A stretch of 64,000 nucleotides of DNA from Patescibacteria group bacterium (GTDB taxonomy: Bacteria; Patescibacteriota; Minisyncoccia; Phycocordibacterales; Phycocordibacteraceae): assembly GCA_038064495.1 (NCBI GenBank), contig JBBTSZ010000002.1:216934-280933 (forward strand). Direction: 5' to 3'. The position numbers and the translations under genes are program-made. Below, one piece after another: positions 1-64,000 of the stretch. Under the pieces are notes generated by a model. The model was not told where the DNA came from and made no database searches. It saw only the letters and a program-made list of their open reading frames with translations. The first letter of the stretch is position 1; every line of letters starts with the position of its first letter.

Positions 1-6
1 CTTTTT

Positions 7-1017
7 ATGAAAGTGAGATGGGCCGAGCGTCTCACCGAGCCGGACGATGAGACACAACTTCTTGCACTCATGCTGTGGAATGAAGCAAAAGAGCGGAGCA
101 TCACCGTCGAAGAGGTTCGCTTGTTCGGACTTCCTCGCAACATCTTTGTTGCAACACTCGCAAATGGCCGGCGTATTTCGTACGAAGGTATACCACTTCC
201 AGCAAGCTCGGTATCTCGAGTACCTTGGTTGGACGATAAGGAAAAGTTGAAGAAGGAATTTACGAAGCGTGGACTGCCGGTAGCGGAGGGTGGAACGGCG
301 CGAACACTTAGCGAAGCGAAGCGGATTTTCCGAAAACTTTCAGCTCCAGTGATTGTGAAGCCGTATTCTGGGTCTGGTTCACGTCACACGGTGCTTCACG
401 TAGATACGGAAGAAAAACTAAAAACAGCCTTTGAAATTGCGAAGCAGATTTGTCCGGCCGCAGTGATTGAAGAAGAACTCGTGGGGCCGGTCTATCGCGC
501 TACGGTGGTGGATGGCGTGCTTGAAGCAACGCTCAGACGGGACCAACCCCATGTGCTCGGCGACGGTATACATACGATAGAAACGTTAGTGAAAGCGGCC
601 AACGAGAATCCGAAGCGAAAGGGACCTTACTTCCACGAACTTTCACTGGATGCACTTGCTGACGAAGAACTTGCCTGGCAATCCCTTACTCGCACGAGTG
701 TACCGGAGAAGGAACAACGCGTACTCCTTCATCAAAAGATAAACTGGAGTGTGGGTGGTACCACGGCTGACGTCACGGACGATGTACATCCGGACAACCG
801 CGAACTTTTTGAGCGCGTTGCAAAGGAGCTCAAAGCGTCCATCGTTGGTATTGATTTCATCATTTCCGACGTCGCTCGCTCATGGAAGGAGACGGAGCGG
901 TGTGGAATTATTGAATGCAACTCCATGCCGTTTTTTGATAATCACCACTTACCGTTTGAAGGTAAGCCCCGTAATGTAGCAGCGAAAATCTGGGACATGA
1001 TAGAACGCTCTAAGTAA
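7..1017 (+). CDS. ATP-grasp domain protein, cyanophycin-synthetase N-terminal-like; may be 5'-truncated by the window edge
   Basis: Motifs VIVKPYSGSGSRHTV and GGTTADVTDDVHPDN resemble the CphA ATP-grasp domain. No Mur-ligase C-domain in the ORF. Confidence 0.55.
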   Translation: MKVRWAERLTEPDDETQLLALMLWNEAKERSITVEEVRLFGLPRNIFVATLANGRRISYEGIPLPASSVSRVPWLDDKEKLKKEFTKRGLPVAEGGTARTLSEAKRIFRKLSAPVIVKPYSGSGSRHTVLHVDTEEKLKTAFEIAKQICPAAVIEEELVGPVYRATVVDGVLEATLRRDQPHVLGDGIHTIETLVKAANENPKRKGPYFHELSLDALADEELAWQSLTRTSVPEKEQRVLLHQKINWSVGGTTADVTDDVHPDNRELFERVAKELKASIVGIDFIISDVARSWKETERCGIIECNSMPFFDNHHLPFEGKPRNVAAKIWDMIERSK

Positions 1018-2491
1018 GATTGTTTGTATAAAGCGTCGGTACAAGTTTCTCAGAGAGGCCAAGTACCGTTTCCATATCGCTATAGGTGAGCGCGGCGAGG
1101 TCAGATTCGCGTGCAGCACCGGCCACACTGACTCGATAGAGATCAGGATGCATGAGTGAGTGGGCTTCCTCAAGGGTGAGTTGTTCAGCAGCTTCTATAA
1201 AACGAGTCCAGGAAGTTTCGGTGCTGTAGAGAGCAAAATCTAACCCAGTAGCCGGTACATGTTTTCCATCAGCTTCCAGAAGGCCGATAATAAACTCCCC
1301 ACAGAGGTTTTTAGTGAAGTCGTCATCCGGAGCGGGAGGAAGTGAAAATACCTTTCGGTAGGCAAGTTCAAACTCAGTGAGATAGTTCACCTGACTAAAC
1401 CCTCCGAGGCATTTGAGCCCGTAATACTGAGAGAGAGTCATCAGGGAGAGCATCATGCTCGGAATCAGAATCTGTGCAGCCAAAAGTGCTCCAATACCTT
1501 CAGGCGTGAGAGGCACTACGTATGTTCCATCTGTTGAGACAAGCTCAGCGCCGTTCCGTATGAGTGCAATACGCGCTCGCGCACCTTCCGGTAGATACCA
1601 GAAATGAAAGGTCCCGCGGTGCTCCTTCCGCGAGAAGGCACTCGGTAGTCCATCAAACTCTACTTCAACCTTATTTAGGATTTCTGCGTCAAACAAGAAT
1701 TGATGGAGTTCGGTAGGAGCATCGAGATGGTGCTTCAGCAACAATCGTATACACACTTCTTCAATACTGAGCGTAATAAGTCGTGGAAGCCTCGTCTCAC
1801 TGAAACTGTTTTGCCAGAGTGCCTCGTTCGTTATCGTAATCTGACTTGCGAAGTTTGAAGCTGAGAGAGCTTCAGGTGTTCCGTAGATTTCTTGTAAAAG
1901 TGTACTCACGTTCTTGGTAAGTTTTGGACTGAGTCCCATGCTATTGAGGGAATGCTGCATGCGCTCAAGGTCCTGGGCAGTGTACGCACGAAAACGAAAC
2001 ACGGGGGAGAGGCGTTCAGAGGCAGGGAAGAAGTGGAGGCGATGCTCCGTTCCGAGTTCATCATGAAAAAGGAGCGAACGCGGAAAGGAAGAATTGCCCA
2101 GTGAGACATTACTACACGCAAGCACGAGGGTGTTTTCATGTGACGCTCTCGAAGCCTCTACCTGAGGACTCGCTGCAAGCAGATTGGCATGTACGAAAAA
2201 AGGGTGCATGAGAGGACCGTGATGGTCGGTGGTTGAAGCGTAGTAGTGTTCCGTGAGTTGTCTTTCAATACTTTCTCTCGCTTCCTTTCCGAGAAGTTCT
2301 TGGGTGAGAGCGGTAATTTCTGCAATACATTCTTCTTTTCGCTTCGCATCCGTGACTCGAGTATTCACCGCGTACCCTTTCGCATAGTCAAAGGCGCTCA
2401 TAGCACCCTTTGTTTCAAGTATCGTTTTCAAGACAGGCCGATTTTTGAGTACCGCGCTCCGTAGGCGCGTAAACTGTTCGGCAGAAATCAT
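1010..2491 (-). CDS. hypothetical protein (493 aa), convergent with and overlapping the end of the ATP-grasp gene
   Basis: Long uninterrupted ORF with protein-like composition; no family recognised. Confidence 0.5.
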   Translation of the reverse strand: MISAEQFTRLRSAVLKNRPVLKTILETKGAMSAFDYAKGYAVNTRVTDAKRKEECIAEITALTQELLGKEARESIERQLTEHYYASTTDHHGPLMHPFFVHANLLAASPQVEASRASHENTLVLACSNVSLGNSSFPRSLLFHDELGTEHRLHFFPASERLSPVFRFRAYTAQDLERMQHSLNSMGLSPKLTKNVSTLLQEIYGTPEALSASNFASQITITNEALWQNSFSETRLPRLITLSIEEVCIRLLLKHHLDAPTELHQFLFDAEILNKVEVEFDGLPSAFSRKEHRGTFHFWYLPEGARARIALIRNGAELVSTDGTYVVPLTPEGIGALLAAQILIPSMMLSLMTLSQYYGLKCLGGFSQVNYLTEFELAYRKVFSLPPAPDDDFTKNLCGEFIIGLLEADGKHVPATGLDFALYSTETSWTRFIEAAEQLTLEEAHSLMHPDLYRVSVAGAARESDLAALTYSDMETVLGLSEKLVPTLYTNNLT

Positions 2492-2641
2492 GAGGCCACT
2501 CTAGCACGCTCAATTGTGCTGTTGCGCTCACCCTTTGCGCCCTATATACTAAGGGGGTAGGTCGATTGCCAGCCAATAAATATTGGACGGCTTATTTTTT
2601 TGGCGTTATAGCCGGAAGTAAGCTGTTCTCCCTAAAACACT

Positions 2642-2772
2642 ATGGATGAGATGAACAATGACCAGGTTATGGGCGACGAGCAGGAGACTGCTGCCGCTAT
2701 GCCTGCAGAAGAGGCTATGGAGACCGAAGCGGCTCCTGAGGTCGCTGAGGAGACTGGCGAGGAGGCTGCATA
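2642..2772 (+). CDS. small acidic ORF (43 aa, MDEMNNDQVMGDEQET...), speculative
   Basis: Short ORF followed by a strong hairpin terminator; no clear RBS. Confidence 0.2.
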
Positions 2773-2793
2773 AGCCACTCGACAATCGAACAG

Positions 2794-2830
2794 AAAACCC
2801 GCACCTAGGTGCGGGTTTTCTGTTTTCTGG
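2794..2830. terminator. hairpin AAAACCCGCACC-tag-GGTGCGGGTTTT plus T-rich tail; bidirectional, between the small ORF and trxB
   Basis: Perfect 12-bp inverted repeat seen in the sequence. Confidence 0.6.
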
Positions 2831-2961
2831 CGTGAGTTGCGCGGGGATCAGAATCTTCCTATACAAGGCACGGGGAAGTATCCGAAGTAGGCGTATATGG
2901 TATACGACGGATGAGGGTGCTGGGACCCGTAACGAAGTAGAGAAAGATTCTGGCCATGTGC

Positions 2962-3909
2962 CTAGCGGGTCATGAGCCACTGGTAAATATCTTCCAAAGC
3001 CTTCACTGCATCTCCCGCAGCAATATTGTTTTGATGATAGAGCTCGTCGGTACAATCACCTGCAGCCCAGATGCCCGCAATGCTCGTGTGTTGGTTCTTT
3101 GGATCGGTAACGACACGGCCGACACTATCAAGTTCAAGGAAGTCTTTCGCAAAGTCAGTGTTTGGCATCACACCAATTTCTACGAACACACCTTCTACCG
3201 CGAGTGTGGTTTCAACACCTGAGTCGCGGTGCTTCACTTTGAGACCTGTTACAAACTTCTCACCGAGCACCTCGGTTGGCTCACTCTTATAGATAACCTT
3301 GAAGTTTGGATTCTTGGTAAGACGCTCCACCGTAATTTCGTCCCCTTTGAGTGCATCATGACGATGGATGAGCGTAACGCTCTTACAGTAGGCAAGGAGC
3401 TGAGCGGCCGTTTCTAGACCTGCGTTCCCGCCACCTACGACTGCGACATCAAGATCTGCATAGAGAGGTCCATCACAGGAAGCACAATAGGTGACTCCTT
3501 TGTTTTCAAATACGTCAGCACCCGGAATAGCGAGCTTCCTGCGAGCGGCACCAGAAGCAACAAGGACGGAACGTGCAGAAAGGACTTTCCCATCACGAGT
3601 GGTGACTTTAAAAGCACCGTTATCCTTCTCTAGTTTTTCCACTCGGTCACCTTCTACAACTTCTACAATCTCTCCTTTATATGCCTCAAGGTGTGTCTTG
3701 AAGGAATGAGCGAGCTCACTCCCGGGGATTTTAATCGTACCAATCCAGTTTTCAATTCCTTCTGATACGGTGGACTGTCCACCGATTTCTTCTGCTATTA
3801 AAACAGACTTGAGACGCTTACGCGCAGCGTAGACACCGGCGGACACACCCGCGGGTCCTCCGCCAATAATGATGAGGTCATGCATAGTCTCCCGAGTATA
3901 CCAAAACAC
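2962..3909 (-). CDS. trxB: thioredoxin-disulfide reductase
   Basis: GGGPAGVSAG FAD motif, CASC redox dicysteine, VVGGGNAGLE NAD motif. Confidence 0.9.
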   Translation of the reverse strand: MFWYTRETMHDLIIIGGGPAGVSAGVYAARKRLKSVLIAEEIGGQSTVSEGIENWIGTIKIPGSELAHSFKTHLEAYKGEIVEVVEGDRVEKLEKDNGAFKVTTRDGKVLSARSVLVASGAARRKLAIPGADVFENKGVTYCASCDGPLYADLDVAVVGGGNAGLETAAQLLAYCKSVTLIHRHDALKGDEITVERLTKNPNFKVIYKSEPTEVLGEKFVTGLKVKHRDSGVETTLAVEGVFVEIGVMPNTDFAKDFLELDSVGRVVTDPKNQHTSIAGIWAAGDCTDELYHQNNIAAGDAVKALEDIYQWLMTR

Positions 3910-3920
3910 TTTAGTTCTGT

Positions 3921-3969
3921 ATAAAAAAACAAAACCGCACCAGGGCTTACGTGAGTAAGGTGGTGCGGT
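3921..3969 (-). terminator. hairpin ACCGCACC...GGTGCGGT with A-run (T-run on minus strand) downstream of the 3994..4305 gene
   Basis: 8-bp stem with long loop and flanking poly-A/T. Confidence 0.5.
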
Positions 3970-3993
3970 CAGCGAACGATTTAGTGAGTTGGC

Positions 3994-4305
3994 TTAGTAT
4001 GCGACGGTCAGCCTTGCCTTCCGTTTATCATGGATTCCGCCCACAATGACGACGGCAGGAATCCAGGCCATGAAGGCGCCGTAGAAGGCGAGACCGAATT
4101 GACCAGTGGCGTAGCCGACGAGGAGTGCGATAATCAAGAGAACGGCAAGCGTCTTCATGATGAACTGCGATGCCTCTCCTTGTTCGCGATTCCAATCTTC
4201 AATCTCAGAAGTGCTCATTGAATTGCACATAGTACCGGTCCTTTTTTGAGGTTGCGGTGGGAACTCACCTAAGGTAATCATAGCATGAACGTATAGACTT
4301 GTCAA
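3994..4305 (-). CDS. small membrane protein, hypothetical
   Basis: Two hydrophobic helices (LAVLLIIALLVGY, AWIPAVVIVGGI). Confidence 0.4.
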   Translation of the reverse strand: MTSLYVHAMITLGEFPPQPQKRTGTMCNSMSTSEIEDWNREQGEASQFIMKTLAVLLIIALLVGYATGQFGLAFYGAFMAWIPAVVIVGGIHDKRKARLTVAY

Positions 4306-4477
4306 CTTTCTTATTAGAATTGGGAGGAAACACGGAAATCCATAAAAGAAAACTCCGCAAGGGGCTTTCAGAGCAGAGCGAGGAGTGTTAGTGCGGAAGA
4401 GTAGAGTAGTTGATCGAGCATGGTGTTTTGGTATTTCTATGCGTCTCCGCTATACCAAAACTCGAACGCGGAACTGA

Positions 4478-4503
4478 GAGAGCCACCGGCTGGGGTGGCT
4501 CTC
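4478..4503 (-). terminator. perfect 10-bp hairpin GAGAGCCACC/GGTGGCTCTC after the ftsZ stop
   Basis: Inverted repeat 30 nt downstream of the ftsZ stop codon. Confidence 0.5.
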
Positions 4504-4532
4504 GCTCTTTCGCACTTGCACTCCGAGTGGAG

Positions 4533-5819
4533 TTATTTCTTGTGGCGGCGGAGGAAACTTGGAATAGCCCCCCACGCCTCATCATCCTCCTGGGGAGTGG
4601 CTGATGCTGACGGAGGCGTAACTGATTTACCTGAAGGCGTCTCGTCACGAGGTTTCGGCTGTGCGGTCACAATAGGCTCCTCACGGCGCATAGACTCGCG
4701 AACGGGCTCATCCTCTGCCGGTGCGGGAGCAGGGGCCTCCTCGGAGTTGTGACGGCGCATAACGTCTCCAAAGATTTTACTCCTCGCATCCTCATCTTTG
4801 AGTGGCATAGCAAAGAGAGAACGCTCTACGCCCGTAACAGAAGAGGTGTCGCTGCTCTCAGACTCTGGGAAGCCAGTTGCAATAACAATGATGCGGATTT
4901 GGCCTTTCTTGAGCTTCTCATCACGCATGATACCGAAGATAACCTTCGCGTTTTTATCAACGGAGTCACCAATAACCTTGGCTGCTTCTTGAACCTCAAG
5001 GATGCCAAGATCGTCGCTACCCGCGACCACAAAGAGCACGCCCTTTGCACCTGCAATAGAGACATCAAGAAGCGGGGAATTAACCGCCATAGCTGCTGCG
5101 TCCTGAGCACGACGGTCTCCGTCGGCAATACCAATACCCATGAGTGCAGGTCCTGCTCCTTCCATGATGGCTTTGATGTCGTTGAAGTCAGTGTTGATAT
5201 CTCCCGGTGTGGTGATGATGTCGGACACACCCTCAACCGCCTGGCGAAGGATTTCATCACAAAGTGCAAATGCATTCTTTGCCGTCGTCTGTGCTTCTAC
5301 GATAGCGAGGAGCTTGTCGTTTGGAATGACGATGAAAGCATCTACTTCCTTCTTGAGTTCTGCAAGACCGCGTTCGGCAATTTCTTTACGCTGTGCTCCT
5401 TCAAACGAAAATGGCTTGGTGACCACCGCAACAGTGAGTGCACCAAGCTCCTTGGACATCTTTGCAACAACCGCGGCCGCACCGGTTCCGGTACCACCAC
5501 CCATACCGCAGGTGATGAACACCATATCTGAACCCTGGAGGGCTTCCTGAATTTCCTGACGCGTTTCTTCTGCTGCTCGGCGACCGAGTTCTGGATTCAT
5601 GCCGGCCCCAAGTCCGCGCGTGAGATTCTTACCAATGTGGATTTTCCGCTTAGCGAGTGAGCGGTGGAGATCTTGGGCGTCCGTGTTTATGGCAAGGAAT
5701 TCAACGCCTTTCACCTTGGAATTAATCATGTGGTTCACGGCATTGTTGCCAGAACCTCCTACACCTACCACGCGGATGCGTGCAAAAGTCTCGATCTCGG
5801 GTTCAACGCGCTTGGACAT
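4533..5819 (-). CDS. ftsZ: cell division protein FtsZ
   Basis: Tubulin signature GGGTGTGAAAVVA, VVGVGGSGNNAV, and a C-terminal disordered tail. Confidence 0.95.
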   Translation of the reverse strand: MSKRVEPEIETFARIRVVGVGGSGNNAVNHMINSKVKGVEFLAINTDAQDLHRSLAKRKIHIGKNLTRGLGAGMNPELGRRAAEETRQEIQEALQGSDMVFITCGMGGGTGTGAAAVVAKMSKELGALTVAVVTKPFSFEGAQRKEIAERGLAELKKEVDAFIVIPNDKLLAIVEAQTTAKNAFALCDEILRQAVEGVSDIITTPGDINTDFNDIKAIMEGAGPALMGIGIADGDRRAQDAAAMAVNSPLLDVSIAGAKGVLFVVAGSDDLGILEVQEAAKVIGDSVDKNAKVIFGIMRDEKLKKGQIRIIVIATGFPESESSDTSSVTGVERSLFAMPLKDEDARSKIFGDVMRRHNSEEAPAPAPAEDEPVRESMRREEPIVTAQPKPRDETPSGKSVTPPSASATPQEDDEAWGAIPSFLRRHKK

Positions 5820-5911
5820 AGGTACTTAATTAGCCACAAAAGATAATGGGGTAATGATACCAGGGCACGCAATTACGCAAATATTGACAAAAAACGCAAT
5901 AATATCGCTAT

Positions 5912-7078
5912 TTATGGCAAGAATTGCTTGATAAATCGCTCAAATGAACTTCCAAGCCCACTAAATTTATGTGTCTTCGGAGTTTCGGTGTCGCCGGTAA
6001 GGCCCCAGAGTGCAAGACCGTAGGCAACGGCCCACATCGCGTCGCGGACTTTACTATCGGGAGCAACGCGCATGTCTGCGGTGCGTGAGGGAAGTGAAAG
6101 TGCGTTTTTTGCAATATCAATAATAGAAGCCTGTCCGCTTCCACCTCCAGAAATAATAATGCCGGCAGGAAGCACCCCTTTGCGTCCGAGCACTTTCAAA
6201 TGTTTATCAATGAGTTCAAACATCGTGCGCACTCGTGAAGCGATAACTTCTTCCACTTTCTTTCGTGGATACATAGAACCGCCAAGACGACCAAGTTTGA
6301 GACGTTCTGCGTCTTCAAGTGACATCTTAAAACCGAGTGCAAGGTCATCGGTCACATTACTGGAGCCAACCGGGAACACTTTTACGGAAATCGGTACTCC
6401 TTCGTCGTGCACCACAATAGAAACGGTTTCAGAGCCAATGTTTGCAAGGACACAGCCCTTCATTTTCTGGTCTTTCGTGAGGATGACGTAGGAGCCCGCA
6501 AGTGGGGAAGCCATGCGGTCAATGACCTCAATATCAGCAGCTTCGGTGGCAAGCGTGAGCGCCTGCTCGTGCTGAGCAAGGCAGGTAACAAAAAGATAGT
6601 CGGCCTCAAGACGCGTACCCTTCATGCCATGGGGTTCGCCAAGTGATTTCACTCCGTCCACACGGAACTCAAGTGGGATTTCGTGGAGAATTTTTTTATT
6701 TAAAAAATTGGGGGCAGCTGCCTCACGTGCAGCTTCACGTGTCTTCTCAATATCAAGTTCGGTAATCTCCTGGTCAGCGCGAGAAATGATGGTGGTTCCT
6801 GAAGCACGAGTTTCATCAAGCGAGACGCCTCCAACAGCGAGGAACCCTTTCTTAATAGGAAAACGCGCCATCTGTTCTGCCTGGTGCTTTGCTTGCCGCA
6901 CACTTTGCGCGACGTCTTCAATATCTACCACATAGCCGTGGCGCATGCCGGACGTAGCCGCAAGACCGGTACCAATGATTTGAACACCCCCGCCTTCAGT
7001 AGCAGGGAGCTCCTCTATCACCACGACCTTCGTGTGATGCGTTCCGATATCAATGCCGGTCGTGATACGCCTTGCCAT
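5912..7078 (-). CDS. ftsA: cell division protein FtsA
   Basis: Actin-like ATPase; IDIGTHHTKVVV N-terminus; located upstream of ftsZ. Confidence 0.9.
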   Translation of the reverse strand: MARRITTGIDIGTHHTKVVVIEELPATEGGGVQIIGTGLAATSGMRHGYVVDIEDVAQSVRQAKHQAEQMARFPIKKGFLAVGGVSLDETRASGTTIISRADQEITELDIEKTREAAREAAAPNFLNKKILHEIPLEFRVDGVKSLGEPHGMKGTRLEADYLFVTCLAQHEQALTLATEAADIEVIDRMASPLAGSYVILTKDQKMKGCVLANIGSETVSIVVHDEGVPISVKVFPVGSSNVTDDLALGFKMSLEDAERLKLGRLGGSMYPRKKVEEVIASRVRTMFELIDKHLKVLGRKGVLPAGIIISGGGSGQASIIDIAKNALSLPSRTADMRVAPDSKVRDAMWAVAYGLALWGLTGDTETPKTHKFSGLGSSFERFIKQFLP

Positions 7079-7469
7079 CAGGAGGTACTAGATTAATAAA
7101 ACGCTGAAGCAGCGCGCGTTCTTGCTTATCCATTGTAGCGCTGTGTGACATCCCCTTCAAATGCAGTAAACCGTGGATAAAAAGAAAACCGACCATCGCA
7201 GTGTAGGAAAAGCCATAGGAGCGAGCTTGTGAGCGCGCTACCTCAGGACAAATGATAATTTCGCCGCTTTTTTTACCACTTTCGTACGACAGTACATTCG
7301 GAACGTACTCTTTATTCCGTAAACGTTTGTTGAGTGAGCGCGCTCGAACACGTCCGGCAAACACGAGTGACAACTCCCAACTAGGAAGCACGGCTTTGAG
7401 AGCCTTTTCGTACGGGAAGGAGGGAGTTTTTCCTTTCGTGAAGTTTCGAATATCCAATTCTGCTTTCAT
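7050..7469 (-). CDS. ybeY: rRNA maturation endoribonuclease YbeY
   Basis: HGLLHLKGMSH zinc-binding H..LH..G..H motif; overlaps the ftsA start by 29 nt. Confidence 0.8.
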   Translation of the reverse strand: MKAELDIRNFTKGKTPSFPYEKALKAVLPSWELSLVFAGRVRARSLNKRLRNKEYVPNVLSYESGKKSGEIIICPEVARSQARSYGFSYTAMVGFLFIHGLLHLKGMSHSATMDKQERALLQRFINLVPPDGKAYHDRH

Positions 7470-7493
7470 GTATTTTGAATGTGTCTACGCAGC

Positions 7494-7577
7494 TTCAGAT
7501 GCGAGGCGCGGGAAGCTGAGGAACGCAAACGTATTCAGTATACGATGGAGTGAGGAAGCGGGACCCGCAACAAAGCA
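7494..7577. repeat. copy A of a roughly 85-nt repeated element (ttcagatgcgaggcgc...tatacgRtg...gcaacaaagcag), directly 3' of rpsU
   Basis: Shares a 16-mer, a central motif and a 12-mer terminus with the element at 12565..12647. Confidence 0.6.
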
Positions 7578-7601
7578 GCTGGAGCTGCTAGGCATGTTCA
7601 A

Positions 7602-7862
7602 CTAGCGGCGGCCTTTCGTTCGTCTTGCTGCCGGATCAATCTTTCCGAGTTTGACGAGCTCGTTGTATTCTCGCTTGCGCTCACCGGAAACGAGGGCGCG
7701 AGCATGGTCTACGTTCTTAGACTTCTGTCGGATGTAGTAGCGCTTCTTGCGCATCATGCGCACGAGGTTAAGCCCCTGCGCCCTGCGGGAGAAACGGCGA
7801 ATAAGCGAGGCTGCGCTCTCGTTCTTACCGCGACGCACCTCAACGCGTGTAGCGTTTGTCAT
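7602..7862 (-). CDS. rpsU: 30S ribosomal protein S21
   Basis: VEVRRGKNES..LIRRFSRR...RKKRYYIRQKS matches the bS21 pattern V.V..NES..AL.RF.R....R.KR.Y.K.S. Start trimmed to the internal Met. Confidence 0.65.
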   Translation of the reverse strand: MTNATRVEVRRGKNESAASLIRRFSRRAQGLNLVRMMRKKRYYIRQKSKNVDHARALVSGERKREYNELVKLGKIDPAARRTKGRR

Positions 7863-7973
7863 ATAAGCAAGAGAATAGCATACGGAGGCCGTTTTCTGCA
7901 ACCAAGCCCTAAATTGACACAGTTAGTGAGATACAGCAGGATGCGGGAGGAAGCTCATTGTAAGGAGGAAACG

Positions 7974-8816
7974 ATGAATATAGAGAATCCAGGTCGGGTT
8001 TTCGACCTTTCCTACGTTCCTCCTCGCAAGAAGGGGAAGAACAAGAAACCACCTGAGTTGGTTTTTACGACAACCTTCAACCACGGTCAAAAGACGGAGG
8101 AATGCATTTTTGAGAGTCGTATCTTTGAACGCGTCTCACCAGAGATATATTTGAAGACAAAAACACATTGGTCAGGTCAGCAAGCTGATCTATTTCCAGA
8201 AGTTCACGGACGCGGGTTTGGATTTGGTGGATGCGGATATGTTGTTGAGGCTGAAGACTTCCGTGAATATCATCTGCCACTGACTCCAACAACGGTGTAT
8301 CACGTCGCACTCACCGTTCATGTTTTCAGCATGGCTCTTGACTGGGTCACCACTGACGAAATGAAGGCTGAAAATAAGTCGAATCGTTTTCAGTTACTTA
8401 CGTTCGAGACATGGTGTGTTGCAAACAGGCAAGCGGGATGGGGACATGCTGTCCACGGTTCTGTCTTCCCAGCTTTTCGTCGGTGGCTAACGCTCACTGC
8501 CGAGAAGATGGATGAGAATTCCTCAATTTCTGAGGCAGAAGCGACGATGCGTACGGTATACAACTATCTGGGACATCCACTGGGAATGGGTTTCAATGAC
8601 CAATGTCGTGCGCGCCTGTATACCGACGGACGCTTTATTCTTGAATGTCCGGGTGATGCCTGTGATGTGGCTATTTATCCTGATTCTGACTATGGAGCCG
8701 AATCCGATATACCCACACCGTTTAGTTGTCACAACCTGGATCATGCTTGGCAGCAGCTCATTCTGCTTTCCGGACTTGCTGTTTTGCACGAGCTTGCGGT
8801 GAAGGACCTCGGCTGA
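7974..8816 (+). CDS. hypothetical protein (280 aa); start set at MNIENPGR behind the GGAGGA RBS
   Basis: The upstream part of the longer ORF overlaps rpsU. Strong RBS gtaaggaggaaacgATG; terminator follows. Confidence 0.5.
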   Translation: MNIENPGRVFDLSYVPPRKKGKNKKPPELVFTTTFNHGQKTEECIFESRIFERVSPEIYLKTKTHWSGQQADLFPEVHGRGFGFGGCGYVVEAEDFREYHLPLTPTTVYHVALTVHVFSMALDWVTTDEMKAENKSNRFQLLTFETWCVANRQAGWGHAVHGSVFPAFRRWLTLTAEKMDENSSISEAEATMRTVYNYLGHPLGMGFNDQCRARLYTDGRFILECPGDACDVAIYPDSDYGAESDIPTPFSCHNLDHAWQQLILLSGLAVLHELAVKDLG

Positions 8817-8824
8817 AAACTCTC

Positions 8825-8855
8825 GCCCCGCGCAGTGCGTGGGGCGTTTTCTTTT
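8825..8855 (+). terminator. hairpin CGCCCCGCGCA/TGCGTGGGGCG plus TTTTCTTTT
   Basis: Stem-loop plus T tract immediately after the 8816 stop. Confidence 0.6.
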
Positions 8856-8873
8856 GCGTACATAAAAATGTAA

Positions 8874-8901
8874 GGCCCGGTCGTCGAATGACGACCGGGC
8901 C
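8874..8901 (-). terminator. perfect 12-bp hairpin GGCCCGGTCGTC-gaat-GACGACCGGGCC downstream of the 8912..9388 gene
   Basis: Inverted repeat seen in the sequence. Confidence 0.5.
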
Positions 8902-8911
8902 CATATTCAAT

Positions 8912-9388
8912 TCAGCGTATCCGATGATACAGACAGCCCACCCCATTTCCGACAATCGTCATGCCGAGTATGAAGAACAAAAAACCTTCATCGTGGATGT
9001 GGAGCGCAGCAAGCACCGGCCAGACCTTGTTCAGCCAGAAGACCAGAATAAGTGCGCAGGTGACTGAAAAGCTCACATACAGGATGGTTCGATTTTCGAA
9101 CTTCCGCTTGTATTGACCCTCGGTGGCTCTGCGCATGGCGAAAAAATGAAGGACTGCCGGAACGACGAGTCCGATAACAACCGGAATCTTCCAGTAGACG
9201 AGTGGTTCAGCTGTAGTTGCGAACAGGACCTTGATGATCCAGAAGGATAGTGCGACAACCATAAAACCAAAGCCGATAGAGAAGTGGCCGACTGCAGGTG
9301 TGATGCGATCGAGTAGTGAGGACCTTCTTGAAATGAGCATAATCCATCTCCCAGACACTACCGGACCCCGGTGTGTTTCTAGCGACAA
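8912..9388 (-). CDS. integral membrane protein, hypothetical
   Basis: Four predicted hydrophobic helices. Confidence 0.45.
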   Translation of the reverse strand: MSLETHRGPVVSGRWIMLISRRSSLLDRITPAVGHFSIGFGFMVVALSFWIIKVLFATTAEPLVYWKIPVVIGLVVPAVLHFFAMRRATEGQYKRKFENRTILYVSFSVTCALILVFWLNKVWPVLAALHIHDEGFLFFILGMTIVGNGVGCLYHRIR

Positions 9389-9418
9389 TTATACCCTCTT
9401 AAGTTATTTTGTCAAAAA

Positions 9419-10564
9419 TTACACAACCGCACGGAGTCGATCTATGAGTGAATCAAGTGGAATAAACGTTTCGGTGTGGGTAGAGCGCTCGCGCAGAATG
9501 ACGGAGCGTTCAAGGGCTTCCTTGCGTCCCATAATAAGGAGGTACGGAGGATTCAAATTGTCGGCAAAGCGCATTTGCTCGGTAAGTGACTCAATACCAA
9601 TGGCCTGGGTCATCGGAATGCGCGCATGACGAAGCTGGTCAGCCATCTTCATGCTTTCACGCTTTGCTTCCTCGCCAATATGTACGAAAACAAAACGAGG
9701 ATGTTTCGTTTCTTTCGGAGCAACGACCGCAGAACGTTCTTCGGTTGCAATATGAATGACCGCACCCACAGAAGAGAAACTGTTCTTAAAGAAATGCTTT
9801 GAAAGCTCAGTGTAGCGAGAGCCCCATGCCTGAATGGACGCATCGGTGAGTATTTCAAAACACGTTTCCGACCAGGACATGCCACGAGAAAGAATATCGG
9901 GTGCGAGTTCGTACGGCGTATCCGTTGCTTCAAGGTATTCAAGGACACCTTCAAAGTGTTTTCGGCTTGCTTCAGAGAGGTGATCCGTTGGGGAAGGAAT
10001 ATCGCATTCGAGTCCCTCACATTTCGTGAGGCGCTCAGCAGCCTCAAACACGTCGGTGCGTGCGCAGGTGACGCAATCAGCAGGAAGGATTGGTCCGTTC
10101 TTTCTGAAGAAGGTGGTGAGTTCGCGTGCAAAGCGACTTCGCGTCTCCTTGTCTCCCATAGAGTTGAGGCGAAGACGCGGCTCGTGTTTCGTGATGTCTC
10201 CAATGAACGAGCGCACCGCGCGAATGAGTACGGCGTCAGCAATCGCGTGGTCCACACCAAAGGCATGAAACTGTACGACGATGCCTTTCGGCGACGTGCG
10301 ACCCGGTGCAATGTTTGTGTGCCAGAGAAAGACGGGGGAAAGGGTAGACGGAGCAATACCGTTGTCGCGCATTTGCTTGAGAAGACCTGCGACATCGCGT
10401 GCTGCTGGGTCTAGCTTATCAAGGTTGATACTCTCAGGGTGAGCACCCTTAGTCTTCGTTCCTTTTTTCTTAGAGGAGAGTGAAGCAAGCGACGAGAACC
10501 CATAGTAATTTCCGACGGCATGTGCCCGGCGGAGTATGTCAGTTGGGCTCGCGATGGTACTCAT
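9419..10564 (-). CDS. histidyl-tRNA synthetase-like protein (HisS/HisZ family), divergent
   Basis: Motif-2-like QFHAFGVD, RGMSWSETCFE (like RGLDYYtgtvFE), and a C-terminal anticodon-binding-like segment FVFVHIGEE...YLLIMG. No clear motif 1. Confidence 0.45.
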   Translation of the reverse strand: MSTIASPTDILRRAHAVGNYYGFSSLASLSSKKKGTKTKGAHPESINLDKLDPAARDVAGLLKQMRDNGIAPSTLSPVFLWHTNIAPGRTSPKGIVVQFHAFGVDHAIADAVLIRAVRSFIGDITKHEPRLRLNSMGDKETRSRFARELTTFFRKNGPILPADCVTCARTDVFEAAERLTKCEGLECDIPSPTDHLSEASRKHFEGVLEYLEATDTPYELAPDILSRGMSWSETCFEILTDASIQAWGSRYTELSKHFFKNSFSSVGAVIHIATEERSAVVAPKETKHPRFVFVHIGEEAKRESMKMADQLRHARIPMTQAIGIESLTEQMRFADNLNPPYLLIMGRKEALERSVILRERSTHTETFIPLDSLIDRLRAVV

Positions 10565-11193
10565 TGCGGTTCGGTTACGGCGCCGGGTAGCGTGCCCACT
10601 TTGTTGAAAGGAAGGAGGCGCAGATACGCGCGTCCCATGATATTTGCTTTTGGTAGAGGGCCCCAGATACGTGAGTCGCTACTGCGTGGGCGGTTATCAC
10701 CCATGACGAAGTACTGTTCAGTACCAAGTGTGGTGTCCTGGGTGTACGTAGCGTCTTCAGCGACGACGTAGGACTCGTTCAAGGTCACCGTAGAACCATC
10801 CGTCTTGGTGACGGTGGTCTGCCCATGGTCTATGTGTACGGTCTCACCAGGTAGACCAATGATGCGCTTAATATAGAAGACGTTTGGGTCTCCCGGATAG
10901 CGGAAAATAATCACGTCACCACGTTTTGGTGCAGAAAAATGATAGGAGAACTCATCCACGATGAGATAATCAGAACTTTCAAACGTCGGATGCATTGATT
11001 CGCCTTCAACCACGAATGGTTGTGCGACGAACAAACGGATGGGGACGACGATGATAACAGCGAGAACGATGAACGTAAGAATCTCCTTGAACGCGCTCTC
11101 GAGGAACTTCATGTGAGGGTATTGTAGTCTTAGTTTTCTTTCCGTCAAATGTTGCGCTCGCGATGTTTGATTTTGTGGTACGCGTCGCCTCAA
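10561..11193 (-). CDS. lepB: signal peptidase I
   Basis: GESMHPTF (catalytic Ser box), GDNRPRSSDSRIWGP box E, N-terminal TM helix. Confidence 0.85.
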   Translation of the reverse strand: MRRRVPQNQTSRAQHLTERKLRLQYPHMKFLESAFKEILTFIVLAVIIVVPIRLFVAQPFVVEGESMHPTFESSDYLIVDEFSYHFSAPKRGDVIIFRYPGDPNVFYIKRIIGLPGETVHIDHGQTTVTKTDGSTVTLNESYVVAEDATYTQDTTLGTEQYFVMGDNRPRSSDSRIWGPLPKANIMGRAYLRLLPFNKVGTLPGAVTEPQ

Positions 11194-11376
11194 TCAGCGA
11201 CTCGGCACGCTCACTCTCGCTGCAACAAATGTGCTCGCAGCCGCCTTTCGGCTCGCACATTACCATGCTGTTGCAGCTGCGAGAGCCCACAAAATCAAAC
11301 ATCACTCGCTTCGGGGCACTGTCTATTGGACGCTTCAGTGAGACATGCTAGGTTCTAGCTAGAAAGGAGGCGTACA

Positions 11377-11538
11377 ATGTCTGACAATAAACGTACTCTG
11401 CAAGAAATTGCAGATGATTCCGGTCTCTCGAAGACTGAACTGACCAAACAAGCTATCAGTCTGCTTGCAAGCGCTGACACACCTGAAAAGCGTGCCCAGA
11501 TTATTAGGTTGGCAAGCAACGACTCTCTTGAAGAATAG
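11377..11538 (+). CDS. small hypothetical protein (53 aa, MSDNKRTLQEIADDSGLSK...)
   Basis: RBS gaaaggagg 7 nt upstream; followed by a perfect terminator hairpin. Not in the ORF track (<60 aa). Confidence 0.35.
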   Translation: MSDNKRTLQEIADDSGLSKTELTKQAISLLASADTPEKRAQIIRLASNDSLEE

Positions 11539-11557
11539 TTTCAATTTTGAAAACAAT

Positions 11558-11590
11558 GAGGCGGCCATGTGGCCGCCTCAAGTCTTTATA
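11558..11590 (+). terminator. palindromic hairpin GAGGCGGCCA-tg-TGGCCGCCTC
   Basis: Perfect 10-bp stem 20 nt after the small-ORF stop. Confidence 0.55.
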
Positions 11591-11843
11591 GTGCGGAGAG
11601 TATTTGCCCGTGGAGCCACGCCTTGGCCAACGTGGCTTGTGCATCGGTGAGTTCGGCTCGATGAACGAACTGCGCATTAATGCTTACCGCACGATCACCT
11701 TTCGTAAGGCGCGGGTTCGTCTCGAACCACCCGACGAAATCGTTAGTCGAAAAAATCCGGAGCTCAAAACGCTTTTCATCCGGTTGCACACCAGTACCTG
11801 ACCGCACGTATAGATCATGAGAAGCAAGATCTTTCATCACCAT
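11586..11843 (-). CDS. hypothetical protein (85 aa)
   Basis: ORF only; no recognisable family. Confidence 0.3.
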   Translation of the reverse strand: MVMKDLASHDLYVRSGTGVQPDEKRFELRIFSTNDFVGWFETNPRLTKGDRAVSINAQFVHRAELTDAQATLAKAWLHGQILSAL

Positions 11844-11913
11844 TCTCCCTGGAGCTATTCCAAAGTCTAAGTATAACAGTCACCGCGGACCCGTTACTAA
11901 ACGAAATGGTAGT

Positions 11914-12519
11914 ATGGCGGGAATGGCATACGTCATCATCGGTCTCGGAAATCCGGGAAAAGAATACGCAAAAACACGCCACAACGCGGGACGTATGGCG
12001 GCGGAGAAACTCCAAAAAGAATTTGGCTTTGATGATTTTGCGCTTCGTAAGTCGGCGCAGTCACTGGTGAGCGAAGGAGCGATTGAAGGCGAGAAAGTAG
12101 TGCTTGTTCTTCCTGAAGTGTTTATGAATCTTTCTGGGAAAGTCATTCCAAGTTTTGTAAAAAGCAAACCAGCTGCAAAAAAATTACTCATCATTCGCGA
12201 TGAGCTTGATATGCCACTTGGCACTATGAAAATGACCTTTGGACGGGGAAGTGGAGGACACAAAGGTGCTGAGAGCATCATGCGCGCACTCAAGACAAAA
12301 GAGTTTGCTCAAATCAAGATTGGTATTTCAGGATCCACAGCAAAAGGTAAGGTAAAGAAACCAGGGAGTGAAGAAAAAGTTATTAAGCACGTGATAGGGA
12401 AGTGGAAGCCGGAGGAAGAAACGAAACTCAGGAAGATGTTGAAAAAAACACAAGAAGCAACGGAACACTTCATTGCCGGAGACATAGAAAAAGCGATGCT
12501 CGTCGCGAATACAAAATAG
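11914..12519 (+). CDS. pth: peptidyl-tRNA hydrolase
   Basis: GLGNPGKEYAKTRHNAG N-terminal signature; C-terminal Lys-rich extension. Confidence 0.9.
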   Translation: MAGMAYVIIGLGNPGKEYAKTRHNAGRMAAEKLQKEFGFDDFALRKSAQSLVSEGAIEGEKVVLVLPEVFMNLSGKVIPSFVKSKPAAKKLLIIRDELDMPLGTMKMTFGRGSGGHKGAESIMRALKTKEFAQIKIGISGSTAKGKVKKPGSEEKVIKHVIGKWKPEEETKLRKMLKKTQEATEHFIAGDIEKAMLVANTK

Positions 12520-12544
12520 AAAAATGCCCCAATGGGGCATTTTT
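12520..12544. terminator. bidirectional hairpin AAAAATGCCCC-aat-GGGGCATTTTT between convergent pth and rpsA
   Basis: Perfect stem flanked by A/T runs on both sides. Confidence 0.7.
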
Positions 12545-12564
12545 CTATAGGACTCTCAAAAAAT

Positions 12565-12647
12565 TTCAGATGCGAGGCGCTGGCGAGGAGCGAAGCGAGT
12601 CGTATGTGCTATACGGTGAGCTGCTACCTGCGCCAGCAACAAAGCAG
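12565..12647. repeat. copy B of the roughly 85-nt repeated element, directly 3' of rpsA
   Basis: Same 16-mer ttcagatgcgaggcgc and terminal gcaacaaagcag as copy A at 7494..7577. Confidence 0.6.
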
Positions 12648-12671
12648 GTGAAGGATTTTTGAGAGGACTAC

Positions 12672-13799
12672 CTACTTCTTTTTTGGGTCGACATAGGTAA
12701 GTGTCATTCGCTGGTCCTTCGGCTCAAAGAGCGTGATGGTGAAGGGATAACTCTTGCCAAGTTCAAGTGACTCGCGTAATGCAGCAGGGGAGTCGAACTC
12801 ACTGATGTGGACGAGTCCAGCAACACCCTCCTCAATGGAAGCGAGTGCACCATGCTTGTTGTACTTGATGATGACACCGGAAACTTCCATACCCTTCTTG
12901 TAGCGATCGCTTGCGGTCTTCCATGGGTTCTCCTTGAGTGCCTTGATGGAAAGGGAAATCTTTCCGTCTTTGATCTCAATTACCTTTACGGAGACCTTGT
13001 CGCCAACGGTGAAGAGGGTACGAGGGTCTTCCACAAGGCCCCAATCAAGCTCGCTGATGTGCACGAGGCCTTCAAGACCCTGCTCGAGCTTTACGAAGAC
13101 ACCGAAGTCAACAGCTCCCGTTATCTCACCTTCAATCACGTCCCCAACTTGGTACTTATCAATGAGGTTTGCTTTCTCCTGCTCCTCGTCGCCTGCGCGC
13201 TCAGAGAAGATAAGTTTTCCTTCCTTAGCATCTGCCGTGATAATGCGGACCGGAAGGGCAACACCGACAAGCTTGAGAAGTTCTCCAAAGATTTTTTCTT
13301 TGTCTCCCTCAGGTACACGTGGGTAGTGCTCCTTAGCAAGCTGACTTGCTGGGAGGAAGCCCTGGATACCTTGCCATGAAAGGATGAGGCCACCTTTGTT
13401 TGCTTCTTCAACGGTGAGGTTGTAGACCACCTGTCCTGCGATAGCCTGTTCAGCTTCGCCCCAGATAGCAGCCTGACGAGCTTCCTTAAGTGAAAGTTCG
13501 ATGTAGCCATCAATGCCCGCAGCGTCAACGACTTTTGCCGTGATGAGGTCTCCTGGGTTTGCTTTACGAAGGACGTCAGCAGCGTTGAGGTACTCGCGAC
13601 CATAAATGATGCCGGTACCAAACGGTGGCAAGTCTACGTAGAGGCGTCCACGAACAAGCTCAATAATAGTGCCCTCCACCAAATCACCGGGACGCGGTGG
13701 GGTAGGGATGCTCTCAATAAGCCCCGCCATCGGGTGCTCAGGAGCAAGTACAATAGTGTTGACCACCAAAGGCGCGGCCTTCTTCTCTTCAGTTTCCAT
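12672..13799 (-). CDS. rpsA: 30S ribosomal protein S1 (short, about 4 S1 domains)
   Basis: Repeated S1/OB motifs (GDLVEGTI..., GDVIEGEI..., GMEVSGVI...). Confidence 0.8.
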   Translation of the reverse strand: METEEKKAAPLVVNTIVLAPEHPMAGLIESIPTPPRPGDLVEGTIIELVRGRLYVDLPPFGTGIIYGREYLNAADVLRKANPGDLITAKVVDAAGIDGYIELSLKEARQAAIWGEAEQAIAGQVVYNLTVEEANKGGLILSWQGIQGFLPASQLAKEHYPRVPEGDKEKIFGELLKLVGVALPVRIITADAKEGKLIFSERAGDEEQEKANLIDKYQVGDVIEGEITGAVDFGVFVKLEQGLEGLVHISELDWGLVEDPRTLFTVGDKVSVKVIEIKDGKISLSIKALKENPWKTASDRYKKGMEVSGVIIKYNKHGALASIEEGVAGLVHISEFDSPAALRESLELGKSYPFTITLFEPKDQRMTLTYVDPKKK

Positions 13800-13858
13800 A
13801 ATCTTTTATAGGGCGAAATTAAAAATTTCGCGTGTAGCGGGACTTTTGTGGAGGGTAT

Positions 13859-13894
13859 CCAGCCCCAGATTGAGAAAATCCAATCTGGGGCTGG
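13859..13894. other. perfect 14-bp hairpin CCAGCCCCAGATTG/CAATCTGGGGCTGG in the rpsA upstream region
   Basis: Inverted repeat seen in the sequence. Confidence 0.5.
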
Positions 13895-13970
13895 AGGTTA
13901 GCCCACACACGACTCGTCAGACGCTGTAAATGAACCTACGGAATATAGCAAAGAGTGAGGAAAATGAAAA

Positions 13971-13994
13971 GGCCCGGACGTAAACGTCCGGGCC
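13971..13994. other. perfect 10-bp palindromic hairpin GGCCCGGACG-taaa-CGTCCGGGCC
   Basis: Inverted repeat seen in the sequence. Confidence 0.5.
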
Positions 13995-14020
13995 TCCTGT
14001 GCAACCACACCCATTTTCAA

Positions 14021-14029
14021 GGGGGGGGG
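14021..14029. repeat. G9 homopolymer tract
   Basis: gggggggggc, in a noncoding context. Confidence 0.9.
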
Positions 14030-14550
14030 CGAAAAACGAGCAGGGAAGCACAAGCTCTTTGCTAGGCATTGGGCGCCGGCGATTTCCTAGATCGCGGCCG
14101 ACGCCGCCAGGCCGGCTGGTGAAGATGATGTGATCGCAGTATCCGCGCGATCGAAGCCACAAAAAAAGATTCCGTCGAAAACGACGATGTTCACGGTGAA
14201 CGCATCCTTCTTCTCCTCGTTCGAGTCCTGTCTTCCCGCACAGTTGCGGGCACCTGGACCAAGGCAAGTTACCACAACCTTTTTCCTTGTCAAGTAAGGT
14301 GTGGATAACTTTTATCGCTGAAACGAGATGGTGGGGGACTCAGCCGTAGGAATCTTATTCTAGGCTCTATTCCTTACATTGCACTACCTCATATACTCGT
14401 ACACGAGCTTGCAGGCATATGGTACTGCGCCACGTACACCGCGTTTCCTGAATAAAAAAGCGTTCCAACTCCCCTGCTAAAATCCCACTTCCGACTCCCC
14501 TATTTCTTTGGTTTTTGGCGCTCCGAAGACTCGTTTTTTGGCTTACTTTA

Positions 14551-14559
14551 TGCTATAAT
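14551..14559 (+). promoter_or_regulatory. extended -10 promoter element TGcTATAAT, 11 nt upstream of the 14570 start codon (leaderless or near-leaderless transcript implied)
   Basis: Exact TGnTATAAT consensus. Confidence 0.5.
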
Positions 14560-14569
14560 CCCCTTATAT

Positions 14570-15211
14570 ATGGTTATTACGCACCACGGCGGTCAGTGTT
14601 TCAAAGTCACCTTTGGTGACTTGACCCTTGTGTTTGACCCAATTTCTAAGAAAGGCTCCGTCCCAGCTGTTCGCTTTGGAGCCGACATCGCTCTTGTATC
14701 TCGCAATCATCCGAACATGAATGGTATTGAGGAAGTCTCATTTGGTGGCAAGGAGACGTTTGCTATCACGGGTCCGGGTGAATATGAGCACTCCGGCGTC
14801 ACTATCCAGGGCTTTTTGACCAAGAGTGAATACGACCTCCCGAAAAATCAGGACGAGGCGGTGAACACGGTGTACGCCGTAAATCTTGAAGGTATGACGC
14901 TCGTACACCTCGGAGCGCTCAACGAACCGATGCTTTCGCACGAAGCACGAGAAGCCATTGATGAAATAGACGTGCTCTTCGTACCCATCGGAGGCGATGG
15001 CGTCCTGGATAGTGCACAAGCGGCAAAGCTTGCCGTGACGCTTGAACCACGCATCATTATCCCTATGCACTGGAGTGGTATGGGCGCACCAAAGTCTCTT
15101 GAAGCGTATTTGAAGGAGGAAGGTGAAGGAGCCGAAAAAATGGATAAACTGACGCTCAAGAAAAAAGACACAGCAGACAAAGACGGTGCTATTATTGTAA
15201 TCACGCCTTAG
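14570..15211 (+). CDS. metal-dependent hydrolase, MBL-fold (UPF0173/YtkL-like)
   Basis: MVITHHGGQCFKV start typical of UPF0173; later motifs are MBL-like. Confidence 0.65.
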   Translation: MVITHHGGQCFKVTFGDLTLVFDPISKKGSVPAVRFGADIALVSRNHPNMNGIEEVSFGGKETFAITGPGEYEHSGVTIQGFLTKSEYDLPKNQDEAVNTVYAVNLEGMTLVHLGALNEPMLSHEAREAIDEIDVLFVPIGGDGVLDSAQAAKLAVTLEPRIIIPMHWSGMGAPKSLEAYLKEEGEGAEKMDKLTLKKKDTADKDGAIIVITP

Positions 15212-15213
15212 AT

Positions 15214-15573
15214 ATGGAAACTCGTCGCGTCCACGAAGTCGTCCATGGTCTCCGCCAGAAACCGGAGCATGTGCGGGAGCGCATTGCCCTTCTGACCGCT
15301 GCCGGTAGCACCCTTGTCGTTGCACTCGGTTGGTTCGGTGTCATGAGTACGACGGGAGCTTTTTCTCTTGCACCAAATCTTCCCGCAAGCGACATTGCGC
15401 AAACGAAATCAAGTGTGACTGACGAGACGAACTTCAAAGCGCTTCTTGGAGCTGCGGGAGCTGCGATGGGAGCAACTTCTACCGCGCCAAACATTAAAGT
15501 CGTTGATACCAAGTCCTACTCCACGCTTGATGCGCCAACCCCCCCGCAAGATCAGACCGTCATTCATTTTTAA
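15214..15573 (+). CDS. small membrane protein, hypothetical
   Basis: One TM helix (LLTAAGSTLVVALGWFGV); 3-nt spacing after the preceding gene. Confidence 0.4.
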   Translation: METRRVHEVVHGLRQKPEHVRERIALLTAAGSTLVVALGWFGVMSTTGAFSLAPNLPASDIAQTKSSVTDETNFKALLGAAGAAMGATSTAPNIKVVDTKSYSTLDAPTPPQDQTVIHF

Positions 15574-15709
15574 GAACATGCCTAAAAATTCCATCTGCTT
15601 CGTTATGGGTCCCCATCACCTCATCCGCCGTATAGCACATACGTCTACTTCGGTGACGTACCTATGCCTCGCATCTGGAGCTTTTTTGGCATGTTCTAGC
15701 TAGTTATTT

Positions 15710-18178
15710 ATGGCAAAGAAAGTTGAAGTAGAGGGAGTAGCACCCGAGCCACGCGTGAGCGTGATTGATCAGTCCATTGTGGCTGAGATGCGTTCTAGCT
15801 ATTTGGATTACGCAATGTCCGTTATTACGAGTCGTGCACTCCCAGACGTACGTGATGGATTGAAGCCGGTACATCGCCGCATTCTGTTTTCCATGAAGCA
15901 GAACGGACTCACCGCATCTGCAAAGTTTCGTAAATCAGCAACCGTGGTGGGAGACGTGCTTGGTTCGTACCATCCGCATGGAGACGTTGCGGTGTACGAT
16001 GCGATGGTGAAGCTTGCGCAGGATTTCTCTACGCGCTATCCACTCGTACTTGGACAGGGAAACTTTGGTTCCATTGATGGCGACCCACCTGCTGCGTATC
16101 GCTACACCGAGGCAAAGATGTCACGCATTGCTGAGGAACTCCTCAAAGACCTTGATAAGGAAACGGTTGAGTGGGCGCCGAACTATGACGGTAGTAAGAA
16201 TGAGCCGACCGTGCTTCCTGCCGCCATTCCAAATCTCCTTTTAAACGGCACCTTGGGTATTGCGGTTGGTATGGCGACGAACATTCCTCCGCACAACCTG
16301 CGTGAGGTGGTTGAGGCAACCATGCATTTGATAGAGAACCCAGACGCGTCGGTGGACGACCTCCTCAAGTTTGTGAAAGGTCCTGATTTTCCACTCGGTG
16401 CGATTGCGTTCAATCAGTCAGACATTAAGCACGCCTACACGACCGGTAAGGGTGGCGTGGTCGTACGTGGGGAAGCCGACATTGTGGAAGATAAGAAGGG
16501 AACGCAAATCATCATCACTTCCCTACCATTTCGTGTAAACAAAGCTGACCTCATTACCCGTATCGCAGACCTCGTGCGCGATAAGAAGCTTGAAGGCATC
16601 AAAGACCTTCGTGATGAGTCTGCGGCGGATATACGCGTGGTCGTGGAGATGAAGGGCTCAGCGCATCCACAAACGGTCTTGAACTCGCTTTACAAGCACA
16701 CCGAGCTAGAAAGCACCTTCCACTACAACATGCTCGCGCTCGTGGATGGCGTTCCGCAGACCCTCTCTCTCAAGGGCATGCTTGAGAATTTCATCGCGCA
16801 TCGTCAGGTGGTGGTGAAGCGTCGTACCGAGTACGACCTTCGGAAGGCAGAAGAGCGTGAGCACATTCTCCTTGGTCTCTCTAAGGCGCTGGACCATATT
16901 GATGAGGTCATTAAAATTATCCGCGCATCAAAGGACGTTCCGACGGCGTCTGCAGCGCTCATAAAAAAATTCGCTTTTACGCCTATACAGACGGCAGCCA
17001 TCCTTGCCATGCGTCTCCAGACACTTGCCGGTCTTGAACGCAAGAAGATTGAGGACGAGCTTGCTGAGATTCAAGAACTCATCAAGAGGCTCAAGAAAAT
17101 CCTTTCATCCCTCAAAAATATTCTTGACGTCGTGAAGGCGGAACTCTCGGAAGTTTCAGAGAAATACGGTGACGAGCGACGTACAAAGATAGTAAAAGGT
17201 GGCGTTAAAAACATTTCCGTAGAAGATTTGATTGCGGACGATGAGTCCGTGCTTGTACTTACTGCAGGTGGCTACGTGAAGCGTACGAATCCGGACGAAT
17301 ACAAAGCGCAGAAACGTGGCGGCGTGGGTGTGATTGATATGTCCACGAAGGAAGAAGATGTGGTAACACACTTCCTCGTAGCGTCTGCACACTCGGACCT
17401 CCTCTTCTTTACGGACAAAGGCAAGGCATATCAAACAAAAATGTATGACATTCCGGAGGGACGTCGCGCCACAAAAGGAAAGTCCATTATGAATTTCCTT
17501 CCGCTTGCGGCTGACGAAAAAGTAACGAGTGTCCTTCCGGTACCAAAGGGTGCAGCGCGTGACGCGATGAGTGTCTTTTTTGTAACGAGTGAAGGCGTCG
17601 TGAAGAAAGTGGAAGCAAAGAATTTTGCTGATGTACGTCGTTCCGGCATTATTGCGATTGCGCTCAAGGGTTCCGACAAGCTCGTTTCCGCGTCGCTTTC
17701 AGGCGATGGGGACTCAATGTCCATCGTGACGTCAAAGGGCCAGTCCATTCGTTTTGATGAGTCAGATGTGCGAGCAATGGGACGAACGGCCGCAGGTGTG
17801 CGCGGTATGACTGTCAAAAAGGACGATTATGTCGTTTCTGCTGAGGTGGTCTCTGGTATGGAGAAAGGAGCAACACTTTTGGTGATTATGGATAAGGGAT
17901 ACGGAAAGAAAACAGTACTGTCTGAATACAAGATTCAAGGACGCGGTGGTTCCGGTATCAAGACCGCCGAAGTAACTTCGAAGACGGGAAGTATCATTGG
18001 CGCGAAGGTCATTTCCGGTGACGTAGAAAAGGCAGAAGAGATTGTCGTCATCTCAAAGAAAGGACAGGTCATCCGCTGTTCTGCAGGAGAGATTCCTTCC
18101 CTATCACGCGCGACCCAGGGCGTGCGGATTATGAAGATGCGGGAGGGCGATTCGATCGCTAGTATGGTAGCGCTGTAA
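15710..18178 (+). CDS. gyrA: DNA gyrase subunit A
   Basis: Active-site region [24 protein letters not shown], 822 aa with a C-terminal beta-pinwheel region. Confidence 0.9.
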
Positions 18179-18222
18179 TCGCACCCTTCGTTTGCTTGTG
18201 CTAAAGTGCGCTCGGAAAGGAG

Positions 18223-18720
18223 ATGCACATGAGGAGAAAACGAGCTCCGGTGCGGGCGTGTGGCGGATGCACTGCCTGCTGCAAAACGCACGAGGTACGA
18301 AAAGTGCTGAAAAAGCCGCCAGGTGAGTGGTGCACGCACTGTGAACAAGGAGTCGGATGTCATATATATGAGACCCGGCCACAGCCATGCAAAGTCTATG
18401 AGTGTGCGTGGGCACAAGGACATGGAACCGAAGCGGAGCGTCCGGACAAATGCGGTGTCGTCGTTGATGTACAGAGAACACCGAATCAACATCTTGCTTT
18501 CGTTTGTATCTGGGAGGTTGAGGAGGGTGAAGTTGAGAAGGAGTACGCACAACAGCAACGGAAGTGGTATTTGAATCACGGCATGTGCGTACTGTTTGTA
18601 CGGTTACAAGGAAGCCGTACCGTGACTTTTCCGTTGGAAGTCCCATTCACGCAAGCACTGAAGGATGATTTTCTTGCGCTTGGGGTTACTCGTCTTCAAC
18701 GCTTGCAGCGAGTTGGGTGA
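18223..18720 (+). CDS. YkgJ-family Cys-rich protein (CxxCxxCC putative Fe-S/zinc-chelating domain)
   Basis: CGGCTACCK followed by further Cys pairs (CTHC, GCH, CKVYEC). Confidence 0.55.
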   Translation: MHMRRKRAPVRACGGCTACCKTHEVRKVLKKPPGEWCTHCEQGVGCHIYETRPQPCKVYECAWAQGHGTEAERPDKCGVVVDVQRTPNQHLAFVCIWEVEEGEVEKEYAQQQRKWYLNHGMCVLFVRLQGSRTVTFPLEVPFTQALKDDFLALGVTRLQRLQRVG

Positions 18721-18725
18721 ATAAC

Positions 18726-18757
18726 GGGCCGCCACTACCGGCGGCCCGTGTTATTTT
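18726..18757 (+). terminator. hairpin GGGCCGCC-acta-CGGCGGCCC plus TGTTATTTTT
   Basis: Perfect stem plus T tract just after the 18720 stop. Confidence 0.7.
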
Positions 18758-18765
18758 TACAGTAT

Positions 18766-18882
18766 GCATCCCGTTAGAAATCGCGGACGCTCATCTACAT
18801 ACAACATGATCGACATTTATAGAACTAATCGAGTGGGGTACGGAGGCACGAAGCTGTCCGCGTCCTATTTCTAACGGGATGC
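18766..18882. other. 117-nt element closed by a 16-bp perfect long-range inverted repeat (GCATCCCGTTAGAAAT ... ATTTCTAACGGGATGC) with an inner 7-bp helix; overlaps the annotated start of the downstream methyltransferase
   Basis: Seen in the sequence; a candidate structured RNA or cis-regulatory element. Confidence 0.4.
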
Positions 18883-19421
18883 ACCTTGCAGATCTCTTTA
18901 GTAATCCGACAAAAAACGTACTACAGATGGGGCTCACTGAAGGTATGAAAGTCGGAGACTTAGGCGCAGGTTCTGGACACTATGCGCTTGCCGCTGCACA
19001 TCTTGTGGGGCCATCCGGTCGTGTCTACGCGCTTGATGTCCAAGAAGATATCTTGAAGCACATCCGGGACGCGGCAAAAGAAAAAAAGCTACAGAATATT
19101 GAGACTATCTGGGGCGATTTCCAGTATCCAGGCGGTACGCGTCTTACCGATCATATTCTTGATGCGGTTATATTATCTAATACCCTGTTTCAAGTAGAAG
19201 AAAAACAAACGGCAGTTGCTGAAATGAGACGGATATTGAAACCGGGTGGCAAGGTGCTCGTATGTGACTGGGCCGGAAGTTACAGTGGTATGGGTCCGCA
19301 TCCCGAACACATTGTGTCAGAACATGATGCCGAAGAATTGTTCATCACGGCTGGTTTTCATAAGACGAAAACGTGGCGTGGCGGCCCACATCATTACGCA
19401 ATACTATTTATGTCTCCCTAA
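18879..19421 (+). CDS. class I SAM-dependent methyltransferase (start uncertain; alternative Met at 18927)
   Basis: Motif I VGDLGAGSGHYAL, post-I acidic ALDVQ, LKPGGKVLVCDW. Confidence 0.7.
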   Translation: MHLADLFSNPTKNVLQMGLTEGMKVGDLGAGSGHYALAAAHLVGPSGRVYALDVQEDILKHIRDAAKEKKLQNIETIWGDFQYPGGTRLTDHILDAVILSNTLFQVEEKQTAVAEMRRILKPGGKVLVCDWAGSYSGMGPHPEHIVSEHDAEELFITAGFHKTKTWRGGPHHYAILFMSP

Positions 19422-19448
19422 CAGGGAGACACGTGCTACCTTTTCTAT

Positions 19449-20747
19449 ATGAAGCCCTTTCAAATAATCACCATTTCTGTCTTCGCTCTGCTCGCGCTTG
19501 TGGGCCTCTTTCTCTTTGCCACCTTTAAAGGATTCGGCGGAGCAAAACCACTCGGAAATGTGATGATATGGGGAACACTCTCCGCTGATGCACTGCAGCC
19601 AGCACTCAACGAACTGAAACGAAATCACAAAGAGTTTGATAAGGTCGCTTATCTTGAACGAAACGAGAGCACGTTTGATGCTGACCTTGCCGAAGCAATT
19701 GCTTCAGGTACGGGTCCCGATATGATTATCATTACGCAGGAACAACTAACGGCAGAAATACCAAAGCTGTCCATTATTCCCTACGCTACGATTCCAGAGC
19801 GCACCTATCGCGATACCTACGTACCTATATATGAACTCTTCCTGGATCGTAATGGTACGTTTGGTGTTCCATTTGTCGTTGACCCGCTCGTCCTCTATTA
19901 CAACCGCACCCTACTCGCAAGTGGTGGTCTTGCACAACCACCAACAACCTGGGAAGCAGTCGTCGGACTCGCTCCCACGTTAACGAGAAAGAGTGATACC
20001 GGAGTCGTGAGCAGAAGCACCGTTGCTTTTGGCACGTATGAGAACATTCCAAACGCCAGAGCCATTATTTCCTTGCTTCTACTGCAATCGGGAAGTCAAA
20101 TAACCACCTACGGCACGCTCGGCATCACCGGCGCACTTGCTTCGGGTGGCTCTTCCGCTGCTTACAGCCTTTCTCCAGCTGAGTCAGCCGTCAGTTTCTA
20201 CACCCAGTTCGCTGATCCCGCTAAGGTGGTCTACTCGTGGAACCGCTCTCTCCCAAGCGCTCGCCAAGCATTCACTTCAGGGGACTCCGTGTTCTATGTG
20301 GGATTTGCCTCTGAAGCAGCCTTACTCAAAGCGACAAACCCAAATCTAGACTTTGATATGGCTCCGGTGCCTCAGCCTCAGACCGCACAAACAAAGACCG
20401 ACTATGGACTCGCCTATGCGTTCGCCATTCCAAAAGCCGCCAGTAATCCTGACGGTGCGTACAAGACCGCCCAGGCCTTAACGGCGAAGGATGAACTCTA
20501 CATTATTGCCGGATCGCTTGGCATGGCCCCTGCAAAGCGTGCCTTTCTGACGCCACAAACAAACGATATTTTTGCTTCGGTGTATTACCCAATGGCGATT
20601 ATAGCGAAAGGATGGCTGTCCCCAACGCCAGGCGTAACCGACGCAATTTTCACTGCTATGATTACGGATGTGATAAGCGGTCGCTCAAACGTGCATGATG
20701 CCATTAAGCGGGCAGATGATGCGCTCTCCGCCGCGTTTTCTCACTAA
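19449..20747 (+). CDS. extracellular solute-binding protein family-1-like lipoprotein/secreted protein; no cognate ABC permease or ATPase nearby
   Basis: N-terminal TM/signal, then SBP-like fold hints (MIWGTLSAD..., VPFVVDPLVLYYN). Confidence 0.5.
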   Translation: MKPFQIITISVFALLALVGLFLFATFKGFGGAKPLGNVMIWGTLSADALQPALNELKRNHKEFDKVAYLERNESTFDADLAEAIASGTGPDMIIITQEQLTAEIPKLSIIPYATIPERTYRDTYVPIYELFLDRNGTFGVPFVVDPLVLYYNRTLLASGGLAQPPTTWEAVVGLAPTLTRKSDTGVVSRSTVAFGTYENIPNARAIISLLLLQSGSQITTYGTLGITGALASGGSSAAYSLSPAESAVSFYTQFADPAKVVYSWNRSLPSARQAFTSGDSVFYVGFASEAALLKATNPNLDFDMAPVPQPQTAQTKTDYGLAYAFAIPKAASNPDGAYKTAQALTAKDELYIIAGSLGMAPAKRAFLTPQTNDIFASVYYPMAIIAKGWLSPTPGVTDAIFTAMITDVISGRSNVHDAIKRADDALSAAFSH

Positions 20748-20750
20748 ACT

Positions 20751-21266
20751 ATGCAAATTAAATGGCAAGAAGCCACCTCACTCATTCCACTTTTGCTCTT
20801 AGGTTTATGTAGCTTTACGTTTTCGGCTCAGGCTGCGGCAACAATTCCAGGCGTAATCTTTGAGAATGATCCTCCAGCGAAGACAACGGTTCTTCTGCCG
20901 TCTGCATCAACTCCCGCACCAACAAAACCAGCTACGCCAGGTGCAACTGGAGCCACTTCTCCGGGCGCGGCAACTGGCCAGACATCAACTCAGTCTGGTT
21001 CGCCAACAGGTCTCCAAAATCCGCTTCAGGCAGGAACACTTGAAGAGCTTCTTACTGCGATTCTTAAGGGCGTTGTAGCGATTGGTGCCATATTCCTTAC
21101 CTTTATGATTATCTATGTCGGCTTCCTCTTTGTAGCTGCGCGCGGGAACGAAGAAAAAATACGTGATGCGCGTCAAGCACTTGTCTGGACCGTGATTGGA
21201 GGACTCCTTTTGCTTGGTGCTGAAGCCATAAGTCTGGTCATTCAGTCTACGGCGCAAACGTTATGA
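20751..21266 (+). CDS. pilin-like paralogue P1: signal peptide, Pro/Thr/Ala-rich linker, two TM helices (VirB2/TrbC-like topology)
   Basis: Signal peptide plus the conserved two-TM module shared with the next four ORFs (..F..GF..V...GNEEK.R....L.W..IG). Confidence 0.55.
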   Translation: MQIKWQEATSLIPLLLLGLCSFTFSAQAAATIPGVIFENDPPAKTTVLLPSASTPAPTKPATPGATGATSPGAATGQTSTQSGSPTGLQNPLQAGTLEELLTAILKGVVAIGAIFLTFMIIYVGFLFVAARGNEEKIRDARQALVWTVIGGLLLLGAEAISLVIQSTAQTL

Positions 21267-21589
21267 GCCCCTTCACAAGACTGTTTTCGCTGCTTCCCGC
21301 ATTTCTGTTCGTACTCATTCCACTGCACAGCGCTTTTGCGGCAACTCCCACGTTTGAAGAGTGGGTAAATAACACTGCAGTTGGATTCGTTGATTCCTAT
21401 GTGATACCGCTCCTCTACGCAGTTGCGTTCCTTGTTTTTATGTTCGGTGCCTTTCGCTACTTCTTTACCGGCGGGGAGGAAAACAGGGAAAAGGGACGTG
21501 CTTTTCTCCTTTGGTCCATTATCGGCATGGTCGCAATATTTTCCGTGTGGGGCGTCGTGAATCTACTCCTTACTGCTCTTCCGCAGTAA
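21263..21589 (+). CDS. pilin-like paralogue P2
   Basis: AFLVFMFGAFRYFFTGGEENREKGRAFLLWSIIGMVAIFSVWGVVNLL module; signal peptide; 4-nt overlap with P1. Confidence 0.6.
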   Translation: MSPFTRLFSLLPAFLFVLIPLHSAFAATPTFEEWVNNTAVGFVDSYVIPLLYAVAFLVFMFGAFRYFFTGGEENREKGRAFLLWSIIGMVAIFSVWGVVNLLLTALPQ

Positions 21590-21638
21590 CGTGTATAACT
21601 GCTTGATTCACGCCAAGCGCTTGCTAGGCTTCATCTAT

Positions 21639-22319
21639 ATGACACATTTCCGTACCCTACTCACCGGCATTTCAGCTGTGGCGCTTCTGTTTATCGTTAA
21701 CGTTCCGCATGCCCTTGCACAAACAGCAACCAATAGCTCAGCACCCATAGACCAGCTGGGTCAATTCTTACAACAGTTCATTCGCTTTTTTGACCTCTAT
21801 CTGGTCCCGCTCATATTTGCACTCGCCTTCATCGTGTTCTTGTGGGGCGTCTATCGGTACCTCATTCTTGGTGCTGACAACGAGGAGAAACGTCAGGAGG
21901 GTCAAAAGTTCATCATGTATGGCCTTATCGGTTTCTTCATCATGATTTCAATTTGGGGGATTGTTAATTTACTTGTCGGTTCGCTTGGTTTCGGAAATGA
22001 TCAGCGTCCCAATCTTCCGACCTTCGGTTCACCCTCTCAATCAGGAAGTAACGGTTCAAAGATTCTTCCAAGCAGTCCGTCAGTAAACACGACTGGATCT
22101 GCCAATACGAGCGGAGGTTCTGTTACCCCGGGAAACACGTCTACAGACTGTCGTTCTGACGGTGTGTGTCCTGCTAACACCGTTTGTTCGTTTAGCGGTA
22201 CGCAAGCAGGGCAATGTATAACCACGAACCCTCAAGATTGTCGTCTTCCGAACACAGCCTGTCCTTCAGGATACGTGTGTAACGCAAACAATGGTCTCTG
22301 TAAATTGAATTCAATATAG
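21639..22319 (+). CDS. pilin-like paralogue P3 with a C-terminal Ser/Thr/Gly linker and an 8-Cys extracellular domain
   Basis: Module AFIVFLWGVYRYLILGADNEEKRQEGQKFIMYGLIGFFIMISIWGIVNLL, then CRSDGVCPANTVCSFSGTQAGQCITTNPQDCRLPNTACPSGYVCNANNGLC. Confidence 0.6.
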   Translation: MTHFRTLLTGISAVALLFIVNVPHALAQTATNSSAPIDQLGQFLQQFIRFFDLYLVPLIFALAFIVFLWGVYRYLILGADNEEKRQEGQKFIMYGLIGFFIMISIWGIVNLLVGSLGFGNDQRPNLPTFGSPSQSGSNGSKILPSSPSVNTTGSANTSGGSVTPGNTSTDCRSDGVCPANTVCSFSGTQAGQCITTNPQDCRLPNTACPSGYVCNANNGLCKLNSI

Positions 22320-22415
22320 AAACTGTTGTCCACAAAGCGAAAACGAGCCAATTGACGGAGGGGTGAGAATCGCTATGCTTAGAGGGAACCTACGTGGTTA
22401 TACTAATTACCTTAT

Positions 22416-22775
22416 ATGAAGAAACTCGGCTACACTCTCGCAGCTTTTGCCACGCCTTTTCTTGCGTTTGCACAGGTGCAAACCATTAATGACGCAGGTA
22501 GAATCGTGATTGATATCATTAACAATGTTGCGGTACCTATCGTATTCGCACTCGCCTTCATCGTCTTTATCTGGGGTATCTTTCGATACTTCGTTCAAGG
22601 AGGACACGACGAGGAAAAACGTGAAGACGGTAAGCAGCTCATGCTCTGGGGCCTCATTGGTTTCTTTGTCATGGTCTCGGTGTGGGGCTTAATCCACATC
22701 CTCATTGGAACCTTCAACTTGAACCCAGCTATTCCAAATTATCCAACCGCACCGTATACCACGAAAGGACGCTAG
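22416..22775 (+). CDS. pilin-like paralogue P4
   Basis: AFIVFIWGIFRYFVQGGHDEEKREDGKQLMLWGLIGFFVMVSVWGLIHIL; signal peptide ending AFA-QVQ. Confidence 0.6.
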   Translation: MKKLGYTLAAFATPFLAFAQVQTINDAGRIVIDIINNVAVPIVFALAFIVFIWGIFRYFVQGGHDEEKREDGKQLMLWGLIGFFVMVSVWGLIHILIGTFNLNPAIPNYPTAPYTTKGR

Positions 22776-22797
22776 TTTCCTATAGCACTCTCCTTGG

Positions 22798-22826
22798 AAA
22801 CCCGCGCAATCCTTGCGCGGGTTTCT
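22798..22826 (+). terminator. hairpin AAACCCGCGCAA-tcc-TTGCGCGGGTTT after P4
   Basis: Perfect 12-bp stem. Confidence 0.5.
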
Positions 22827-22841
22827 GCTATGATAGAGAGC

Positions 22842-23099
22842 ATGAATACAGAATTCAACGCATTTCTCGGTAAAGTTGAACAGGCTATTTTGAACCCACT
22901 CATCACGCTTTTGATACTGGCCGCGTTCGTGCTCTTTGTATATGGGGTCGTTGAATTCATTGCTGGAGCGGGAAATGATGAAAAAAGAAAGATAGGTCAG
23001 CAACATATGATATGGGGCTTCATTGGACTTGCCATTATGTTTGGTGCTAAAGGCATTGTGGCGCTTCTTGCAAGTACGTTTGGCGTTCCGGTCCCCTAG
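22842..23099 (+). CDS. pilin-like paralogue P5 (most divergent; no obvious cleavable signal)
   Basis: AAFVLFVYGVVEFIAGAGNDEKRKIGQQHMIWGFIGLAIMFG module. Confidence 0.5.
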   Translation: MNTEFNAFLGKVEQAILNPLITLLILAAFVLFVYGVVEFIAGAGNDEKRKIGQQHMIWGFIGLAIMFGAKGIVALLASTFGVPVP

Positions 23100-23156
23100 T
23101 ACATACAAAAAGGGTCCAATACGCGCGAGGCATACTGGACCCTTGAAAGGTACAAA

Positions 23157-23792
23157 TTAGAGCGAAGGACAAGGTGTACTACATTCGCTCGCTTCTTTTC
23201 TGAAACACACACGGGTCGTAAAGGCCTGCTCGTCCGCCGAACTGAAACGCTCGGCACTCATGTCAGGAACTTTACCCTCTGGTTTTGGAAACCAGTGAGA
23301 TTCATCCATGTCATGAAAACGACGATCCCGATAGCTCACGCTAATTTGCGATGGTGATGCGTTATCAACGCACATTGCATATCCGGGAACACCCTCAACG
23401 ACATCTGAGTACGTTCCGCGTGCAGGCACAAGGAGCAAACGCGTTGGTGGTGGAACCACCTCCGCAACTCTCTGGCCCGACGTTGACGGTACAGAGTGTC
23501 TGCTCGCCGTTAGCTCGCTAATCAACTGCTGTCCCTGGGGTTGCGTAAGGATAAACCAAATCGCAAATCCAAGGAGGGCAAGCACCACGAATTTCGAGGC
23601 ATTCATCCCGGAGGATGAATGCCCTCCACTTTCTCGACGCTGCACAACCGTTGGTGCAGGTGGAGTACTTGCCGAGACAGTTACTGCCTTCGGCTTCCTC
23701 CACCAGCCAAGTGCCCACCATCCGAATAAACCGATGACGAGCAGGAAGGCAAGCAAGGCAAGGTTACCGTTTGTTGCGGAAAACGCCGTCAT
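23157..23792 (-). CDS. membrane protein, hypothetical; second gene of the SPFH operon
   Basis: Two TM helices; 4-nt overlap with the upstream SPFH gene. Confidence 0.45.
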   Translation of the reverse strand: MTAFSATNGNLALLAFLLVIGLFGWWALGWWRKPKAVTVSASTPPAPTVVQRRESGGHSSSGMNASKFVVLALLGFAIWFILTQPQGQQLISELTASRHSVPSTSGQRVAEVVPPPTRLLLVPARGTYSDVVEGVPGYAMCVDNASPSQISVSYRDRRFHDMDESHWFPKPEGKVPDMSAERFSSADEQAFTTRVCFRKEASECSTPCPSL

Positions 23793-25198
23793 CTTTTTTC
23801 TCCTACTGGCTCAGGCTTCTCTGTTGCTCCCTCCGTTTTCAGGCCGAGACCAAAGAGTTTCCCAATGCTTGCGGCCTGCATGAGGCCACCGTCACCGAGA
23901 ATGGTCGCGTTTGCGCCCGGAATCGTTGCACGCGCAGTTTCAGCTGCGAGCACCTCGGAACCGTCCACGCTGATTGCTTCCATCATTTCCTTCATGCCTT
24001 CAGCTCGGCCCCGAAGGGGACCAGCTGCTTCTGCTCGGAGCGCCTTGCCCTTTGCTTCACCGACAACGACAATTGCATCAGCATCTGCCTTCGCAGCAGT
24101 CACCTTTGCAGTCGCCAGAAACGGAGCCATGGCTGCGTCACGTTGTGCCTTCGCGTATTCGTGCGACGGATTGATCTTCGTGACGTCAGCGTCGATGACC
24201 TGGATTCCCCAATTGAGGGTACGAGCACGGATGTGGTCATCCAAATGCTCGTTCAACTGGGCAAGCCCCGAAATGATGCCGTTGTAGTCCTTAGAAGCAA
24301 AGTCTTCGTTCAGGACTGCGAGTGACATCTTTTCGAGTTGACTTCGCGCTTCAGCAATCGTGCCAACGTTCGCAATGAACGTAGCAAGGTCAACAATTCG
24401 CCAAAAGACGAACCATATGACCCCAACAGACATTTGTGCCTGGCTCGAGCCATTATCGACGGTAAAACTCGTGTTGATAAACACTGGCTTCACCATGCCT
24501 TTCGGCGCTGGTATTTTTTCGTCGTTCCAATCAATGATGTCAGGTGGACCTGGCATATAGAACTCTTGCAAATCGCGGGGACCGCGCTTCAGGGTCAAAA
24601 TACCAGGAGGAACGAAGTGTGGACCCGCTCCAGTGTTCTTGAGTGCAATATCGTAGAAGTAGAACGAGGCAAGCTCGTTCGGCTTCACGACCCGAATGGA
24701 AAACGCCACATACAACAACGGGAAAAAGATAAACCAGAACCCGAGGTTGAAGTTGAGCGACCCGATAGTTCCTAGAATTGTGAACCAGGTCAGATACACG
24801 CCGAAGCTGATGCCGATAAGGGCGAACAGCATCGCTGTATTGATTTTGCGATATAGCGGCCTATTGAGTCGCACGAGGTCCATTTTTGGATTGGACTGGT
24901 CGCTTGCTTCAGGTGCAGAGTTCGTTGCCGAACCCTGATTCTGGAAGGCATTCTTCAAACGCCTCCCAGTCCATTTGGAAGCAGATGCGATTCCGCGACC
25001 AACCTTTGTTCCGGCGGCTCGGTAAAAGATGATACTCTTGCCGCCCCATTTTTTGATTTGTCTTCCAGTCCATTTTGCAGTGGACATTGCGCCACGCGCC
25101 AGTTGAGAACGAAATTTCCAACTTATTGCGCTGAACACAAGTCCAGCCAGAATCCAGACCATCCGTTCCATGGCCACATGAATGAATTGATCGAACAT
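23789..25198 (-). CDS. SPFH/band-7 (stomatin/flotillin-like) domain membrane protein
   Basis: N-terminal TMs; the core NWGIQVIDADVTKINPSHEYAKAQRDAAMAP...AKADADAIVVVGEAKGKALRAEA is typical of HflK/C-flotillin. Confidence 0.6.
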   Translation of the reverse strand: MFDQFIHVAMERMVWILAGLVFSAISWKFRSQLARGAMSTAKWTGRQIKKWGGKSIIFYRAAGTKVGRGIASASKWTGRRLKNAFQNQGSATNSAPEASDQSNPKMDLVRLNRPLYRKINTAMLFALIGISFGVYLTWFTILGTIGSLNFNLGFWFIFFPLLYVAFSIRVVKPNELASFYFYDIALKNTGAGPHFVPPGILTLKRGPRDLQEFYMPGPPDIIDWNDEKIPAPKGMVKPVFINTSFTVDNGSSQAQMSVGVIWFVFWRIVDLATFIANVGTIAEARSQLEKMSLAVLNEDFASKDYNGIISGLAQLNEHLDDHIRARTLNWGIQVIDADVTKINPSHEYAKAQRDAAMAPFLATAKVTAAKADADAIVVVGEAKGKALRAEAAGPLRGRAEGMKEMMEAISVDGSEVLAAETARATIPGANATILGDGGLMQAASIGKLFGLGLKTEGATEKPEPVGEKR

Positions 25199-25359
25199 TT
25201 CAATACTCCTCTTGAGTGTGTATTTTCAAAATCCTTGTATCTAATGGGTAGAATACACCTAAATAGTGGTTTTGTCAAGTTCACGTAGCACAGAAGAACA
25301 CCGTATATAGTGACTATCTAGCTGTGCTACGGACAGATTTCTGATAGGATGCAGTTATT

Positions 25360-25441
25360 GCCCAGGTGGTGAAATTGGTATACACGCCTGCCTTAGGAGC
25401 AGGTCCCTTCGGGGGTGGAGGTTCAAGTCCTCTCCTGGGCA
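25360..25441 (+). tRNA. tRNA-Leu (anticodon TAG), type II with long variable arm
   Basis: Acceptor GCCCAGG/CCTGGGC, anticodon loop CTTAGGA, T-arm GGTTCAAGTCC; hand-folded. Confidence 0.75.
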
Positions 25442-25451
25442 CACAAATAAT

Positions 25452-25474
25452 AAAAACCCTGCAGAGGGGTTTTA
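25452..25474. terminator. hairpin AAAACCCT-gcag-AGGGGTTTT after tRNA-Leu
   Basis: Stem plus T tract. Confidence 0.55.
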
Positions 25475-25485
25475 TTATTTAGGTT

Positions 25486-25680
25486 CCAGCTCGCACTACG
25501 TGGTCAGGAATATTTTCGCTCGTGGTCACAGATAATTTTCTGCTGAAAATTTCCGCGACCCCGCCTCAGCGCCGTCGCGCTTCCGGCTCGCACCTTGTGG
25601 TCACGAGTCACTAAGGACTTTGCTCCATGCATTCGCAAACTACTAAGTGCTCTCGACCCCGTCTCGGCACTTACTCCTGC
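25486..25680. repeat. two degenerate roughly 97-bp tandem direct repeats (ccRgctcgcacYWYgtggtcaSg ... cgaccccgYctc) between convergent tRNA genes
   Basis: 23-nt and 12-nt blocks recur with 97-bp periodicity. Confidence 0.4.
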
Positions 25681-25708
25681 CCCGCAGGCGTGCCTCCGAC
25701 CCGCACCA

Positions 25709-25740
25709 AAAGATAAAACCCCGTTAGGGGTTTTATCTTT
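25709..25740 (-). terminator. perfect 14-bp hairpin AAAGATAAAACCCC-gtta-GGGGTTTTATCTTT abutting the tRNA-Lys 3' end
   Basis: Inverted repeat seen in the sequence. Confidence 0.65.
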
Positions 25741-25816
25741 TGGTGCGCCCACCTGGGCTCGAACCAGGGACCTTATCCTTAAGAGGGATCTGCTCTACCG
25801 ACTGAGCTATGGGCGC
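25741..25816 (-). tRNA. tRNA-Lys (anticodon CTT), CCA encoded
   Basis: RC reads GCGCCCATAGCTCAGTCGGTAGAGC...anticodon loop CTCTTAA...GGTTCGAGCCC...GGGCGCACCA. Confidence 0.8.
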
Positions 25817-25882
25817 AAACTAACTCGCGTATCGGTACTACGCTATTCGCGATTATATAGTCTCCACCTCGTAGCGTCTAGG

Positions 25883-27040
25883 TCACTCCGCGTGTCGCTC
25901 AAGGTGGGAGGCAATGTGAGTCAGGACCACATACTCAGTCTCCTTATATTCAGAAGTACTCACCGTGCTTGCGATGTTACTTACTGAGTTTGCGTCCGTT
26001 GGAACGCGTGAGATGGCAACGACCGGGTCACCGATCGTAACATTTGGCACGTTTGATACATCGATACTCGTCATATTCATAGACACTCGTCCAACAATGG
26101 GACAGATGATTCCTTTAACGAGCATGGAGCCTTTGTTTGAAAGTCTACGGTCAATGCCTTCGTAGTAGCCAACGGGCACGGTGGCAACCTTCATATCGCT
26201 TCCAGTGGTGTACGTTGCGTTGTAACCAATTTTATCTCCCTCTGGAACGATGCGCAGTGAACTGATAAGTGAACGCACTTCAAGTACGGGTTTGAGTGGT
26301 GCACCTTGTGCTGGAGAAGTGTCAAAGCCATAAAGACCAATTCCAAGACGGACGATGTTTGTATCAGTCTCTGTTGCGAAGCGAACACCTTTCGTGGCAG
26401 CGATATGTTTCTCGGTGAGTGTAGGGAAGGCACTCATGAGTTCCGAGACCCCTTCCTTCCACACCTTGGTTTGGCTCGTCGTCACCGTCTCATCTTTTCC
26501 GTCTGCGTCTGCGAAGTGGGAACACACTCCAACGAGTTCAAGAAGTGGCTGGCCCTTCAGCGCATCCTCAGCATAAGAAAGTTCAGAGAGAGTAATTCCC
26601 TGCCGATGCATCCCGGTATCAAGCTTCAGATGGACACGAATAGGGCGCCTCGCAAGTGACGCGACTTTTTGCACCTGCGCGAGATCAACAAGGGTGAAAT
26701 CAACATGGGGAAGCCGACTTCGGGCGATATCCTCGGGCCGTACGTACCCCATAACGAGAATGCGTGAGCGGATACCATGACGCCGAAGGCGGAGCGCTTC
26801 GTAGTAGGAATCAACCACAAAGAAAGCGATGCGCTCCCTGTCTAAAAGACGAGCAACCGTTCCTATATCATGTCCGTAGGCGTTTGATTTAAGTACCGGA
26901 GCAAACGTAATTCCCGGATAGCGTTCCTGATACGTATGCAAATTATGAAGGAGATTTTCTTTTGAAATACCGACCTCAATCAAAGGTGTATAGCCGGTAA
27001 GTTTCCGGCGGATTTTTCGAAGTACAGTACGAAAAGACAT
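25883..27040 (-). CDS. alr: alanine racemase
   Basis: PLP-Lys motif VLKSNAYGHD; HLKLDTGMHRQG. Start trimmed to the internal Met because the longer ORF overlaps tRNA-Leu. Confidence 0.85.
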   Translation of the reverse strand: MSFRTVLRKIRRKLTGYTPLIEVGISKENLLHNLHTYQERYPGITFAPVLKSNAYGHDIGTVARLLDRERIAFFVVDSYYEALRLRRHGIRSRILVMGYVRPEDIARSRLPHVDFTLVDLAQVQKVASLARRPIRVHLKLDTGMHRQGITLSELSYAEDALKGQPLLELVGVCSHFADADGKDETVTTSQTKVWKEGVSELMSAFPTLTEKHIAATKGVRFATETDTNIVRLGIGLYGFDTSPAQGAPLKPVLEVRSLISSLRIVPEGDKIGYNATYTTGSDMKVATVPVGYYEGIDRRLSNKGSMLVKGIICPIVGRVSMNMTSIDVSNVPNVTIGDPVVAISRVPTDANSVSNIASTVSTSEYKETEYVVLTHIASHLERHAE

Positions 27041-27042
27041 AT

Positions 27043-27128
27043 TGGTACCGGGGGCGGGACTCGAACCCACACGACATCGCTGTCTGAGGTGTTTAAGACC
27101 TCTATGTCTACCATTCCATCACCCCGGC
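27043..27128 (-). tRNA. tRNA-Leu (anticodon TAA), type II
   Basis: RC: GCCGGGGTGATGGAATGGTAGAC...stem GAGGT loop CTTAAAC...GGGTTCGAGTCCCGCCCCCGGTACCA. Confidence 0.8.
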
Positions 27129-27154
27129 GTACGATATGACGATATCACAAATTG

Positions 27155-27172
27155 GAGGCCCGAGCGGGATCG
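27155..27172 (-). repeat. partial duplicate of the tRNA-Cys 3' end (gaggcccgagcgggatcg), 155 bp from the intact gene
   Basis: 15/15 nt identity with 27329..27343; no 5' half is present. Confidence 0.5.
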
Positions 27173-27327
27173 TGAGTACACTATCGGTCACAACTCTCAG
27201 TTCGTCGTCACTCACCTCGGTCGCGACCCCGCCTCGCGGTTTGACGTACTCGCCAAACATCGCTCCGGCTTACGATTCCCTGTCACTGCGTACGCAATGA
27301 CACCGTGCCTCTATTCGAGGATTCTAG

Positions 27328-27399
27328 AGGCCCGAGCGGGAATCGCACCCGCGCATCGAGGATTTGCAGTCCCCTGCGTTACTACTTCGCCATCGGGCC
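27328..27399 (-). tRNA. tRNA-Cys (anticodon GCA), U73 discriminator; unusual T-loop (TGCGATT)
   Basis: RC: GGCCCGATGGCGAAGTAGTAACGC...anticodon loop CTGCAAA...GGGTGCGATTCCCGCTCGGGCCT. Confidence 0.7.
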
Positions 27400-27421
27400 G
27401 AACTTTAGAATAGTAGCGCGA

Positions 27422-27745
27422 CTAGACGTCTTTGGAAATTTCGTCCAGGCGCTGTCGATTCTGTTCGCCAATGTCTGCCTCAAACTTGATGAACGGAAGC
27501 ATAGAGAAGCGACCATGCTTTTTGAGATACTCGCGGAACTCGTTTACATTACGGTTGAGGAAGGCGAGTGCATGAGGCATCTCATCAGACGGAAACACGC
27601 TCACGTAGATGGTAGCGAACTTAGGGTTACGTCCAAAGACAACACGGGTGGGTGTGATAAGGGTAGAGCGACCCGCCTCGCGAGCAATAAACTCACCAGC
27701 AAGCATGGTGAGTTGGGAAGCTGCTTTTTCATCGCGAAGTGTCAT
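27422..27745 (-). CDS. rbfA: ribosome-binding factor A
   Basis: LITPTRVVFGRNPKFATIYVSV resembles the RbfA KH-like core; located downstream of infB. Confidence 0.7.
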   Translation of the reverse strand: MTLRDEKAASQLTMLAGEFIAREAGRSTLITPTRVVFGRNPKFATIYVSVFPSDEMPHALAFLNRNVNEFREYLKKHGRFSMLPFIKFEADIGEQNRQRLDEISKDV

Positions 27746-27868
27746 ACGAGAGTGTGTTCAAAAATCTTCCCAGGCGCGGAGCGAACGAGGAACGGAGTGA
27801 GACGTATAGGTGATACGTTGAGCGAGTCCCGGAGTGAGCGACAAAGCATGGGGAGATTTTGGGACATA

Positions 27869-29374
27869 CTATGATTCCACCATGCGGAAGGCGACCAAAG
27901 TATCCCCACCCGCCACCTCAGCCTTAGTCTCAATTTGAAGACCAAACTCCCCTTCTGTGTGAATGTTTGTAACATCCGCGCGCGCCACCTGCAGGTTCAC
28001 GAGCTTGCCACGACCAAGGTCAATGCCACGTCGGTCAATCTTTACGAGGTCGTTAAGTGAGAGGGAACCCGATACCCATTTTGCGCCAAGCACTGATTTT
28101 CCACTTGCCGTACTAAACACTTTCAAAACTTTTGCCTCGCCGAGTATTTCTTCGGTGATGATGCGCGGAGCTGCTGCTAGCACCAATTTCTCAACCTGTT
28201 CCTTAAGGTCGTAAATGATAGAAAACGTGTCTATAGAAATCCCACTTCGCTCCGCAAGGTCACGCGCGGTTGAATCGGTTGGAACATTAAAGCCAATGAT
28301 GCGCGCGGTAGAGGCCACGGCACTTTTCACATCACCCTCAGAAACAGCACCAATGCCTTCTGACACAATGCGGATTGAAACGCGGTCGTGTGAAATTTTC
28401 GCAAGCTCATGCTTGATGGCCTCAACCGTTCCGGTCACGTCAGCTTTGAGCACGAGCGCAAGGGAAACCTTTCCTTCGGTTGGACCGTCAATCTGGGTAC
28501 GGAGAGGAACATTCGCGAGCGTGGTGAGTTTTTCAGCCTCCTTCTTTGAAGAGATCATTACGAACGGTGTGCCTGAAGGTGGGAGTGTGCTCCATCCAGC
28601 GATGCGTACTGGTTGACTGAGCGTTGCGGACGTAATACGTGCTCCAGCAAAGTTCTCAATGAAGCGCACAGGAGCGCTTGCTCCACCCGCAACCACAAAC
28701 GAACCGGTCGTGAGCGTACCGTTTTTAATGATGAGGGTTGCCGTGAGTCCTTGCTTCGGATCTTGTGAAGACTCAAGCACAAAGCCTTCTGCAGGCACAC
28801 CCCGGTCTCCCGTGAGTTCAGACAAGTCAGCGGTGAGGAGCACGAGGTCAAGCAGTTCCGGAACACCGTCTCCAGTCTTTGAAGAAACCCCGACATATGG
28901 AATGCTTCCACCCAGACCTTCCAAATAGATTTCGTGTTCAAGCGCGGAAACTTTTGCGCGCTCAATGTCTGCTCCTGCTTTATCTATCTTAGTGAAGGCA
29001 ACGACGACCGGAGTACCCGCTTCTACGGCCGCCTGATACGCCTCAATGCTTTGTGGTTTGATACCTTCCTCTGCCGCAATCACGAGAATGGCAACATCGG
29101 CTACTTTTGCGCCACGCGCACGAAGCGCACGAAAGGCTTCGTGTCCCGGCGTGTCCAGAAAGGTGATATTTCGCTCCACTCCTTCGTGGGTGTGCGATGC
29201 CTCATACGCAGAGACATGTTGCGTAATACCACCCGCTTCACTTGCGGTGACATTTGCCTTACGGATGTAATCAAGCAGGGAAGACTTTCCGTGGTCGATG
29301 TGGCCCATAACGGCCACGATAGGTGGGCGGGTTTCTAAGGCCATAATAGGCAAAGTAGACCACGGAGCTTGCAA
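27869..29374 (-). CDS. infB: translation initiation factor IF-2 (short form, no long N-terminal region)
   Basis: G-domain [26 protein letters not shown]; beta-barrel domains follow. Confidence 0.9.
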
Positions 29375-29403
29375 AAAAGCAATAAAACCGCCACTTTATA
29401 GAT

Positions 29404-30576
29404 ATGTTGGGGAAACCGAAACGAGTGTATCTAGACTGGGCAGCAAGCGCCCCTATAAGCGGGCGCGCCAAAAGCGTCCTCTCGGCTTCTCTTGGTGTCT
29501 TTGGAAACCCAGGCGCTCTCCACCAGGAGGCACAGGTTGCAAGAGTACTGCTTGAAGAAGCTCGGACGAAGCTTGCTCGCCTTGTAGAGGTGAAAGAAGA
29601 TGGCGTTATCTTTACTTCAGGAGCGACCGAAGCAAACGCACTTGCCATACTCGGTCTCGTTCGCGCAGAAGTACAAAAGGGCAGTCGACTTCCCCACGTG
29701 CTGTATCATCCGGGAGCGCACGCGTCGCTCGTTGGTTCAATAGCGATGCTTAAGGAAGGGGGTGTTGAGATTGAGGCACTACCCCTTAGTAAGGGAGCGG
29801 TTGATTTGGAAAAGCTTGTCACGACACTCAAACCAACGACCACGCTTGTCGTGCTTGAAGCGGTGTGTGGTGAAACGGGTATGGTCTACGACACCCGTGG
29901 TGTCAGGCGCGCGCTTGATGCCTACGCAAAGAAAACAGGTACCCGTATCTACCTGCATGTGGACGCGAGTCAGGCGCCCCTTACGCAGAATCTCACGCTC
30001 GCGCACCTTGGCGCTGACCTTGTCACACTAGACGCGCAGAAGGTGGGTGGGGTTCGTGGTATCGGTGCACTCCTGCTTCGTCAGCACATCACCCTTGTTC
30101 CACTCATGCGTGGCGGTGGCCAAGAAGGCGGACGACGTCCGGGAACTGAGAATCCGGTTCTTGCGCATGCATTTGTAACTGCACTCACTGAAGTGCAAAA
30201 GAATAGAGAAGTGTTTACGAAAGAAGGTACACGACTGCGTGCACACCTGACGAAACTGCTTACGGAGATTCCTCGGTTAGAGGTGAACGAGCATAGCGAG
30301 AACGTCCCGAACATTCTCAACATCTCACTTCTGGGTCGGGATACTGACTATGCGGTGATGCTTCTGGATGCTTCTGGATTTGCAGTTTCAACGAAGAGCG
30401 CGTGCGAGACAGACGAACAAGGTTCTCGCCCAGTTGCTCTCATGAAGGATACGGAACATGCAGAAACAACACTCCGTATTTCATGGGGTCCGGGAATAAC
30501 GGAAAAAGAACTTGTGCGCTTCGCCTCTACGCTTGTGGGTGTGACTCGGTTCCTGGACGAGAAAGCGTTATACTAA
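29404..30576 (+). CDS. cysteine desulfurase / class-V aminotransferase (IscS/NifS-like)
   Basis: LDWAASAP, FTSGATEANA, the PLP-Lys region TLDAQKVGGVRGIGAL, and a C-terminal ...SACE Cys loop. Confidence 0.8.
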   Translation: MLGKPKRVYLDWAASAPISGRAKSVLSASLGVFGNPGALHQEAQVARVLLEEARTKLARLVEVKEDGVIFTSGATEANALAILGLVRAEVQKGSRLPHVLYHPGAHASLVGSIAMLKEGGVEIEALPLSKGAVDLEKLVTTLKPTTTLVVLEAVCGETGMVYDTRGVRRALDAYAKKTGTRIYLHVDASQAPLTQNLTLAHLGADLVTLDAQKVGGVRGIGALLLRQHITLVPLMRGGGQEGGRRPGTENPVLAHAFVTALTEVQKNREVFTKEGTRLRAHLTKLLTEIPRLEVNEHSENVPNILNISLLGRDTDYAVMLLDASGFAVSTKSACETDEQGSRPVALMKDTEHAETTLRISWGPGITEKELVRFASTLVGVTRFLDEKALY

Positions 30577-30582
30577 CGACAT

Positions 30583-31344
30583 ATGAATCTAGAAGACCTG
30601 AACAAAAGCCAACTCCTCCTGCTCACGGTATTGGTGAACTTCGTGACCTCTATTGCGGTCGGTGTGCTGACTGTGTCACTCCTCGACCAGGCACCGCCTA
30701 CGGTCACTCAGACCGTAAATCGTATCGTGGACCACACAGTAGAAACGATTGCCTCCACGACGCCGATTCAGACCTTCATACCGATACCGTCTAAACCCAC
30801 AACGGTAGTGATTCATGATGAGGATCTGCTCACGGCAGCACTTGCTGCTGATGTTTCTCGAACTGTACGCCTCTATGTGAGATCAACCAGTACTCCTGCC
30901 GTTGCTATCGGCACCTATCTACCAAACGCACGTGCGGTTGCAACGGCAACAACGCTCGGTTTGCCACGAGAAATTATCGTCGCCTTTTCTGATGGTTCAA
31001 GTGCACCTGCATCTCTCTCACGTGCAGGAGCGACCCTCACCATTTACGGATTCTCCGACACGAGTGCACTGCCGAAAGTCCCGGTACCAAATCTCATCTC
31101 ACGTACGGACGTAAAGCAGGGACAGACGGTCCTTGCAATTGGAAGCGGCGGAAGTGCCTTTACCGGTATTGTTTCAAAGATAGACGACTTTATTCATACC
31201 AGCCTCATGAATATTCCGGTTGGTGCAGCCGCCGTCAGTAGTTCGGGCAATATCGTTGGTATCTCCATTGATGGAGCCGGCACGTTTGCAAGTGCCGACA
31301 AGATAACCATTCTTTTGAGTGCAACATCTTCGCCCGCAAAGTAG
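30583..31344 (+). CDS. membrane-anchored hypothetical protein, possibly a degenerate trypsin-like fold
   Basis: N-terminal TM; GQTVLAIGSGGSAFTGIVS is HtrA-like but has no obvious catalytic triad. Confidence 0.35.
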   Translation: MNLEDLNKSQLLLLTVLVNFVTSIAVGVLTVSLLDQAPPTVTQTVNRIVDHTVETIASTTPIQTFIPIPSKPTTVVIHDEDLLTAALAADVSRTVRLYVRSTSTPAVAIGTYLPNARAVATATTLGLPREIIVAFSDGSSAPASLSRAGATLTIYGFSDTSALPKVPVPNLISRTDVKQGQTVLAIGSGGSAFTGIVSKIDDFIHTSLMNIPVGAAAVSSSGNIVGISIDGAGTFASADKITILLSATSSPAK

Positions 31345-31357
31345 TATTACTTGATAT

Positions 31358-34030
31358 ATGCCTCCTTTCAAAAACTTCACCACCAAAGCAAAAGAAGCCA
31401 TTCGTAAGGCCCACGAACTCGCTATTGAGCGAGGTCAAAATCATGTAAGCCCACTTCACCTCCTTGCGGCCCTCATTCATCAGGAAGAAAGCATGGTGTT
31501 CTCAGTCCTTGACCGCATGGACATTGATACGATGCTTTTGGCTGACACCGTACTTGAAACCCTTGAAGCACCTGAGACAAGCGCAACTTTGTCGCCGTCG
31601 TACCAGCTCTATCTTACCCCAGACCTCGCTCAAGCACTTGAGTCAGCGGGAAAAGTAGCGGCACGCATGAACGATTCGTTCATTGGTACCGAGCATCTTT
31701 TTGTAGCAGTGCTTGAAAACCCTGGTCCAGCAACCGAAATTATCGGACGGTTCAAGATTGATGACGAAACCGTGATTTCCATCTTGAAAGAATTGAAATC
31801 AACCAAAGACGGACACACCGGCGAGCAAAAACGTTTTCGTGCGCTCGCAAAGTACACCCGTAACTTAACAAAGCTTGCGGCAGACAACGCGCTTGATCCA
31901 GTTATTGGTCGTGATCAAGAAATTAGTCGCGTGATTCAGATTCTCTCCCGTCGCACGAAGAATAACCCGGTTTTGATTGGTGAAGCAGGAGTCGGAAAGA
32001 CGGCGATTGCCGAGGGGCTCGCGGCGCGTATGGCAGCCGGAGACTTGCCGGAGTCTCTCAAAGGCAAGGAGCTCCTCTCCCTTGACCTTGGTCTCATGAT
32101 TGCGGGCACGAAGTACCGTGGCGAGTTTGAAGAGCGTATGAAGAGCGTGATGAAAGAAGTAGAAAAGGCGCAAGGCAAAGTCATCCTTTTTATTGATGAA
32201 CTCCACACGCTTGTGGGAGCCGGCGCCGCTGAAGGTGCGATGGATGCTTCTAACATGCTGAAGCCTGCCCTTGCACGTGGTGAATTCCGCATTATTGGAG
32301 CGACAACCCTGAAGGAGTATCAGCAACACATTGAAAAAGACACCGCACTCACACGCCGTTTCCAGCCGGTGTTTGTGAATGAACCCTCAGATGAAGACGC
32401 GGTTGCAATTCTTCGTGGACTGCGTGATAAGTACGAGCTCTTCCACGGGGTGCGTATTACTGACGGCGCGATTGTGTCTGCGGTAGAACTTTCCTCTCGC
32501 TACATCACCGACCGGTTCCTTCCAGACAAGGCCATTGATCTTATCGATGAGGCTGCGTCAGGTCTGCGTATTGCACTTGAGAACAAACCCCCCCTACTTG
32601 AAGAAACAGATAGACGTATTCGTCGTCTTGAAATAGAACGCCAGGCACTTCTGAAAGATATCAGCGGGGAACACGGAAAAGAGATTAAAGACCGTGTGAA
32701 GAAGATTGACCTCGAGGTTGCAGACCTGAAAGAAAAGACAGGCGAGCTAGAGCTCAAGTGGAAAAATGAAAAAGAAGTGCTCCACGCTATTCGTGAAATA
32801 AAAGGAGAGCTCGAGAAGCTCCGTGTACAGGCAGATAATGCCGAAGCAAGTGCGGACCTTGGTGTTGCGGCAGAGATTCGTTACGGACGCATACCCATGC
32901 TGGAAAAAGAACTTGATACCAAGATGAAGCGTTTGAAGACGCTCCAGAAGTCTCGTCGTGTACTCCACGAAGAAGTGACTGAGCACGAAATCGCCGGGGT
33001 CGTCTCTCGCTGGACCGGCATTCCCGTATCCAAAATGCTTGAGGAAGAGGCGGTAAAACTTGCTCGTATGGAGGAAGCACTTCGCGCAGCCGTGATTGGC
33101 CAGGATAAGGCCGTGAAAGTCATCACGGACGCGGTGAAGCGTTCTCGCGTGGGTATTGCAGACCCGAACCGTCCTATTGGCTCCTTCCTCTTTATGGGAC
33201 CTACGGGAGTCGGTAAGACCGAACTTTCGCGCAAGCTCGCTGAGTTTATGTTTAACGACACCGAAGCTCTCGTGCGGGTGGACATGTCTGAGTTTATGGA
33301 GAAGCACTCTATTTCAAAATTGATTGGTGCACCTCCTGGCTATGTGGGCTACGAAGAAGCGGGTAGCTTGACTGAGCGCATTCGTCATCGACCGTATGCC
33401 GTTATTCTCTTTGATGAAATAGAGAAGGCACATCCTGAAGTGTTTAACATTCTTCTTCAAGTACTTGATAACGGCCACCTCACAGATGGAAAGGGACGGA
33501 AGGTAAATTTCAAGAACACCATCATTGTGCTTACTTCAAATATTGGTGCTGAGTTTATCGATAGAATGGCGAACATTGGTTTCGGCGTGAGTTCAGGTGA
33601 TGACGTAGCTCAGTATGAACAAGTGAAAGAGAAAGTACTGGTTGCGCTCAAAGACCGATTCCGTCCGGAATTCCTCAACCGTCTTGATGAAATCGTCATC
33701 TTTGATGTGCTCTCTAAGGAATCTCTCGCAAGCATTGTTGAGAATCAAGTGAAGGACGTCGTGAAGCGTCTGTCTGGAAAACGCATTAACCTTTCCATCT
33801 CACCTGAGGTGCGTGCGTGGCTTGCTGACAAAGGCTACAACCCACAGTATGGTGCGCGCCCATTGAAGCGTGCGATTCAGGACAAGATTCTCACTCCTAT
33901 AGCTTCGCTCATGGTAGGCAAGGGCATCATGGAAGGAGGCACCGTAGAAGTTGTGATGAAGAATGGCGAGCCGCATTTTGAGGTGAAGAAGTCGGCAACG
34001 CGCGCAAAGAAAGTCCCGGTACGCGCCTAA
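31358..34030 (+). CDS. clpB: ATP-dependent chaperone ClpB
   Basis: Two AAA+ modules ([30 protein letters not shown]) with a long middle coiled coil; 890 aa. Confidence 0.9.
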
Positions 34031-34033
34031 GGC

Positions 34034-34741
34034 ATGGAAACTGAACAAAACGAGCGCCAGGAACTGGAGCAGCTTTCTCGCGAACTTGTTGATGAGGCAG
34101 TGCTTGTTGAATACAAACAGACCTACGATAACTATCACATCTCGTTTATTCCGAGCATGCTTGGAGCCGTACTCGTGTTCTCCGGGAATCTAGTCTACGG
34201 AAAACGTCCTTCCTATATGAAGTTTCGTGCGGTGGAGGTTATCGCACGAGTTCCCTATCATTCATGGAGCTCAGCGGCATACACACTCCTCACCATGTTC
34301 TACAGCAACGAGCAGAAAGCACTGAAGCTGTCTGAAGTCTCGCAATTCTCACGCATTGCGCAGGATAACGAAACCATGCACGTGGTGGTCATTTCTAAAC
34401 TAGCCTGTCTGGAACACCGCGTGAATTTTTTCGTACACACCCTTATTCCGATGATTTTTGCGTTCTTCTACTTCTGGGCTTCCTACATTTTGTATTTGAT
34501 TAACCGAAAGTATTCACTTGAGCTCAATTATTGTTTTGAGCAACACGCGTTTGATCAATACAATCAGTTTCTGAAGGAGAACGAGGAAGCGCTCAAAGGG
34601 AAGCCGATAGAGAGTGAATTTCTTTCGTGGTACGGCAGAAATCCCACCAACCAGTACGATTTCTTTATGGGCGTCCGGAATGACGAAATCATCCATCGTA
34701 ATATGTCGGCGCATGTGCTTCAGGGTCTGAAGAAGAAGTAG
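34034..34741 (+). CDS. alternative-oxidase-like membrane-associated diiron carboxylate protein (AOX/PTOX family)
   Basis: Four spaced iron-ligand motifs: AVEVIARVP, QDNETMHVVV (E..H), LELNYCFEQHA (E..H), RNDEIIHRNMS (DE..H); hydrophobic mid-region. Confidence 0.55.
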   Translation: METEQNERQELEQLSRELVDEAVLVEYKQTYDNYHISFIPSMLGAVLVFSGNLVYGKRPSYMKFRAVEVIARVPYHSWSSAAYTLLTMFYSNEQKALKLSEVSQFSRIAQDNETMHVVVISKLACLEHRVNFFVHTLIPMIFAFFYFWASYILYLINRKYSLELNYCFEQHAFDQYNQFLKENEEALKGKPIESEFLSWYGRNPTNQYDFFMGVRNDEIIHRNMSAHVLQGLKKK

Positions 34742-34760
34742 CAATACTCTCGGATGTTCA

Positions 34761-34894
34761 GTTTTCGGGCACGTGTCGCCTTGACCTGCGACAAGGCGTA
34801 CTCGCTCTCGCTGTGCCAGCTTGGCAATTCCGGTGCAGACTGTCTACGGCACCAGAATTGCCAAGCTGGCACAGCTCCGAGAGTCCCGAAAACC
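34761..34894. other. roughly 135-nt composite hairpin: a 25-bp near-perfect stem (34812-34836/34849-34873) extended by ctctcg/cgagag and outer ttttcggg/cccgaaaa pairing, plus a side hairpin CGCCTTG/CAAGGCG
   Basis: Seen in the sequence between the AOX-like stop and the rpmG start. Confidence 0.6.
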
Positions 34895-34963
34895 TAACAC
34901 CCTCGGTACCTGCCGTACTGGCCCTGGATTGCGGTACGGAGCGGGATTTGGTAAGGTGGGGCT

Positions 34964-35119
34964 ATGTCTCAAGAACGCCTTTTAAAGCTCCGCTCCACGA
35001 AGTCGGACCACGTCTATTTCAGCCGAAAGAACAAGAAGAAAGTAGAACGCAAGATTGAACTCAAGAAGTTTGATCCGACGCTCCGTGAGCGCGTTATCTA
35101 CAAGGAAGTGAAGAAATAA
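34964..35119 (+). CDS. rpmG: 50S ribosomal protein L33
   Basis: MSQERLLKLRSTKSDHVYFSRKNKKKVERKIELKKFDPTLRERVIYKEVKK matches the bL33 C-terminal LELKKFDP..R.HV.YKE. Not in the ORF track (<60 aa). Confidence 0.75.
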   Translation: MSQERLLKLRSTKSDHVYFSRKNKKKVERKIELKKFDPTLRERVIYKEVKK

Positions 35120-35173
35120 GAAAAGCCCCTTGGGGGCTCCTTTCTTTGTATACAAGCCACGATTCTATGCTAC

Positions 35174-35202
35174 TTGACATACACCTATTTTAGGTGTATT
35201 AT
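35174..35202 (+). promoter_or_regulatory. sigma-70-like promoter TTGACA-17bp-TATTAT with an 8-bp-arm palindrome (TACACCTA-ttt-TAGGTGTA) filling the spacer (operator-like)
   Basis: Exact -35 consensus and near-consensus -10; palindrome at 35180..35198. Confidence 0.55.
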
Positions 35203-35232
35203 ATTTACAGAACAAACGTAAGGGAATTCCAG

Positions 35233-35433
35233 ATGTATAGCTCTCAACGGTACCACTCGGACCTTCTAAAGGCCGTGAAGCCGGTACAGAAATCTGCTGC
35301 TGTCTTCGGGAAATCTCTCTCGAAGCTCGATCTTTTTAAAATCTGCATGCCGTGCCTTGTTATGGTCGCTCAGCTCGTATGGTTTTTCTATCAGTTTGCG
35401 TTCTTCACTGGACGCAGGCTTCTCAACTTCTAA
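35233..35433 (+). CDS. small membrane protein, hypothetical (66 aa)
   Basis: Start chosen downstream of the promoter; one hydrophobic helix. Confidence 0.3.
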   Translation: MYSSQRYHSDLLKAVKPVQKSAAVFGKSLSKLDLFKICMPCLVMVAQLVWFFYQFAFFTGRRLLNF

Positions 35434-35445
35434 AGGAGACTCAGT

Positions 35446-35727
35446 ATGGCTCGTGCGCCGTTACAGCAACGCCCTTCGATTCGCTCGAATTGGGTCCACT
35501 TCTTTCTCGGCTCGCCGAAACGCTTTCTATGGACCTGCTTCACAGTGTTCCTGATGCTTGTGGTGACTGCACCGAACGTGGCCGGAGCTCTTCTTGCCTA
35601 TGTTCTTACAGCTGTCACCAGGGCACTTGGACCTGCCGTGGGACCACTGTTCGAGATCGGAATTGTTTTGTGGGGATTCAAGATCATGTTCTCACCACTC
35701 CGGCCGAAGAGGGGAAATAAGCATTAA
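35446..35727 (+). CDS. small membrane protein, hypothetical (93 aa)
   Basis: RBS aaggagactcagtATG; two TM helices; terminator follows. Confidence 0.45.
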   Translation: MARAPLQQRPSIRSNWVHFFLGSPKRFLWTCFTVFLMLVVTAPNVAGALLAYVLTAVTRALGPAVGPLFEIGIVLWGFKIMFSPLRPKRGNKH

Positions 35728-35747
35728 CTGCAGGTTCGTCCGTAAGT

Positions 35748-35773
35748 CCCGCACAATTTGGTGCGGGGCTTTT
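35748..35773 (+). terminator. hairpin CCCGCAC-aatttg-GTGCGGG plus GCTTTT
   Basis: Stem plus T tract 20 nt after the stop. Confidence 0.6.
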
Positions 35774-35909
35774 ATGTATGTGCGGGTCCTATGGGACGAG
35801 ATTCGAACTGAGCTACGCAACCCTTTACTTAGCCCTTTAAGCTCTATATAGTTGCCACAGATATGTACCGAGCTGCGGCGGTACCGCGCATTCACTAGAG
35901 GAGGGGTCG

Positions 35910-36365
35910 ATGCATCTCATTTCAGGTTTTTTCTGCCAAAGGGACCGGAGTTACCATATCGGATTTGCTTCGGGAATCGGCGCAGTCGCTATGTCCAACG
36001 AAGATGTCGTCTCCGTATTCTTCGGCGGCTTTATCAGGCAGCACGACTCCGATCCGGAGGGCGTTCTGAGCGGTGCGATGTTCGATGATTATGGCCTGGC
36101 TGAGCTATCGGAAGTCGCCATAAGCGATAAGGACATTCGGTTCCGTAAACGATACTTGCGGCGTGGCGCTGAAATCCAAGGGCCGGCCATCGACTATGTG
36201 TTTCAACCTGCCGAGGACGACCCGAACACCTGGGTCGGCGAATATTTCATCGATTCAGGTGCAGGCGGGGAGGTAAAGGGACTGGCGCGCTGCGTCATTA
36301 CCGAAGTGAGCTCCCGACCATTCGGAGACGACCTGAAGAAGTTCGCTCTCGACAATGGATTCTGA
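35910..36365 (+). CDS. hypothetical protein (151 aa)
   Basis: RBS agaggagg 6 nt upstream. Confidence 0.4.
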   Translation: MHLISGFFCQRDRSYHIGFASGIGAVAMSNEDVVSVFFGGFIRQHDSDPEGVLSGAMFDDYGLAELSEVAISDKDIRFRKRYLRRGAEIQGPAIDYVFQPAEDDPNTWVGEYFIDSGAGGEVKGLARCVITEVSSRPFGDDLKKFALDNGF

Positions 36366-36427
36366 ATCAAGATCGCAAAAGGCGCTGGGGTCGATCCCGG
36401 CGCCTTTTACATTCCCTTGTTCGAAAG

Positions 36428-36498
36428 CGGGCCCACGAGGAATCGAACCTCGACTATCGGTTTTGGAGACCGATGTTCTACCACTAAACTATGGACCC
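36428..36498 (-). tRNA. tRNA-Trp (anticodon CCA)
   Basis: RC: GGGTCCATAGTTTAGTGGTAGAAC...stem TCGGT loop CTCCAAA...GAGGTTCGATTCCTCGTGGGCCCG. Confidence 0.75.
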
Positions 36499-36589
36499 AG
36501 GGCGAGGCACAGCCTCACGGTTACCTTAGCAGATTGGGGGGTGGGAACAAAGGTCTAGGAGAGCGCGAAGGGGAGGCTACAATGCTTGT

Positions 36590-37588
36590 ATGCGGAGATA
36601 TCTCCTTCCAGCGCTCCTTGCGCTCTGTATAGTGTTTCTGCCGAGTATTGCGTCAGCAGAGTCTAATGCAGGAATCTTCGCGCCAGTCATTTCTGACGTC
36701 TGCACGTGTCCAGGCACTGCTCCTGGTTTTGGATGCATTCTAGACACCATACAGAACCTTCTTAACCTCGGCGTCTCACTTTCAGCGATGCTTGCGGTGC
36801 TCATCATTGCCTACGCAGGTACCCTTCTCATCTTTAACCCAACCAAACCGGAGTACCGGACACAAGCGAAAGGCATGCTCGCGAATGTTGCCATAGGCAT
36901 GGTCATCGTACTCGCCTCCTGGCTCATCGTTGATTTTGTGATGAAGATTGTCTACAACCCCGGTGCGGTATTTTCGGGAAATGTTATTGGACCTTGGAAC
37001 GATATTCTTGGTGGTGGCGAGGCCTGTATTGTTGCTCAACAACTCGACACCATCTTTGATGGAAATCTAGTGACGACGCCGACGACCGATGTGGCTGCAA
37101 GTGGAGGTGTACTCACCAACTCTGGAAAAGGAGCTTGTAATGCAATAACGGTTGCACAAAGTGCCGCCGCAGGTGGAGCACGCATGTCCACACAGGAGGC
37201 GAACATTCTTGCCTGCGTGGCAGGTCCGGAAAGCCAATGTGGTGCAGTGTTACAAAACTATAATTGGAACGGCGCAAAAAGCTATCCACCTTCAACCGCG
37301 TACGGGCCCTTTCAGATTACACTCAAAGGAAACAGCGGCTGTTTTGAGAATGCAGCTTGCTATCAAGCCGCCGGTGTTAGTGGATCGCTAAACTGTGATG
37401 CAGCGTTTGATTCAAAAGGCTATGCAATTCCCGGTGCCAGGCTTGAACAGTGCAAGCGTGCCGCCGCGAACCTCACGTGTAGTTCGGTTGCTGCAGATTG
37501 TGTATATCGTAAGCAAGGTGCAAGTGCGTGGACAGCTGATAAAAGTAGTTCAAAGCAACAGGCGTGCATCTCTGGTAATGGAGGCTAA
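36590..37588 (+). CDS. pilin-like N-terminal module (signal peptide, CxCPG...GC, two TM helices) fused to a Cys-rich C-terminal domain with a possible lysozyme/lytic-transglycosylase-like motif
   Basis: The N-domain is paralogous to that of the 38156..39100 ORF. The C-domain has ...QEANILACVAGPESQCGAV...STAYGPFQI (E-S ... A.G..Q resembles the SLT/lysozyme-like signature). Confidence 0.5.
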   Translation: MRRYLLPALLALCIVFLPSIASAESNAGIFAPVISDVCTCPGTAPGFGCILDTIQNLLNLGVSLSAMLAVLIIAYAGTLLIFNPTKPEYRTQAKGMLANVAIGMVIVLASWLIVDFVMKIVYNPGAVFSGNVIGPWNDILGGGEACIVAQQLDTIFDGNLVTTPTTDVAASGGVLTNSGKGACNAITVAQSAAAGGARMSTQEANILACVAGPESQCGAVLQNYNWNGAKSYPPSTAYGPFQITLKGNSGCFENAACYQAAGVSGSLNCDAAFDSKGYAIPGARLEQCKRAAANLTCSSVAADCVYRKQGASAWTADKSSSKQQACISGNGG

Positions 37589-37597
37589 ACTACAACT

Positions 37598-38152
37598 ATG
37601 AAAAAGGCGCTCATCATCATTTCAGTCATACTCGTGCTTTTGCTTGTTGCCGGACTTGGTTACTATTTCTATACCCATACAAAGACCCCACAGGCGCCTG
37701 ATAGTACAAATACATTTCCGATCGGTGATATGAATCAAGGAGGTAGTTCAACCATGGTAATACCTGCTGAGGATGGAGGTAGCATCTCCACATTGGATTT
37801 CATACATAACAACGTCACGTTTGAAGATCCTGCGAATAAGGGCGACTACTATCTTGCCGGAAGTAATGACATTTGTAATCCAGACGGTACCTGTCCAAAA
37901 GCAGGCACGTCTACCCATTTCAATATTCTGTATTTCTCAGACTCTGGTTCTTTCGTCATAAGTCTTAATGAAGAACCACTTGGTCAGATTCGCAGAGAAG
38001 CAGAAGAGTATCTCATACAAACGCTTGGTATAACGCAAGAGCAAATGTGTAAACTAAACTACACCATCGGTACGACGTCATACATCAACGACACATTTGG
38101 AGGTGAGAATTTAGGATTCAGTTTCTGTCCCGGAGCAGTGAAGCTCCCTTAG
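37598..38152 (+). CDS. membrane-anchored secreted hypothetical protein
   Basis: N-terminal TM; 9-nt spacing after the previous gene; sits between two paralogous fusion genes. Confidence 0.4.
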   Translation: MKKALIIISVILVLLLVAGLGYYFYTHTKTPQAPDSTNTFPIGDMNQGGSSTMVIPAEDGGSISTLDFIHNNVTFEDPANKGDYYLAGSNDICNPDGTCPKAGTSTHFNILYFSDSGSFVISLNEEPLGQIRREAEEYLIQTLGITQEQMCKLNYTIGTTSYINDTFGGENLGFSFCPGAVKLP

Positions 38153-38155
38153 ACT

Positions 38156-39100
38156 ATGTGTAGATTCCTCATCCCACTTCTCGTCACGGTCTTCCTCATA
38201 GGAATACCACTCATGGCACAGGCTGCCGATACCAGTTTCTTTGGCCCTATCGTTCCGACACAATGTAATTGTCCGGGTGAAGCCCCGGGTCTTGGCTGCA
38301 TTCTTGAAAGCCTCCGGCTTTTGATGAACCTCATCATTTCCATCGCCTGTGTGTTCCTTACGCTCATCATTGCGTACGGTGGCCTCCTTTTCATGATGGG
38401 TGCGACGAACCCCTCGCAACGCGAGACCGGTAGGAACGTGCTCATCAACGGTTTCATCGGTATTGTCATCGTCTTGTCGGCCTGGCTCCTGGTTGATTTC
38501 ATTATGAAGCGTCTGTATAACTCAAACTCTTTCGGACCGTGGAACTCTATTTTGCTCGGTCAAGGAGAGCTCTGTCTGCATAAACAACAAACCGGAGAAA
38601 TATTTACTGGAAATATTGTAGTAACTCCAACCACAAACCCTGGTTCTGCGGGTGGGGCAGGTGGAAGTGGTGGGAGTGGTGCAAATTGTCCTGCCGCTGA
38701 CCCTGGAAGCATGGTTAACTTTCCAGCTTCAGCAACCTCAGGTGCGGCCGAGAAGGCAACTCCTACAACCGTGCAGAATTTCCTTGCCATGCGAGCTGCT
38801 GCACTTAAAGAAGGTATTGATTTAAAAGTAACGGATGGATATCGATCTGAGTCCGAACAAATAGCTCTGTGGGATAGATATGGGCACGACACCAGCCAGG
38901 CAGCTCGACCTTGTACGCTCGGAGGTGGTGGGTCAAATCACAACTCTGGAACGGCGGTTGACCTGACCGTCGGTTGTGCCAAGACGGATAGTTCGTGCAA
39001 CAGTCCACAGTACCGCTGGTTGAAGGCAAATGGTTCCAAGTGGAATTTTAGAAACGCACTTCCAACTGATACGGTGCACTGGTCGCCAAGTGGTACCTAA
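38156..39100 (+). CDS. pilin-like N-terminal module fused to an M15/VanY-type D,D-peptidase (LAS metallopeptidase) domain
   Basis: The N-domain shares CNCPGEAPGLGCILESL...IIAYGG...GIVIVLSAWLLVDFIMK..YN...FGPWN with the 36590 ORF. The C-domain has SNHNSGTAVDL (SxHxxGxAxD) and TVHWSPSG, preceded by a Gly-rich linker. Confidence 0.6.
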   Translation: MCRFLIPLLVTVFLIGIPLMAQAADTSFFGPIVPTQCNCPGEAPGLGCILESLRLLMNLIISIACVFLTLIIAYGGLLFMMGATNPSQRETGRNVLINGFIGIVIVLSAWLLVDFIMKRLYNSNSFGPWNSILLGQGELCLHKQQTGEIFTGNIVVTPTTNPGSAGGAGGSGGSGANCPAADPGSMVNFPASATSGAAEKATPTTVQNFLAMRAAALKEGIDLKVTDGYRSESEQIALWDRYGHDTSQAARPCTLGGGGSNHNSGTAVDLTVGCAKTDSSCNSPQYRWLKANGSKWNFRNALPTDTVHWSPSGT

Positions 39101-39966
39101 GTAAGATTTTCTAGAGAGAGTTTCCGAAGCCACGCTTTTTGGTGACGAGCATAGTGCCAGAGGCGTGATGAAAGAGTAGGTAAAAGGGAATCAAACGAGC
39201 GTTCACCACGGAGATACTCACCAATAATTTTATACTCAAGACCAAGTTCCTGTAGGCGCTCGTCTCCGACGTACGCGCGGACACGCTCCACCTCATCTAT
39301 AAGGCCTTTCTCAAGAGATTCCATCAGACGCTTGCGCAAGCGTGCTCGTAGTTCGTCACGTTCAGGATTAAGTACCACCCACCCCACCTCATAGCGAGGT
39401 AGAAGGGTGTCTCGCTCAGGCACACTCCCGTTTTCAGCAATAATTTCAAGAGCACGGATAAGGCGTCTGCGGTTTTTTGGGTCAAGACGTACGGCTCGTC
39501 GTGGATCTGCATCACGCACCCGATTCATTAATTCTTCATCGCTCACGGTTTCAAGCTCTCTCCGCAAATCCTCATTCTTTGGAATCTCGGCTGGAAGTCC
39601 GTAGATAAGCGCATCAAAATAAAAGTGTGTTCCTCCAGCAAGTATCGGTAGCTTGCCACGAGCAGATAACTCAGTAATGAGTTTGTCAGCGTCTTGCACA
39701 AAATCTCCTGCACTGTAGGTTTCTCTCGGGTCACGAATGTTAATGAGGTGATGAGGTATTCCATCCATTTCCTCTTTGGTGATTTTTTCAGTGCCGATAT
39801 CAAGCATCTGATATATCTGACGTGAATCAACCGATATAACTTCCCCGTCTAATTCCTTAGCAAGTGCAATAGCGCGTGCGGTTTTTCCTGAGGCAGTAGG
39901 GCCCACAACCGCAATAACCTTCAAAAGAGGATTTTTTTTGGTGGACCCTGGTTCCGGTGATATCAT
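39097..39966 (-). CDS. miaA: tRNA dimethylallyltransferase
   Basis: P-loop GPTASGKTA, SVDSRQIYQMLDIGTEK, HHLINIRDP. Confidence 0.85.
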   Translation of the reverse strand: MISPEPGSTKKNPLLKVIAVVGPTASGKTARAIALAKELDGEVISVDSRQIYQMLDIGTEKITKEEMDGIPHHLINIRDPRETYSAGDFVQDADKLITELSARGKLPILAGGTHFYFDALIYGLPAEIPKNEDLRRELETVSDEELMNRVRDADPRRAVRLDPKNRRRLIRALEIIAENGSVPERDTLLPRYEVGWVVLNPERDELRARLRKRLMESLEKGLIDEVERVRAYVGDERLQELGLEYKIIGEYLRGERSFDSLLPTLSSRLWHYARHQKAWLRKLSLENLT

Positions 39967-39995
39967 GGCCTAACTTCAGATAACGATACTTCCAT

Positions 39996-40661
39996 ATGAA
40001 CAAAAACAGCCAGAAAAGCAATTATTGCGAAGCGTGCGGAGATTTCCATGATGCCGGACACGACGGAGCCTCCTTTGTACAGATCGGGGAAGTCATTCCA
40101 GACTACGAGTTTGAAATCTTCCATAAGGACGACCAAAAGACGGTAAAGTTTTCTGACTATCGCGGCAAATGGCTCGTGGTGATGTTTTATCCGGGCGACT
40201 TCACCTTTGTGTGTCCAACGGAGCTTGAGGATATGGCAAAGCTCTATCCGAAGTTTCAAGAAATGAATACGGAAGTACTCTCTTTTTCTACGGACACGGT
40301 CTACGTACACAAGGCGTGGCATGACACTTCTGCCGCTATCAAACAGGTGAACTATCCAATGGGTTCAGACCCGTCTGGTAAGATTTCCTTTGCCTTCGGT
40401 ACGCTTATTGAAGGAGGAGATATGGCGCATACACCAGATGAAGGCCAGTCTCGACGCGGCACATTTGTTATTGACCCCTCGGGAGTGCTTCGTACGATAG
40501 AAATTCATGACAATAGCATTGGGCGGCGCGCAGGCGAAACACTTCGCAAGGTACAGGCAGCGCAGTACGTGGAGGCCCATCCAGGTAATGTCTGCCCGGC
40601 AAGTTGGGAGGAAGGCGACGACACACTGGAACCGGGCATGGATCTTGTAGGTAAGATTTAG
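39996..40661 (+). CDS. peroxiredoxin (AhpC/TSA family) with an N-terminal Cys/His-rich extension
   Basis: FTFVCPTE peroxidatic-Cys motif; WLVVMFYPGDF. Confidence 0.8.
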   Translation: MNKNSQKSNYCEACGDFHDAGHDGASFVQIGEVIPDYEFEIFHKDDQKTVKFSDYRGKWLVVMFYPGDFTFVCPTELEDMAKLYPKFQEMNTEVLSFSTDTVYVHKAWHDTSAAIKQVNYPMGSDPSGKISFAFGTLIEGGDMAHTPDEGQSRRGTFVIDPSGVLRTIEIHDNSIGRRAGETLRKVQAAQYVEAHPGNVCPASWEEGDDTLEPGMDLVGKI

Positions 40662-40856
40662 TGGAAGTAGTCCAAAATATCCGCCACCGTTGTTACGGAG
40701 CCTCTACATCTCCTTCACCGTACCAGCACGGTACGGCTCAGTCGATGTTTTCCCCGTGCCTAGGTGGCAAACATTTATGGAGCTACTTCAGTTGGAATTA
40801 TATTCAAGAAATCAAAGAAAAACGGCGGCCCATGGGGCCGCCGTTCGCGCATCGCA

Positions 40857-41525
40857 TTATGCATATTCGCGCGTGAGTTGATGCCAGTTTGCTTTTCCTG
40901 CCGGCAGGGGTGGTACTAATTCATTCCCGTCTGGCGTGAAAGGGTTTTCACCCTCTTGCCATGAGTTTGCTTCAAGTGTTATTAGCGACAATATGGAAAA
41001 ATCATCAAAAAATGTTTTTCCAGAACGATTGCAGATGGCTAGTACCTGAGGATACAAAATAGCTCCAGGTATTTCGCGTAGTATTACAGTTCTCAGCTCA
41101 CGGAGAGTACCTGCAGTTGAAATCGTGTCTTCAACCATCATGATGCGTTCGTCATCACGAAAGTGTGATGAAAAACGTTTATCGAAAACAAACACCTCGT
41201 TTGGTTTCTCGGCATAGGCATAGGTGGTATCGAGCATACTACTTGCTAGGTTGTACGAAAGTACAATGCCACCTTTGGCTGCGCCAACAATACGATCGAT
41301 AGCCCCGTGAGGCGGAGAAATCTTCCGAGCGAGTTCAGTACATGCTCGCCTGAAAAACCTGGGGTGTTCCGACACAATGAGACCACAATTGAAATACCCA
41401 TCTGAAATCAATCCTGAAGTGAGTCGGACATAAGGGCGCTCGGGGTTGCCATCGTGTTTCCAAAAGGCACCAAAACCTTTGAATGATTCGGTCCAATCGT
41501 GCTCAGTTCGCATTTCATCAAACAT
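40857..41525 (-). CDS. type I phosphoribosyltransferase (orotate PRTase-like)
   Basis: PRPP-binding motif IMMVEDTISTAGT. Confidence 0.55.
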   Translation of the reverse strand: MFDEMRTEHDWTESFKGFGAFWKHDGNPERPYVRLTSGLISDGYFNCGLIVSEHPRFFRRACTELARKISPPHGAIDRIVGAAKGGIVLSYNLASSMLDTTYAYAEKPNEVFVFDKRFSSHFRDDERIMMVEDTISTAGTLRELRTVILREIPGAILYPQVLAICNRSGKTFFDDFSILSLITLEANSWQEGENPFTPDGNELVPPLPAGKANWHQLTREYA

Positions 41526-41652
41526 ATCTTATCTCCCATAGGACAAATACCTGTGCCACCCTATCAGAAGGGTCTCATGCTGGCCAGCTCTATTAGTTTG
41601 TGCCGGGGGAGTTGGTACTCCAACGAGCTCTTATATATGCCTCACGAAATTG

Positions 41653-41733
41653 TGCCGGGGGAGAGACTCGAACTCTCAAGCCTTGCGGCAGCGGGTTTTG
41701 AATCCACCGTGTATACCATTCCACCACCCCGGC
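41653..41733 (-). tRNA. tRNA-Leu (anticodon CAA), type II; 4/5-bp anticodon stem
   Basis: RC: GCCGGGGTGGTGGAATGGTATAC...loop TTCAAAA...GAGAGTTCGAGTCTCTCCCCCGGCA. Confidence 0.65.
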
Positions 41734-41776
41734 AATTCCCTCATCCTACTCCACCAGGCACCACGGCGTAAAGCGA

Positions 41777-42784
41777 GTGAATGTTATACTGAAGGAAATG
41801 AGCGAGGGAAAATATACTGAACCAACGAAGTACGACTCCGTCTATTGGGTGGAGGTAAATCGTATTGTGCCCAATCCCTACCAGCCTCGTAAGGAATTTG
41901 ATGAGACCGCACTTAAGTCCCTCGCCGAATCCATTCGTCAGTACGGTATTCTTCAGCCGCTTACGGTTACGAGAAAGGAAGTAGAGAAAGAAGACGGTGG
42001 TCTACAAAGTGCGTATGAGCTTATTGCAGGTGAGCGTCGTCTTCGCGCGTCTAAGTTGATTGGTCTTAAAGAAGTTCCGGTGGTTATCCGTGTGGGTGAA
42101 CAAACCGACAAGATGAAACTTGAGCTCGCTATCATTGAGAACCTACAGCGTGAGGACTTGAATGCGATTGACCGCGCGGTTGCCTTTAATCAGCTCGCGC
42201 AAGATTTCGGACTGCAGCACAACGAGATTGGCGCGAAAATTGGCCGCTCTCGTGAATACGTTTCAAACTCCATTCGCCTGCTCGCACTTCCGGAAGCCAT
42301 TCAGCAGAGTGTTATCAACAAAGAAATCTCAGAGGGGCACGCACGTGCACTCCTCATGTTGAACGACCGTCCAGACGAACGCGATACGTTGTTTAAGGAA
42401 ATCGTCTTGAAGAAGAGTTCCGTACGTATGGTAGAACAGCTTGCGCGCCGTATCGCAACCGATAAAATCCGTAAGCATGACAAGACGCCGGAGATGATGG
42501 AGCTTGAGAAAAGTCTCACTGAGACACTTGGCACTCGAGTCCTCATTGAAAACAGACCGAACGGCGGAAGGGTATTGATTGAGTTCTTCTCACCTGAAGA
42601 TTTGTCACACATCGCCGCTATTCTTGCAGAGCGTAAAGAAGCTGAAGCGGCGATGAGTCCTGAGGCAACTGCTTCCACGGGTGACATGCCAATACACCCG
42701 AACACCACACAGCTCGAGCATGAAACGCCAGCTGAAAAACAACAAGAAGAGGATCTGTACTCAGTCAGTAATTTCGCCGTCTAG
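41777..42784 (+). CDS. parB: chromosome partitioning protein ParB; no adjacent parA
   Basis: ParB box LIAGERRLRAS, N-terminal GILQPL..V; C-terminal acidic tail. Confidence 0.8.
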   Translation: MNVILKEMSEGKYTEPTKYDSVYWVEVNRIVPNPYQPRKEFDETALKSLAESIRQYGILQPLTVTRKEVEKEDGGLQSAYELIAGERRLRASKLIGLKEVPVVIRVGEQTDKMKLELAIIENLQREDLNAIDRAVAFNQLAQDFGLQHNEIGAKIGRSREYVSNSIRLLALPEAIQQSVINKEISEGHARALLMLNDRPDERDTLFKEIVLKKSSVRMVEQLARRIATDKIRKHDKTPEMMELEKSLTETLGTRVLIENRPNGGRVLIEFFSPEDLSHIAAILAERKEAEAAMSPEATASTGDMPIHPNTTQLEHETPAEKQQEEDLYSVSNFAV

Positions 42785-42786
42785 GG

Positions 42787-44397
42787 TTACTTCACAGAAC
42801 GTTTCTTTGATACACGCTTCTTCTTTTTCTTTCCTTCTGGCTCGGGTGTCTTAGAGACGATTGGTTCAAGAGCATTTCTAATGTGTCGCCTGGCAAGTGA
42901 GGTCTTTGCATATTCCAGCCATTTTGAAGTTGGCTTTGCAGACTCTCGCGTGAGAATCTCTACCACATCCCCATTTCGGAGTTTCGTATCAAAGGAGACC
43001 AATTTTCCGTTCACTTTTGCTCCGTTCATATGGGCACCGAGGTCGCTATGTATTGCGTAGGCAAAATCGGCAGGTGTTGACTCCACCGGAAGGTCAATAA
43101 CGTCTCCGCGAGGCGTAAACACAAATACTCGATGCGAGAAGAAATCTGATTTCAAACCTTCTACAAAGTCGCCACTCGGCTCGCTGCTTGGATGCGCGTC
43201 AGCAAGCTCCGTGAGCCAGCGTGGAATATTTGTCTCCGCCTTTCCTTTTTTAGTTGTAGGTTCGGTCGTAGTGACAGCCCCCTTTCTAAAATTCAGAAGC
43301 GTCGGGAGAAGGTCGCGAATCCACGGAAAGGAAAGTCGCTGGAAAGCGCCCTTCGGAGCTTCTTTTCCCAGCAATTTGTAGGACATATGCGAGGCAATAC
43401 CGAACTGAGCTCGTTGGTGCATTTCCTTCGTGCGAACCTGTACTTCTACGATGCCGGCTTCAGGAGTGAGTACGGTGGTGTGCAAGGACTGATACCCGTT
43501 TGGTTTTGGGAACGCTATGTAGTCCTTAAACTCACCCGGCAGTGGCTTCCAGAGCGAATGCACAAGACCAAGCACGCTGTAGCAGTCGTCAATTGTCGGT
43601 ACGATAATCCGAAGTGCTGCGATGTCATGTATTTGGGTAATGTCGTCGTTCTTACGTTCAAGTTTCTTATGAAGACTCCACAAACCCTTCATGCGGATGC
43701 TACTGGTGAACTCTTTAATATCTTTTCGGACAAGCGCGTGACGGAGTTCTTTTTGCACCCGGGCAAGACCGGTCTCATTTTCCTTACTTTTTAGCTTCCG
43801 CACTTCAAGTGCGTGTTGGTAGGCGTCGGGGTCAACGACCGGGAACGAAAGGTCCTCCAGCTCCTTCTTCAAGCGTCCGATACCAAGGCGGTCGGCAATA
43901 GGTGCATAAATTTCAAGGGTCTCAAGCGCAATTCGTCTTCGTTTATGTTCCGGCACGTGCTCTATCGTGGTCATGTTGTGATAGCGGTCCACCAGCTTGA
44001 TGATGAGTACGCGCACATCTGCTGATGTGGCAACGAGGAGACGTCGCAGACTTTCTGCATGGCGCTCACCTCCCTGATATTTGTGCTTACCGAGCTTCGT
44101 TACACCCTCAACCAAGAACAGAATTTCCTTTCCAAATTCTTTTTCAATCTCCTCGGCAGTCACTTTTACGTCCTCAATCGCGTCATGCAAAAGGGCAGCC
44201 GCGATGGTTTCGCTATCCATACCAAATTCCGCGAGGTACTGTGCGACCGCTGCTGGGTGAAGGAAGTAGGGCTCACCCGAGTACCGGGTATGGCCCTCGT
44301 GCGCCTTTAGACCAAATGCGTAGGCTTTTTCTATAAGGGCGTGGCCCTCGGGAGTGCGGTCTTCTGCGTGCGCAAGAATCTCCTTGACGGTGGTCAT
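42787..44397 (-). CDS. bifunctional (p)ppGpp synthetase/hydrolase (RelA/SpoT homologue)
   Basis: HD domain AHEGHTRYSGEPYFLHP...LLHDAIED, synthetase domain, TGS and ACT-like C-terminus. Start trimmed to MTTVKEIL so that AHEG sits at residue 33 as in SpoT. Confidence 0.85.
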   Translation of the reverse strand: MTTVKEILAHAEDRTPEGHALIEKAYAFGLKAHEGHTRYSGEPYFLHPAAVAQYLAEFGMDSETIAAALLHDAIEDVKVTAEEIEKEFGKEILFLVEGVTKLGKHKYQGGERHAESLRRLLVATSADVRVLIIKLVDRYHNMTTIEHVPEHKRRRIALETLEIYAPIADRLGIGRLKKELEDLSFPVVDPDAYQHALEVRKLKSKENETGLARVQKELRHALVRKDIKEFTSSIRMKGLWSLHKKLERKNDDITQIHDIAALRIIVPTIDDCYSVLGLVHSLWKPLPGEFKDYIAFPKPNGYQSLHTTVLTPEAGIVEVQVRTKEMHQRAQFGIASHMSYKLLGKEAPKGAFQRLSFPWIRDLLPTLLNFRKGAVTTTEPTTKKGKAETNIPRWLTELADAHPSSEPSGDFVEGLKSDFFSHRVFVFTPRGDVIDLPVESTPADFAYAIHSDLGAHMNGAKVNGKLVSFDTKLRNGDVVEILTRESAKPTSKWLEYAKTSLARRHIRNALEPIVSKTPEPEGKKKKKRVSKKRSVK

Positions 44398-44626
44398 GTA
44401 GTACAAGATACTGCCAAAAGATTCGCTTGGGAAGAAAGGAATACGTAGCCATGCAAGTACAAATTCACGTGCATCAGTGCACGAGATGTGCAGGTGCACA
44501 CAGTATCGTTGACTGCAAAGCGCCAGAGTCTCCCTATCCATGGTCAGTACTCGGTCACCCCGCTGTCGGTGTGTACATCGGTCCGGACGGAGTTCATGTT
44601 GGAACTCCACCTCTGAAAAAGTAAAA

Positions 44627-44650
44627 GGGACTGCGCTCATGCGCAGTCCC
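44627..44650 (-). terminator. perfect 10-bp hairpin GGGACTGCGC-tcat-GCGCAGTCCC, with a T-run on the minus strand, after topA
   Basis: Inverted repeat 20 nt downstream of the topA stop. Confidence 0.7.
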
Positions 44651-44671
44651 TACTACGTTAGCGCTTGAGCT

Positions 44672-47065
44672 CTACGCTAAATAGCTTGCGGCAATCTCTG
44701 GAGTCATCTCCTCTGCCTGTTCCGATTCAGGAAGATAAATGCGGCGAAGACCTTTCTTCAGGAAGAAACCTTGTTTTGATTTATACAACGTGAGCATCTT
44801 TCCCGTCTTTGGATGCTTACCAATATCTTTCACAAGGTCTACACCCTTTGGCGGGCGCTTTGGTTCAGCAATAAGGGCGAGTGCTTCTTCAAGCGTAATG
44901 GTGTACGGGTCACCTTTTTTAATGGAACGGAATTCTCCATTGTGAGCAACAAATGGTCCAAAGCGCCCGGTGGAAGCGGTAATCACCTCACCGGTTTCCG
45001 GGTGCTTTCCAAGCGCGCGAGGAAGTGAAAGATACTTCACTGCGTCACTAAGAGTCACCGTCGTTGGGTCCATGCCAGTCGGTACACTTGCGCGCTTCGC
45101 GTTTATTTTTGGTTTTATCACTTTTTTCTTTTTTGGCTTACCGGCTTTGGTGAGCTCCACCGGAGCTTCAACAACAGGCTCACTTGGAAGCACCATTTCT
45201 ACATACGGACCAAAACGTCCAGTCTTCACATATATAGGAGCGCCGGTATCGGGGTGCATACCAATAGGCTCATCTGACTTAAGTTCACCACCATCCTCCT
45301 GTCGTGCACCAGTACACTCTGGGTAGCGTGTACAGCTCATGAAGATGCCACCACGTCCGAGCTTAAACTCCATCGCCGCGCCACAGATAGGACAGGGGAA
45401 TTCTACTGGAACGGCACCGAGCGATGTTGCTTTCGGGAGTGATTCCTTGTCGGCAATGGCTTTTGCAAACGGCGTATAGAAATCTCGGAGCGTCGGCTCG
45501 TACTCGCGCTCGCCACGCGCAATTTCATCAAGCTCGTCTTCCATTTCAGCAGTAAAGGAATCACTAATGTACTCAGCAAAATGTTCCTCAAGGAAACCAG
45601 AAACCACCATACCGGTTGCCGTTGGTGTAAGCGTGCGACCGGTCTTCTCTACGTACCCGCGGTCTGCGATGGTTTTCATAATGGATGCGTAGGTGGACGG
45701 GCGACCAATACCGCGCTTCTCAAGTTCCTTCACGAGTCCTGCCTCCGTGTATCGATTTGGCGGTTCGGTCTGTTTTTCTGTACTCGTAAGGTCTTTCAAA
45801 TTCGCACTCCGGCCAACCGTAAGCTTTGGCAGTTCAACGTCTTCACCACGAGCACGGGTATCAAGCGCAAGCCATCCCGGAAAGAGTACACGAGAACCAT
45901 TTGCAGAAAAGAGGGGAATTGCTTCTGATGCTTGAAGCTTTACTCCGGTGCGCTGTACTTTCGCGGCTGCCATCTGGCTTGCGAGTGCGCGAATACGAAT
46001 CAGCTCGTAGAGTTTACTTTCGTCACCGGTTGCGCCCGCATGTACTTTGCCTGGGTCAGTCGGACGCACTGCCTCATGTGCCTCCTGCGCGTTCTTGCTC
46101 TTCGTTTTGTACGTGCGAGCCTGCACGTACTCTGTACCAAACGAAGATTCCACGACACTTGCAAGGCGCGCTATCGCGTCCTTGGCAAGATTCACGGAAT
46201 CAGTACGCATGTAGGTAATATGTCCTGCCTCATACAGTTTTTGTGCGGCGCGCATAGTGCGGCTCGGCGAGAATCCAAGACGCGTAGACGAAACTTGCTG
46301 GAGGGTAGACGTGGTAAATGGGGGACGCGGATTTCGCTCCTCAGAGCGTTCCTGTATGTCGGCAATACTCCACGAGGCCTTCTTGCCAAGGGTGAGAATA
46401 CGCTGCGCCTCAGTCGCATTGTCAGGTTGCTCCACGCAACTTGCTGGGAAGGTGCCGCCGGAAGCTTCAAACAAGGCATCAAGGGTGTAGTAGGTAACGG
46501 GAATGAACGCCTGTATTTCACGCTCGCGTTCCGCAAGGATGCGGAGCGCGGGTGACTGTACACGCCCGGCTGAAAGTCCGTAACGGACCTTCTTCCAGAT
46601 AAGCCCGGAAAGGTCATAGCCAACCAAGCGATCAAGCACACGACGAGCCTCTTGTGCCTCGCGCATCTTTTGGTCAATGGTGCGTGGATGCGTGAGGGCT
46701 TCCTCTACCGCCTGTTTCGTAATCTCATGGAACACCACGCGCTTTGGGTCCTTGAGACCAACGGCTTGCTGGATGTGCCACGAAATAGCCTCTCCTTCGC
46801 GGTCAGGGTCGGTTGCAAGAAAGACTTCACTTGCCTTTCCTGCCGCTTTTTTGATTTTCTCAATCACGTCTCGTTTGTCAGGAGAAACGACGTATTTCGG
46901 CTTGAAGCCGTGCTCAATATCAACCGCGTCCTTGTTGCTCTTGGGAAGGTCACGCACGTGACCAACCGACGCGAGCACTTCATACCCACTGCCAAGGTAT
47001 TGACCAATAGTTCTCGCCTTTGCGGGAGATTCTACAATCAATAATTTCTTTCCGGTTGAAGCCAT
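44672..47065 (-). CDS. topA: DNA topoisomerase I
   Basis: TOPRIM LLIVESPAKA, active-site Tyr region, C-terminal Zn-ribbon (CPICG) and Lys-rich repeats. Confidence 0.9.
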   Translation of the reverse strand: MASTGKKLLIVESPAKARTIGQYLGSGYEVLASVGHVRDLPKSNKDAVDIEHGFKPKYVVSPDKRDVIEKIKKAAGKASEVFLATDPDREGEAISWHIQQAVGLKDPKRVVFHEITKQAVEEALTHPRTIDQKMREAQEARRVLDRLVGYDLSGLIWKKVRYGLSAGRVQSPALRILAEREREIQAFIPVTYYTLDALFEASGGTFPASCVEQPDNATEAQRILTLGKKASWSIADIQERSEERNPRPPFTTSTLQQVSSTRLGFSPSRTMRAAQKLYEAGHITYMRTDSVNLAKDAIARLASVVESSFGTEYVQARTYKTKSKNAQEAHEAVRPTDPGKVHAGATGDESKLYELIRIRALASQMAAAKVQRTGVKLQASEAIPLFSANGSRVLFPGWLALDTRARGEDVELPKLTVGRSANLKDLTSTEKQTEPPNRYTEAGLVKELEKRGIGRPSTYASIMKTIADRGYVEKTGRTLTPTATGMVVSGFLEEHFAEYISDSFTAEMEDELDEIARGEREYEPTLRDFYTPFAKAIADKESLPKATSLGAVPVEFPCPICGAAMEFKLGRGGIFMSCTRYPECTGARQEDGGELKSDEPIGMHPDTGAPIYVKTGRFGPYVEMVLPSEPVVEAPVELTKAGKPKKKKVIKPKINAKRASVPTGMDPTTVTLSDAVKYLSLPRALGKHPETGEVITASTGRFGPFVAHNGEFRSIKKGDPYTITLEEALALIAEPKRPPKGVDLVKDIGKHPKTGKMLTLYKSKQGFFLKKGLRRIYLPESEQAEEMTPEIAASYLA

Positions 47066-47132
47066 GTAAGGTATGCATAACGTGTATACCTATATATAGT
47101 CAAGTAAAGATTTCCGAAAAGCATATACAAAA

Positions 47133-47161
47133 GCCGCGGATTTCTGAAAAGAATCCGCGGC
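47133..47161 (-). terminator. hairpin GCCGCGGATT-tctgaaaag-AATCCGCGGC with flanking A/T runs
   Basis: Perfect 10-bp stem downstream of the 47178 gene. Confidence 0.6.
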
Positions 47162-47177
47162 AAAAGTGTGTTTTGCA

Positions 47178-47495
47178 TCATCCAGGAAAGTATCTTTTGC
47201 TCTCCCGGTAGCATGCTCGGCAAACCCACAGACCGATGATGAGGGTGTATATCACCACTGACCAAAAAATAGTCGGGTACTGGTGGTACGCGTCACCCAA
47301 GAGTGTGGTCACGACAATCAGTACCTGAAGTGGTGACAAAAACGTCAACACCATAGTCCGATGGTTACCATCTTCTGACGAAAGCCATTCCAGCTCTGGT
47401 ACACGCTCGTCAAGCTTGCTGGTGTAGAAGTACACGAACCAAAGAAGTAGTGCTGAAAGACACGTCAGATGAGAACGAATATTACGACGGCGCAT
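47178..47495 (-). CDS. small membrane protein, hypothetical
   Basis: Three hydrophobic helices. Confidence 0.4.
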   Translation of the reverse strand: MRRRNIRSHLTCLSALLLWFVYFYTSKLDERVPELEWLSSEDGNHRTMVLTFLSPLQVLIVVTTLLGDAYHQYPTIFWSVVIYTLIIGLWVCRACYRESKRYFPG

Positions 47496-47573
47496 AGCCA
47501 GTCCTTTCCTGGTTGTTGCGACAAAAAACGTATCTAGTATTTGTTATACACCCCAAAGATGATTCTTCAACCA

Positions 47574-48428
47574 CTAGAGTCTGCGCCAGGCGCCAAATTC
47601 TTCTTTTGCTATGCCTTTGAGTTCAAGGAGCACGAGTGCGGTAAGCGTGTCGCTCGCAGAGAGTCCTGAATCTCGAAGGAGCACGTCTTTGGCACAGGGC
47701 TCAGTGAGAAGGTTATAGAGAAGCAGTTCGTGTCCCTCAAGTGATGGAGTCTTAGTACGCGCCGTGTCCTCGCTCGGTGTGAGGTGGAGTGCTTCAAGAA
47801 TATGGAAGGAATCAGAAACGTGGGTTGCGCCAATACGTAAGAAGAGGTGAGAACCAAAACTGTGCACATCCCCAATGCGGTGCGGAACACAGAGGAGTTC
47901 TTTGTTGTATTCAGTCGCAAGACGTGCGGTTATCAGCGTTCCTGATTTTTCTCCGGCTTCAATAACGAGGACGGCGTCAGCAAGACCGACCATAATGCGA
48001 TTACGTGAAGGAAAGTCATATGCATGTGGTAGATAGTCCGGTTCGTGTTCCGAAAGAAGCGCGCCACCTGACGCGAGAATATCTTTCGCAAGGCCAAGGT
48101 TGGTGCGTGGGTAAAGCGCACGTTCGGCAAGTCCGGAACCAGGCACCGCAATCGTGTGGAGACCTGCAGAAAGTGCCGCGCGATGTGCCTCGCTATCCGC
48201 ACCAAGCGCAAGGCCCGACACGATTGAAATCGGATAGCCGGAGAGGTCCGAAATAAGTTTATGGCAAGCTTCGCGTCCGTAGTTCGTCAGTGCACGACTT
48301 CCCACCACGGCGAGCAGTTTTGTACCGGCAGGTGGAAGCGTCCCGGAAAGCCAGAGGCTTTCCGGCGGGTCAGGAATCTGTGAGAGTCCTCCCGGGAGCG
48401 CTTCAAACGATACCTCGCGGATATCCAT
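47574..48428 (-). CDS. dprA: DNA processing protein DprA (Smf)
   Basis: Rossmann-like LAVVGSRALTNYG...IVSGLALGADSEAH...TIAVPGSGL; conserved dprA-topA synteny. Confidence 0.8.
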   Translation of the reverse strand: MDIREVSFEALPGGLSQIPDPPESLWLSGTLPPAGTKLLAVVGSRALTNYGREACHKLISDLSGYPISIVSGLALGADSEAHRAALSAGLHTIAVPGSGLAERALYPRTNLGLAKDILASGGALLSEHEPDYLPHAYDFPSRNRIMVGLADAVLVIEAGEKSGTLITARLATEYNKELLCVPHRIGDVHSFGSHLFLRIGATHVSDSFHILEALHLTPSEDTARTKTPSLEGHELLLYNLLTEPCAKDVLLRDSGLSASDTLTALVLLELKGIAKEEFGAWRRL

Positions 48429-48454
48429 ATGGTCAGTATAGTATAGTGAAGTAC

Positions 48455-49723
48455 ATGCTCGATATTCATTTTATTCGCGAGAATGCGGACCTGGTGAAGG
48501 CCGGCGCTGAAAAAAAGAGGATACCGGTTGATATTGACCGACTCCTTTCACTTGATGACTCCCGCAAGACGCTTCGCGGGGAGCTTGACGATAGACGTGC
48601 CGAACAAAACCGCGCAAGCGGAAACATTGCGAACGCCCACGGGGAAGAGAAAGAAAAGCTTCTTGAGGCCATGCGTCATGTGAAGCAAGGGATGGCCGAC
48701 ACGGAAGAGAAGTACAAAGAGGTCATGAAAGAGTGGCAGGAGCTCATGCTCACGGTGCCAAACATTCCGGATATGTCCGTGCCGGAAGGTGAAAGTGATG
48801 CGGATAACACCGAGGTAAAAGTCTGGGGTGAAAAACCGACCTTTGATTTCACCCCGATGAATCACGTGGACTTGATGACCAAACTCGGGATGGCTGATTT
48901 TGAGCGTGGTGCGAAAGTCGCTGGCTTCCGTGGCTACTTTCTGAAAGGAGACGGTGTTCTGCTTACCAACGCCGTCTGGCAACTCGCACTCAAACACTGG
49001 ACTAATAAAGGTATGGTGCCACTCATGGCGCCCTCACTCGTGCGCCGTGAGACCTTTATGGGTACCGGGTATCTCCCGCAAGGAGAAGAAGATTTATATA
49101 AAACACAGGACGGTGAATATCTCGCAGGCACAGCTGAAGTTGCAGCCATGGGGTATCACATGGACGAAACCCTTGAGATGGGTGATCTCCCCGTGAAGTT
49201 CCTTGCCTTCTCACCGTGCTTCCGTCGTGAGGCAGGTGCTCATGGTAAAGATGTACGAGGCCTCATCCGCGTACATGAATTCTTTAAATGGGAGCAGGTA
49301 GTACTCTGTGAGGCTTCCCACACTACGTCTGTAGCGCTTCACGAAGAGCTTAATCGTAACACCGAAGAATTCATCGAGCTCCTCAACATTCCGTATCACA
49401 CTGTCGTGAACTGCGGTGGGGACCTTGGTCTTGGTCAAGTGAAGAAATATGACATTGAGCTTTGGGTACCGGGAGAAAACACCTACCGAGAAATAAGCTC
49501 AGCCTCCTATTTCCATGATTTCCAAACACGCCGTTTGAACATTCGGTATCGTGACGCGGAAGGAAAGATGCAATTTGCGCATTCACTGAACTCAACAGCC
49601 ATACCAACACCGCGCATTCTCGTGTCCATCATTGAAAATTATCAACAGCAGGATGGCACGATTCGTGTGCCAGCCGCACTCGTCCCGTATGTCGGAAAGG
49701 AGATCCTGGGACATTCAGTCTAG
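48455..49723 (+). CDS. serS: seryl-tRNA synthetase
   Basis: N-terminal coiled coil; class II motifs FRREAG..., GLIRVHEF, and an active-site Arg region. Start trimmed to MLDIHFIREN. Confidence 0.9.
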   Translation: MLDIHFIRENADLVKAGAEKKRIPVDIDRLLSLDDSRKTLRGELDDRRAEQNRASGNIANAHGEEKEKLLEAMRHVKQGMADTEEKYKEVMKEWQELMLTVPNIPDMSVPEGESDADNTEVKVWGEKPTFDFTPMNHVDLMTKLGMADFERGAKVAGFRGYFLKGDGVLLTNAVWQLALKHWTNKGMVPLMAPSLVRRETFMGTGYLPQGEEDLYKTQDGEYLAGTAEVAAMGYHMDETLEMGDLPVKFLAFSPCFRREAGAHGKDVRGLIRVHEFFKWEQVVLCEASHTTSVALHEELNRNTEEFIELLNIPYHTVVNCGGDLGLGQVKKYDIELWVPGENTYREISSASYFHDFQTRRLNIRYRDAEGKMQFAHSLNSTAIPTPRILVSIIENYQQQDGTIRVPAALVPYVGKEILGHSV

Positions 49724-50657
49724 TCCGCGGGCGTCTGCGCCTGTACGAAAACCGACACCGGTACGTGTCCAGCGCGTGGTTGATGTGCGTCCCACACGTA
49801 CCGTATCTCGTCCTCAGGCACCCGCGCGAAGAGTCATAGGCAAAGGACCGGTGGTACCTCTTCGCCTCCGTAGAAAGTCTGCGAAGCGGAAGCTGTTGAT
49901 GCTCGGGGGTATCGGGATACTCATGCTTCTTATCTTGGGAGAAATCTTGCTTTGGCAATCATTCTTCCGAGTACAGACCATTCAGGCAGAAGGACCTGAG
50001 GCAGAAGAACTCAAAGCATATGTACTGTCGGAACTGTCCGGTACGCACTACGGCATTATTCCAAAAAGCTCCATTTTCTTTCTTCCCGAGAAAGAACTTC
50101 GCGCCAGCATCCTTGAGCATTTTCCGGAAGTACAGGCAGTGACAATAGCGCCCTCAGGACTAACCATACTGACCGTTACCACCACCCATCGCGCGACGGT
50201 ATTTTGGTGGTGTGGTATTTCTTCGCTCACACCGGAAGCGAGTTGTTACCAAGCAGATACGGAAGGAACTATTTTTGCACCCATACCTCCCGAGGATACC
50301 GTTGCCTCAACAAGCATGCTCAAACTGTATGCACCACTTCAGTCTTCACCACTTGCCTCTTCGTCACCTATCGGCGCTCGTATGGAGGACGCGAAATATG
50401 TTCCGCATGTGCTTGAATTTGTGAAGGCAATGCGCGCCCTTGGGGCAGATATAACGCACGTAGATATCCGCCAAGATGAAGCAGATCTCTTCACGAAAGG
50501 CGGAACTCGCATTACGTATGTTATGGGTCGTGAACAACAGGCAGCAGCACTCGCAGTAACTGCCTTTCCTAGTTTCAATTTGAATAACGGCTCACTCCTG
50601 TATGTTGATTTGCGCTTTGATTCCAAAGTCTTTTTCAAGAAGAAGGATACTAAATAG
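49689..50657 (+). CDS. FtsQ/DivIB-like cell division protein (start uncertain)
   Basis: Basic cytoplasmic N-terminus, a single TM (LLMLGGIGILMLLIL), then a POTRA-like beta region. Confidence 0.45.
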   Translation: MSERRSWDIQSSPRASAPVRKPTPVRVQRVVDVRPTRTVSRPQAPARRVIGKGPVVPLRLRRKSAKRKLLMLGGIGILMLLILGEILLWQSFFRVQTIQAEGPEAEELKAYVLSELSGTHYGIIPKSSIFFLPEKELRASILEHFPEVQAVTIAPSGLTILTVTTTHRATVFWWCGISSLTPEASCYQADTEGTIFAPIPPEDTVASTSMLKLYAPLQSSPLASSSPIGARMEDAKYVPHVLEFVKAMRALGADITHVDIRQDEADLFTKGGTRITYVMGREQQAAALAVTAFPSFNLNNGSLLYVDLRFDSKVFFKKKDTK

Positions 50658-50686
50658 ACTTGGTTATCTGATAAAGCCAGGGTAGT

Positions 50687-51676
50687 GTGCATCACATGCA
50701 ATCGTTTTGGAACAAACTAGAAAAACCATTCTTCGTCATGGCACCCATGGCGGACGTCACGGACCCTGCCTATCGCAAGCTCATAACGGAGTATGGAAAA
50801 CCGGATATCACCTGGACCGAGTTTGTGTCTGCAGATGGTCTCTACGCTACACGTGAAAAGAAGGGGATGAAGGATGAGGAGAACCCCCTCATGCGTGATT
50901 TTCTGTTTACCAAAGGCGAACACCCCATCCTTGCACAGATTTTCGGTAGTAATCCGGACACGATTCGCTACGCATCACTTCTTGCTCGCGACCTAGGCTT
51001 TGACGGCGTGGATATCAATATGGGTTGCCCGGATCGTTCCATAGAGAAACAGGGAGCCGGTGCTGCCATGATGAAGCATCCAGAAAAGGCAGCGGCCATA
51101 ATTGCTGCAGCAAAAGAAAGTAACCTCCCAGTTTCAGTGAAGACCCGTATCGGCTACAACGTACAGGAAATTGAAACTTGGATTCCAACGCTCCTCAAAG
51201 AAAATCTTTCGGCGCTCACGGTGCACCTGCGTACCCGTAAGGAAATGTCACTCGTGTCGGCACACTGGGATGTTGCGCAGCGTGTTACAGAGCTCCGTAA
51301 CGTCCATGCTCCAGACACACTTTTGCTCGGGAACGGGGACGTGACCTCTCTCGTTGACGCACGCAAGAAAGTAGCCGAGTCGGGTTTTGATGGCATCATG
51401 CTTGGTCGTGCTATCTACGGAAATCCGTGGGTGTTTACGGGCAGGGTACCAAGTGACCTTTCGCCAAGAGAGCGGCTGGAAGCACTCCACAAACTTGCGA
51501 CGTACTTTGATGAACTACGACCACAGAAGTCCTTTCATTTGCTGAAAAAACACTTCAAGGCCTTCGTGCAGGGATGGGAGGGTGCATCTGAGCTTCGGCG
51601 TGAGCTTATGGAAACGGAGACAATTGGCGACCTGCAAATAAAGCTTACCGACGCTATTCAAGAACAGGCTCCGTAA
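50687..51676 (+). CDS. tRNA-dihydrouridine synthase
   Basis: FVMAPMADVTD, GVDINMGCP, and a catalytic Cys region. Confidence 0.85.
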   Translation: MHHMQSFWNKLEKPFFVMAPMADVTDPAYRKLITEYGKPDITWTEFVSADGLYATREKKGMKDEENPLMRDFLFTKGEHPILAQIFGSNPDTIRYASLLARDLGFDGVDINMGCPDRSIEKQGAGAAMMKHPEKAAAIIAAAKESNLPVSVKTRIGYNVQEIETWIPTLLKENLSALTVHLRTRKEMSLVSAHWDVAQRVTELRNVHAPDTLLLGNGDVTSLVDARKKVAESGFDGIMLGRAIYGNPWVFTGRVPSDLSPRERLEALHKLATYFDELRPQKSFHLLKKHFKAFVQGWEGASELRRELMETETIGDLQIKLTDAIQEQAP

Positions 51677-51708
51677 GCAGAGCGTGGTAAAATCGTCCTA
51701 CCTAGACT

Positions 51709-52737
51709 ATGGCTCATCAATCGCTGTATCGTGCGTATCGTCCAAAAACCTTTAAAGAGGTGGTAGGACAGAACCACGTTACCGAACCCCTTCAAGAGCA
51801 GATAGCAACAGGAAAGGTCGCTCACGCCTATCTCTTATCAGGCTCACGAGGACTCGGAAAAACCTCCATCGCGCGCATCTTTGCGCGCGAGCTCGGCACG
51901 AGCGATAAAGATCTCTATGAAATAGACGCAGCGTCTGCAAACAGTGTGGACGATATTCGTCAGCTCACGGAAAACGTCTATACTCTTCCGTTTGAGTCAA
52001 AATATAAGTTCTATCTTTTGGACGAGGCACACATGCTTTCCAAAGCCGCGTGGAATGCTTTTTTGAAGACGCTGGAGGAACCACCAGCCTACGTAATTTT
52101 TGTACTCGCCACGACCGAGCTTGAAAAAATACCTGACACGGTGCGCTCGCGCACCCAAGTGTTTGAACTGAAGAAACCTACACGTGTCGGCCTGAGCAAG
52201 CTTATTAGTGAGGTCGCAAAGAAAGAAAAATACACGATTGAACCAGGTGCTTCAGAGCTCATCTCACTTCTTGCCGAAGGTTCCTATCGTGATGCACTCT
52301 CTATTCTTGAGAAAGTCTTTTCCGTTTCAAAAGATAACAACATTAGCCTTACTGAAGCGGAATCTGCGACAGGTGCGCCCAAGCGCGCACTCGTTCTCGC
52401 GTTGGTGAACGCCCTTAGTGAGGGTTCAGCTGAAAGGGCACTAACCGCAATCCGGAAGGCAAGTGAAGGTGGCGTAGATATGCAGTTGTACCTCACGCTT
52501 CTACTTGAAGCACTGCGTACCGTGCTCCTGTTTCGTCACGCTCCGGAGCTTCGTGCAGAGCTTAAGACTGAGCTCGGGACAGATGAATACACCGAGCTTG
52601 AAGCACTCGCAAACGAAAAAGAGTCAAAGATTACTCACACGACCCTGCTCGCATTTCTAAACGCCGCAAGCACGATGCGCTACTCACCCATCCCAGCGCT
52701 CTCGCTTGAACTTGCGGTGTACGACGTCACATCATGA
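51709..52737 (+). CDS. dnaX: DNA polymerase III subunit gamma/tau (short form)
   Basis: YRPKTFKEVVGQ, P-loop GSRGLGKTS, SRTQ sensor; 342 aa. Confidence 0.75.
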   Translation: MAHQSLYRAYRPKTFKEVVGQNHVTEPLQEQIATGKVAHAYLLSGSRGLGKTSIARIFARELGTSDKDLYEIDAASANSVDDIRQLTENVYTLPFESKYKFYLLDEAHMLSKAAWNAFLKTLEEPPAYVIFVLATTELEKIPDTVRSRTQVFELKKPTRVGLSKLISEVAKKEKYTIEPGASELISLLAEGSYRDALSILEKVFSVSKDNNISLTEAESATGAPKRALVLALVNALSEGSAERALTAIRKASEGGVDMQLYLTLLLEALRTVLLFRHAPELRAELKTELGTDEYTELEALANEKESKITHTTLLAFLNAASTMRYSPIPALSLELAVYDVTS

Positions 52738-53651
52738 CCAAGCTATCAGCCGGACTCGCAATCCTTCTGACACTCGTGGCGTGCGCCACGCTCGGCACCA
52801 CCATCTATGTATATGGAGTTCCCCAGATATCTCGTTCATTGTTTGAAAAACCGTGCCGTGATCCGATAGCCATACGCATAGAAAGTATTGACCCCAAGTT
52901 TAATCTCACAAAAGGTGAGTTAGTCACGGCGCTGACTGCTTCTATGAAGCTGTGGAATGAAGTAGCGGGTAAAGCGGTGTTTACCTACGAACCTGATAAT
53001 GTGCACGCATTACCGATTCGCCTCGTGTACGACGCTCGCCAGCAGACGGTAGCGCTTGGGCAAGCAATAGATTCAACAGAGGCACGACAAATGGAATCAC
53101 GTGCACATATTGAGTCACTCCAGTCAGCGTATGAAAAAGCGACCGCTGAGTATAACCAGCAACTCCAAGCATTTAATGAGGAAGCAAATGCGTACGAGAA
53201 TGAAGTGAAGACCGTGAATGCACAGGGTGGAGGGAATGCTGAGACTGTAAAAAGATTAAATGCAGAACAAGTACGACTTCAACAAGAGCAAAAAGAATTG
53301 AATAAGCAAAGTGCGGCATTGAAGGCACAGGGCGATGCGCTCAAAAAAGAAATTGCCGCATTCAATGCGTCGGTAAAAGATGTGAACTCAGTGGTGCAAG
53401 CCTTTAATTCGCAAGCAGGAGGAGATTTTGAAGAAGGGCAGTACACCAAGGACGCGTCTGGAGCGCGCATCGCCATCTATGCGTACAAAACAAAAGATGA
53501 ACTACTGCACTCACTCGCGCATGAACTGGGCCATGCACTTGGTCTTGAGCACAACAATAATCCGGCATCCATCATGTATCCCTACAACAAGAGTGGGACG
53601 AAGGTGAGTAGTGACGATATTGCGGCACTCAAGAAAGTCTGCGGTAGCTAG
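52734..53651 (+). CDS. matrixin-like (M10) zinc metalloprotease lipoprotein with a central coiled coil
   Basis: Lipobox LVACAT, HELGHALGLEH (HExxHxxGxxH) plus Met-turn SIMYP. Confidence 0.6.
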   Translation: MTKLSAGLAILLTLVACATLGTTIYVYGVPQISRSLFEKPCRDPIAIRIESIDPKFNLTKGELVTALTASMKLWNEVAGKAVFTYEPDNVHALPIRLVYDARQQTVALGQAIDSTEARQMESRAHIESLQSAYEKATAEYNQQLQAFNEEANAYENEVKTVNAQGGGNAETVKRLNAEQVRLQQEQKELNKQSAALKAQGDALKKEIAAFNASVKDVNSVVQAFNSQAGGDFEEGQYTKDASGARIAIYAYKTKDELLHSLAHELGHALGLEHNNNPASIMYPYNKSGTKVSSDDIAALKKVCGS

Positions 53652-53693
53652 TTGCTCAACAAGCGTCTATCAGGCAAAGTAGGAAGGTGCTAT

Positions 53694-53767
53694 TGGGAGA
53701 TCGTCTAATGGTAGGACAGCGGCCTTTGAAGCCGTGAATCTAGGTTCGATCCCTAGTCTCCCAGCCA
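53694..53767 (+). tRNA. tRNA-Gln (anticodon TTG), U1:A72, CCA encoded
   Basis: TGGGAGATCGTCTAATGGTAGGAC...stem GCGGC loop CTTTGAA...GGTTCGATCCCTAGTCTCCCAGCCA. Confidence 0.8.
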
Positions 53768-53825
53768 GAAATTTATAAAAAAGCCGCCCGGAGCGCGGCG
53801 AAGATACTCCGGGCGCTTCAGGCGG

Positions 53826-54272
53826 TTAAGCAGCAACGATTCTAGAACCGACGCTTTTGAGATGTGCACGAGTGGCATCGGAAATAGTTCCGACAGTCCC
53901 GCCCTCGATTGCAAGTGGGAACTGCTTGATGAGTTCGACGAGTCGAGTCGGGTCAGTACACCGATTGATTTTGTGCCAGCCTTTCTTTTTCGGGACGGAT
54001 GCACCACCAGTGATATGCGGACCCTTGTAGCCGATAGAGACATGGGTCCCACGGTCAGAAACAGATGTCAGCTCCGCGCGGTCATAGCCGTAGACCTTTC
54101 CGTTTGGATGCTCAGAGTCGACCCAGATGGTTGCGCCTGGCTCAAACTTTGCGAGTTCTTCTGCAGGAATGCATTCAAAGAGAGCCCCGATATCCTTGTT
54201 CCTGAAATCCGTCCAGTGGTTGCTGTATATGACTTCGCTCGGAAGTTCTAGGTGAGGTGTTTGGTCTGTCAT
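53826..54272 (-). CDS. hypothetical protein
   Basis: ORF; a hairpin CGCCCGGAG...CTCCGGGCG lies downstream. Confidence 0.4.
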   Translation of the reverse strand: MTDQTPHLELPSEVIYSNHWTDFRNKDIGALFECIPAEELAKFEPGATIWVDSEHPNGKVYGYDRAELTSVSDRGTHVSIGYKGPHITGGASVPKKKGWHKINRCTDPTRLVELIKQFPLAIEGGTVGTISDATRAHLKSVGSRIVAA

Positions 54273-54498
54273 CGCTACACTCCATGTTTGAGATTTCAAT
54301 TCCTGTTGCGGGTGCTACAGGGCGTCTGCGTTGTCTATAACACAGTTATTTGAGTAAGTAAAAAGGTTCCAATATAGCCCCAGACTGTCAGCTAACTTTA
54401 GTATGCAAAATAAAAAACCTGTCCGTAAAGACAGGTATTTTTGGCCAATGCCCGATAAGAACTTCCTTGTACAAACTACTTACAATTTACTTGTGAAC

Positions 54499-54858
54499 TT
54501 AATCTCTATCATTTAGCCAAAGTTTAAAGGCTTTCATGCGAGATGTCAGATTCTTCATTTCCCACCGAAAATAATCATTGGAGCCGGTTTCAAAGGGATT
54601 CTTCCACTCAGGATGGTCAAATTCAAAAATACCTCTTAAAGAACGCTCCGTGTCCGTTTTCTTACCAGCCTCCTCAAAGTCTTTGTGGAGGGTATTCTTC
54701 CAGCCGGAAGACGGTCTTCCCGCGCGTATTTCACGAAGCATCATTCTAGCTGCAAGCTTGGCGTTTTGCCTAGCTACTTGATTCTTAAATGCGGCGGTTT
54801 CTGTGAAATCAGGGTTCGACTCCGGAAGATTAGGATCTTTGGACTCTTCATCGCTCAT
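54499..54858 (-). CDS. hypothetical protein (119 aa)
   Basis: ORF only. Confidence 0.4.
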   Translation of the reverse strand: MSDEESKDPNLPESNPDFTETAAFKNQVARQNAKLAARMMLREIRAGRPSSGWKNTLHKDFEEAGKKTDTERSLRGIFEFDHPEWKNPFETGSNDYFRWEMKNLTSRMKAFKLWLNDRD

Positions 54859-54979
54859 ATCGGACCTCCTTATTTGTCCAAGATATTTATATCACAAAAA
54901 CTTGGTTTGTCTATGTTACTGAGAATAAATACGTTCCAACATCGTCCCAGACTGCCAGCAATGATGCTATTGTTTTTTA

Positions 54980-55336
54980 ATGCTCAAACACAACCTCTAC
55001 GCCACACCCTTTGCAAAGGTCTATCCGTACTACGTTGCTAAGGCGGAGAGAAAAGGACGCATAAAAGCGGAAGTTGATGAACTCATTCGTTGGTTAACGG
55101 GATACACCGAGAAAGGATTTGAGACACAACTGAAGAAGCAAACAAGCTTTGAAGACTTCTATACCAAGGCTCCAAAGATGAACCCTTCACGCAAACTCAT
55201 CACCGGTGTGGTGTGCGGTATACGGGTGGAAGAAATTGACGACCCGCTCATGAAGGAGATTCGATATTTGGATAAATTGATTGATGAGCTCGCAAAAGGA
55301 AGGGCGATGGAGAAAATCAAACGGGAAGCAACGTAA
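54980..55336 (+). CDS. DUF2200-family conserved protein
   Basis: [25 protein letters not shown]...[31 protein letters not shown] matches my recollection of DUF2200. Confidence 0.5.
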
Positions 55337-55438
55337 ATCGGTGAACGTAGTGACAATAAAAAAGGTTCCAACATTGACCCGGACTCTAATAAAAAGGGAC
55401 GAGCACTAGGCTCGTCCCCTTCAAAAAATCCAGTAACT

Positions 55439-55747
55439 CTAGCCGGCGTTTGAGAACTCCATCATTCCTGTTCTTTTCTCAGCATTGTATTCAACGAAGA
55501 TGAAATTGAAGGGAGGAAGTCTGGGTTCTCTCCAGGCCGACGATGACAAAATTCCACCAAGCTTATAATTTGGACCTTGGCAAGTGACGAATGCAAAGTT
55601 CAAAATCTGCAAACGAAACAGAATCGGGCCACATTCTGGAAGAAAGATGGTGAAAGTAGCAGTAGCACCAAGATTGCGAGCTGTAAAGGCGTGCTCTAAA
55701 TCTCGCACGCCAGGACCATTCGTGATATGTAGCTTGGGATAAGTCAT
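55439..55747 (-). CDS. hypothetical protein (102 aa)
   Basis: ORF only. Confidence 0.35.
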   Translation of the reverse strand: MTYPKLHITNGPGVRDLEHAFTARNLGATATFTIFLPECGPILFRLQILNFAFVTCQGPNYKLGGILSSSAWREPRLPPFNFIFVEYNAEKRTGMMEFSNAG

Positions 55748-55890
55748 AAAGACTTCCTATACGTAAAGAGCATTACGTTAAACATAAAGAGTAACGCAAG
55801 CTATCAGACCACCTGACAGCTAAGACACACTACGTTATAGCTTTAGTAAGTCAAACAGTACGTTCGTCTCCGGTTTGGTACACTGTTCGT

Positions 55891-56283
55891 ATGGAAAAAG
55901 TGCCAGCAGATTTAAAAAAAGCACTTAGTGCTAAACCCTCAGTAGAAGCAAAATGGAAGGACCTCACACCAATTGGGCGGAGGGACTTCATCACCTGGAT
56001 AGAAGGAGCTAAGCAACCGAAAACACGCAAGCGCCGTATAGAAGTAACCCGTAGCAAACTTCTGAGCGGACAGAGGCGTCCGTGCTGTTACGCTGTCGTA
56101 CCAATGAATCTCTACAAAGCACTCGGCACTTCACCCAAGGCAAAAGCGACGTGGAAGACGCTTACCCCGGACGCACGTCGCGACTTTGTGGCTTGGATAG
56201 ACGAAGCGAAAGACTCAGATACGAAGGGACTTCGGATAGATAAAACGTGCGTACTCTTGGCTGCGGGGAAACGCCGTCCTTAA
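55891..56283 (+). CDS. YdeI/OmpD-associated family protein (internal duplication)
   Basis: Two repeats of KW(K)DLTP..RRDF..WI..AK....R.RRI. Confidence 0.5.
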   Translation: MEKVPADLKKALSAKPSVEAKWKDLTPIGRRDFITWIEGAKQPKTRKRRIEVTRSKLLSGQRRPCCYAVVPMNLYKALGTSPKAKATWKTLTPDARRDFVAWIDEAKDSDTKGLRIDKTCVLLAAGKRRP

Positions 56284-57116
56284 GAACCTTTCGTGCGGTA
56301 GTGCTTCAGATAGGCAACGATGATGAAGCTGATGATAACGAGCAGTGACCAGGACGTTATCTTTCCAAAACCCACAAGCGTCCACACGTGAAACTGGTCA
56401 GGATATTTCCATGCGCCGAAATAGGTGGAGATATTCTCCGCAATCCATATAAAAAGAGCAATGAGAACAAACGCAAGATTCATAGGCAGCCATCTTCGCT
56501 CCCGAACGACGGTGAAGTAGACGCGTGCTCTGAAAAATACAACAAAGACCAAGAACATAAGCACATAGCGGAAGTCGTACAGAAAGTGATGCGTGAAGAA
56601 ATTTATATAAATGAGCACAGAGAGCACGAGGAGTAGGAAATAGTTGGGAGCATGCGCAAGCGAGAGCTCCATATACTTCCACGACAGGCTGATATAGCTC
56701 CCGACTGCCGCATACATGAAGCCGCTGAAGAGTGGCACGGTCGCTATTTTGAAAAAGCCTTCCTCTGGGTAACTCCACGAACCAATAGCCGGATTCGTTT
56801 TATACAGCTCAAGCATGAAGCCAATGATATGAAAAAGGAATATAACCTTAATCTCGTGGAAGGTTTCAAGTTTGAATACATACAGCACGACTTGAATAAG
56901 AATCGCTGAAAGGAAGAGAAAATCGTAGCGGGGAAGTCCAAATAAGGGGAGGTAGTTGGATAGAAATAAAACTACGAAAAAAGAGCCTGCGAATATGCAG
57001 GCTCTTGCCTGCTTCATTCCAAATGTCCAGAATTCATGGCCTACATTCCTGAGAGCGCGGAGCATAGCTATTAAAACAGTATAAAGCTGAATGTGGTTCC
57101 ACATATATTCAACCAC
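56280..57116 (-). CDS. polytopic membrane protein (DUF817-like)
   Basis: 7-8 hydrophobic helices; Phe/Tyr-rich. Confidence 0.5.
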   Translation of the reverse strand: MVEYMWNHIQLYTVLIAMLRALRNVGHEFWTFGMKQARACIFAGSFFVVLFLSNYLPLFGLPRYDFLFLSAILIQVVLYVFKLETFHEIKVIFLFHIIGFMLELYKTNPAIGSWSYPEEGFFKIATVPLFSGFMYAAVGSYISLSWKYMELSLAHAPNYFLLLVLSVLIYINFFTHHFLYDFRYVLMFLVFVVFFRARVYFTVVRERRWLPMNLAFVLIALFIWIAENISTYFGAWKYPDQFHVWTLVGFGKITSWSLLVIISFIIVAYLKHYRTKGS

Positions 57117-57177
57117 AAAAAGAAAACCGCCCTCTCGTTGAAGCGAAAGTTTGGTTTTCGTTTCGCCGAGTGGGCGG

Positions 57178-57591
57178 TTATAGATTCAGTGTCGCGTGGA
57201 TTTCATCGAAATGAGCCAGCAATTTTTCAGCTTCCTCAAATGAGGCTTGCTTACACAAGACAGCTTGTTTCAAGCGAACTCTTTGCGGAATCAGATACTC
57301 AGTGACAAGCTCTGGGGACGTCAGTCTCATCATTTGGCGCGACGTGCACGAGTGTTCGTTGATATCAAACTCGTACCATTGCTCCTGTTCCCTCATGTCG
57401 TCAAGTGAACGGATACGGAACTTTTGATTTTCCGTATCAACTTCAGTGATGATGGCAGGGCAATCCCATCCAGACATGCTGGTGATACCGCTGTACCACA
57501 GAAGTCGCCCAACCTGCACATGTTTCCCAAGGAGAGGTTCTTCAATCAAAATTGCTGAACCGTCAACCGGATTTCTAACGGTGAGTGTCAT
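57178..57591 (-). CDS. hypothetical protein (137 aa)
   Basis: ORF only. Confidence 0.4.
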   Translation of the reverse strand: MTLTVRNPVDGSAILIEEPLLGKHVQVGRLLWYSGITSMSGWDCPAIITEVDTENQKFRIRSLDDMREQEQWYEFDINEHSCTSRQMMRLTSPELVTEYLIPQRVRLKQAVLCKQASFEEAEKLLAHFDEIHATLNL

Positions 57592-57696
57592 GTGTGTTCC
57601 TTTCCGTATCGCACATCTGAACGCACTGTTATATAGAAAATGTCGATTGTCAAATAAATACAGCGTATTGGTGTCCGCTGTAACAAATAAGGTCGC

Positions 57697-58260
57697 TCAC
57701 GACGGAGCGACCTCAAGGTAAAACGGCAGTATTGGCTTACAAAGTTGTTCAAAAGCACGAAAGGGTTTGACAAGCTCGCCTCGAACGACGCGGCATCCTT
57801 CGTACCGACCACCGCCAGCACTGTAGGCGATGGCCTGCCTACCATTCCATTCGATACTCTTGAAATCATATTTCGATAGAAACGCACGGGTAGCTTCAAG
57901 AATATTGTCCGGCACGATTCGTACATCTTCAGCCATTTCCGCAACCTGTTCAAGGAACGTAGTGCGGACACGTCGAGCATCCCGGGAGGCACGAGTCGTG
58001 AAAAGATTAAAATTCTTGCCATAGATGAAGAGTACGTCTCTGTCAACAAAACGTTCACAGGTATGGAATCGCATGCTCGGAATCGTTTCCAATAAGGTCT
58101 TCAAAGATTCGTCACTTGGCAGAAGTGGTGTTGCCCGGGGCGGATAGATGGCATACAGATACAAGAATCGCTTCCGTATCTTTCCCCAAGCTTTTTTCAC
58201 ATACCGGTACTCTGCACGCTCGGGACGTGCCGCTATTCGCGCAATTTTCTCGTGTCGCAT
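57697..58260 (-). CDS. hypothetical protein (187 aa)
   Basis: ORF only. Confidence 0.4.
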   Translation of the reverse strand: MRHEKIARIAARPERAEYRYVKKAWGKIRKRFLYLYAIYPPRATPLLPSDESLKTLLETIPSMRFHTCERFVDRDVLFIYGKNFNLFTTRASRDARRVRTTFLEQVAEMAEDVRIVPDNILEATRAFLSKYDFKSIEWNGRQAIAYSAGGGRYEGCRVVRGELVKPFRAFEQLCKPILPFYLEVAPS

Positions 58261-58376
58261 GGCACATCTCCTATGTTGTAAAAGGTCAGGTTCGTGGCAA
58301 GCATACTCCTCGGTTTTCTAATGGCAAGAAAGAACCGCCGAGCGAAAGCTCGGCGGTCTTGATTTTGCGGCGCGCG

Positions 58377-58736
58377 TCACAGGAAACGAAGCTCGCCAGG
58401 ATAACTTTGACCAACACTGAGTTGAATAATCCAACCTTGTTCAGTATGTTGAAAGCCGGTTATCGGGATTCCTGAGAAGAATTTTTCTGCGACAGACAAT
58501 TTGAGAAACCCATCATCAGAAAGACTTACCTCGCTGATTGTTCCAGTCCACTTATTTTCTCTCTCGCTGAGTATTCGGATGAATTCGTACCTTCTTCCCT
58601 TCAGTTGCTCGTACCCACCTGACACCCCGGCTTTTTGAAGTGCGCAGATCATACGTTCGGCTGCTTGCCGAATGCTTTCAATGTCACTTGGCGATTTCGA
58701 AACCCCGCCTATCGGGGTACGTATACCGGTATCCAT
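58377..58736 (-). CDS. hypothetical protein (119 aa)
   Basis: ORF only. Confidence 0.4.
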   Translation of the reverse strand: MDTGIRTPIGGVSKSPSDIESIRQAAERMICALQKAGVSGGYEQLKGRRYEFIRILSERENKWTGTISEVSLSDDGFLKLSVAEKFFSGIPITGFQHTEQGWIIQLSVGQSYPGELRFL

Positions 58737-58822
58737 TTCTTCCTCCTTAAAGTTTCCTTTGGCAAGCTACCACAATTTAAAAAAGGTCGCGATATGTGGA
58801 AAGCGCCTGCTATGATATCTGC

Positions 58823-59347
58823 ATGACAACTAAGATGCCGGTACCCATCGTTGAGAGCGCAGAAAAAAGGAGAAATACGATACGTAGCTTTAAGGCCAAG
58901 GCGAATGATAAACGCACTACCTCTGACAAGATTGCGGACCTCCTTACCGAATCATTCGGTACGGTTGCGTTCCTCGTCATTAACGCATTCTTCTTCGGAG
59001 GATGGATTTTATGGAATACCGGGAATATTCCAGGACTCACTCCTATAGATCCCTTCCCGTTTGGACTCCTCACCATGGTCGTCTCACTTGAGGCCATTTT
59101 TCTCGCCATCATCGTCCTTATTTCACAAAACAGGGAAGCAAGAATTGCGGAGCTTCGTGAAGAAGTAGAACTCTACATCAACACCTATGCTGAGAATGAA
59201 ATTACGAAAGCCATCTACCTCATGACCCTCATCCTTAAAAAAGACGGCATAGATATTTCCAAGGACGAAGACCTGAAGGAAATGCTTGAAAACATTGATA
59301 GCGAAGTGATTGAACAGGAACTAGAGAAGCAGCTAGCACAATTCTAG
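58823..59347 (+). CDS. DUF1003-like membrane protein
   Basis: Two TMs (TVAFLVINAFFFGGWILW; LLTMVVSLEAIFLAIIVL) followed by a coiled-coil tail. Confidence 0.5.
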   Translation: MTTKMPVPIVESAEKRRNTIRSFKAKANDKRTTSDKIADLLTESFGTVAFLVINAFFFGGWILWNTGNIPGLTPIDPFPFGLLTMVVSLEAIFLAIIVLISQNREARIAELREEVELYINTYAENEITKAIYLMTLILKKDGIDISKDEDLKEMLENIDSEVIEQELEKQLAQF

Positions 59348-59439
59348 TTACGGGAACGTACTGCTTGACATAGTCAGCATTTCATAATCTAATCTACATT
59401 AGACCACATCGCGTGGCAGATTTATTTGGAGAGCAGAAA

Positions 59440-59586
59440 TGTCTCAGGGTTCACATTCCACCTTCTCGTGGCGCATGTTTTTTGGCGTTGCCCTTGTCGG
59501 ATTGTTGTTGGTCGGGCTGTACAACCAGATCGCCATCAACCTGGAAAATATGAAAACTAATGCTGCGGAAGCAGCTGAACAATAAG
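59440..59586 (+). CDS. small single-TM protein (48 aa), speculative
   Basis: RBS ggagag; TM GVALVGLLLVGL; followed by a terminator. Conflicts with a junk-like minus-strand ORF. Confidence 0.3.
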
Positions 59587-59634
59587 CCAAAACAACGTAA
59601 GATATGAGTTGTGGCTCCCAAGGCCAAAAAACCT

Positions 59635-59665
59635 GTCCCCACCCAAGCGGTGGGGACTTTTGTAT
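59635..59665 (+). terminator. hairpin GTCCCCACC-caagc-GGTGGGGAC plus TTTTGTAT
   Basis: Perfect 9-bp stem plus T tract. Confidence 0.65.
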
Positions 59666-59672
59666 ACAAAAA

Positions 59673-59692
59673 GGCCCCGCGGATGCGGGGCC
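59673..59692 (-). terminator. hairpin GGCCCCGC-ggat-GCGGGGCC with a T-run on the minus strand, after the 59706 gene
   Basis: Perfect 8-bp stem. Confidence 0.55.
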
Positions 59693-59705
59693 TGATAGGC
59701 GAAAG

Positions 59706-60005
59706 TTATGCTGCCACTTGCGCGAGATGGATTGGATACGCTTTTCCGACAAGCTCAAGTGCCTGCTCTTCAGTAAACCCTGCGCCCACATGAGCAAGAA
59801 AGAGTTTCCTTTGTCGGCATGCGTATTCCTTCAAGAATCGCTGGTGGCGGGTCTCAGGTGTTACAAGCGCTTCAAGAAGCGCTGCCTCTACCCAGGCAAC
59901 CTGGCTCACACCACGATTCTTTGCGGCTTCGCGCGTTTGTGTCACCACATCACTTGAAATACCGCGCATCGTCCATTGGCACGTTCCGTCAGATTCCGTT
60001 TTCAT
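59706..60005 (-). CDS. hypothetical protein (99 aa)
   Basis: ORF only. Confidence 0.4.
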   Translation of the reverse strand: MKTESDGTCQWTMRGISSDVVTQTREAAKNRGVSQVAWVEAALLEALVTPETRHQRFLKEYACRQRKLFLAHVGAGFTEEQALELVGKAYPIHLAQVAA

Positions 60006-60152
60006 GTTCAGCTCCTCTCGGGTCTAAGCGGAACCATAGCACGGCACATGAGTCACTCCAATTGAGCCGTGCTTCCCACTTTTGGCCGGATACGGTAGGG
60101 TGTCTCCAGATTTACTGTACAAATTACACTCAAGCAAAGAAGGGAATCGAAG

Positions 60153-61472
60153 ATGAACGTTGACGCAGCGACTGCCGATCGGCAGACAGCAAAGTACCGT
60201 CTCGGCCGGATGTTGACGGAAGGAAAGACAAAGAAGCTTCATGAAGCGAAGGACAAGCCCGGGATTGTTATTGTAATTTCCAAAGACGACATTACTGCCG
60301 GCGACGGCAAGAAGCACGATATTATTGTAGGCAAAGCTAACCTTGCGACCGAAACGACCTGCAACGTTTTTGAATTGCTCAAGGCGTGCGATATTCCAAT
60401 CGCTTACATTGAGCGCGATAACGTAAACTCGTTTATTGCCTATCACACTGACATGCTTCCGTACGAAGTCGTCGTCAGGCGTGAGGCGCACGGCTCATAC
60501 CTGAAAAGCTATCCGCATTTGCAGAAGGGACATCTTTTCCAAAAGCTCGTCGTGCAGTTCTTCCTGAAAACGAAGGACCGTCGCTGGAAAGAACACACGC
60601 TTGTCTGCGACGACCCCCTGATGCTGCATCGGGAGGGTGCGGGCAAGATTGAGCTCTATAATCCTGCGGAGTCACTCCGAGGCCAGAAACCCTTCCTCAT
60701 CCTCGACGAGATGGAAGTGTTCGGGTATGCCGAGGAATGGCATTGCTTCAAGGAAATGCAATCAATTGCTACCAAGACGTTCCTCGTGCTCGAGCGAGCC
60801 TGGGAGCTCGAAGGCGGCAAGCTGGTCGACTTCAAGGTTGAATTTGGTTTTGACCCGACGGGAAACCTGGTTCTCTCAGATGTTATCGACAATGACTCGT
60901 GGCGCGTGGTTGAAGACGGCGCGTATCTCGACAAGCAAGTCTATCGAGATGGTGGAGACATCAAGGAGGTGGCAAACAAGTACGAGCGCGTCGCCAACAT
61001 CACCAGTCGTTTTCGCCTCCCGAGTCAGCGCATCATCCTATGGTGCGGCTCTGAATCAGATGTCACCAAGCCATTTCATGATGCGCTTGGGGGCTTCCGA
61101 GATTTACTGACCGAGGTGGTGTGCTCAGCACATAAGGAGCCGCAAGCTGCAGTCTCTATTATTCAGAGCACGGTGCATGCGTATCCAAACTCGGTTGTGA
61201 TTGCCTACATCGGCAGAAGCAACGGGGCTGGCCCCATCCTGTCAGCGCAATCAACGGTACCGGTCATTACGGTGCCTGCGAGTGTGAAGGACTTTCCGGA
61301 TGATGTGTGGTCTTCACTTCGTGCACCAAGTAAGGTGCCGGTGATGACCGTGCTTGAGCCGACGAATGCCGTGCTTGCTACACTGCAAATTCTTTCGGCT
61401 CGAAATCCTCGCATCTATGCGCATTTGCGCCAAGAAGTGGAAACTCGTTTGATTAACACTATCCCACTGTAG
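60153..61472 (+). CDS. bifunctional SAICAR synthetase (PurC-like) / AIR carboxylase (PurE-like) fusion, PAICS-like arrangement
   Basis: The N-domain LTEGKTKKLHEA...GKANLATETTC..FELL resembles PurC. The C-domain RIILWCGSESD...VCSAHKEP...AYIGRSNGAGPILSAQSTVPVITVP resembles PurE. Confidence 0.65.
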   Translation: MNVDAATADRQTAKYRLGRMLTEGKTKKLHEAKDKPGIVIVISKDDITAGDGKKHDIIVGKANLATETTCNVFELLKACDIPIAYIERDNVNSFIAYHTDMLPYEVVVRREAHGSYLKSYPHLQKGHLFQKLVVQFFLKTKDRRWKEHTLVCDDPLMLHREGAGKIELYNPAESLRGQKPFLILDEMEVFGYAEEWHCFKEMQSIATKTFLVLERAWELEGGKLVDFKVEFGFDPTGNLVLSDVIDNDSWRVVEDGAYLDKQVYRDGGDIKEVANKYERVANITSRFRLPSQRIILWCGSESDVTKPFHDALGGFRDLLTEVVCSAHKEPQAAVSIIQSTVHAYPNSVVIAYIGRSNGAGPILSAQSTVPVITVPASVKDFPDDVWSSLRAPSKVPVMTVLEPTNAVLATLQILSARNPRIYAHLRQEVETRLINTIPL

Positions 61473-61572
61473 TGTTTGAAGACCTTGCCCGCCGCGTTAT
61501 GCGGCGGGTTTCTTTTTACCAATGAAAAAGCCCTGACAGAGAGCCGAGGCTTTCTCATCAGAGCTGTGCGAA

Positions 61573-61848
61573 TTACGCGAGGAGCGGACACTCCAAGTAG
61601 CATTTTCCGCCAATGCGAGAGGTGAACAGAATGTCATGATCGCGAAAAACACGAACGTGCGCTTTTCCTCTTGCGGCATTCCATTGCTGGAAATCAATGA
61701 GCACCATGTCTCCAACTCGGAAATTGCGTGTCTCAGGGAATTCATCAACTCGAAATCCGATTCTGGTATGGTCATCAAGCGTGATAAAACGGTCACCTTC
61801 CCGAACTTCAATCTCTTGTATCGGTTCGTACACGTGAACTATCGACAT
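61573..61848 (-). CDS. hypothetical protein (91 aa)
   Basis: ORF only. Confidence 0.3.
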   Translation of the reverse strand: MSIVHVYEPIQEIEVREGDRFITLDDHTRIGFRVDEFPETRNFRVGDMVLIDFQQWNAARGKAHVRVFRDHDILFTSRIGGKCYLECPLLA

Positions 61849-61947
61849 GTGAGCCTCCCTTGTTCTCTAACCGAAACGTACCACGTATCGCACCATAGCA
61901 AAAACGCGCGCAGTGTATACTGCGCGCGTCTGTCTCTGTTCCGAGAG

Positions 61948-62163
61948 CTATCGGTGAAGAGGTCGACCGCCATGTTTCGGACAAAGTGCAGAATTCACAT
62001 GAGTTTCGTTTCCACACCGTGTTCCTGACTTCGGATCGATCTCTCGACATCCAACAACGAACCTTGGCGCGCCTGTGTTCTTGCTCCGTTTTTCACGAAA
62101 TCCATTACTGATTGATTGTCCGTGCTTTAATCTGTCGTGCTGGGCGTCTGAAACCTTCGGCAT
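61948..62163 (-). CDS. small Cys/His-containing hypothetical protein (71 aa)
   Basis: Strong RBS aaaggaggcagccATG; start trimmed to MPKVSD. Confidence 0.4.
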   Translation of the reverse strand: MPKVSDAQHDRLKHGQSISNGFREKRSKNTGAPRFVVGCREIDPKSGTRCGNETHVNSALCPKHGGRPLHR

Positions 62164-62210
62164 GGCTGCCTCCTTTCTTTGTTCCAGAAATAGCATACTA
62201 CAGCTAAAAA

Positions 62211-62232
62211 GAAGCCGCCTCCAGGCGGCTTC
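62211..62232 (-). terminator. hairpin GAAGCCGCC-tcca-GGCGGCTTC with an A/T run
   Basis: Perfect 9-bp stem downstream of the 62243 gene. Confidence 0.6.
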
Positions 62233-62242
62233 AGGGGCGTCA

Positions 62243-62560
62243 TCACTGTACTCGTTGTAGATCGTCTATTTCCTTTTGGAGAAGTGCAAGCGTGCCTTCC
62301 AAACGAGTCTTTTCGTCAAGGAGTGGTTTCAGGTACTCCTTCACAACACCGTGTTCCTTAATAATCTTGAGCCGCTCTGCCATAAATCGCTCATGCTTTC
62401 GTCTGTTTTCCTCAATCATTTCCTCTGGGGTTGGGCCACCGATTATAAAATCCGAGCAGAATTCGCGCCTCTGTCTCAGATACTGTATGGCGAATTCCGC
62501 TTTTTCCATTGCAGTCAATTTCGGCAGAGTGAACGCAACAGTTGTTACTTTCCCTGACAT
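62243..62560 (-). CDS. hypothetical protein (105 aa), predicted coiled coil
   Basis: ORF only. Confidence 0.4.
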   Translation of the reverse strand: MSGKVTTVAFTLPKLTAMEKAEFAIQYLRQRREFCSDFIIGGPTPEEMIEENRRKHERFMAERLKIIKEHGVVKEYLKPLLDEKTRLEGTLALLQKEIDDLQRVQ

Positions 62561-62629
62561 ATCTCCGTCCTTTCCTCGTTACATCTAGCCAAGACCATAT
62601 CAGGCAAGGGAGAGGGTGTAAAACAAGAA

Positions 62630-62652
62630 GCCGCCCGACGTAGTCGGGCGGC
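62630..62652 (-). terminator. hairpin GCCGCCCGAC-gta-GTCGGGCGGC with an A/T run
   Basis: Perfect 10-bp stem downstream of the 62661 gene. Confidence 0.6.
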
Positions 62653-62660
62653 TGCGCGTG

Positions 62661-62915
62661 TTACACGCGGTGGATTCGGTATTCAACACCGATTCCCATA
62701 TATCCGTTCAAGCGCGGAATGATGTTTTGAGTGTGGAAGTAGGTCATTTCCGCGACATCCTGCAAGCGCTTCATTTCACACAGACGAGCGGGAAAATAGA
62801 CATCCACACCACCAACGAAATCCGAGCGGTCAGCACGAAAGATGGTTCCGTTGTGGCAACGATGTTCAAACGGTTTGTCATTGAGAAACCGTTCAGCGAT
62901 AGCCGTTACACTCAT
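62661..62915 (-). CDS. hypothetical protein (84 aa)
   Basis: Strong RBS caaggaggacaccATG. Confidence 0.45.
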   Translation of the reverse strand: MSVTAIAERFLNDKPFEHRCHNGTIFRADRSDFVGGVDVYFPARLCEMKRLQDVAEMTYFHTQNIIPRLNGYMGIGVEYRIHRV

Positions 62916-63069
62916 GGTGTCCTCCTTGCATCCATATAACCAAAAGAAAACCCGGCTCTCGCCGAGAACGAATGTATCTGAGCCTCCTACTGTTCAAAGT
63001 CCTTTGAGGTTATACCGTAATAACATGCGTGAGTCAATATATACGTTTTCCACAGTTATAAGGTGTGTT

Positions 63070-63376
63070 GTGCTTTTTATCTCGAAAGCATATATTCGCA
63101 GAGGAGTGAGTAGGAAGAGACCAAAAAGCATTGCAAGCGCGGCGATGTATGGCAATTCCCGAACGGGTAGGTCGCAGCGTAGCGGCTGCCTATAAGGATC
63201 CAGTCCAGTGCTTTCCTGATAAACCAGTGTCCAGATGGAACTGCAGTATTAGGCTGGTGACAGACAAAAAGACTTGAGTAGGACGCTTTTGGAACCGTCC
63301 GAACATGGGAGGGCAACCTTCTAAGGCTAAACCTGCTCACTCCACTAACTGCCCCCTTGGGGCGGTTTTCTTTTTT
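63070..63376 (+). ncRNA. candidate sRNA or cis-regulatory leader: putative promoter TTGTGC-17-TATATT (63069-63097) to the intrinsic terminator CTGCCCCC-ttg-GGGGCGG plus T8 (63349-63376); class unknown
   Basis: About 450 bp free of credible ORFs; internal hairpins (e.g. GGACG...CGTCC); strong terminator 20 nt before the yjjX-like start. Confidence 0.3.
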
Positions 63377-63395
63377 GTCCTGATATACTCCAGAC

Positions 63396-63929
63396 ATGAA
63401 AATCGGCGTAGGTTCCAAGAATCAAACAAAAGTAAATGCTGTGCGTACCGTCCTTGCGGGCTACCCTTTGTTTGCAGACGCGGAAGTTTTTCCGGTAGCT
63501 GTTCAAGTGGAGGAATTCGGTCATCCAAAAAGTATTCTTGAAACAGTTGAAGGAGCTATTGATAGAGCCAAACAAGCCTACGAAGGAAATGATTACGGTT
63601 TTGGTATTGAGGGTGGCCTCATAGAGATTCCAAAAACTAAAACAGGTTACATGGAAATCGGCGTGTGCTGTATCTATGACGGAGCACAAACGCATATCGG
63701 ACTGTCGCCTGCGTTTGAGTGGCCTTCGAAGGTTCTCGATGGGATTTTGAACAAAGGACTTGATGGTAGTCAGGCTGTTAAGGCAGCTGGGCTCACTGTG
63801 GAAGATAAACTTGGCGAAGGTCAGGGGATTATTGGGGTACTCACGAAAGGACGAACATCCAGAACAGAACAAAATGCTATTGCCATACGAATGGCATTGA
63901 TACACCTAGAGAACCCTGAACACTATTAG
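63396..63929 (+). CDS. non-canonical purine NTP phosphatase (YjjX/ITPase, Maf-Ham1 superfamily)
   Basis: MKIGVGSKNQTKVNAV N-terminus typical of YjjX. Confidence 0.65.
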   Translation: MKIGVGSKNQTKVNAVRTVLAGYPLFADAEVFPVAVQVEEFGHPKSILETVEGAIDRAKQAYEGNDYGFGIEGGLIEIPKTKTGYMEIGVCCIYDGAQTHIGLSPAFEWPSKVLDGILNKGLDGSQAVKAAGLTVEDKLGEGQGIIGVLTKGRTSRTEQNAIAIRMALIHLENPEHY

Positions 63930-64000
63930 TTGAGTTTCTGGTGCTACTATTTATGTATGAAACTAGCGCTTGCAGTTCTCGTGGTCATACTCCTTCTTGG

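What the first reader, a model, noticed from the sequence alone, without database searches (positions are those of the whole stretch)
60153..61472. PurC-PurE fusion (animal PAICS-like gene architecture) standing alone, with no other purine-biosynthesis genes nearby
A single 439-aa ORF combines a SAICAR-synthetase-like N-domain with an AIR-carboxylase-like C-domain (…WCGSESD…SAHKEP…GRSNGAGPILSAQSTVPVITVP). This is the same order as the bifunctional PAICS enzyme of metazoa, an arrangement I recall as being unusual in bacteria. No purK, purB or other pur gene is in the 64 kb. The gene sits in a tRNA-Gln-proximal stretch of unknown small genes, 2 kb upstream of a yjjX-like ITPase. It could be a remnant or salvage-adapted pathway fragment, or an HGT-acquired gene.
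Basis: partly seen in the sequence, partly recalled or inferred. Interest (0 to 1): 0.6.

Follow-up and report, generated by a model that had tools for sequence, protein, structure and literature searches.

The report
Bacterial PAICS-type purine enzyme gene
This is an intact gene for a two-in-one purine-synthesis enzyme of the type textbooks assign to animals, sitting alone in the genome of an ultra-small groundwater bacterium; the type is rare in bacteria but already recognised by databases, so the find is a mildly interesting new member, not a new kind of thing.

Summary
ORF 60153..61472 (+) encodes a 439-aa protein with an N-terminal SAICAR synthetase domain and a C-terminal PurE domain. 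It is colinear with human and silkworm PAICS in sequence (E 1e-55 to 1e-59, 34% identity) and in predicted fold. The PurE half carries class II (direct AIR carboxylase) motifs, so no PurK is needed. Nearly all catalytic residues listed for human PAICS are conserved.

It is not a frameshift artefact. The identical ORF occurs on at least 6 contigs, and the same architecture occurs in many phyla. The window is from a Patescibacteria (CPR) groundwater MAG. No other pur gene lies within about 84 kb.

In relatives the gene sits in purine clusters: purH-purB-PAICS-purF in a closed Berkelbacteria genome, purB-PAICS in other CPR, and full pur clusters in Dependentiae. Its role in purine synthesis is therefore well supported.

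The family is patchy and prone to horizontal transfer. The closest relatives (65-68%) are high-GC Alphaproteobacteria, and in CPR genomes the gene is a GC3 outlier. Here it is an old resident, syntenic with a distant Parcubacteria genome, and not a decaying remnant.

I could not test whether this genome holds the rest of the pathway. Verdict: new member of a known kind, low-to-moderate interest.

The parts
60153..61472 (+). CDS of the 439-aa PAICS-type bifunctional enzyme (SAICAR synthetase + class II PurE/AIR carboxylase), stop codon included
   Evidence: ORF list. Pfam PF01259 + PF00731. Full-length match to PAICS structures.
60213..60998 (+). SAICAR synthetase (PurC) domain, residues about 21-282. 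Carries EGKTK (23-27), E105, R109/R110, K139, the invariant DDP (153-155), K228, E230, D243, D248-S-W-R251, K261 and R265. Has two family-specific insertions (about 143-152 and 166-192).
   Evidence: hhalign against canonical PurC: probability 100%, E 4.6e-42.
61038..61436 (+). Class II PurE (AIR carboxylase) domain, residues about 296-428. Carries G299-S-E-S-D303, S325-A-H327-K328 and G354-R-S-N-G358-A-G-P.
   Evidence: aligned with E. coli class I PurE and the human AIRc domain.
60137..60145 (+). Purine-rich Shine-Dalgarno-like stretch AAGAAGGGA, 7 nt before the ATG
   Evidence: Read directly from the sequence. Function is inferred.
61487..61519 (+). Intrinsic-terminator-like hairpin (10-bp stem, 8 G-C pairs) plus a T-run, 15 nt after the stop codon. 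Together with the opposite-strand neighbours it makes the gene monocistronic.
53694..53767 (+). tRNA-Gln(ttg). Context only. It is a conserved neighbour of the PAICS gene in the syntenic Parcubacteria locus L034.
53826..59969 (.). Context only: about 6.1 kb holding 11 small genes. Four match only Pfam families of uncharacterised or poorly characterised function (DUF2200, OmdA, DUF817, DUF1003); the other seven have no hit. The stretch is absent from L034 and is a lineage-specific variable insert between tRNA-Gln and the PAICS gene.
   Evidence: Lower GC of 0.445-0.475.

Best explanation
The ORF encodes a genuine bacterial PAICS, a single polypeptide that carries out steps 6 and 7 of de novo purine synthesis.

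Mechanism. The C-terminal class II PurE domain carboxylates AIR directly with CO2 to give CAIR. This needs no ATP, no N5-CAIR intermediate and no PurK. The N-terminal SAICAR synthetase domain then ligates CAIR to aspartate, using ATP/Mg2+, to give SAICAR. PurB then takes SAICAR onward.

What is shown:
- domain identity and order;
- the class II signature;
- conservation of nearly all catalytic and ligand-binding residues;
- a PAICS-like predicted fold;
- the monocistronic layout;
- membership of a patchily distributed bacterial family that lies in pur operons in other small-genome bacteria.

What is inferred:
- The enzyme is active.
- This Patescibacterium encodes the remaining pur genes elsewhere on its chromosome of at least 565 kb (my estimate about 0.6).
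- The lineage acquired the gene by horizontal transfer from a higher-GC, probably proteobacterial, donor. This happened long ago, before the split from the Parcubacteria relative L034.
For: Identity and structure:
- Pfam SAICAR_synt + AIRC.
- PAICS of B. mori and human are the top PDB sequence hits over both halves. Identity to human PAICS is 34% across 430 columns, E 2e-64.
- The AF2 model (pLDDT 81, pTM 0.84) finds human PAICS 6yb8 first (E 3.6e-30, 442 columns). Standalone PurC and then PurE follow.
- Class II motifs SAHK and GRSNGAGP stand where E. coli has SAHR and AGGAAHLPG.
- I mapped the active-site residues listed for human PAICS in PMC9376930 onto the protein. Nearly all are identical. 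The Mg-bridging Asp maps to an invariant DDP.

Genomic association in relatives:
- purH-purB-PAICS-purF in the closed Berkelbacteria genome CP011213.
- purB-PAICS in L100 and L054, and PAICS/purH-N/purB in L038.
- In Dependentiae L058 it lies between purD, guaA, two purP genes and purF, purB, purM, purT, with no other purC or purE in that cluster.

Retention:
- Microsynteny DprA-SerRS-X-Dus-DnaX...PAICS/tRNA-Gln with L034. The neighbours are 25-64% identical (housekeeping genes 48-64%) and PAICS is 59% identical.

Horizontal transfer:
- The CPR copies are polyphyletic in the tree.
- The nearest relatives (65-68%) lie on 62-67% GC contigs with proteobacterial contexts.
- Window PAICS GC3 is 0.609, the highest of 39 genes (core mean 0.489, sd 0.046).
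- The GC3 excess is much stronger for PAICS, and for adjacent purB/purH, in other CPR loci.

Literature: some Patescibacteria classes are reported to make IMP from PRPP (PMC9166423).
Against: - No other pur gene lies in about 84 kb around the gene, so the source of AIR and the fate of SAICAR in this organism are unseen.
- Most Patescibacteria are reported to lack de novo nucleotide synthesis (PMC12455944; bioRxiv 2026.09.16.751625).
- The protein scores below NCBIfam's curated cut-offs for canonical purC (85 vs 190 bits) and purE (74 vs 150 bits).
- No member of the bacterial family has been characterised biochemically, as far as the searched literature shows.
- The NJ tree does not place the window copy as sister to the syntenic L034 copy. 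The history at this locus may therefore be more complex than simple vertical descent.
Confidence: 0.8

Rival explanations
1. Orphan mid-pathway enzyme. The genome lacks the AIR-forming steps. The PAICS, perhaps with PurB/PurH elsewhere, works on intermediates obtained from a host or the environment (AIR, AIR riboside, CAIR). This would be a late-pathway salvage module in a symbiont.
For: - No pur neighbour in about 84 kb.
- CPR bacteria are generally described as lacking nucleotide synthesis.
- In several CPR genomes only late genes (purB, purH) travel with PAICS as a GC-rich, apparently transferred block.
Against: - No transporter or kinase for such intermediates lies next to the gene.
- Berkelbacteria has purF in the same operon, and Dependentiae have purF/D/M/L alongside. 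In those lineages the family therefore works within full pathways.
- Pur genes are often dispersed, and only about 15% of the 565-kb contig was seen.
Confidence: 0.15
2. Non-functional remnant of a lost purine pathway (a decaying gene).
For: Isolated position. Surrounded by small unknown ORFs in a variable region.
Against: - The 439-codon frame is intact, and the sequence is identical on at least 6 contigs.
- Nearly all mapped catalytic residues are conserved.
- It is more conserved (59%) than most of its syntenic housekeeping neighbours (DprA 48%, DnaX 50%, Dus 52%; only SerRS, 64%, is higher) relative to L034.
- It has its own SD-like site and a strong terminator.
- Streamlined genomes purge useless genes.
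Confidence: 0.03
3. Assembly, binning or frameshift artefact. Either two adjacent genes were fused by a sequencing error, or a proteobacterial fragment was mis-joined into a Patescibacteria contig.
For: The closest relatives are proteobacterial.
Against: - The same ORF occurs in independent assemblies inside contigs of 397 kb and 565 kb.
- GC (0.525) and codon usage lie within the range of the window's genes.
- It is syntenic with another Patescibacteria genome.
- The fused architecture is universal in the family, and the linker aligns without a gap.
Confidence: 0.01
4. Recent horizontal acquisition from Alphaproteobacteria, possibly on the tRNA-Gln-adjacent island.
For: - 65-68% identity to Xanthobacteraceae-type proteins, against 40-60% to other CPR copies.
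- Highest GC3 in the window.
- tRNA genes are common integration sites.
Against: - 65% identity is not recent.
- Codon-usage likelihood is typical of the window's genes.
- The region has no integrase, no att-like repeat of the tRNA end and no phage-family hits.
- No viral carriers were found.
- PAICS, tRNA-Gln and DnaX are already neighbours in L034, which lacks the island.
Confidence: 0.1

Closest known systems
Metazoan PAICS (human P22234, PDB 2H31/6YB8; Bombyx mori PDB 4JA0): bifunctional AIR carboxylase / SAICAR synthetase
   Same: - Same domain order (SAICARs N-terminal, class II PurE C-terminal).
- Colinear over the whole length: 34% identity, top sequence hit and top fold hit.
- Same active-site residues and class II motifs.
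   Different: - Bacterial host.
- Two insertions in the SAICARs domain, about 10 and about 25 residues.
- N43 of human is D here, as in B. mori.
- Human PAICS is roughly equidistant (26-39%, mostly 33-38%) from all bacterial members, which form their own clade.
- Octamer formation, channelling and activity are untested.
Treponema denticola PurE (PDB 3RG8/3RGG): standalone bacterial class II PurE (AIR carboxylase)
   Same: Class II chemistry is expected: direct CO2 addition without PurK. Shares the SAHK-type motif class. Its fold matches the C-half (TMt 0.71).
   Different: It is a standalone protein of about 159 aa. It is only weakly similar in sequence (E 5.9e-6), far less than the PAICS AIRc domain.
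Canonical bacterial PurK + class I PurE + PurC (E. coli b0522, b0523, b2476)
   Same: Same net conversion of AIR to SAICAR. The PurC half aligns to canonical PurC with hhalign probability 100%.
   Different: - Three separate proteins.
- Class I PurE is an N5-CAIR mutase with SAHR/AGGAAHLPG motifs.
- An extra ATP is spent by PurK.
- The window protein falls below NCBIfam purC and purE equivalog cut-offs.
- No purK lies in the window.
Bacterial PAICS-like proteins in public databases, e.g. Berkelbacteria GW2011_GWE1_39_12 AKM82468.1, and JGI entries named 'phosphoribosylaminoimidazole carboxylase / phosphoribosylaminoimidazole-succinocarboxamide synthase'
   Same: Same family and architecture. 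The window protein itself is already deposited at NCBI as a Patescibacteria MAG protein.
   Different: The window copy stands alone, whereas the Berkelbacteria copy sits in purH-purB-PAICS-purF. None appears to have been studied experimentally.

Membership tests
PAICS (bifunctional EC 4.1.1.21 + 6.3.2.6) | N-terminal SAICAR synthetase domain and C-terminal PurE domain on one chain, colinear with solved PAICS | tested here: met
   Pfam. phmmer against PDB: 4ja0 E 1.2e-59, 2h31 E 4.7e-55, both halves matched. BLASTP 34% identity over 430 columns. Foldseek top hit 6yb8 with 442 aligned columns.
PAICS (bifunctional EC 4.1.1.21 + 6.3.2.6) | Class II PurE signature (SAHK; G-R-S-N-G-x-G-P loop) instead of class I (SAHR; G-G-A-A-H-L-P-G) | tested here: met
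   Window has S325-A-H-K328 and G354-R-S-N-G-A-G-P361. E. coli PurE has SAHR and AGGAAHLPG in the same columns. Which motif marks which class comes partly from my own knowledge of the PurE literature.
PAICS (bifunctional EC 4.1.1.21 + 6.3.2.6) | Conserved active-site residues of both sites, as listed for human PAICS in PMC9376930 | tested here: met
   - SAICARs site: G24 K25 T26 K27, T48 A49 G50, E105, V107, R109, R110, K139, K228, E230, D243, D248 S249 W250 R251, K261, R265.
- AIRc site: G299 S300 S302 D303, S325 H327 K328, G354 R355 S356 N357 G358.
- The Mg-bridging Asp (human D137) is placed on D142 by BLAST/HMMER but on the invariant D153-D154-P155 by profile alignment to canonical PurC. 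An Asp is present either way.
- A few listed positions differ: N43 to D, M190 to F, T275 to E and a few hydrophobic positions. Human D133 has no clear counterpart.
PAICS (bifunctional EC 4.1.1.21 + 6.3.2.6) | Catalytic activity (AIR + CO2 to CAIR; CAIR + Asp + ATP to SAICAR) and octameric assembly | not testable with these tools
   Needs enzymology and structure work. Only a monomer model was made.
PAICS (bifunctional EC 4.1.1.21 + 6.3.2.6) | Operates within the purine pathway (genomic association with other pur genes) | tested here: inconclusive
   Not met locally: no pur gene in about 84 kb. Met in relatives: Berkelbacteria purH-purB-PAICS-purF; L100, L054 and L038 with purB; Dependentiae full clusters. 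The whole-genome inventory could not be obtained.
Canonical bacterial PurC (NCBIfam TIGR00081 equivalog) | Score at or above the curated cut-off (189.9 bits) | tested here: not met
   85.4 bits. It is a homologous domain but lies outside the canonical equivalog.
Class I PurE, N5-CAIR mutase (NCBIfam TIGR01162) | Score at or above the cut-off (149.6 bits), class I motifs, and a PurK partner | tested here: not met
   73.9 bits. Motifs are class II. No PurK match in the window.
LarB-type PurE homologues (nicotinic acid adenine dinucleotide carboxylase) | PurE-like domain used outside purine synthesis, with LarC/LarE neighbours and no PurC domain | tested here: not met
   The C-half's best matches are PAICS AIRc domains (111.6 bits for the second stretch). 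It keeps the AIR-binding residues and is fused to PurC. No Lar genes appear in the Pfam annotation of the neighbourhood. No LarB-specific model was run.

The most novel reading that the evidence does not exclude
The Patescibacterium has no AIR-forming enzymes. It keeps this laterally acquired PAICS, with late enzymes encoded elsewhere, as a salvage module that turns host-derived mid-pathway intermediates (AIR, its riboside, or CAIR) into purines. This would be cross-feeding of a purine-pathway intermediate in an episymbiosis.

A second reading, also not excluded, is that this bacterial clade and the eukaryotic PAICS descend from one fusion event exchanged between the domains.
Probability: 0.12. 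Interest if true: 0.6.

Novelty: new member of a known kind. Interest (0 to 1): 0.3.

Why it matters
Reviews still describe the fused class II PurE-PurC enzyme as a eukaryotic, especially animal, trait. They describe PurK plus class I PurE plus PurC as the bacterial solution.

This window adds a clean example of a bacterial PAICS family. The family is widespread in soil and groundwater metagenomes and moves between phyla. In ultra-small CPR bacteria it often arrives together with purB and purH as a compositionally foreign block. That bears on two questions: how genome-reduced symbionts patch nucleotide metabolism by gene transfer, and whether 'CPR cannot make nucleotides' holds for all lineages.

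The enzyme would save one ATP per purine and depend on CO2, which may suit CO2-rich groundwater and soil.

For the specific gene the practical value is modest. Pipelines already annotate it correctly, and the chemistry is well known.

Tried and rejected
- **Frameshift or fusion artefact.** Rejected. The ORF is identical in several assemblies and the architecture is universal in the family.
- **Integrative island at tRNA-Gln carrying the gene.** I found no att-like repeat of the tRNA end, no integrase and no PHROG hits. Synteny with L034 shows the gene is outside the variable insert.
- **Phage-borne auxiliary gene.** No relative turned up in the viral contig collection. The scan used query-specific patterns, so it reaches only close relatives.
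- **Riboswitch control (purine or ZTP).** Nothing upstream. Only sub-threshold hits on terminator hairpins.
- **Conserved gene neighbourhood across all 59 family loci.** None exists. The most frequent neighbour cluster occurs in 15 loci, and only in Alphaproteobacteria.
- **Whole-genome inventory of pur genes.** Not obtainable. Look-ups reach only 10 kb beyond the window, and the genome is not in the species-representative collection; the best hit there is 66% identical. I did not run it, because only the 120 best hits are listed and the odds of seeing this genome's copy were poor.
- **Literature.** Four literature searches turned up no description of bacterial PAICS, and a fifth on PAICS and horizontal transfer returned no papers. 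The first was swamped by the ordinary word 'pure'.
- **The 336-400 aa ATP-grasp gene at the window start as a hidden PurK/PurT/PurP.** No tblastn match to any of these. Pfam matches are weak and Ddl-like.
Full report
**1. The observation**

The ORF at 60153..61472 (+) is real. It is 439 aa long and starts with ATG.
- Pfam finds SAICAR_synt (E 2.6e-40) from residue 21 and AIRC/PurE (E 3.1e-20) at 296-428.
- NCBIfam sees the same two halves, but below the curated cut-offs of the canonical bacterial purC and purE equivalogs (85 vs 190 bits; 74 vs 150 bits).
- Against all PDB sequences the best hits are the bifunctional PAICS of Bombyx mori (4ja0, E 1.2e-59) and human (2h31, E 4.7e-55). Each matches both halves in the same order. 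Standalone PurC (1kut, E 8e-26) and standalone PurE (about 1e-6) score far lower.
- BLASTP against human PAICS gives 34% identity over 430 columns (E 2e-64).
- An AlphaFold2 model built on 25 family members (pLDDT 81, pTM 0.84) finds human PAICS 6yb8 first in the PDB (E 3.6e-30, 442 aligned columns, TM 0.65/0.68). B. mori PAICS follows, then standalone PurC (TMt 0.8-0.89), then PurE (TMt 0.63-0.71).

**2. Not an artefact, and where it comes from**

- The identical protein is deposited at NCBI as a 'Patescibacteria group bacterium' MAG protein. It is called on at least 6 contigs, including ENA ERZ1292619 (Hainich groundwater, 397 kb), a Logan assembly, and an NCBI contig of 565,823 bp.
- The window has typical CPR content: T4SS-pilin-like gene clusters, FtsA/FtsZ, tRNA synthetases and many small unknown genes.
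- The gene's GC (0.525) and synonymous-codon likelihood (-1.136, against a core of -1.148 +/- 0.056) fit the window.

**3. Class and catalytic competence**

Alignment with E. coli PurE (class I) and the human AIRc domain shows class II motifs. The window has SAHK and (Y)IGRSNGAGP where E. coli has SAHR and AGGAAHLPG.

I mapped the residues used to model the two human active sites (PMC9376930) onto the window protein and 47 bacterial relatives.
- SAICARs site: G24-K-T-K27, T48-A-G50, E105, V107, R109/R110, K139, K228, E230, D243, D248-S-W-R251, K261 and R265 are identical, and invariant or nearly invariant in the family.
- AIRc site: G299, S300, S302, D303, S325, H327 (the general base), K328 and G354-R-S-N-G358 are identical.
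- Human N43 is D here, as in B. mori. A few other listed positions differ conservatively (M190 to F, T275 to E, a few hydrophobics), and human D133 has no clear counterpart.
- The Mg-bridging Asp (human D137) is aligned ambiguously. BLAST and HMMER put it on D142. A profile alignment to canonical PurC (hhalign, probability 100%) puts the canonical 'HDP' on the family's invariant D153-D154-P155.
- The family has two insertions in the PurC domain, at about residues 143-152 and 166-192.

Because class II PurE adds CO2 directly, the absence of purK is expected and is not an anomaly.

**4. Local anatomy**

- A purine-rich SD-like AAGAAGGGA lies 7 nt before the ATG.
- A strong hairpin plus T-run (61487-61519) follows the stop codon.
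- The flanking genes are on the opposite strand, so the gene is monocistronic.
- No riboswitch or other Rfam element lies upstream.
- No other pur gene was found in about 84 kb. This rests on Pfam annotation of called genes from about -10 kb to +74 kb and on tblastn of 15 E. coli purine and nucleotide enzymes plus PurP against the window.

**5. The family elsewhere**

Size and spread:
- At least 2951 clusters at 90% identity match. All 120 listed have both domains, and JGI names them as the bifunctional enzyme.
- In a library of 1.84 billion representatives at 50% identity, only 447 reach E<=1e-30. That count includes animal PAICS (a fish protein at E 1e-57) and standalone PurC of about 280 aa from the same subfamily. 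The family is real but small.
- Among GTDB species representatives, 114 stretches encode a relative of the query; the more distant of these are canonical standalone PurC genes rather than fusions. The fused copies occur in many Xanthobacteraceae/Rhodoplanes/Pseudolabrys (62-67% identity), other Patescibacteria (40-60%), Dependentiae, Chlamydiae, Verrucomicrobia, Myxococcales/Bdellovibrionales and a Nanoarchaeia bin.

Genomic context:
- The neighbourhood is not conserved overall.
- In small-genome lineages the gene often lies among pur genes.
  - Dependentiae L058 has guaB-purD-guaA-purP-purP-[PAICS]-purF-purB-purM-purT. L042 and L041 are similar.
  - Liptonbacteria L038 has [PAICS]-purH(N-terminal part)-purB. 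Minisyncoccia L054 has purB-[PAICS].
  - The closed Berkelbacteria genome CP011213 has purH-purB-[PAICS]-purF.
  - A further CPR-like contig, L100, has purB-[PAICS] with a 23-bp gap.
- Of about ten CPR-like contexts seen, four have pur neighbours and six, including the window, do not (L030, L034, L044, L045, L101).

This is solid guilt-by-association evidence that the family serves purine synthesis.

**6. History**

Evidence for horizontal transfer:
- A bootstrapped NJ tree of 48 bacterial copies rooted on human PAICS shows the Patescibacteria copies scattered. L054 is basal. L044 groups with Dependentiae. L034 groups with Verrucomicrobiia. L030 and L038 sit together. The window copy is unplaced inside a 94%-supported clade dominated by proteobacteria.
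- Human PAICS is about equally distant (26-39%, mostly 33-38%) from all of them.
- The closest relatives of the window protein (65-68%) lie on 62-67% GC contigs with free-living proteobacterial neighbours such as TctC, sulfite reductase and CysG.
- Composition agrees. In CPR loci the PAICS gene, and purB/purH when adjacent, are strong GC3 outliers.
  - L100: 0.74-0.80, against 0.26-0.49 for most neighbours (one nearby radical-SAM gene reaches 0.66).
  - Berkelbacteria: 0.52-0.59, against about 0.30.
  - L101: 0.44, against about 0.18 for the housekeeping neighbours (one unannotated neighbour reaches 0.38).
- In the window the excess is milder but real: GC3 0.609, the highest of 39 genes (core 0.489 +/- 0.046, maximum 0.572).

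Evidence that the gene is an old resident here:
- The window and the Parcubacteria MAG contig L034 share the order DprA-SerRS-X-Dus-DnaX...PAICS and tRNA-Gln(ttg).
- Protein identities are 48, 64, 25, 52 and 50% for the neighbours and 59% for PAICS.
- In L034 the tRNA lies just 3' of PAICS. In the window it lies 6.4 kb 5' of it.
- The roughly 6.1 kb of small unknown genes in between is absent from L034. It has lower GC, no integrase, no att repeat and no phage-family hits.

So the 'tRNA-Gln-proximal stretch' is a local variable insert, and the PAICS gene belongs to the conserved backbone. Retention of an intact, well-conserved gene across that much divergence argues against a remnant.

**7. 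What remains open**

I could not inventory the rest of the genome. Published surveys say most Patescibacteria lack de novo purine synthesis. They also say Paceibacteria, Microgenomatia and Gracilibacteria can make IMP from PRPP (PMC9166423), and some Saccharimonadia have near-complete pathways.

I put about 0.6 on a dispersed complete pathway here and about 0.15 on a true orphan or late-pathway module. A remnant or an artefact gets very little.

**8. Comparison with the known, and verdict**

The protein meets every testable defining feature of PAICS: architecture, class II signature, active-site residues and fold. It fails the curated cut-offs of the canonical bacterial PurC and class I PurE families. 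Activity and oligomeric state were not testable.

Reviews present the fused enzyme as eukaryotic and PurK/PurE/PurC as bacterial. I found no paper describing the bacterial family. Annotation pipelines nevertheless already name these proteins correctly.

It is therefore a new member of a known kind. The side observations, namely the horizontal-transfer pattern and the GC-rich purB/PAICS/purH blocks in CPR genomes, are more interesting than the gene itself. Interest 0.3.

Noticed in passing
L098 6746-11329; L100 8581-11311; L101 10001-11365; L038 10001-13685; L030 1719-3041: In several CPR genomes the PAICS-like gene, and adjacent purB/purH when present, have much higher GC3 than their flanking housekeeping genes. 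Examples: 0.74-0.80 against 0.26-0.49 for most neighbours in L100, and 0.52-0.59 against about 0.30 in the closed Berkelbacteria genome. This suggests that a late-purine-pathway block has been laterally acquired repeatedly from high-GC donors.
   Followed up: partly
window 54360-54386, 54927-54953, 55359-55385: Three copies of a 27-nt direct repeat (AAAAAGGTTCCAAYAT..CCC.GACT, 81-85% identity to the reference copy). They sit in or next to intergenic spots of the small-ORF stretch after tRNA-Gln. Function unknown.
   Followed up: no
window 34034-34741 (+): A 235-aa gene matching Pfam PF01786 (alternative oxidase, AOX) lies directly after ClpB. An AOX is unexpected in a fermentative, genome-reduced Patescibacterium. 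It also has the second-highest GC3 in the window (0.572).
   Followed up: no
window 20751-23099 and 36590-39100: Two clusters of small genes matching PF18895 (T4SS_pilin). One of these genes is fused or adjacent to a VanY peptidase domain. This is typical CPR surface-appendage gene content.
   Followed up: no
L038 10001-11290: The Liptonbacteria copy of the fusion has a degenerate AIR carboxylase loop (CDRNDGAS in place of GRSNGAGP). It also lacks an 11-residue segment (DVWSSLRAPSK) that is conserved elsewhere. Its PurE half may be inactive even though it sits next to purH-N and purB.
   Followed up: no
L042 4938-7066; L058 7693-9833: Dependentiae pur clusters contain two tandem PurP-like ATP-grasp genes (the archaeal-type formate-dependent FAICAR synthetase), and no PurH match was detected in the fetched locus. 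The PAICS-type gene is the only purC/purE seen there.
   Followed up: partly
L060 10001-10876; L055 10001-10780; L061 10001-10773; many 270-300 aa hits: Standalone PurC proteins of the same subfamily exist without the PurE domain. They are 43-50% identical to residues about 17-290 of the window protein. The fusion has therefore been made or broken within this subfamily.
   Followed up: no
L095 10562-13513 (about 160 bases to 3.1 kb beyond the window end): A FecR-domain gene is followed by a CHASE2-guanylate/adenylate cyclase gene, immediately downstream of the YjjX-type NTPase. It looks like a small signalling module of unknown role.
   Followed up: no
window 7-1017 (+), extending upstream (400 aa in L094 11475-12677): An ATP-grasp protein with only faint Pfam matches (ATP-grasp_3, Ddl C-terminus). 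It is not similar to PurK, PurT, PurD or PurP. Function unclear.
   Followed up: partly
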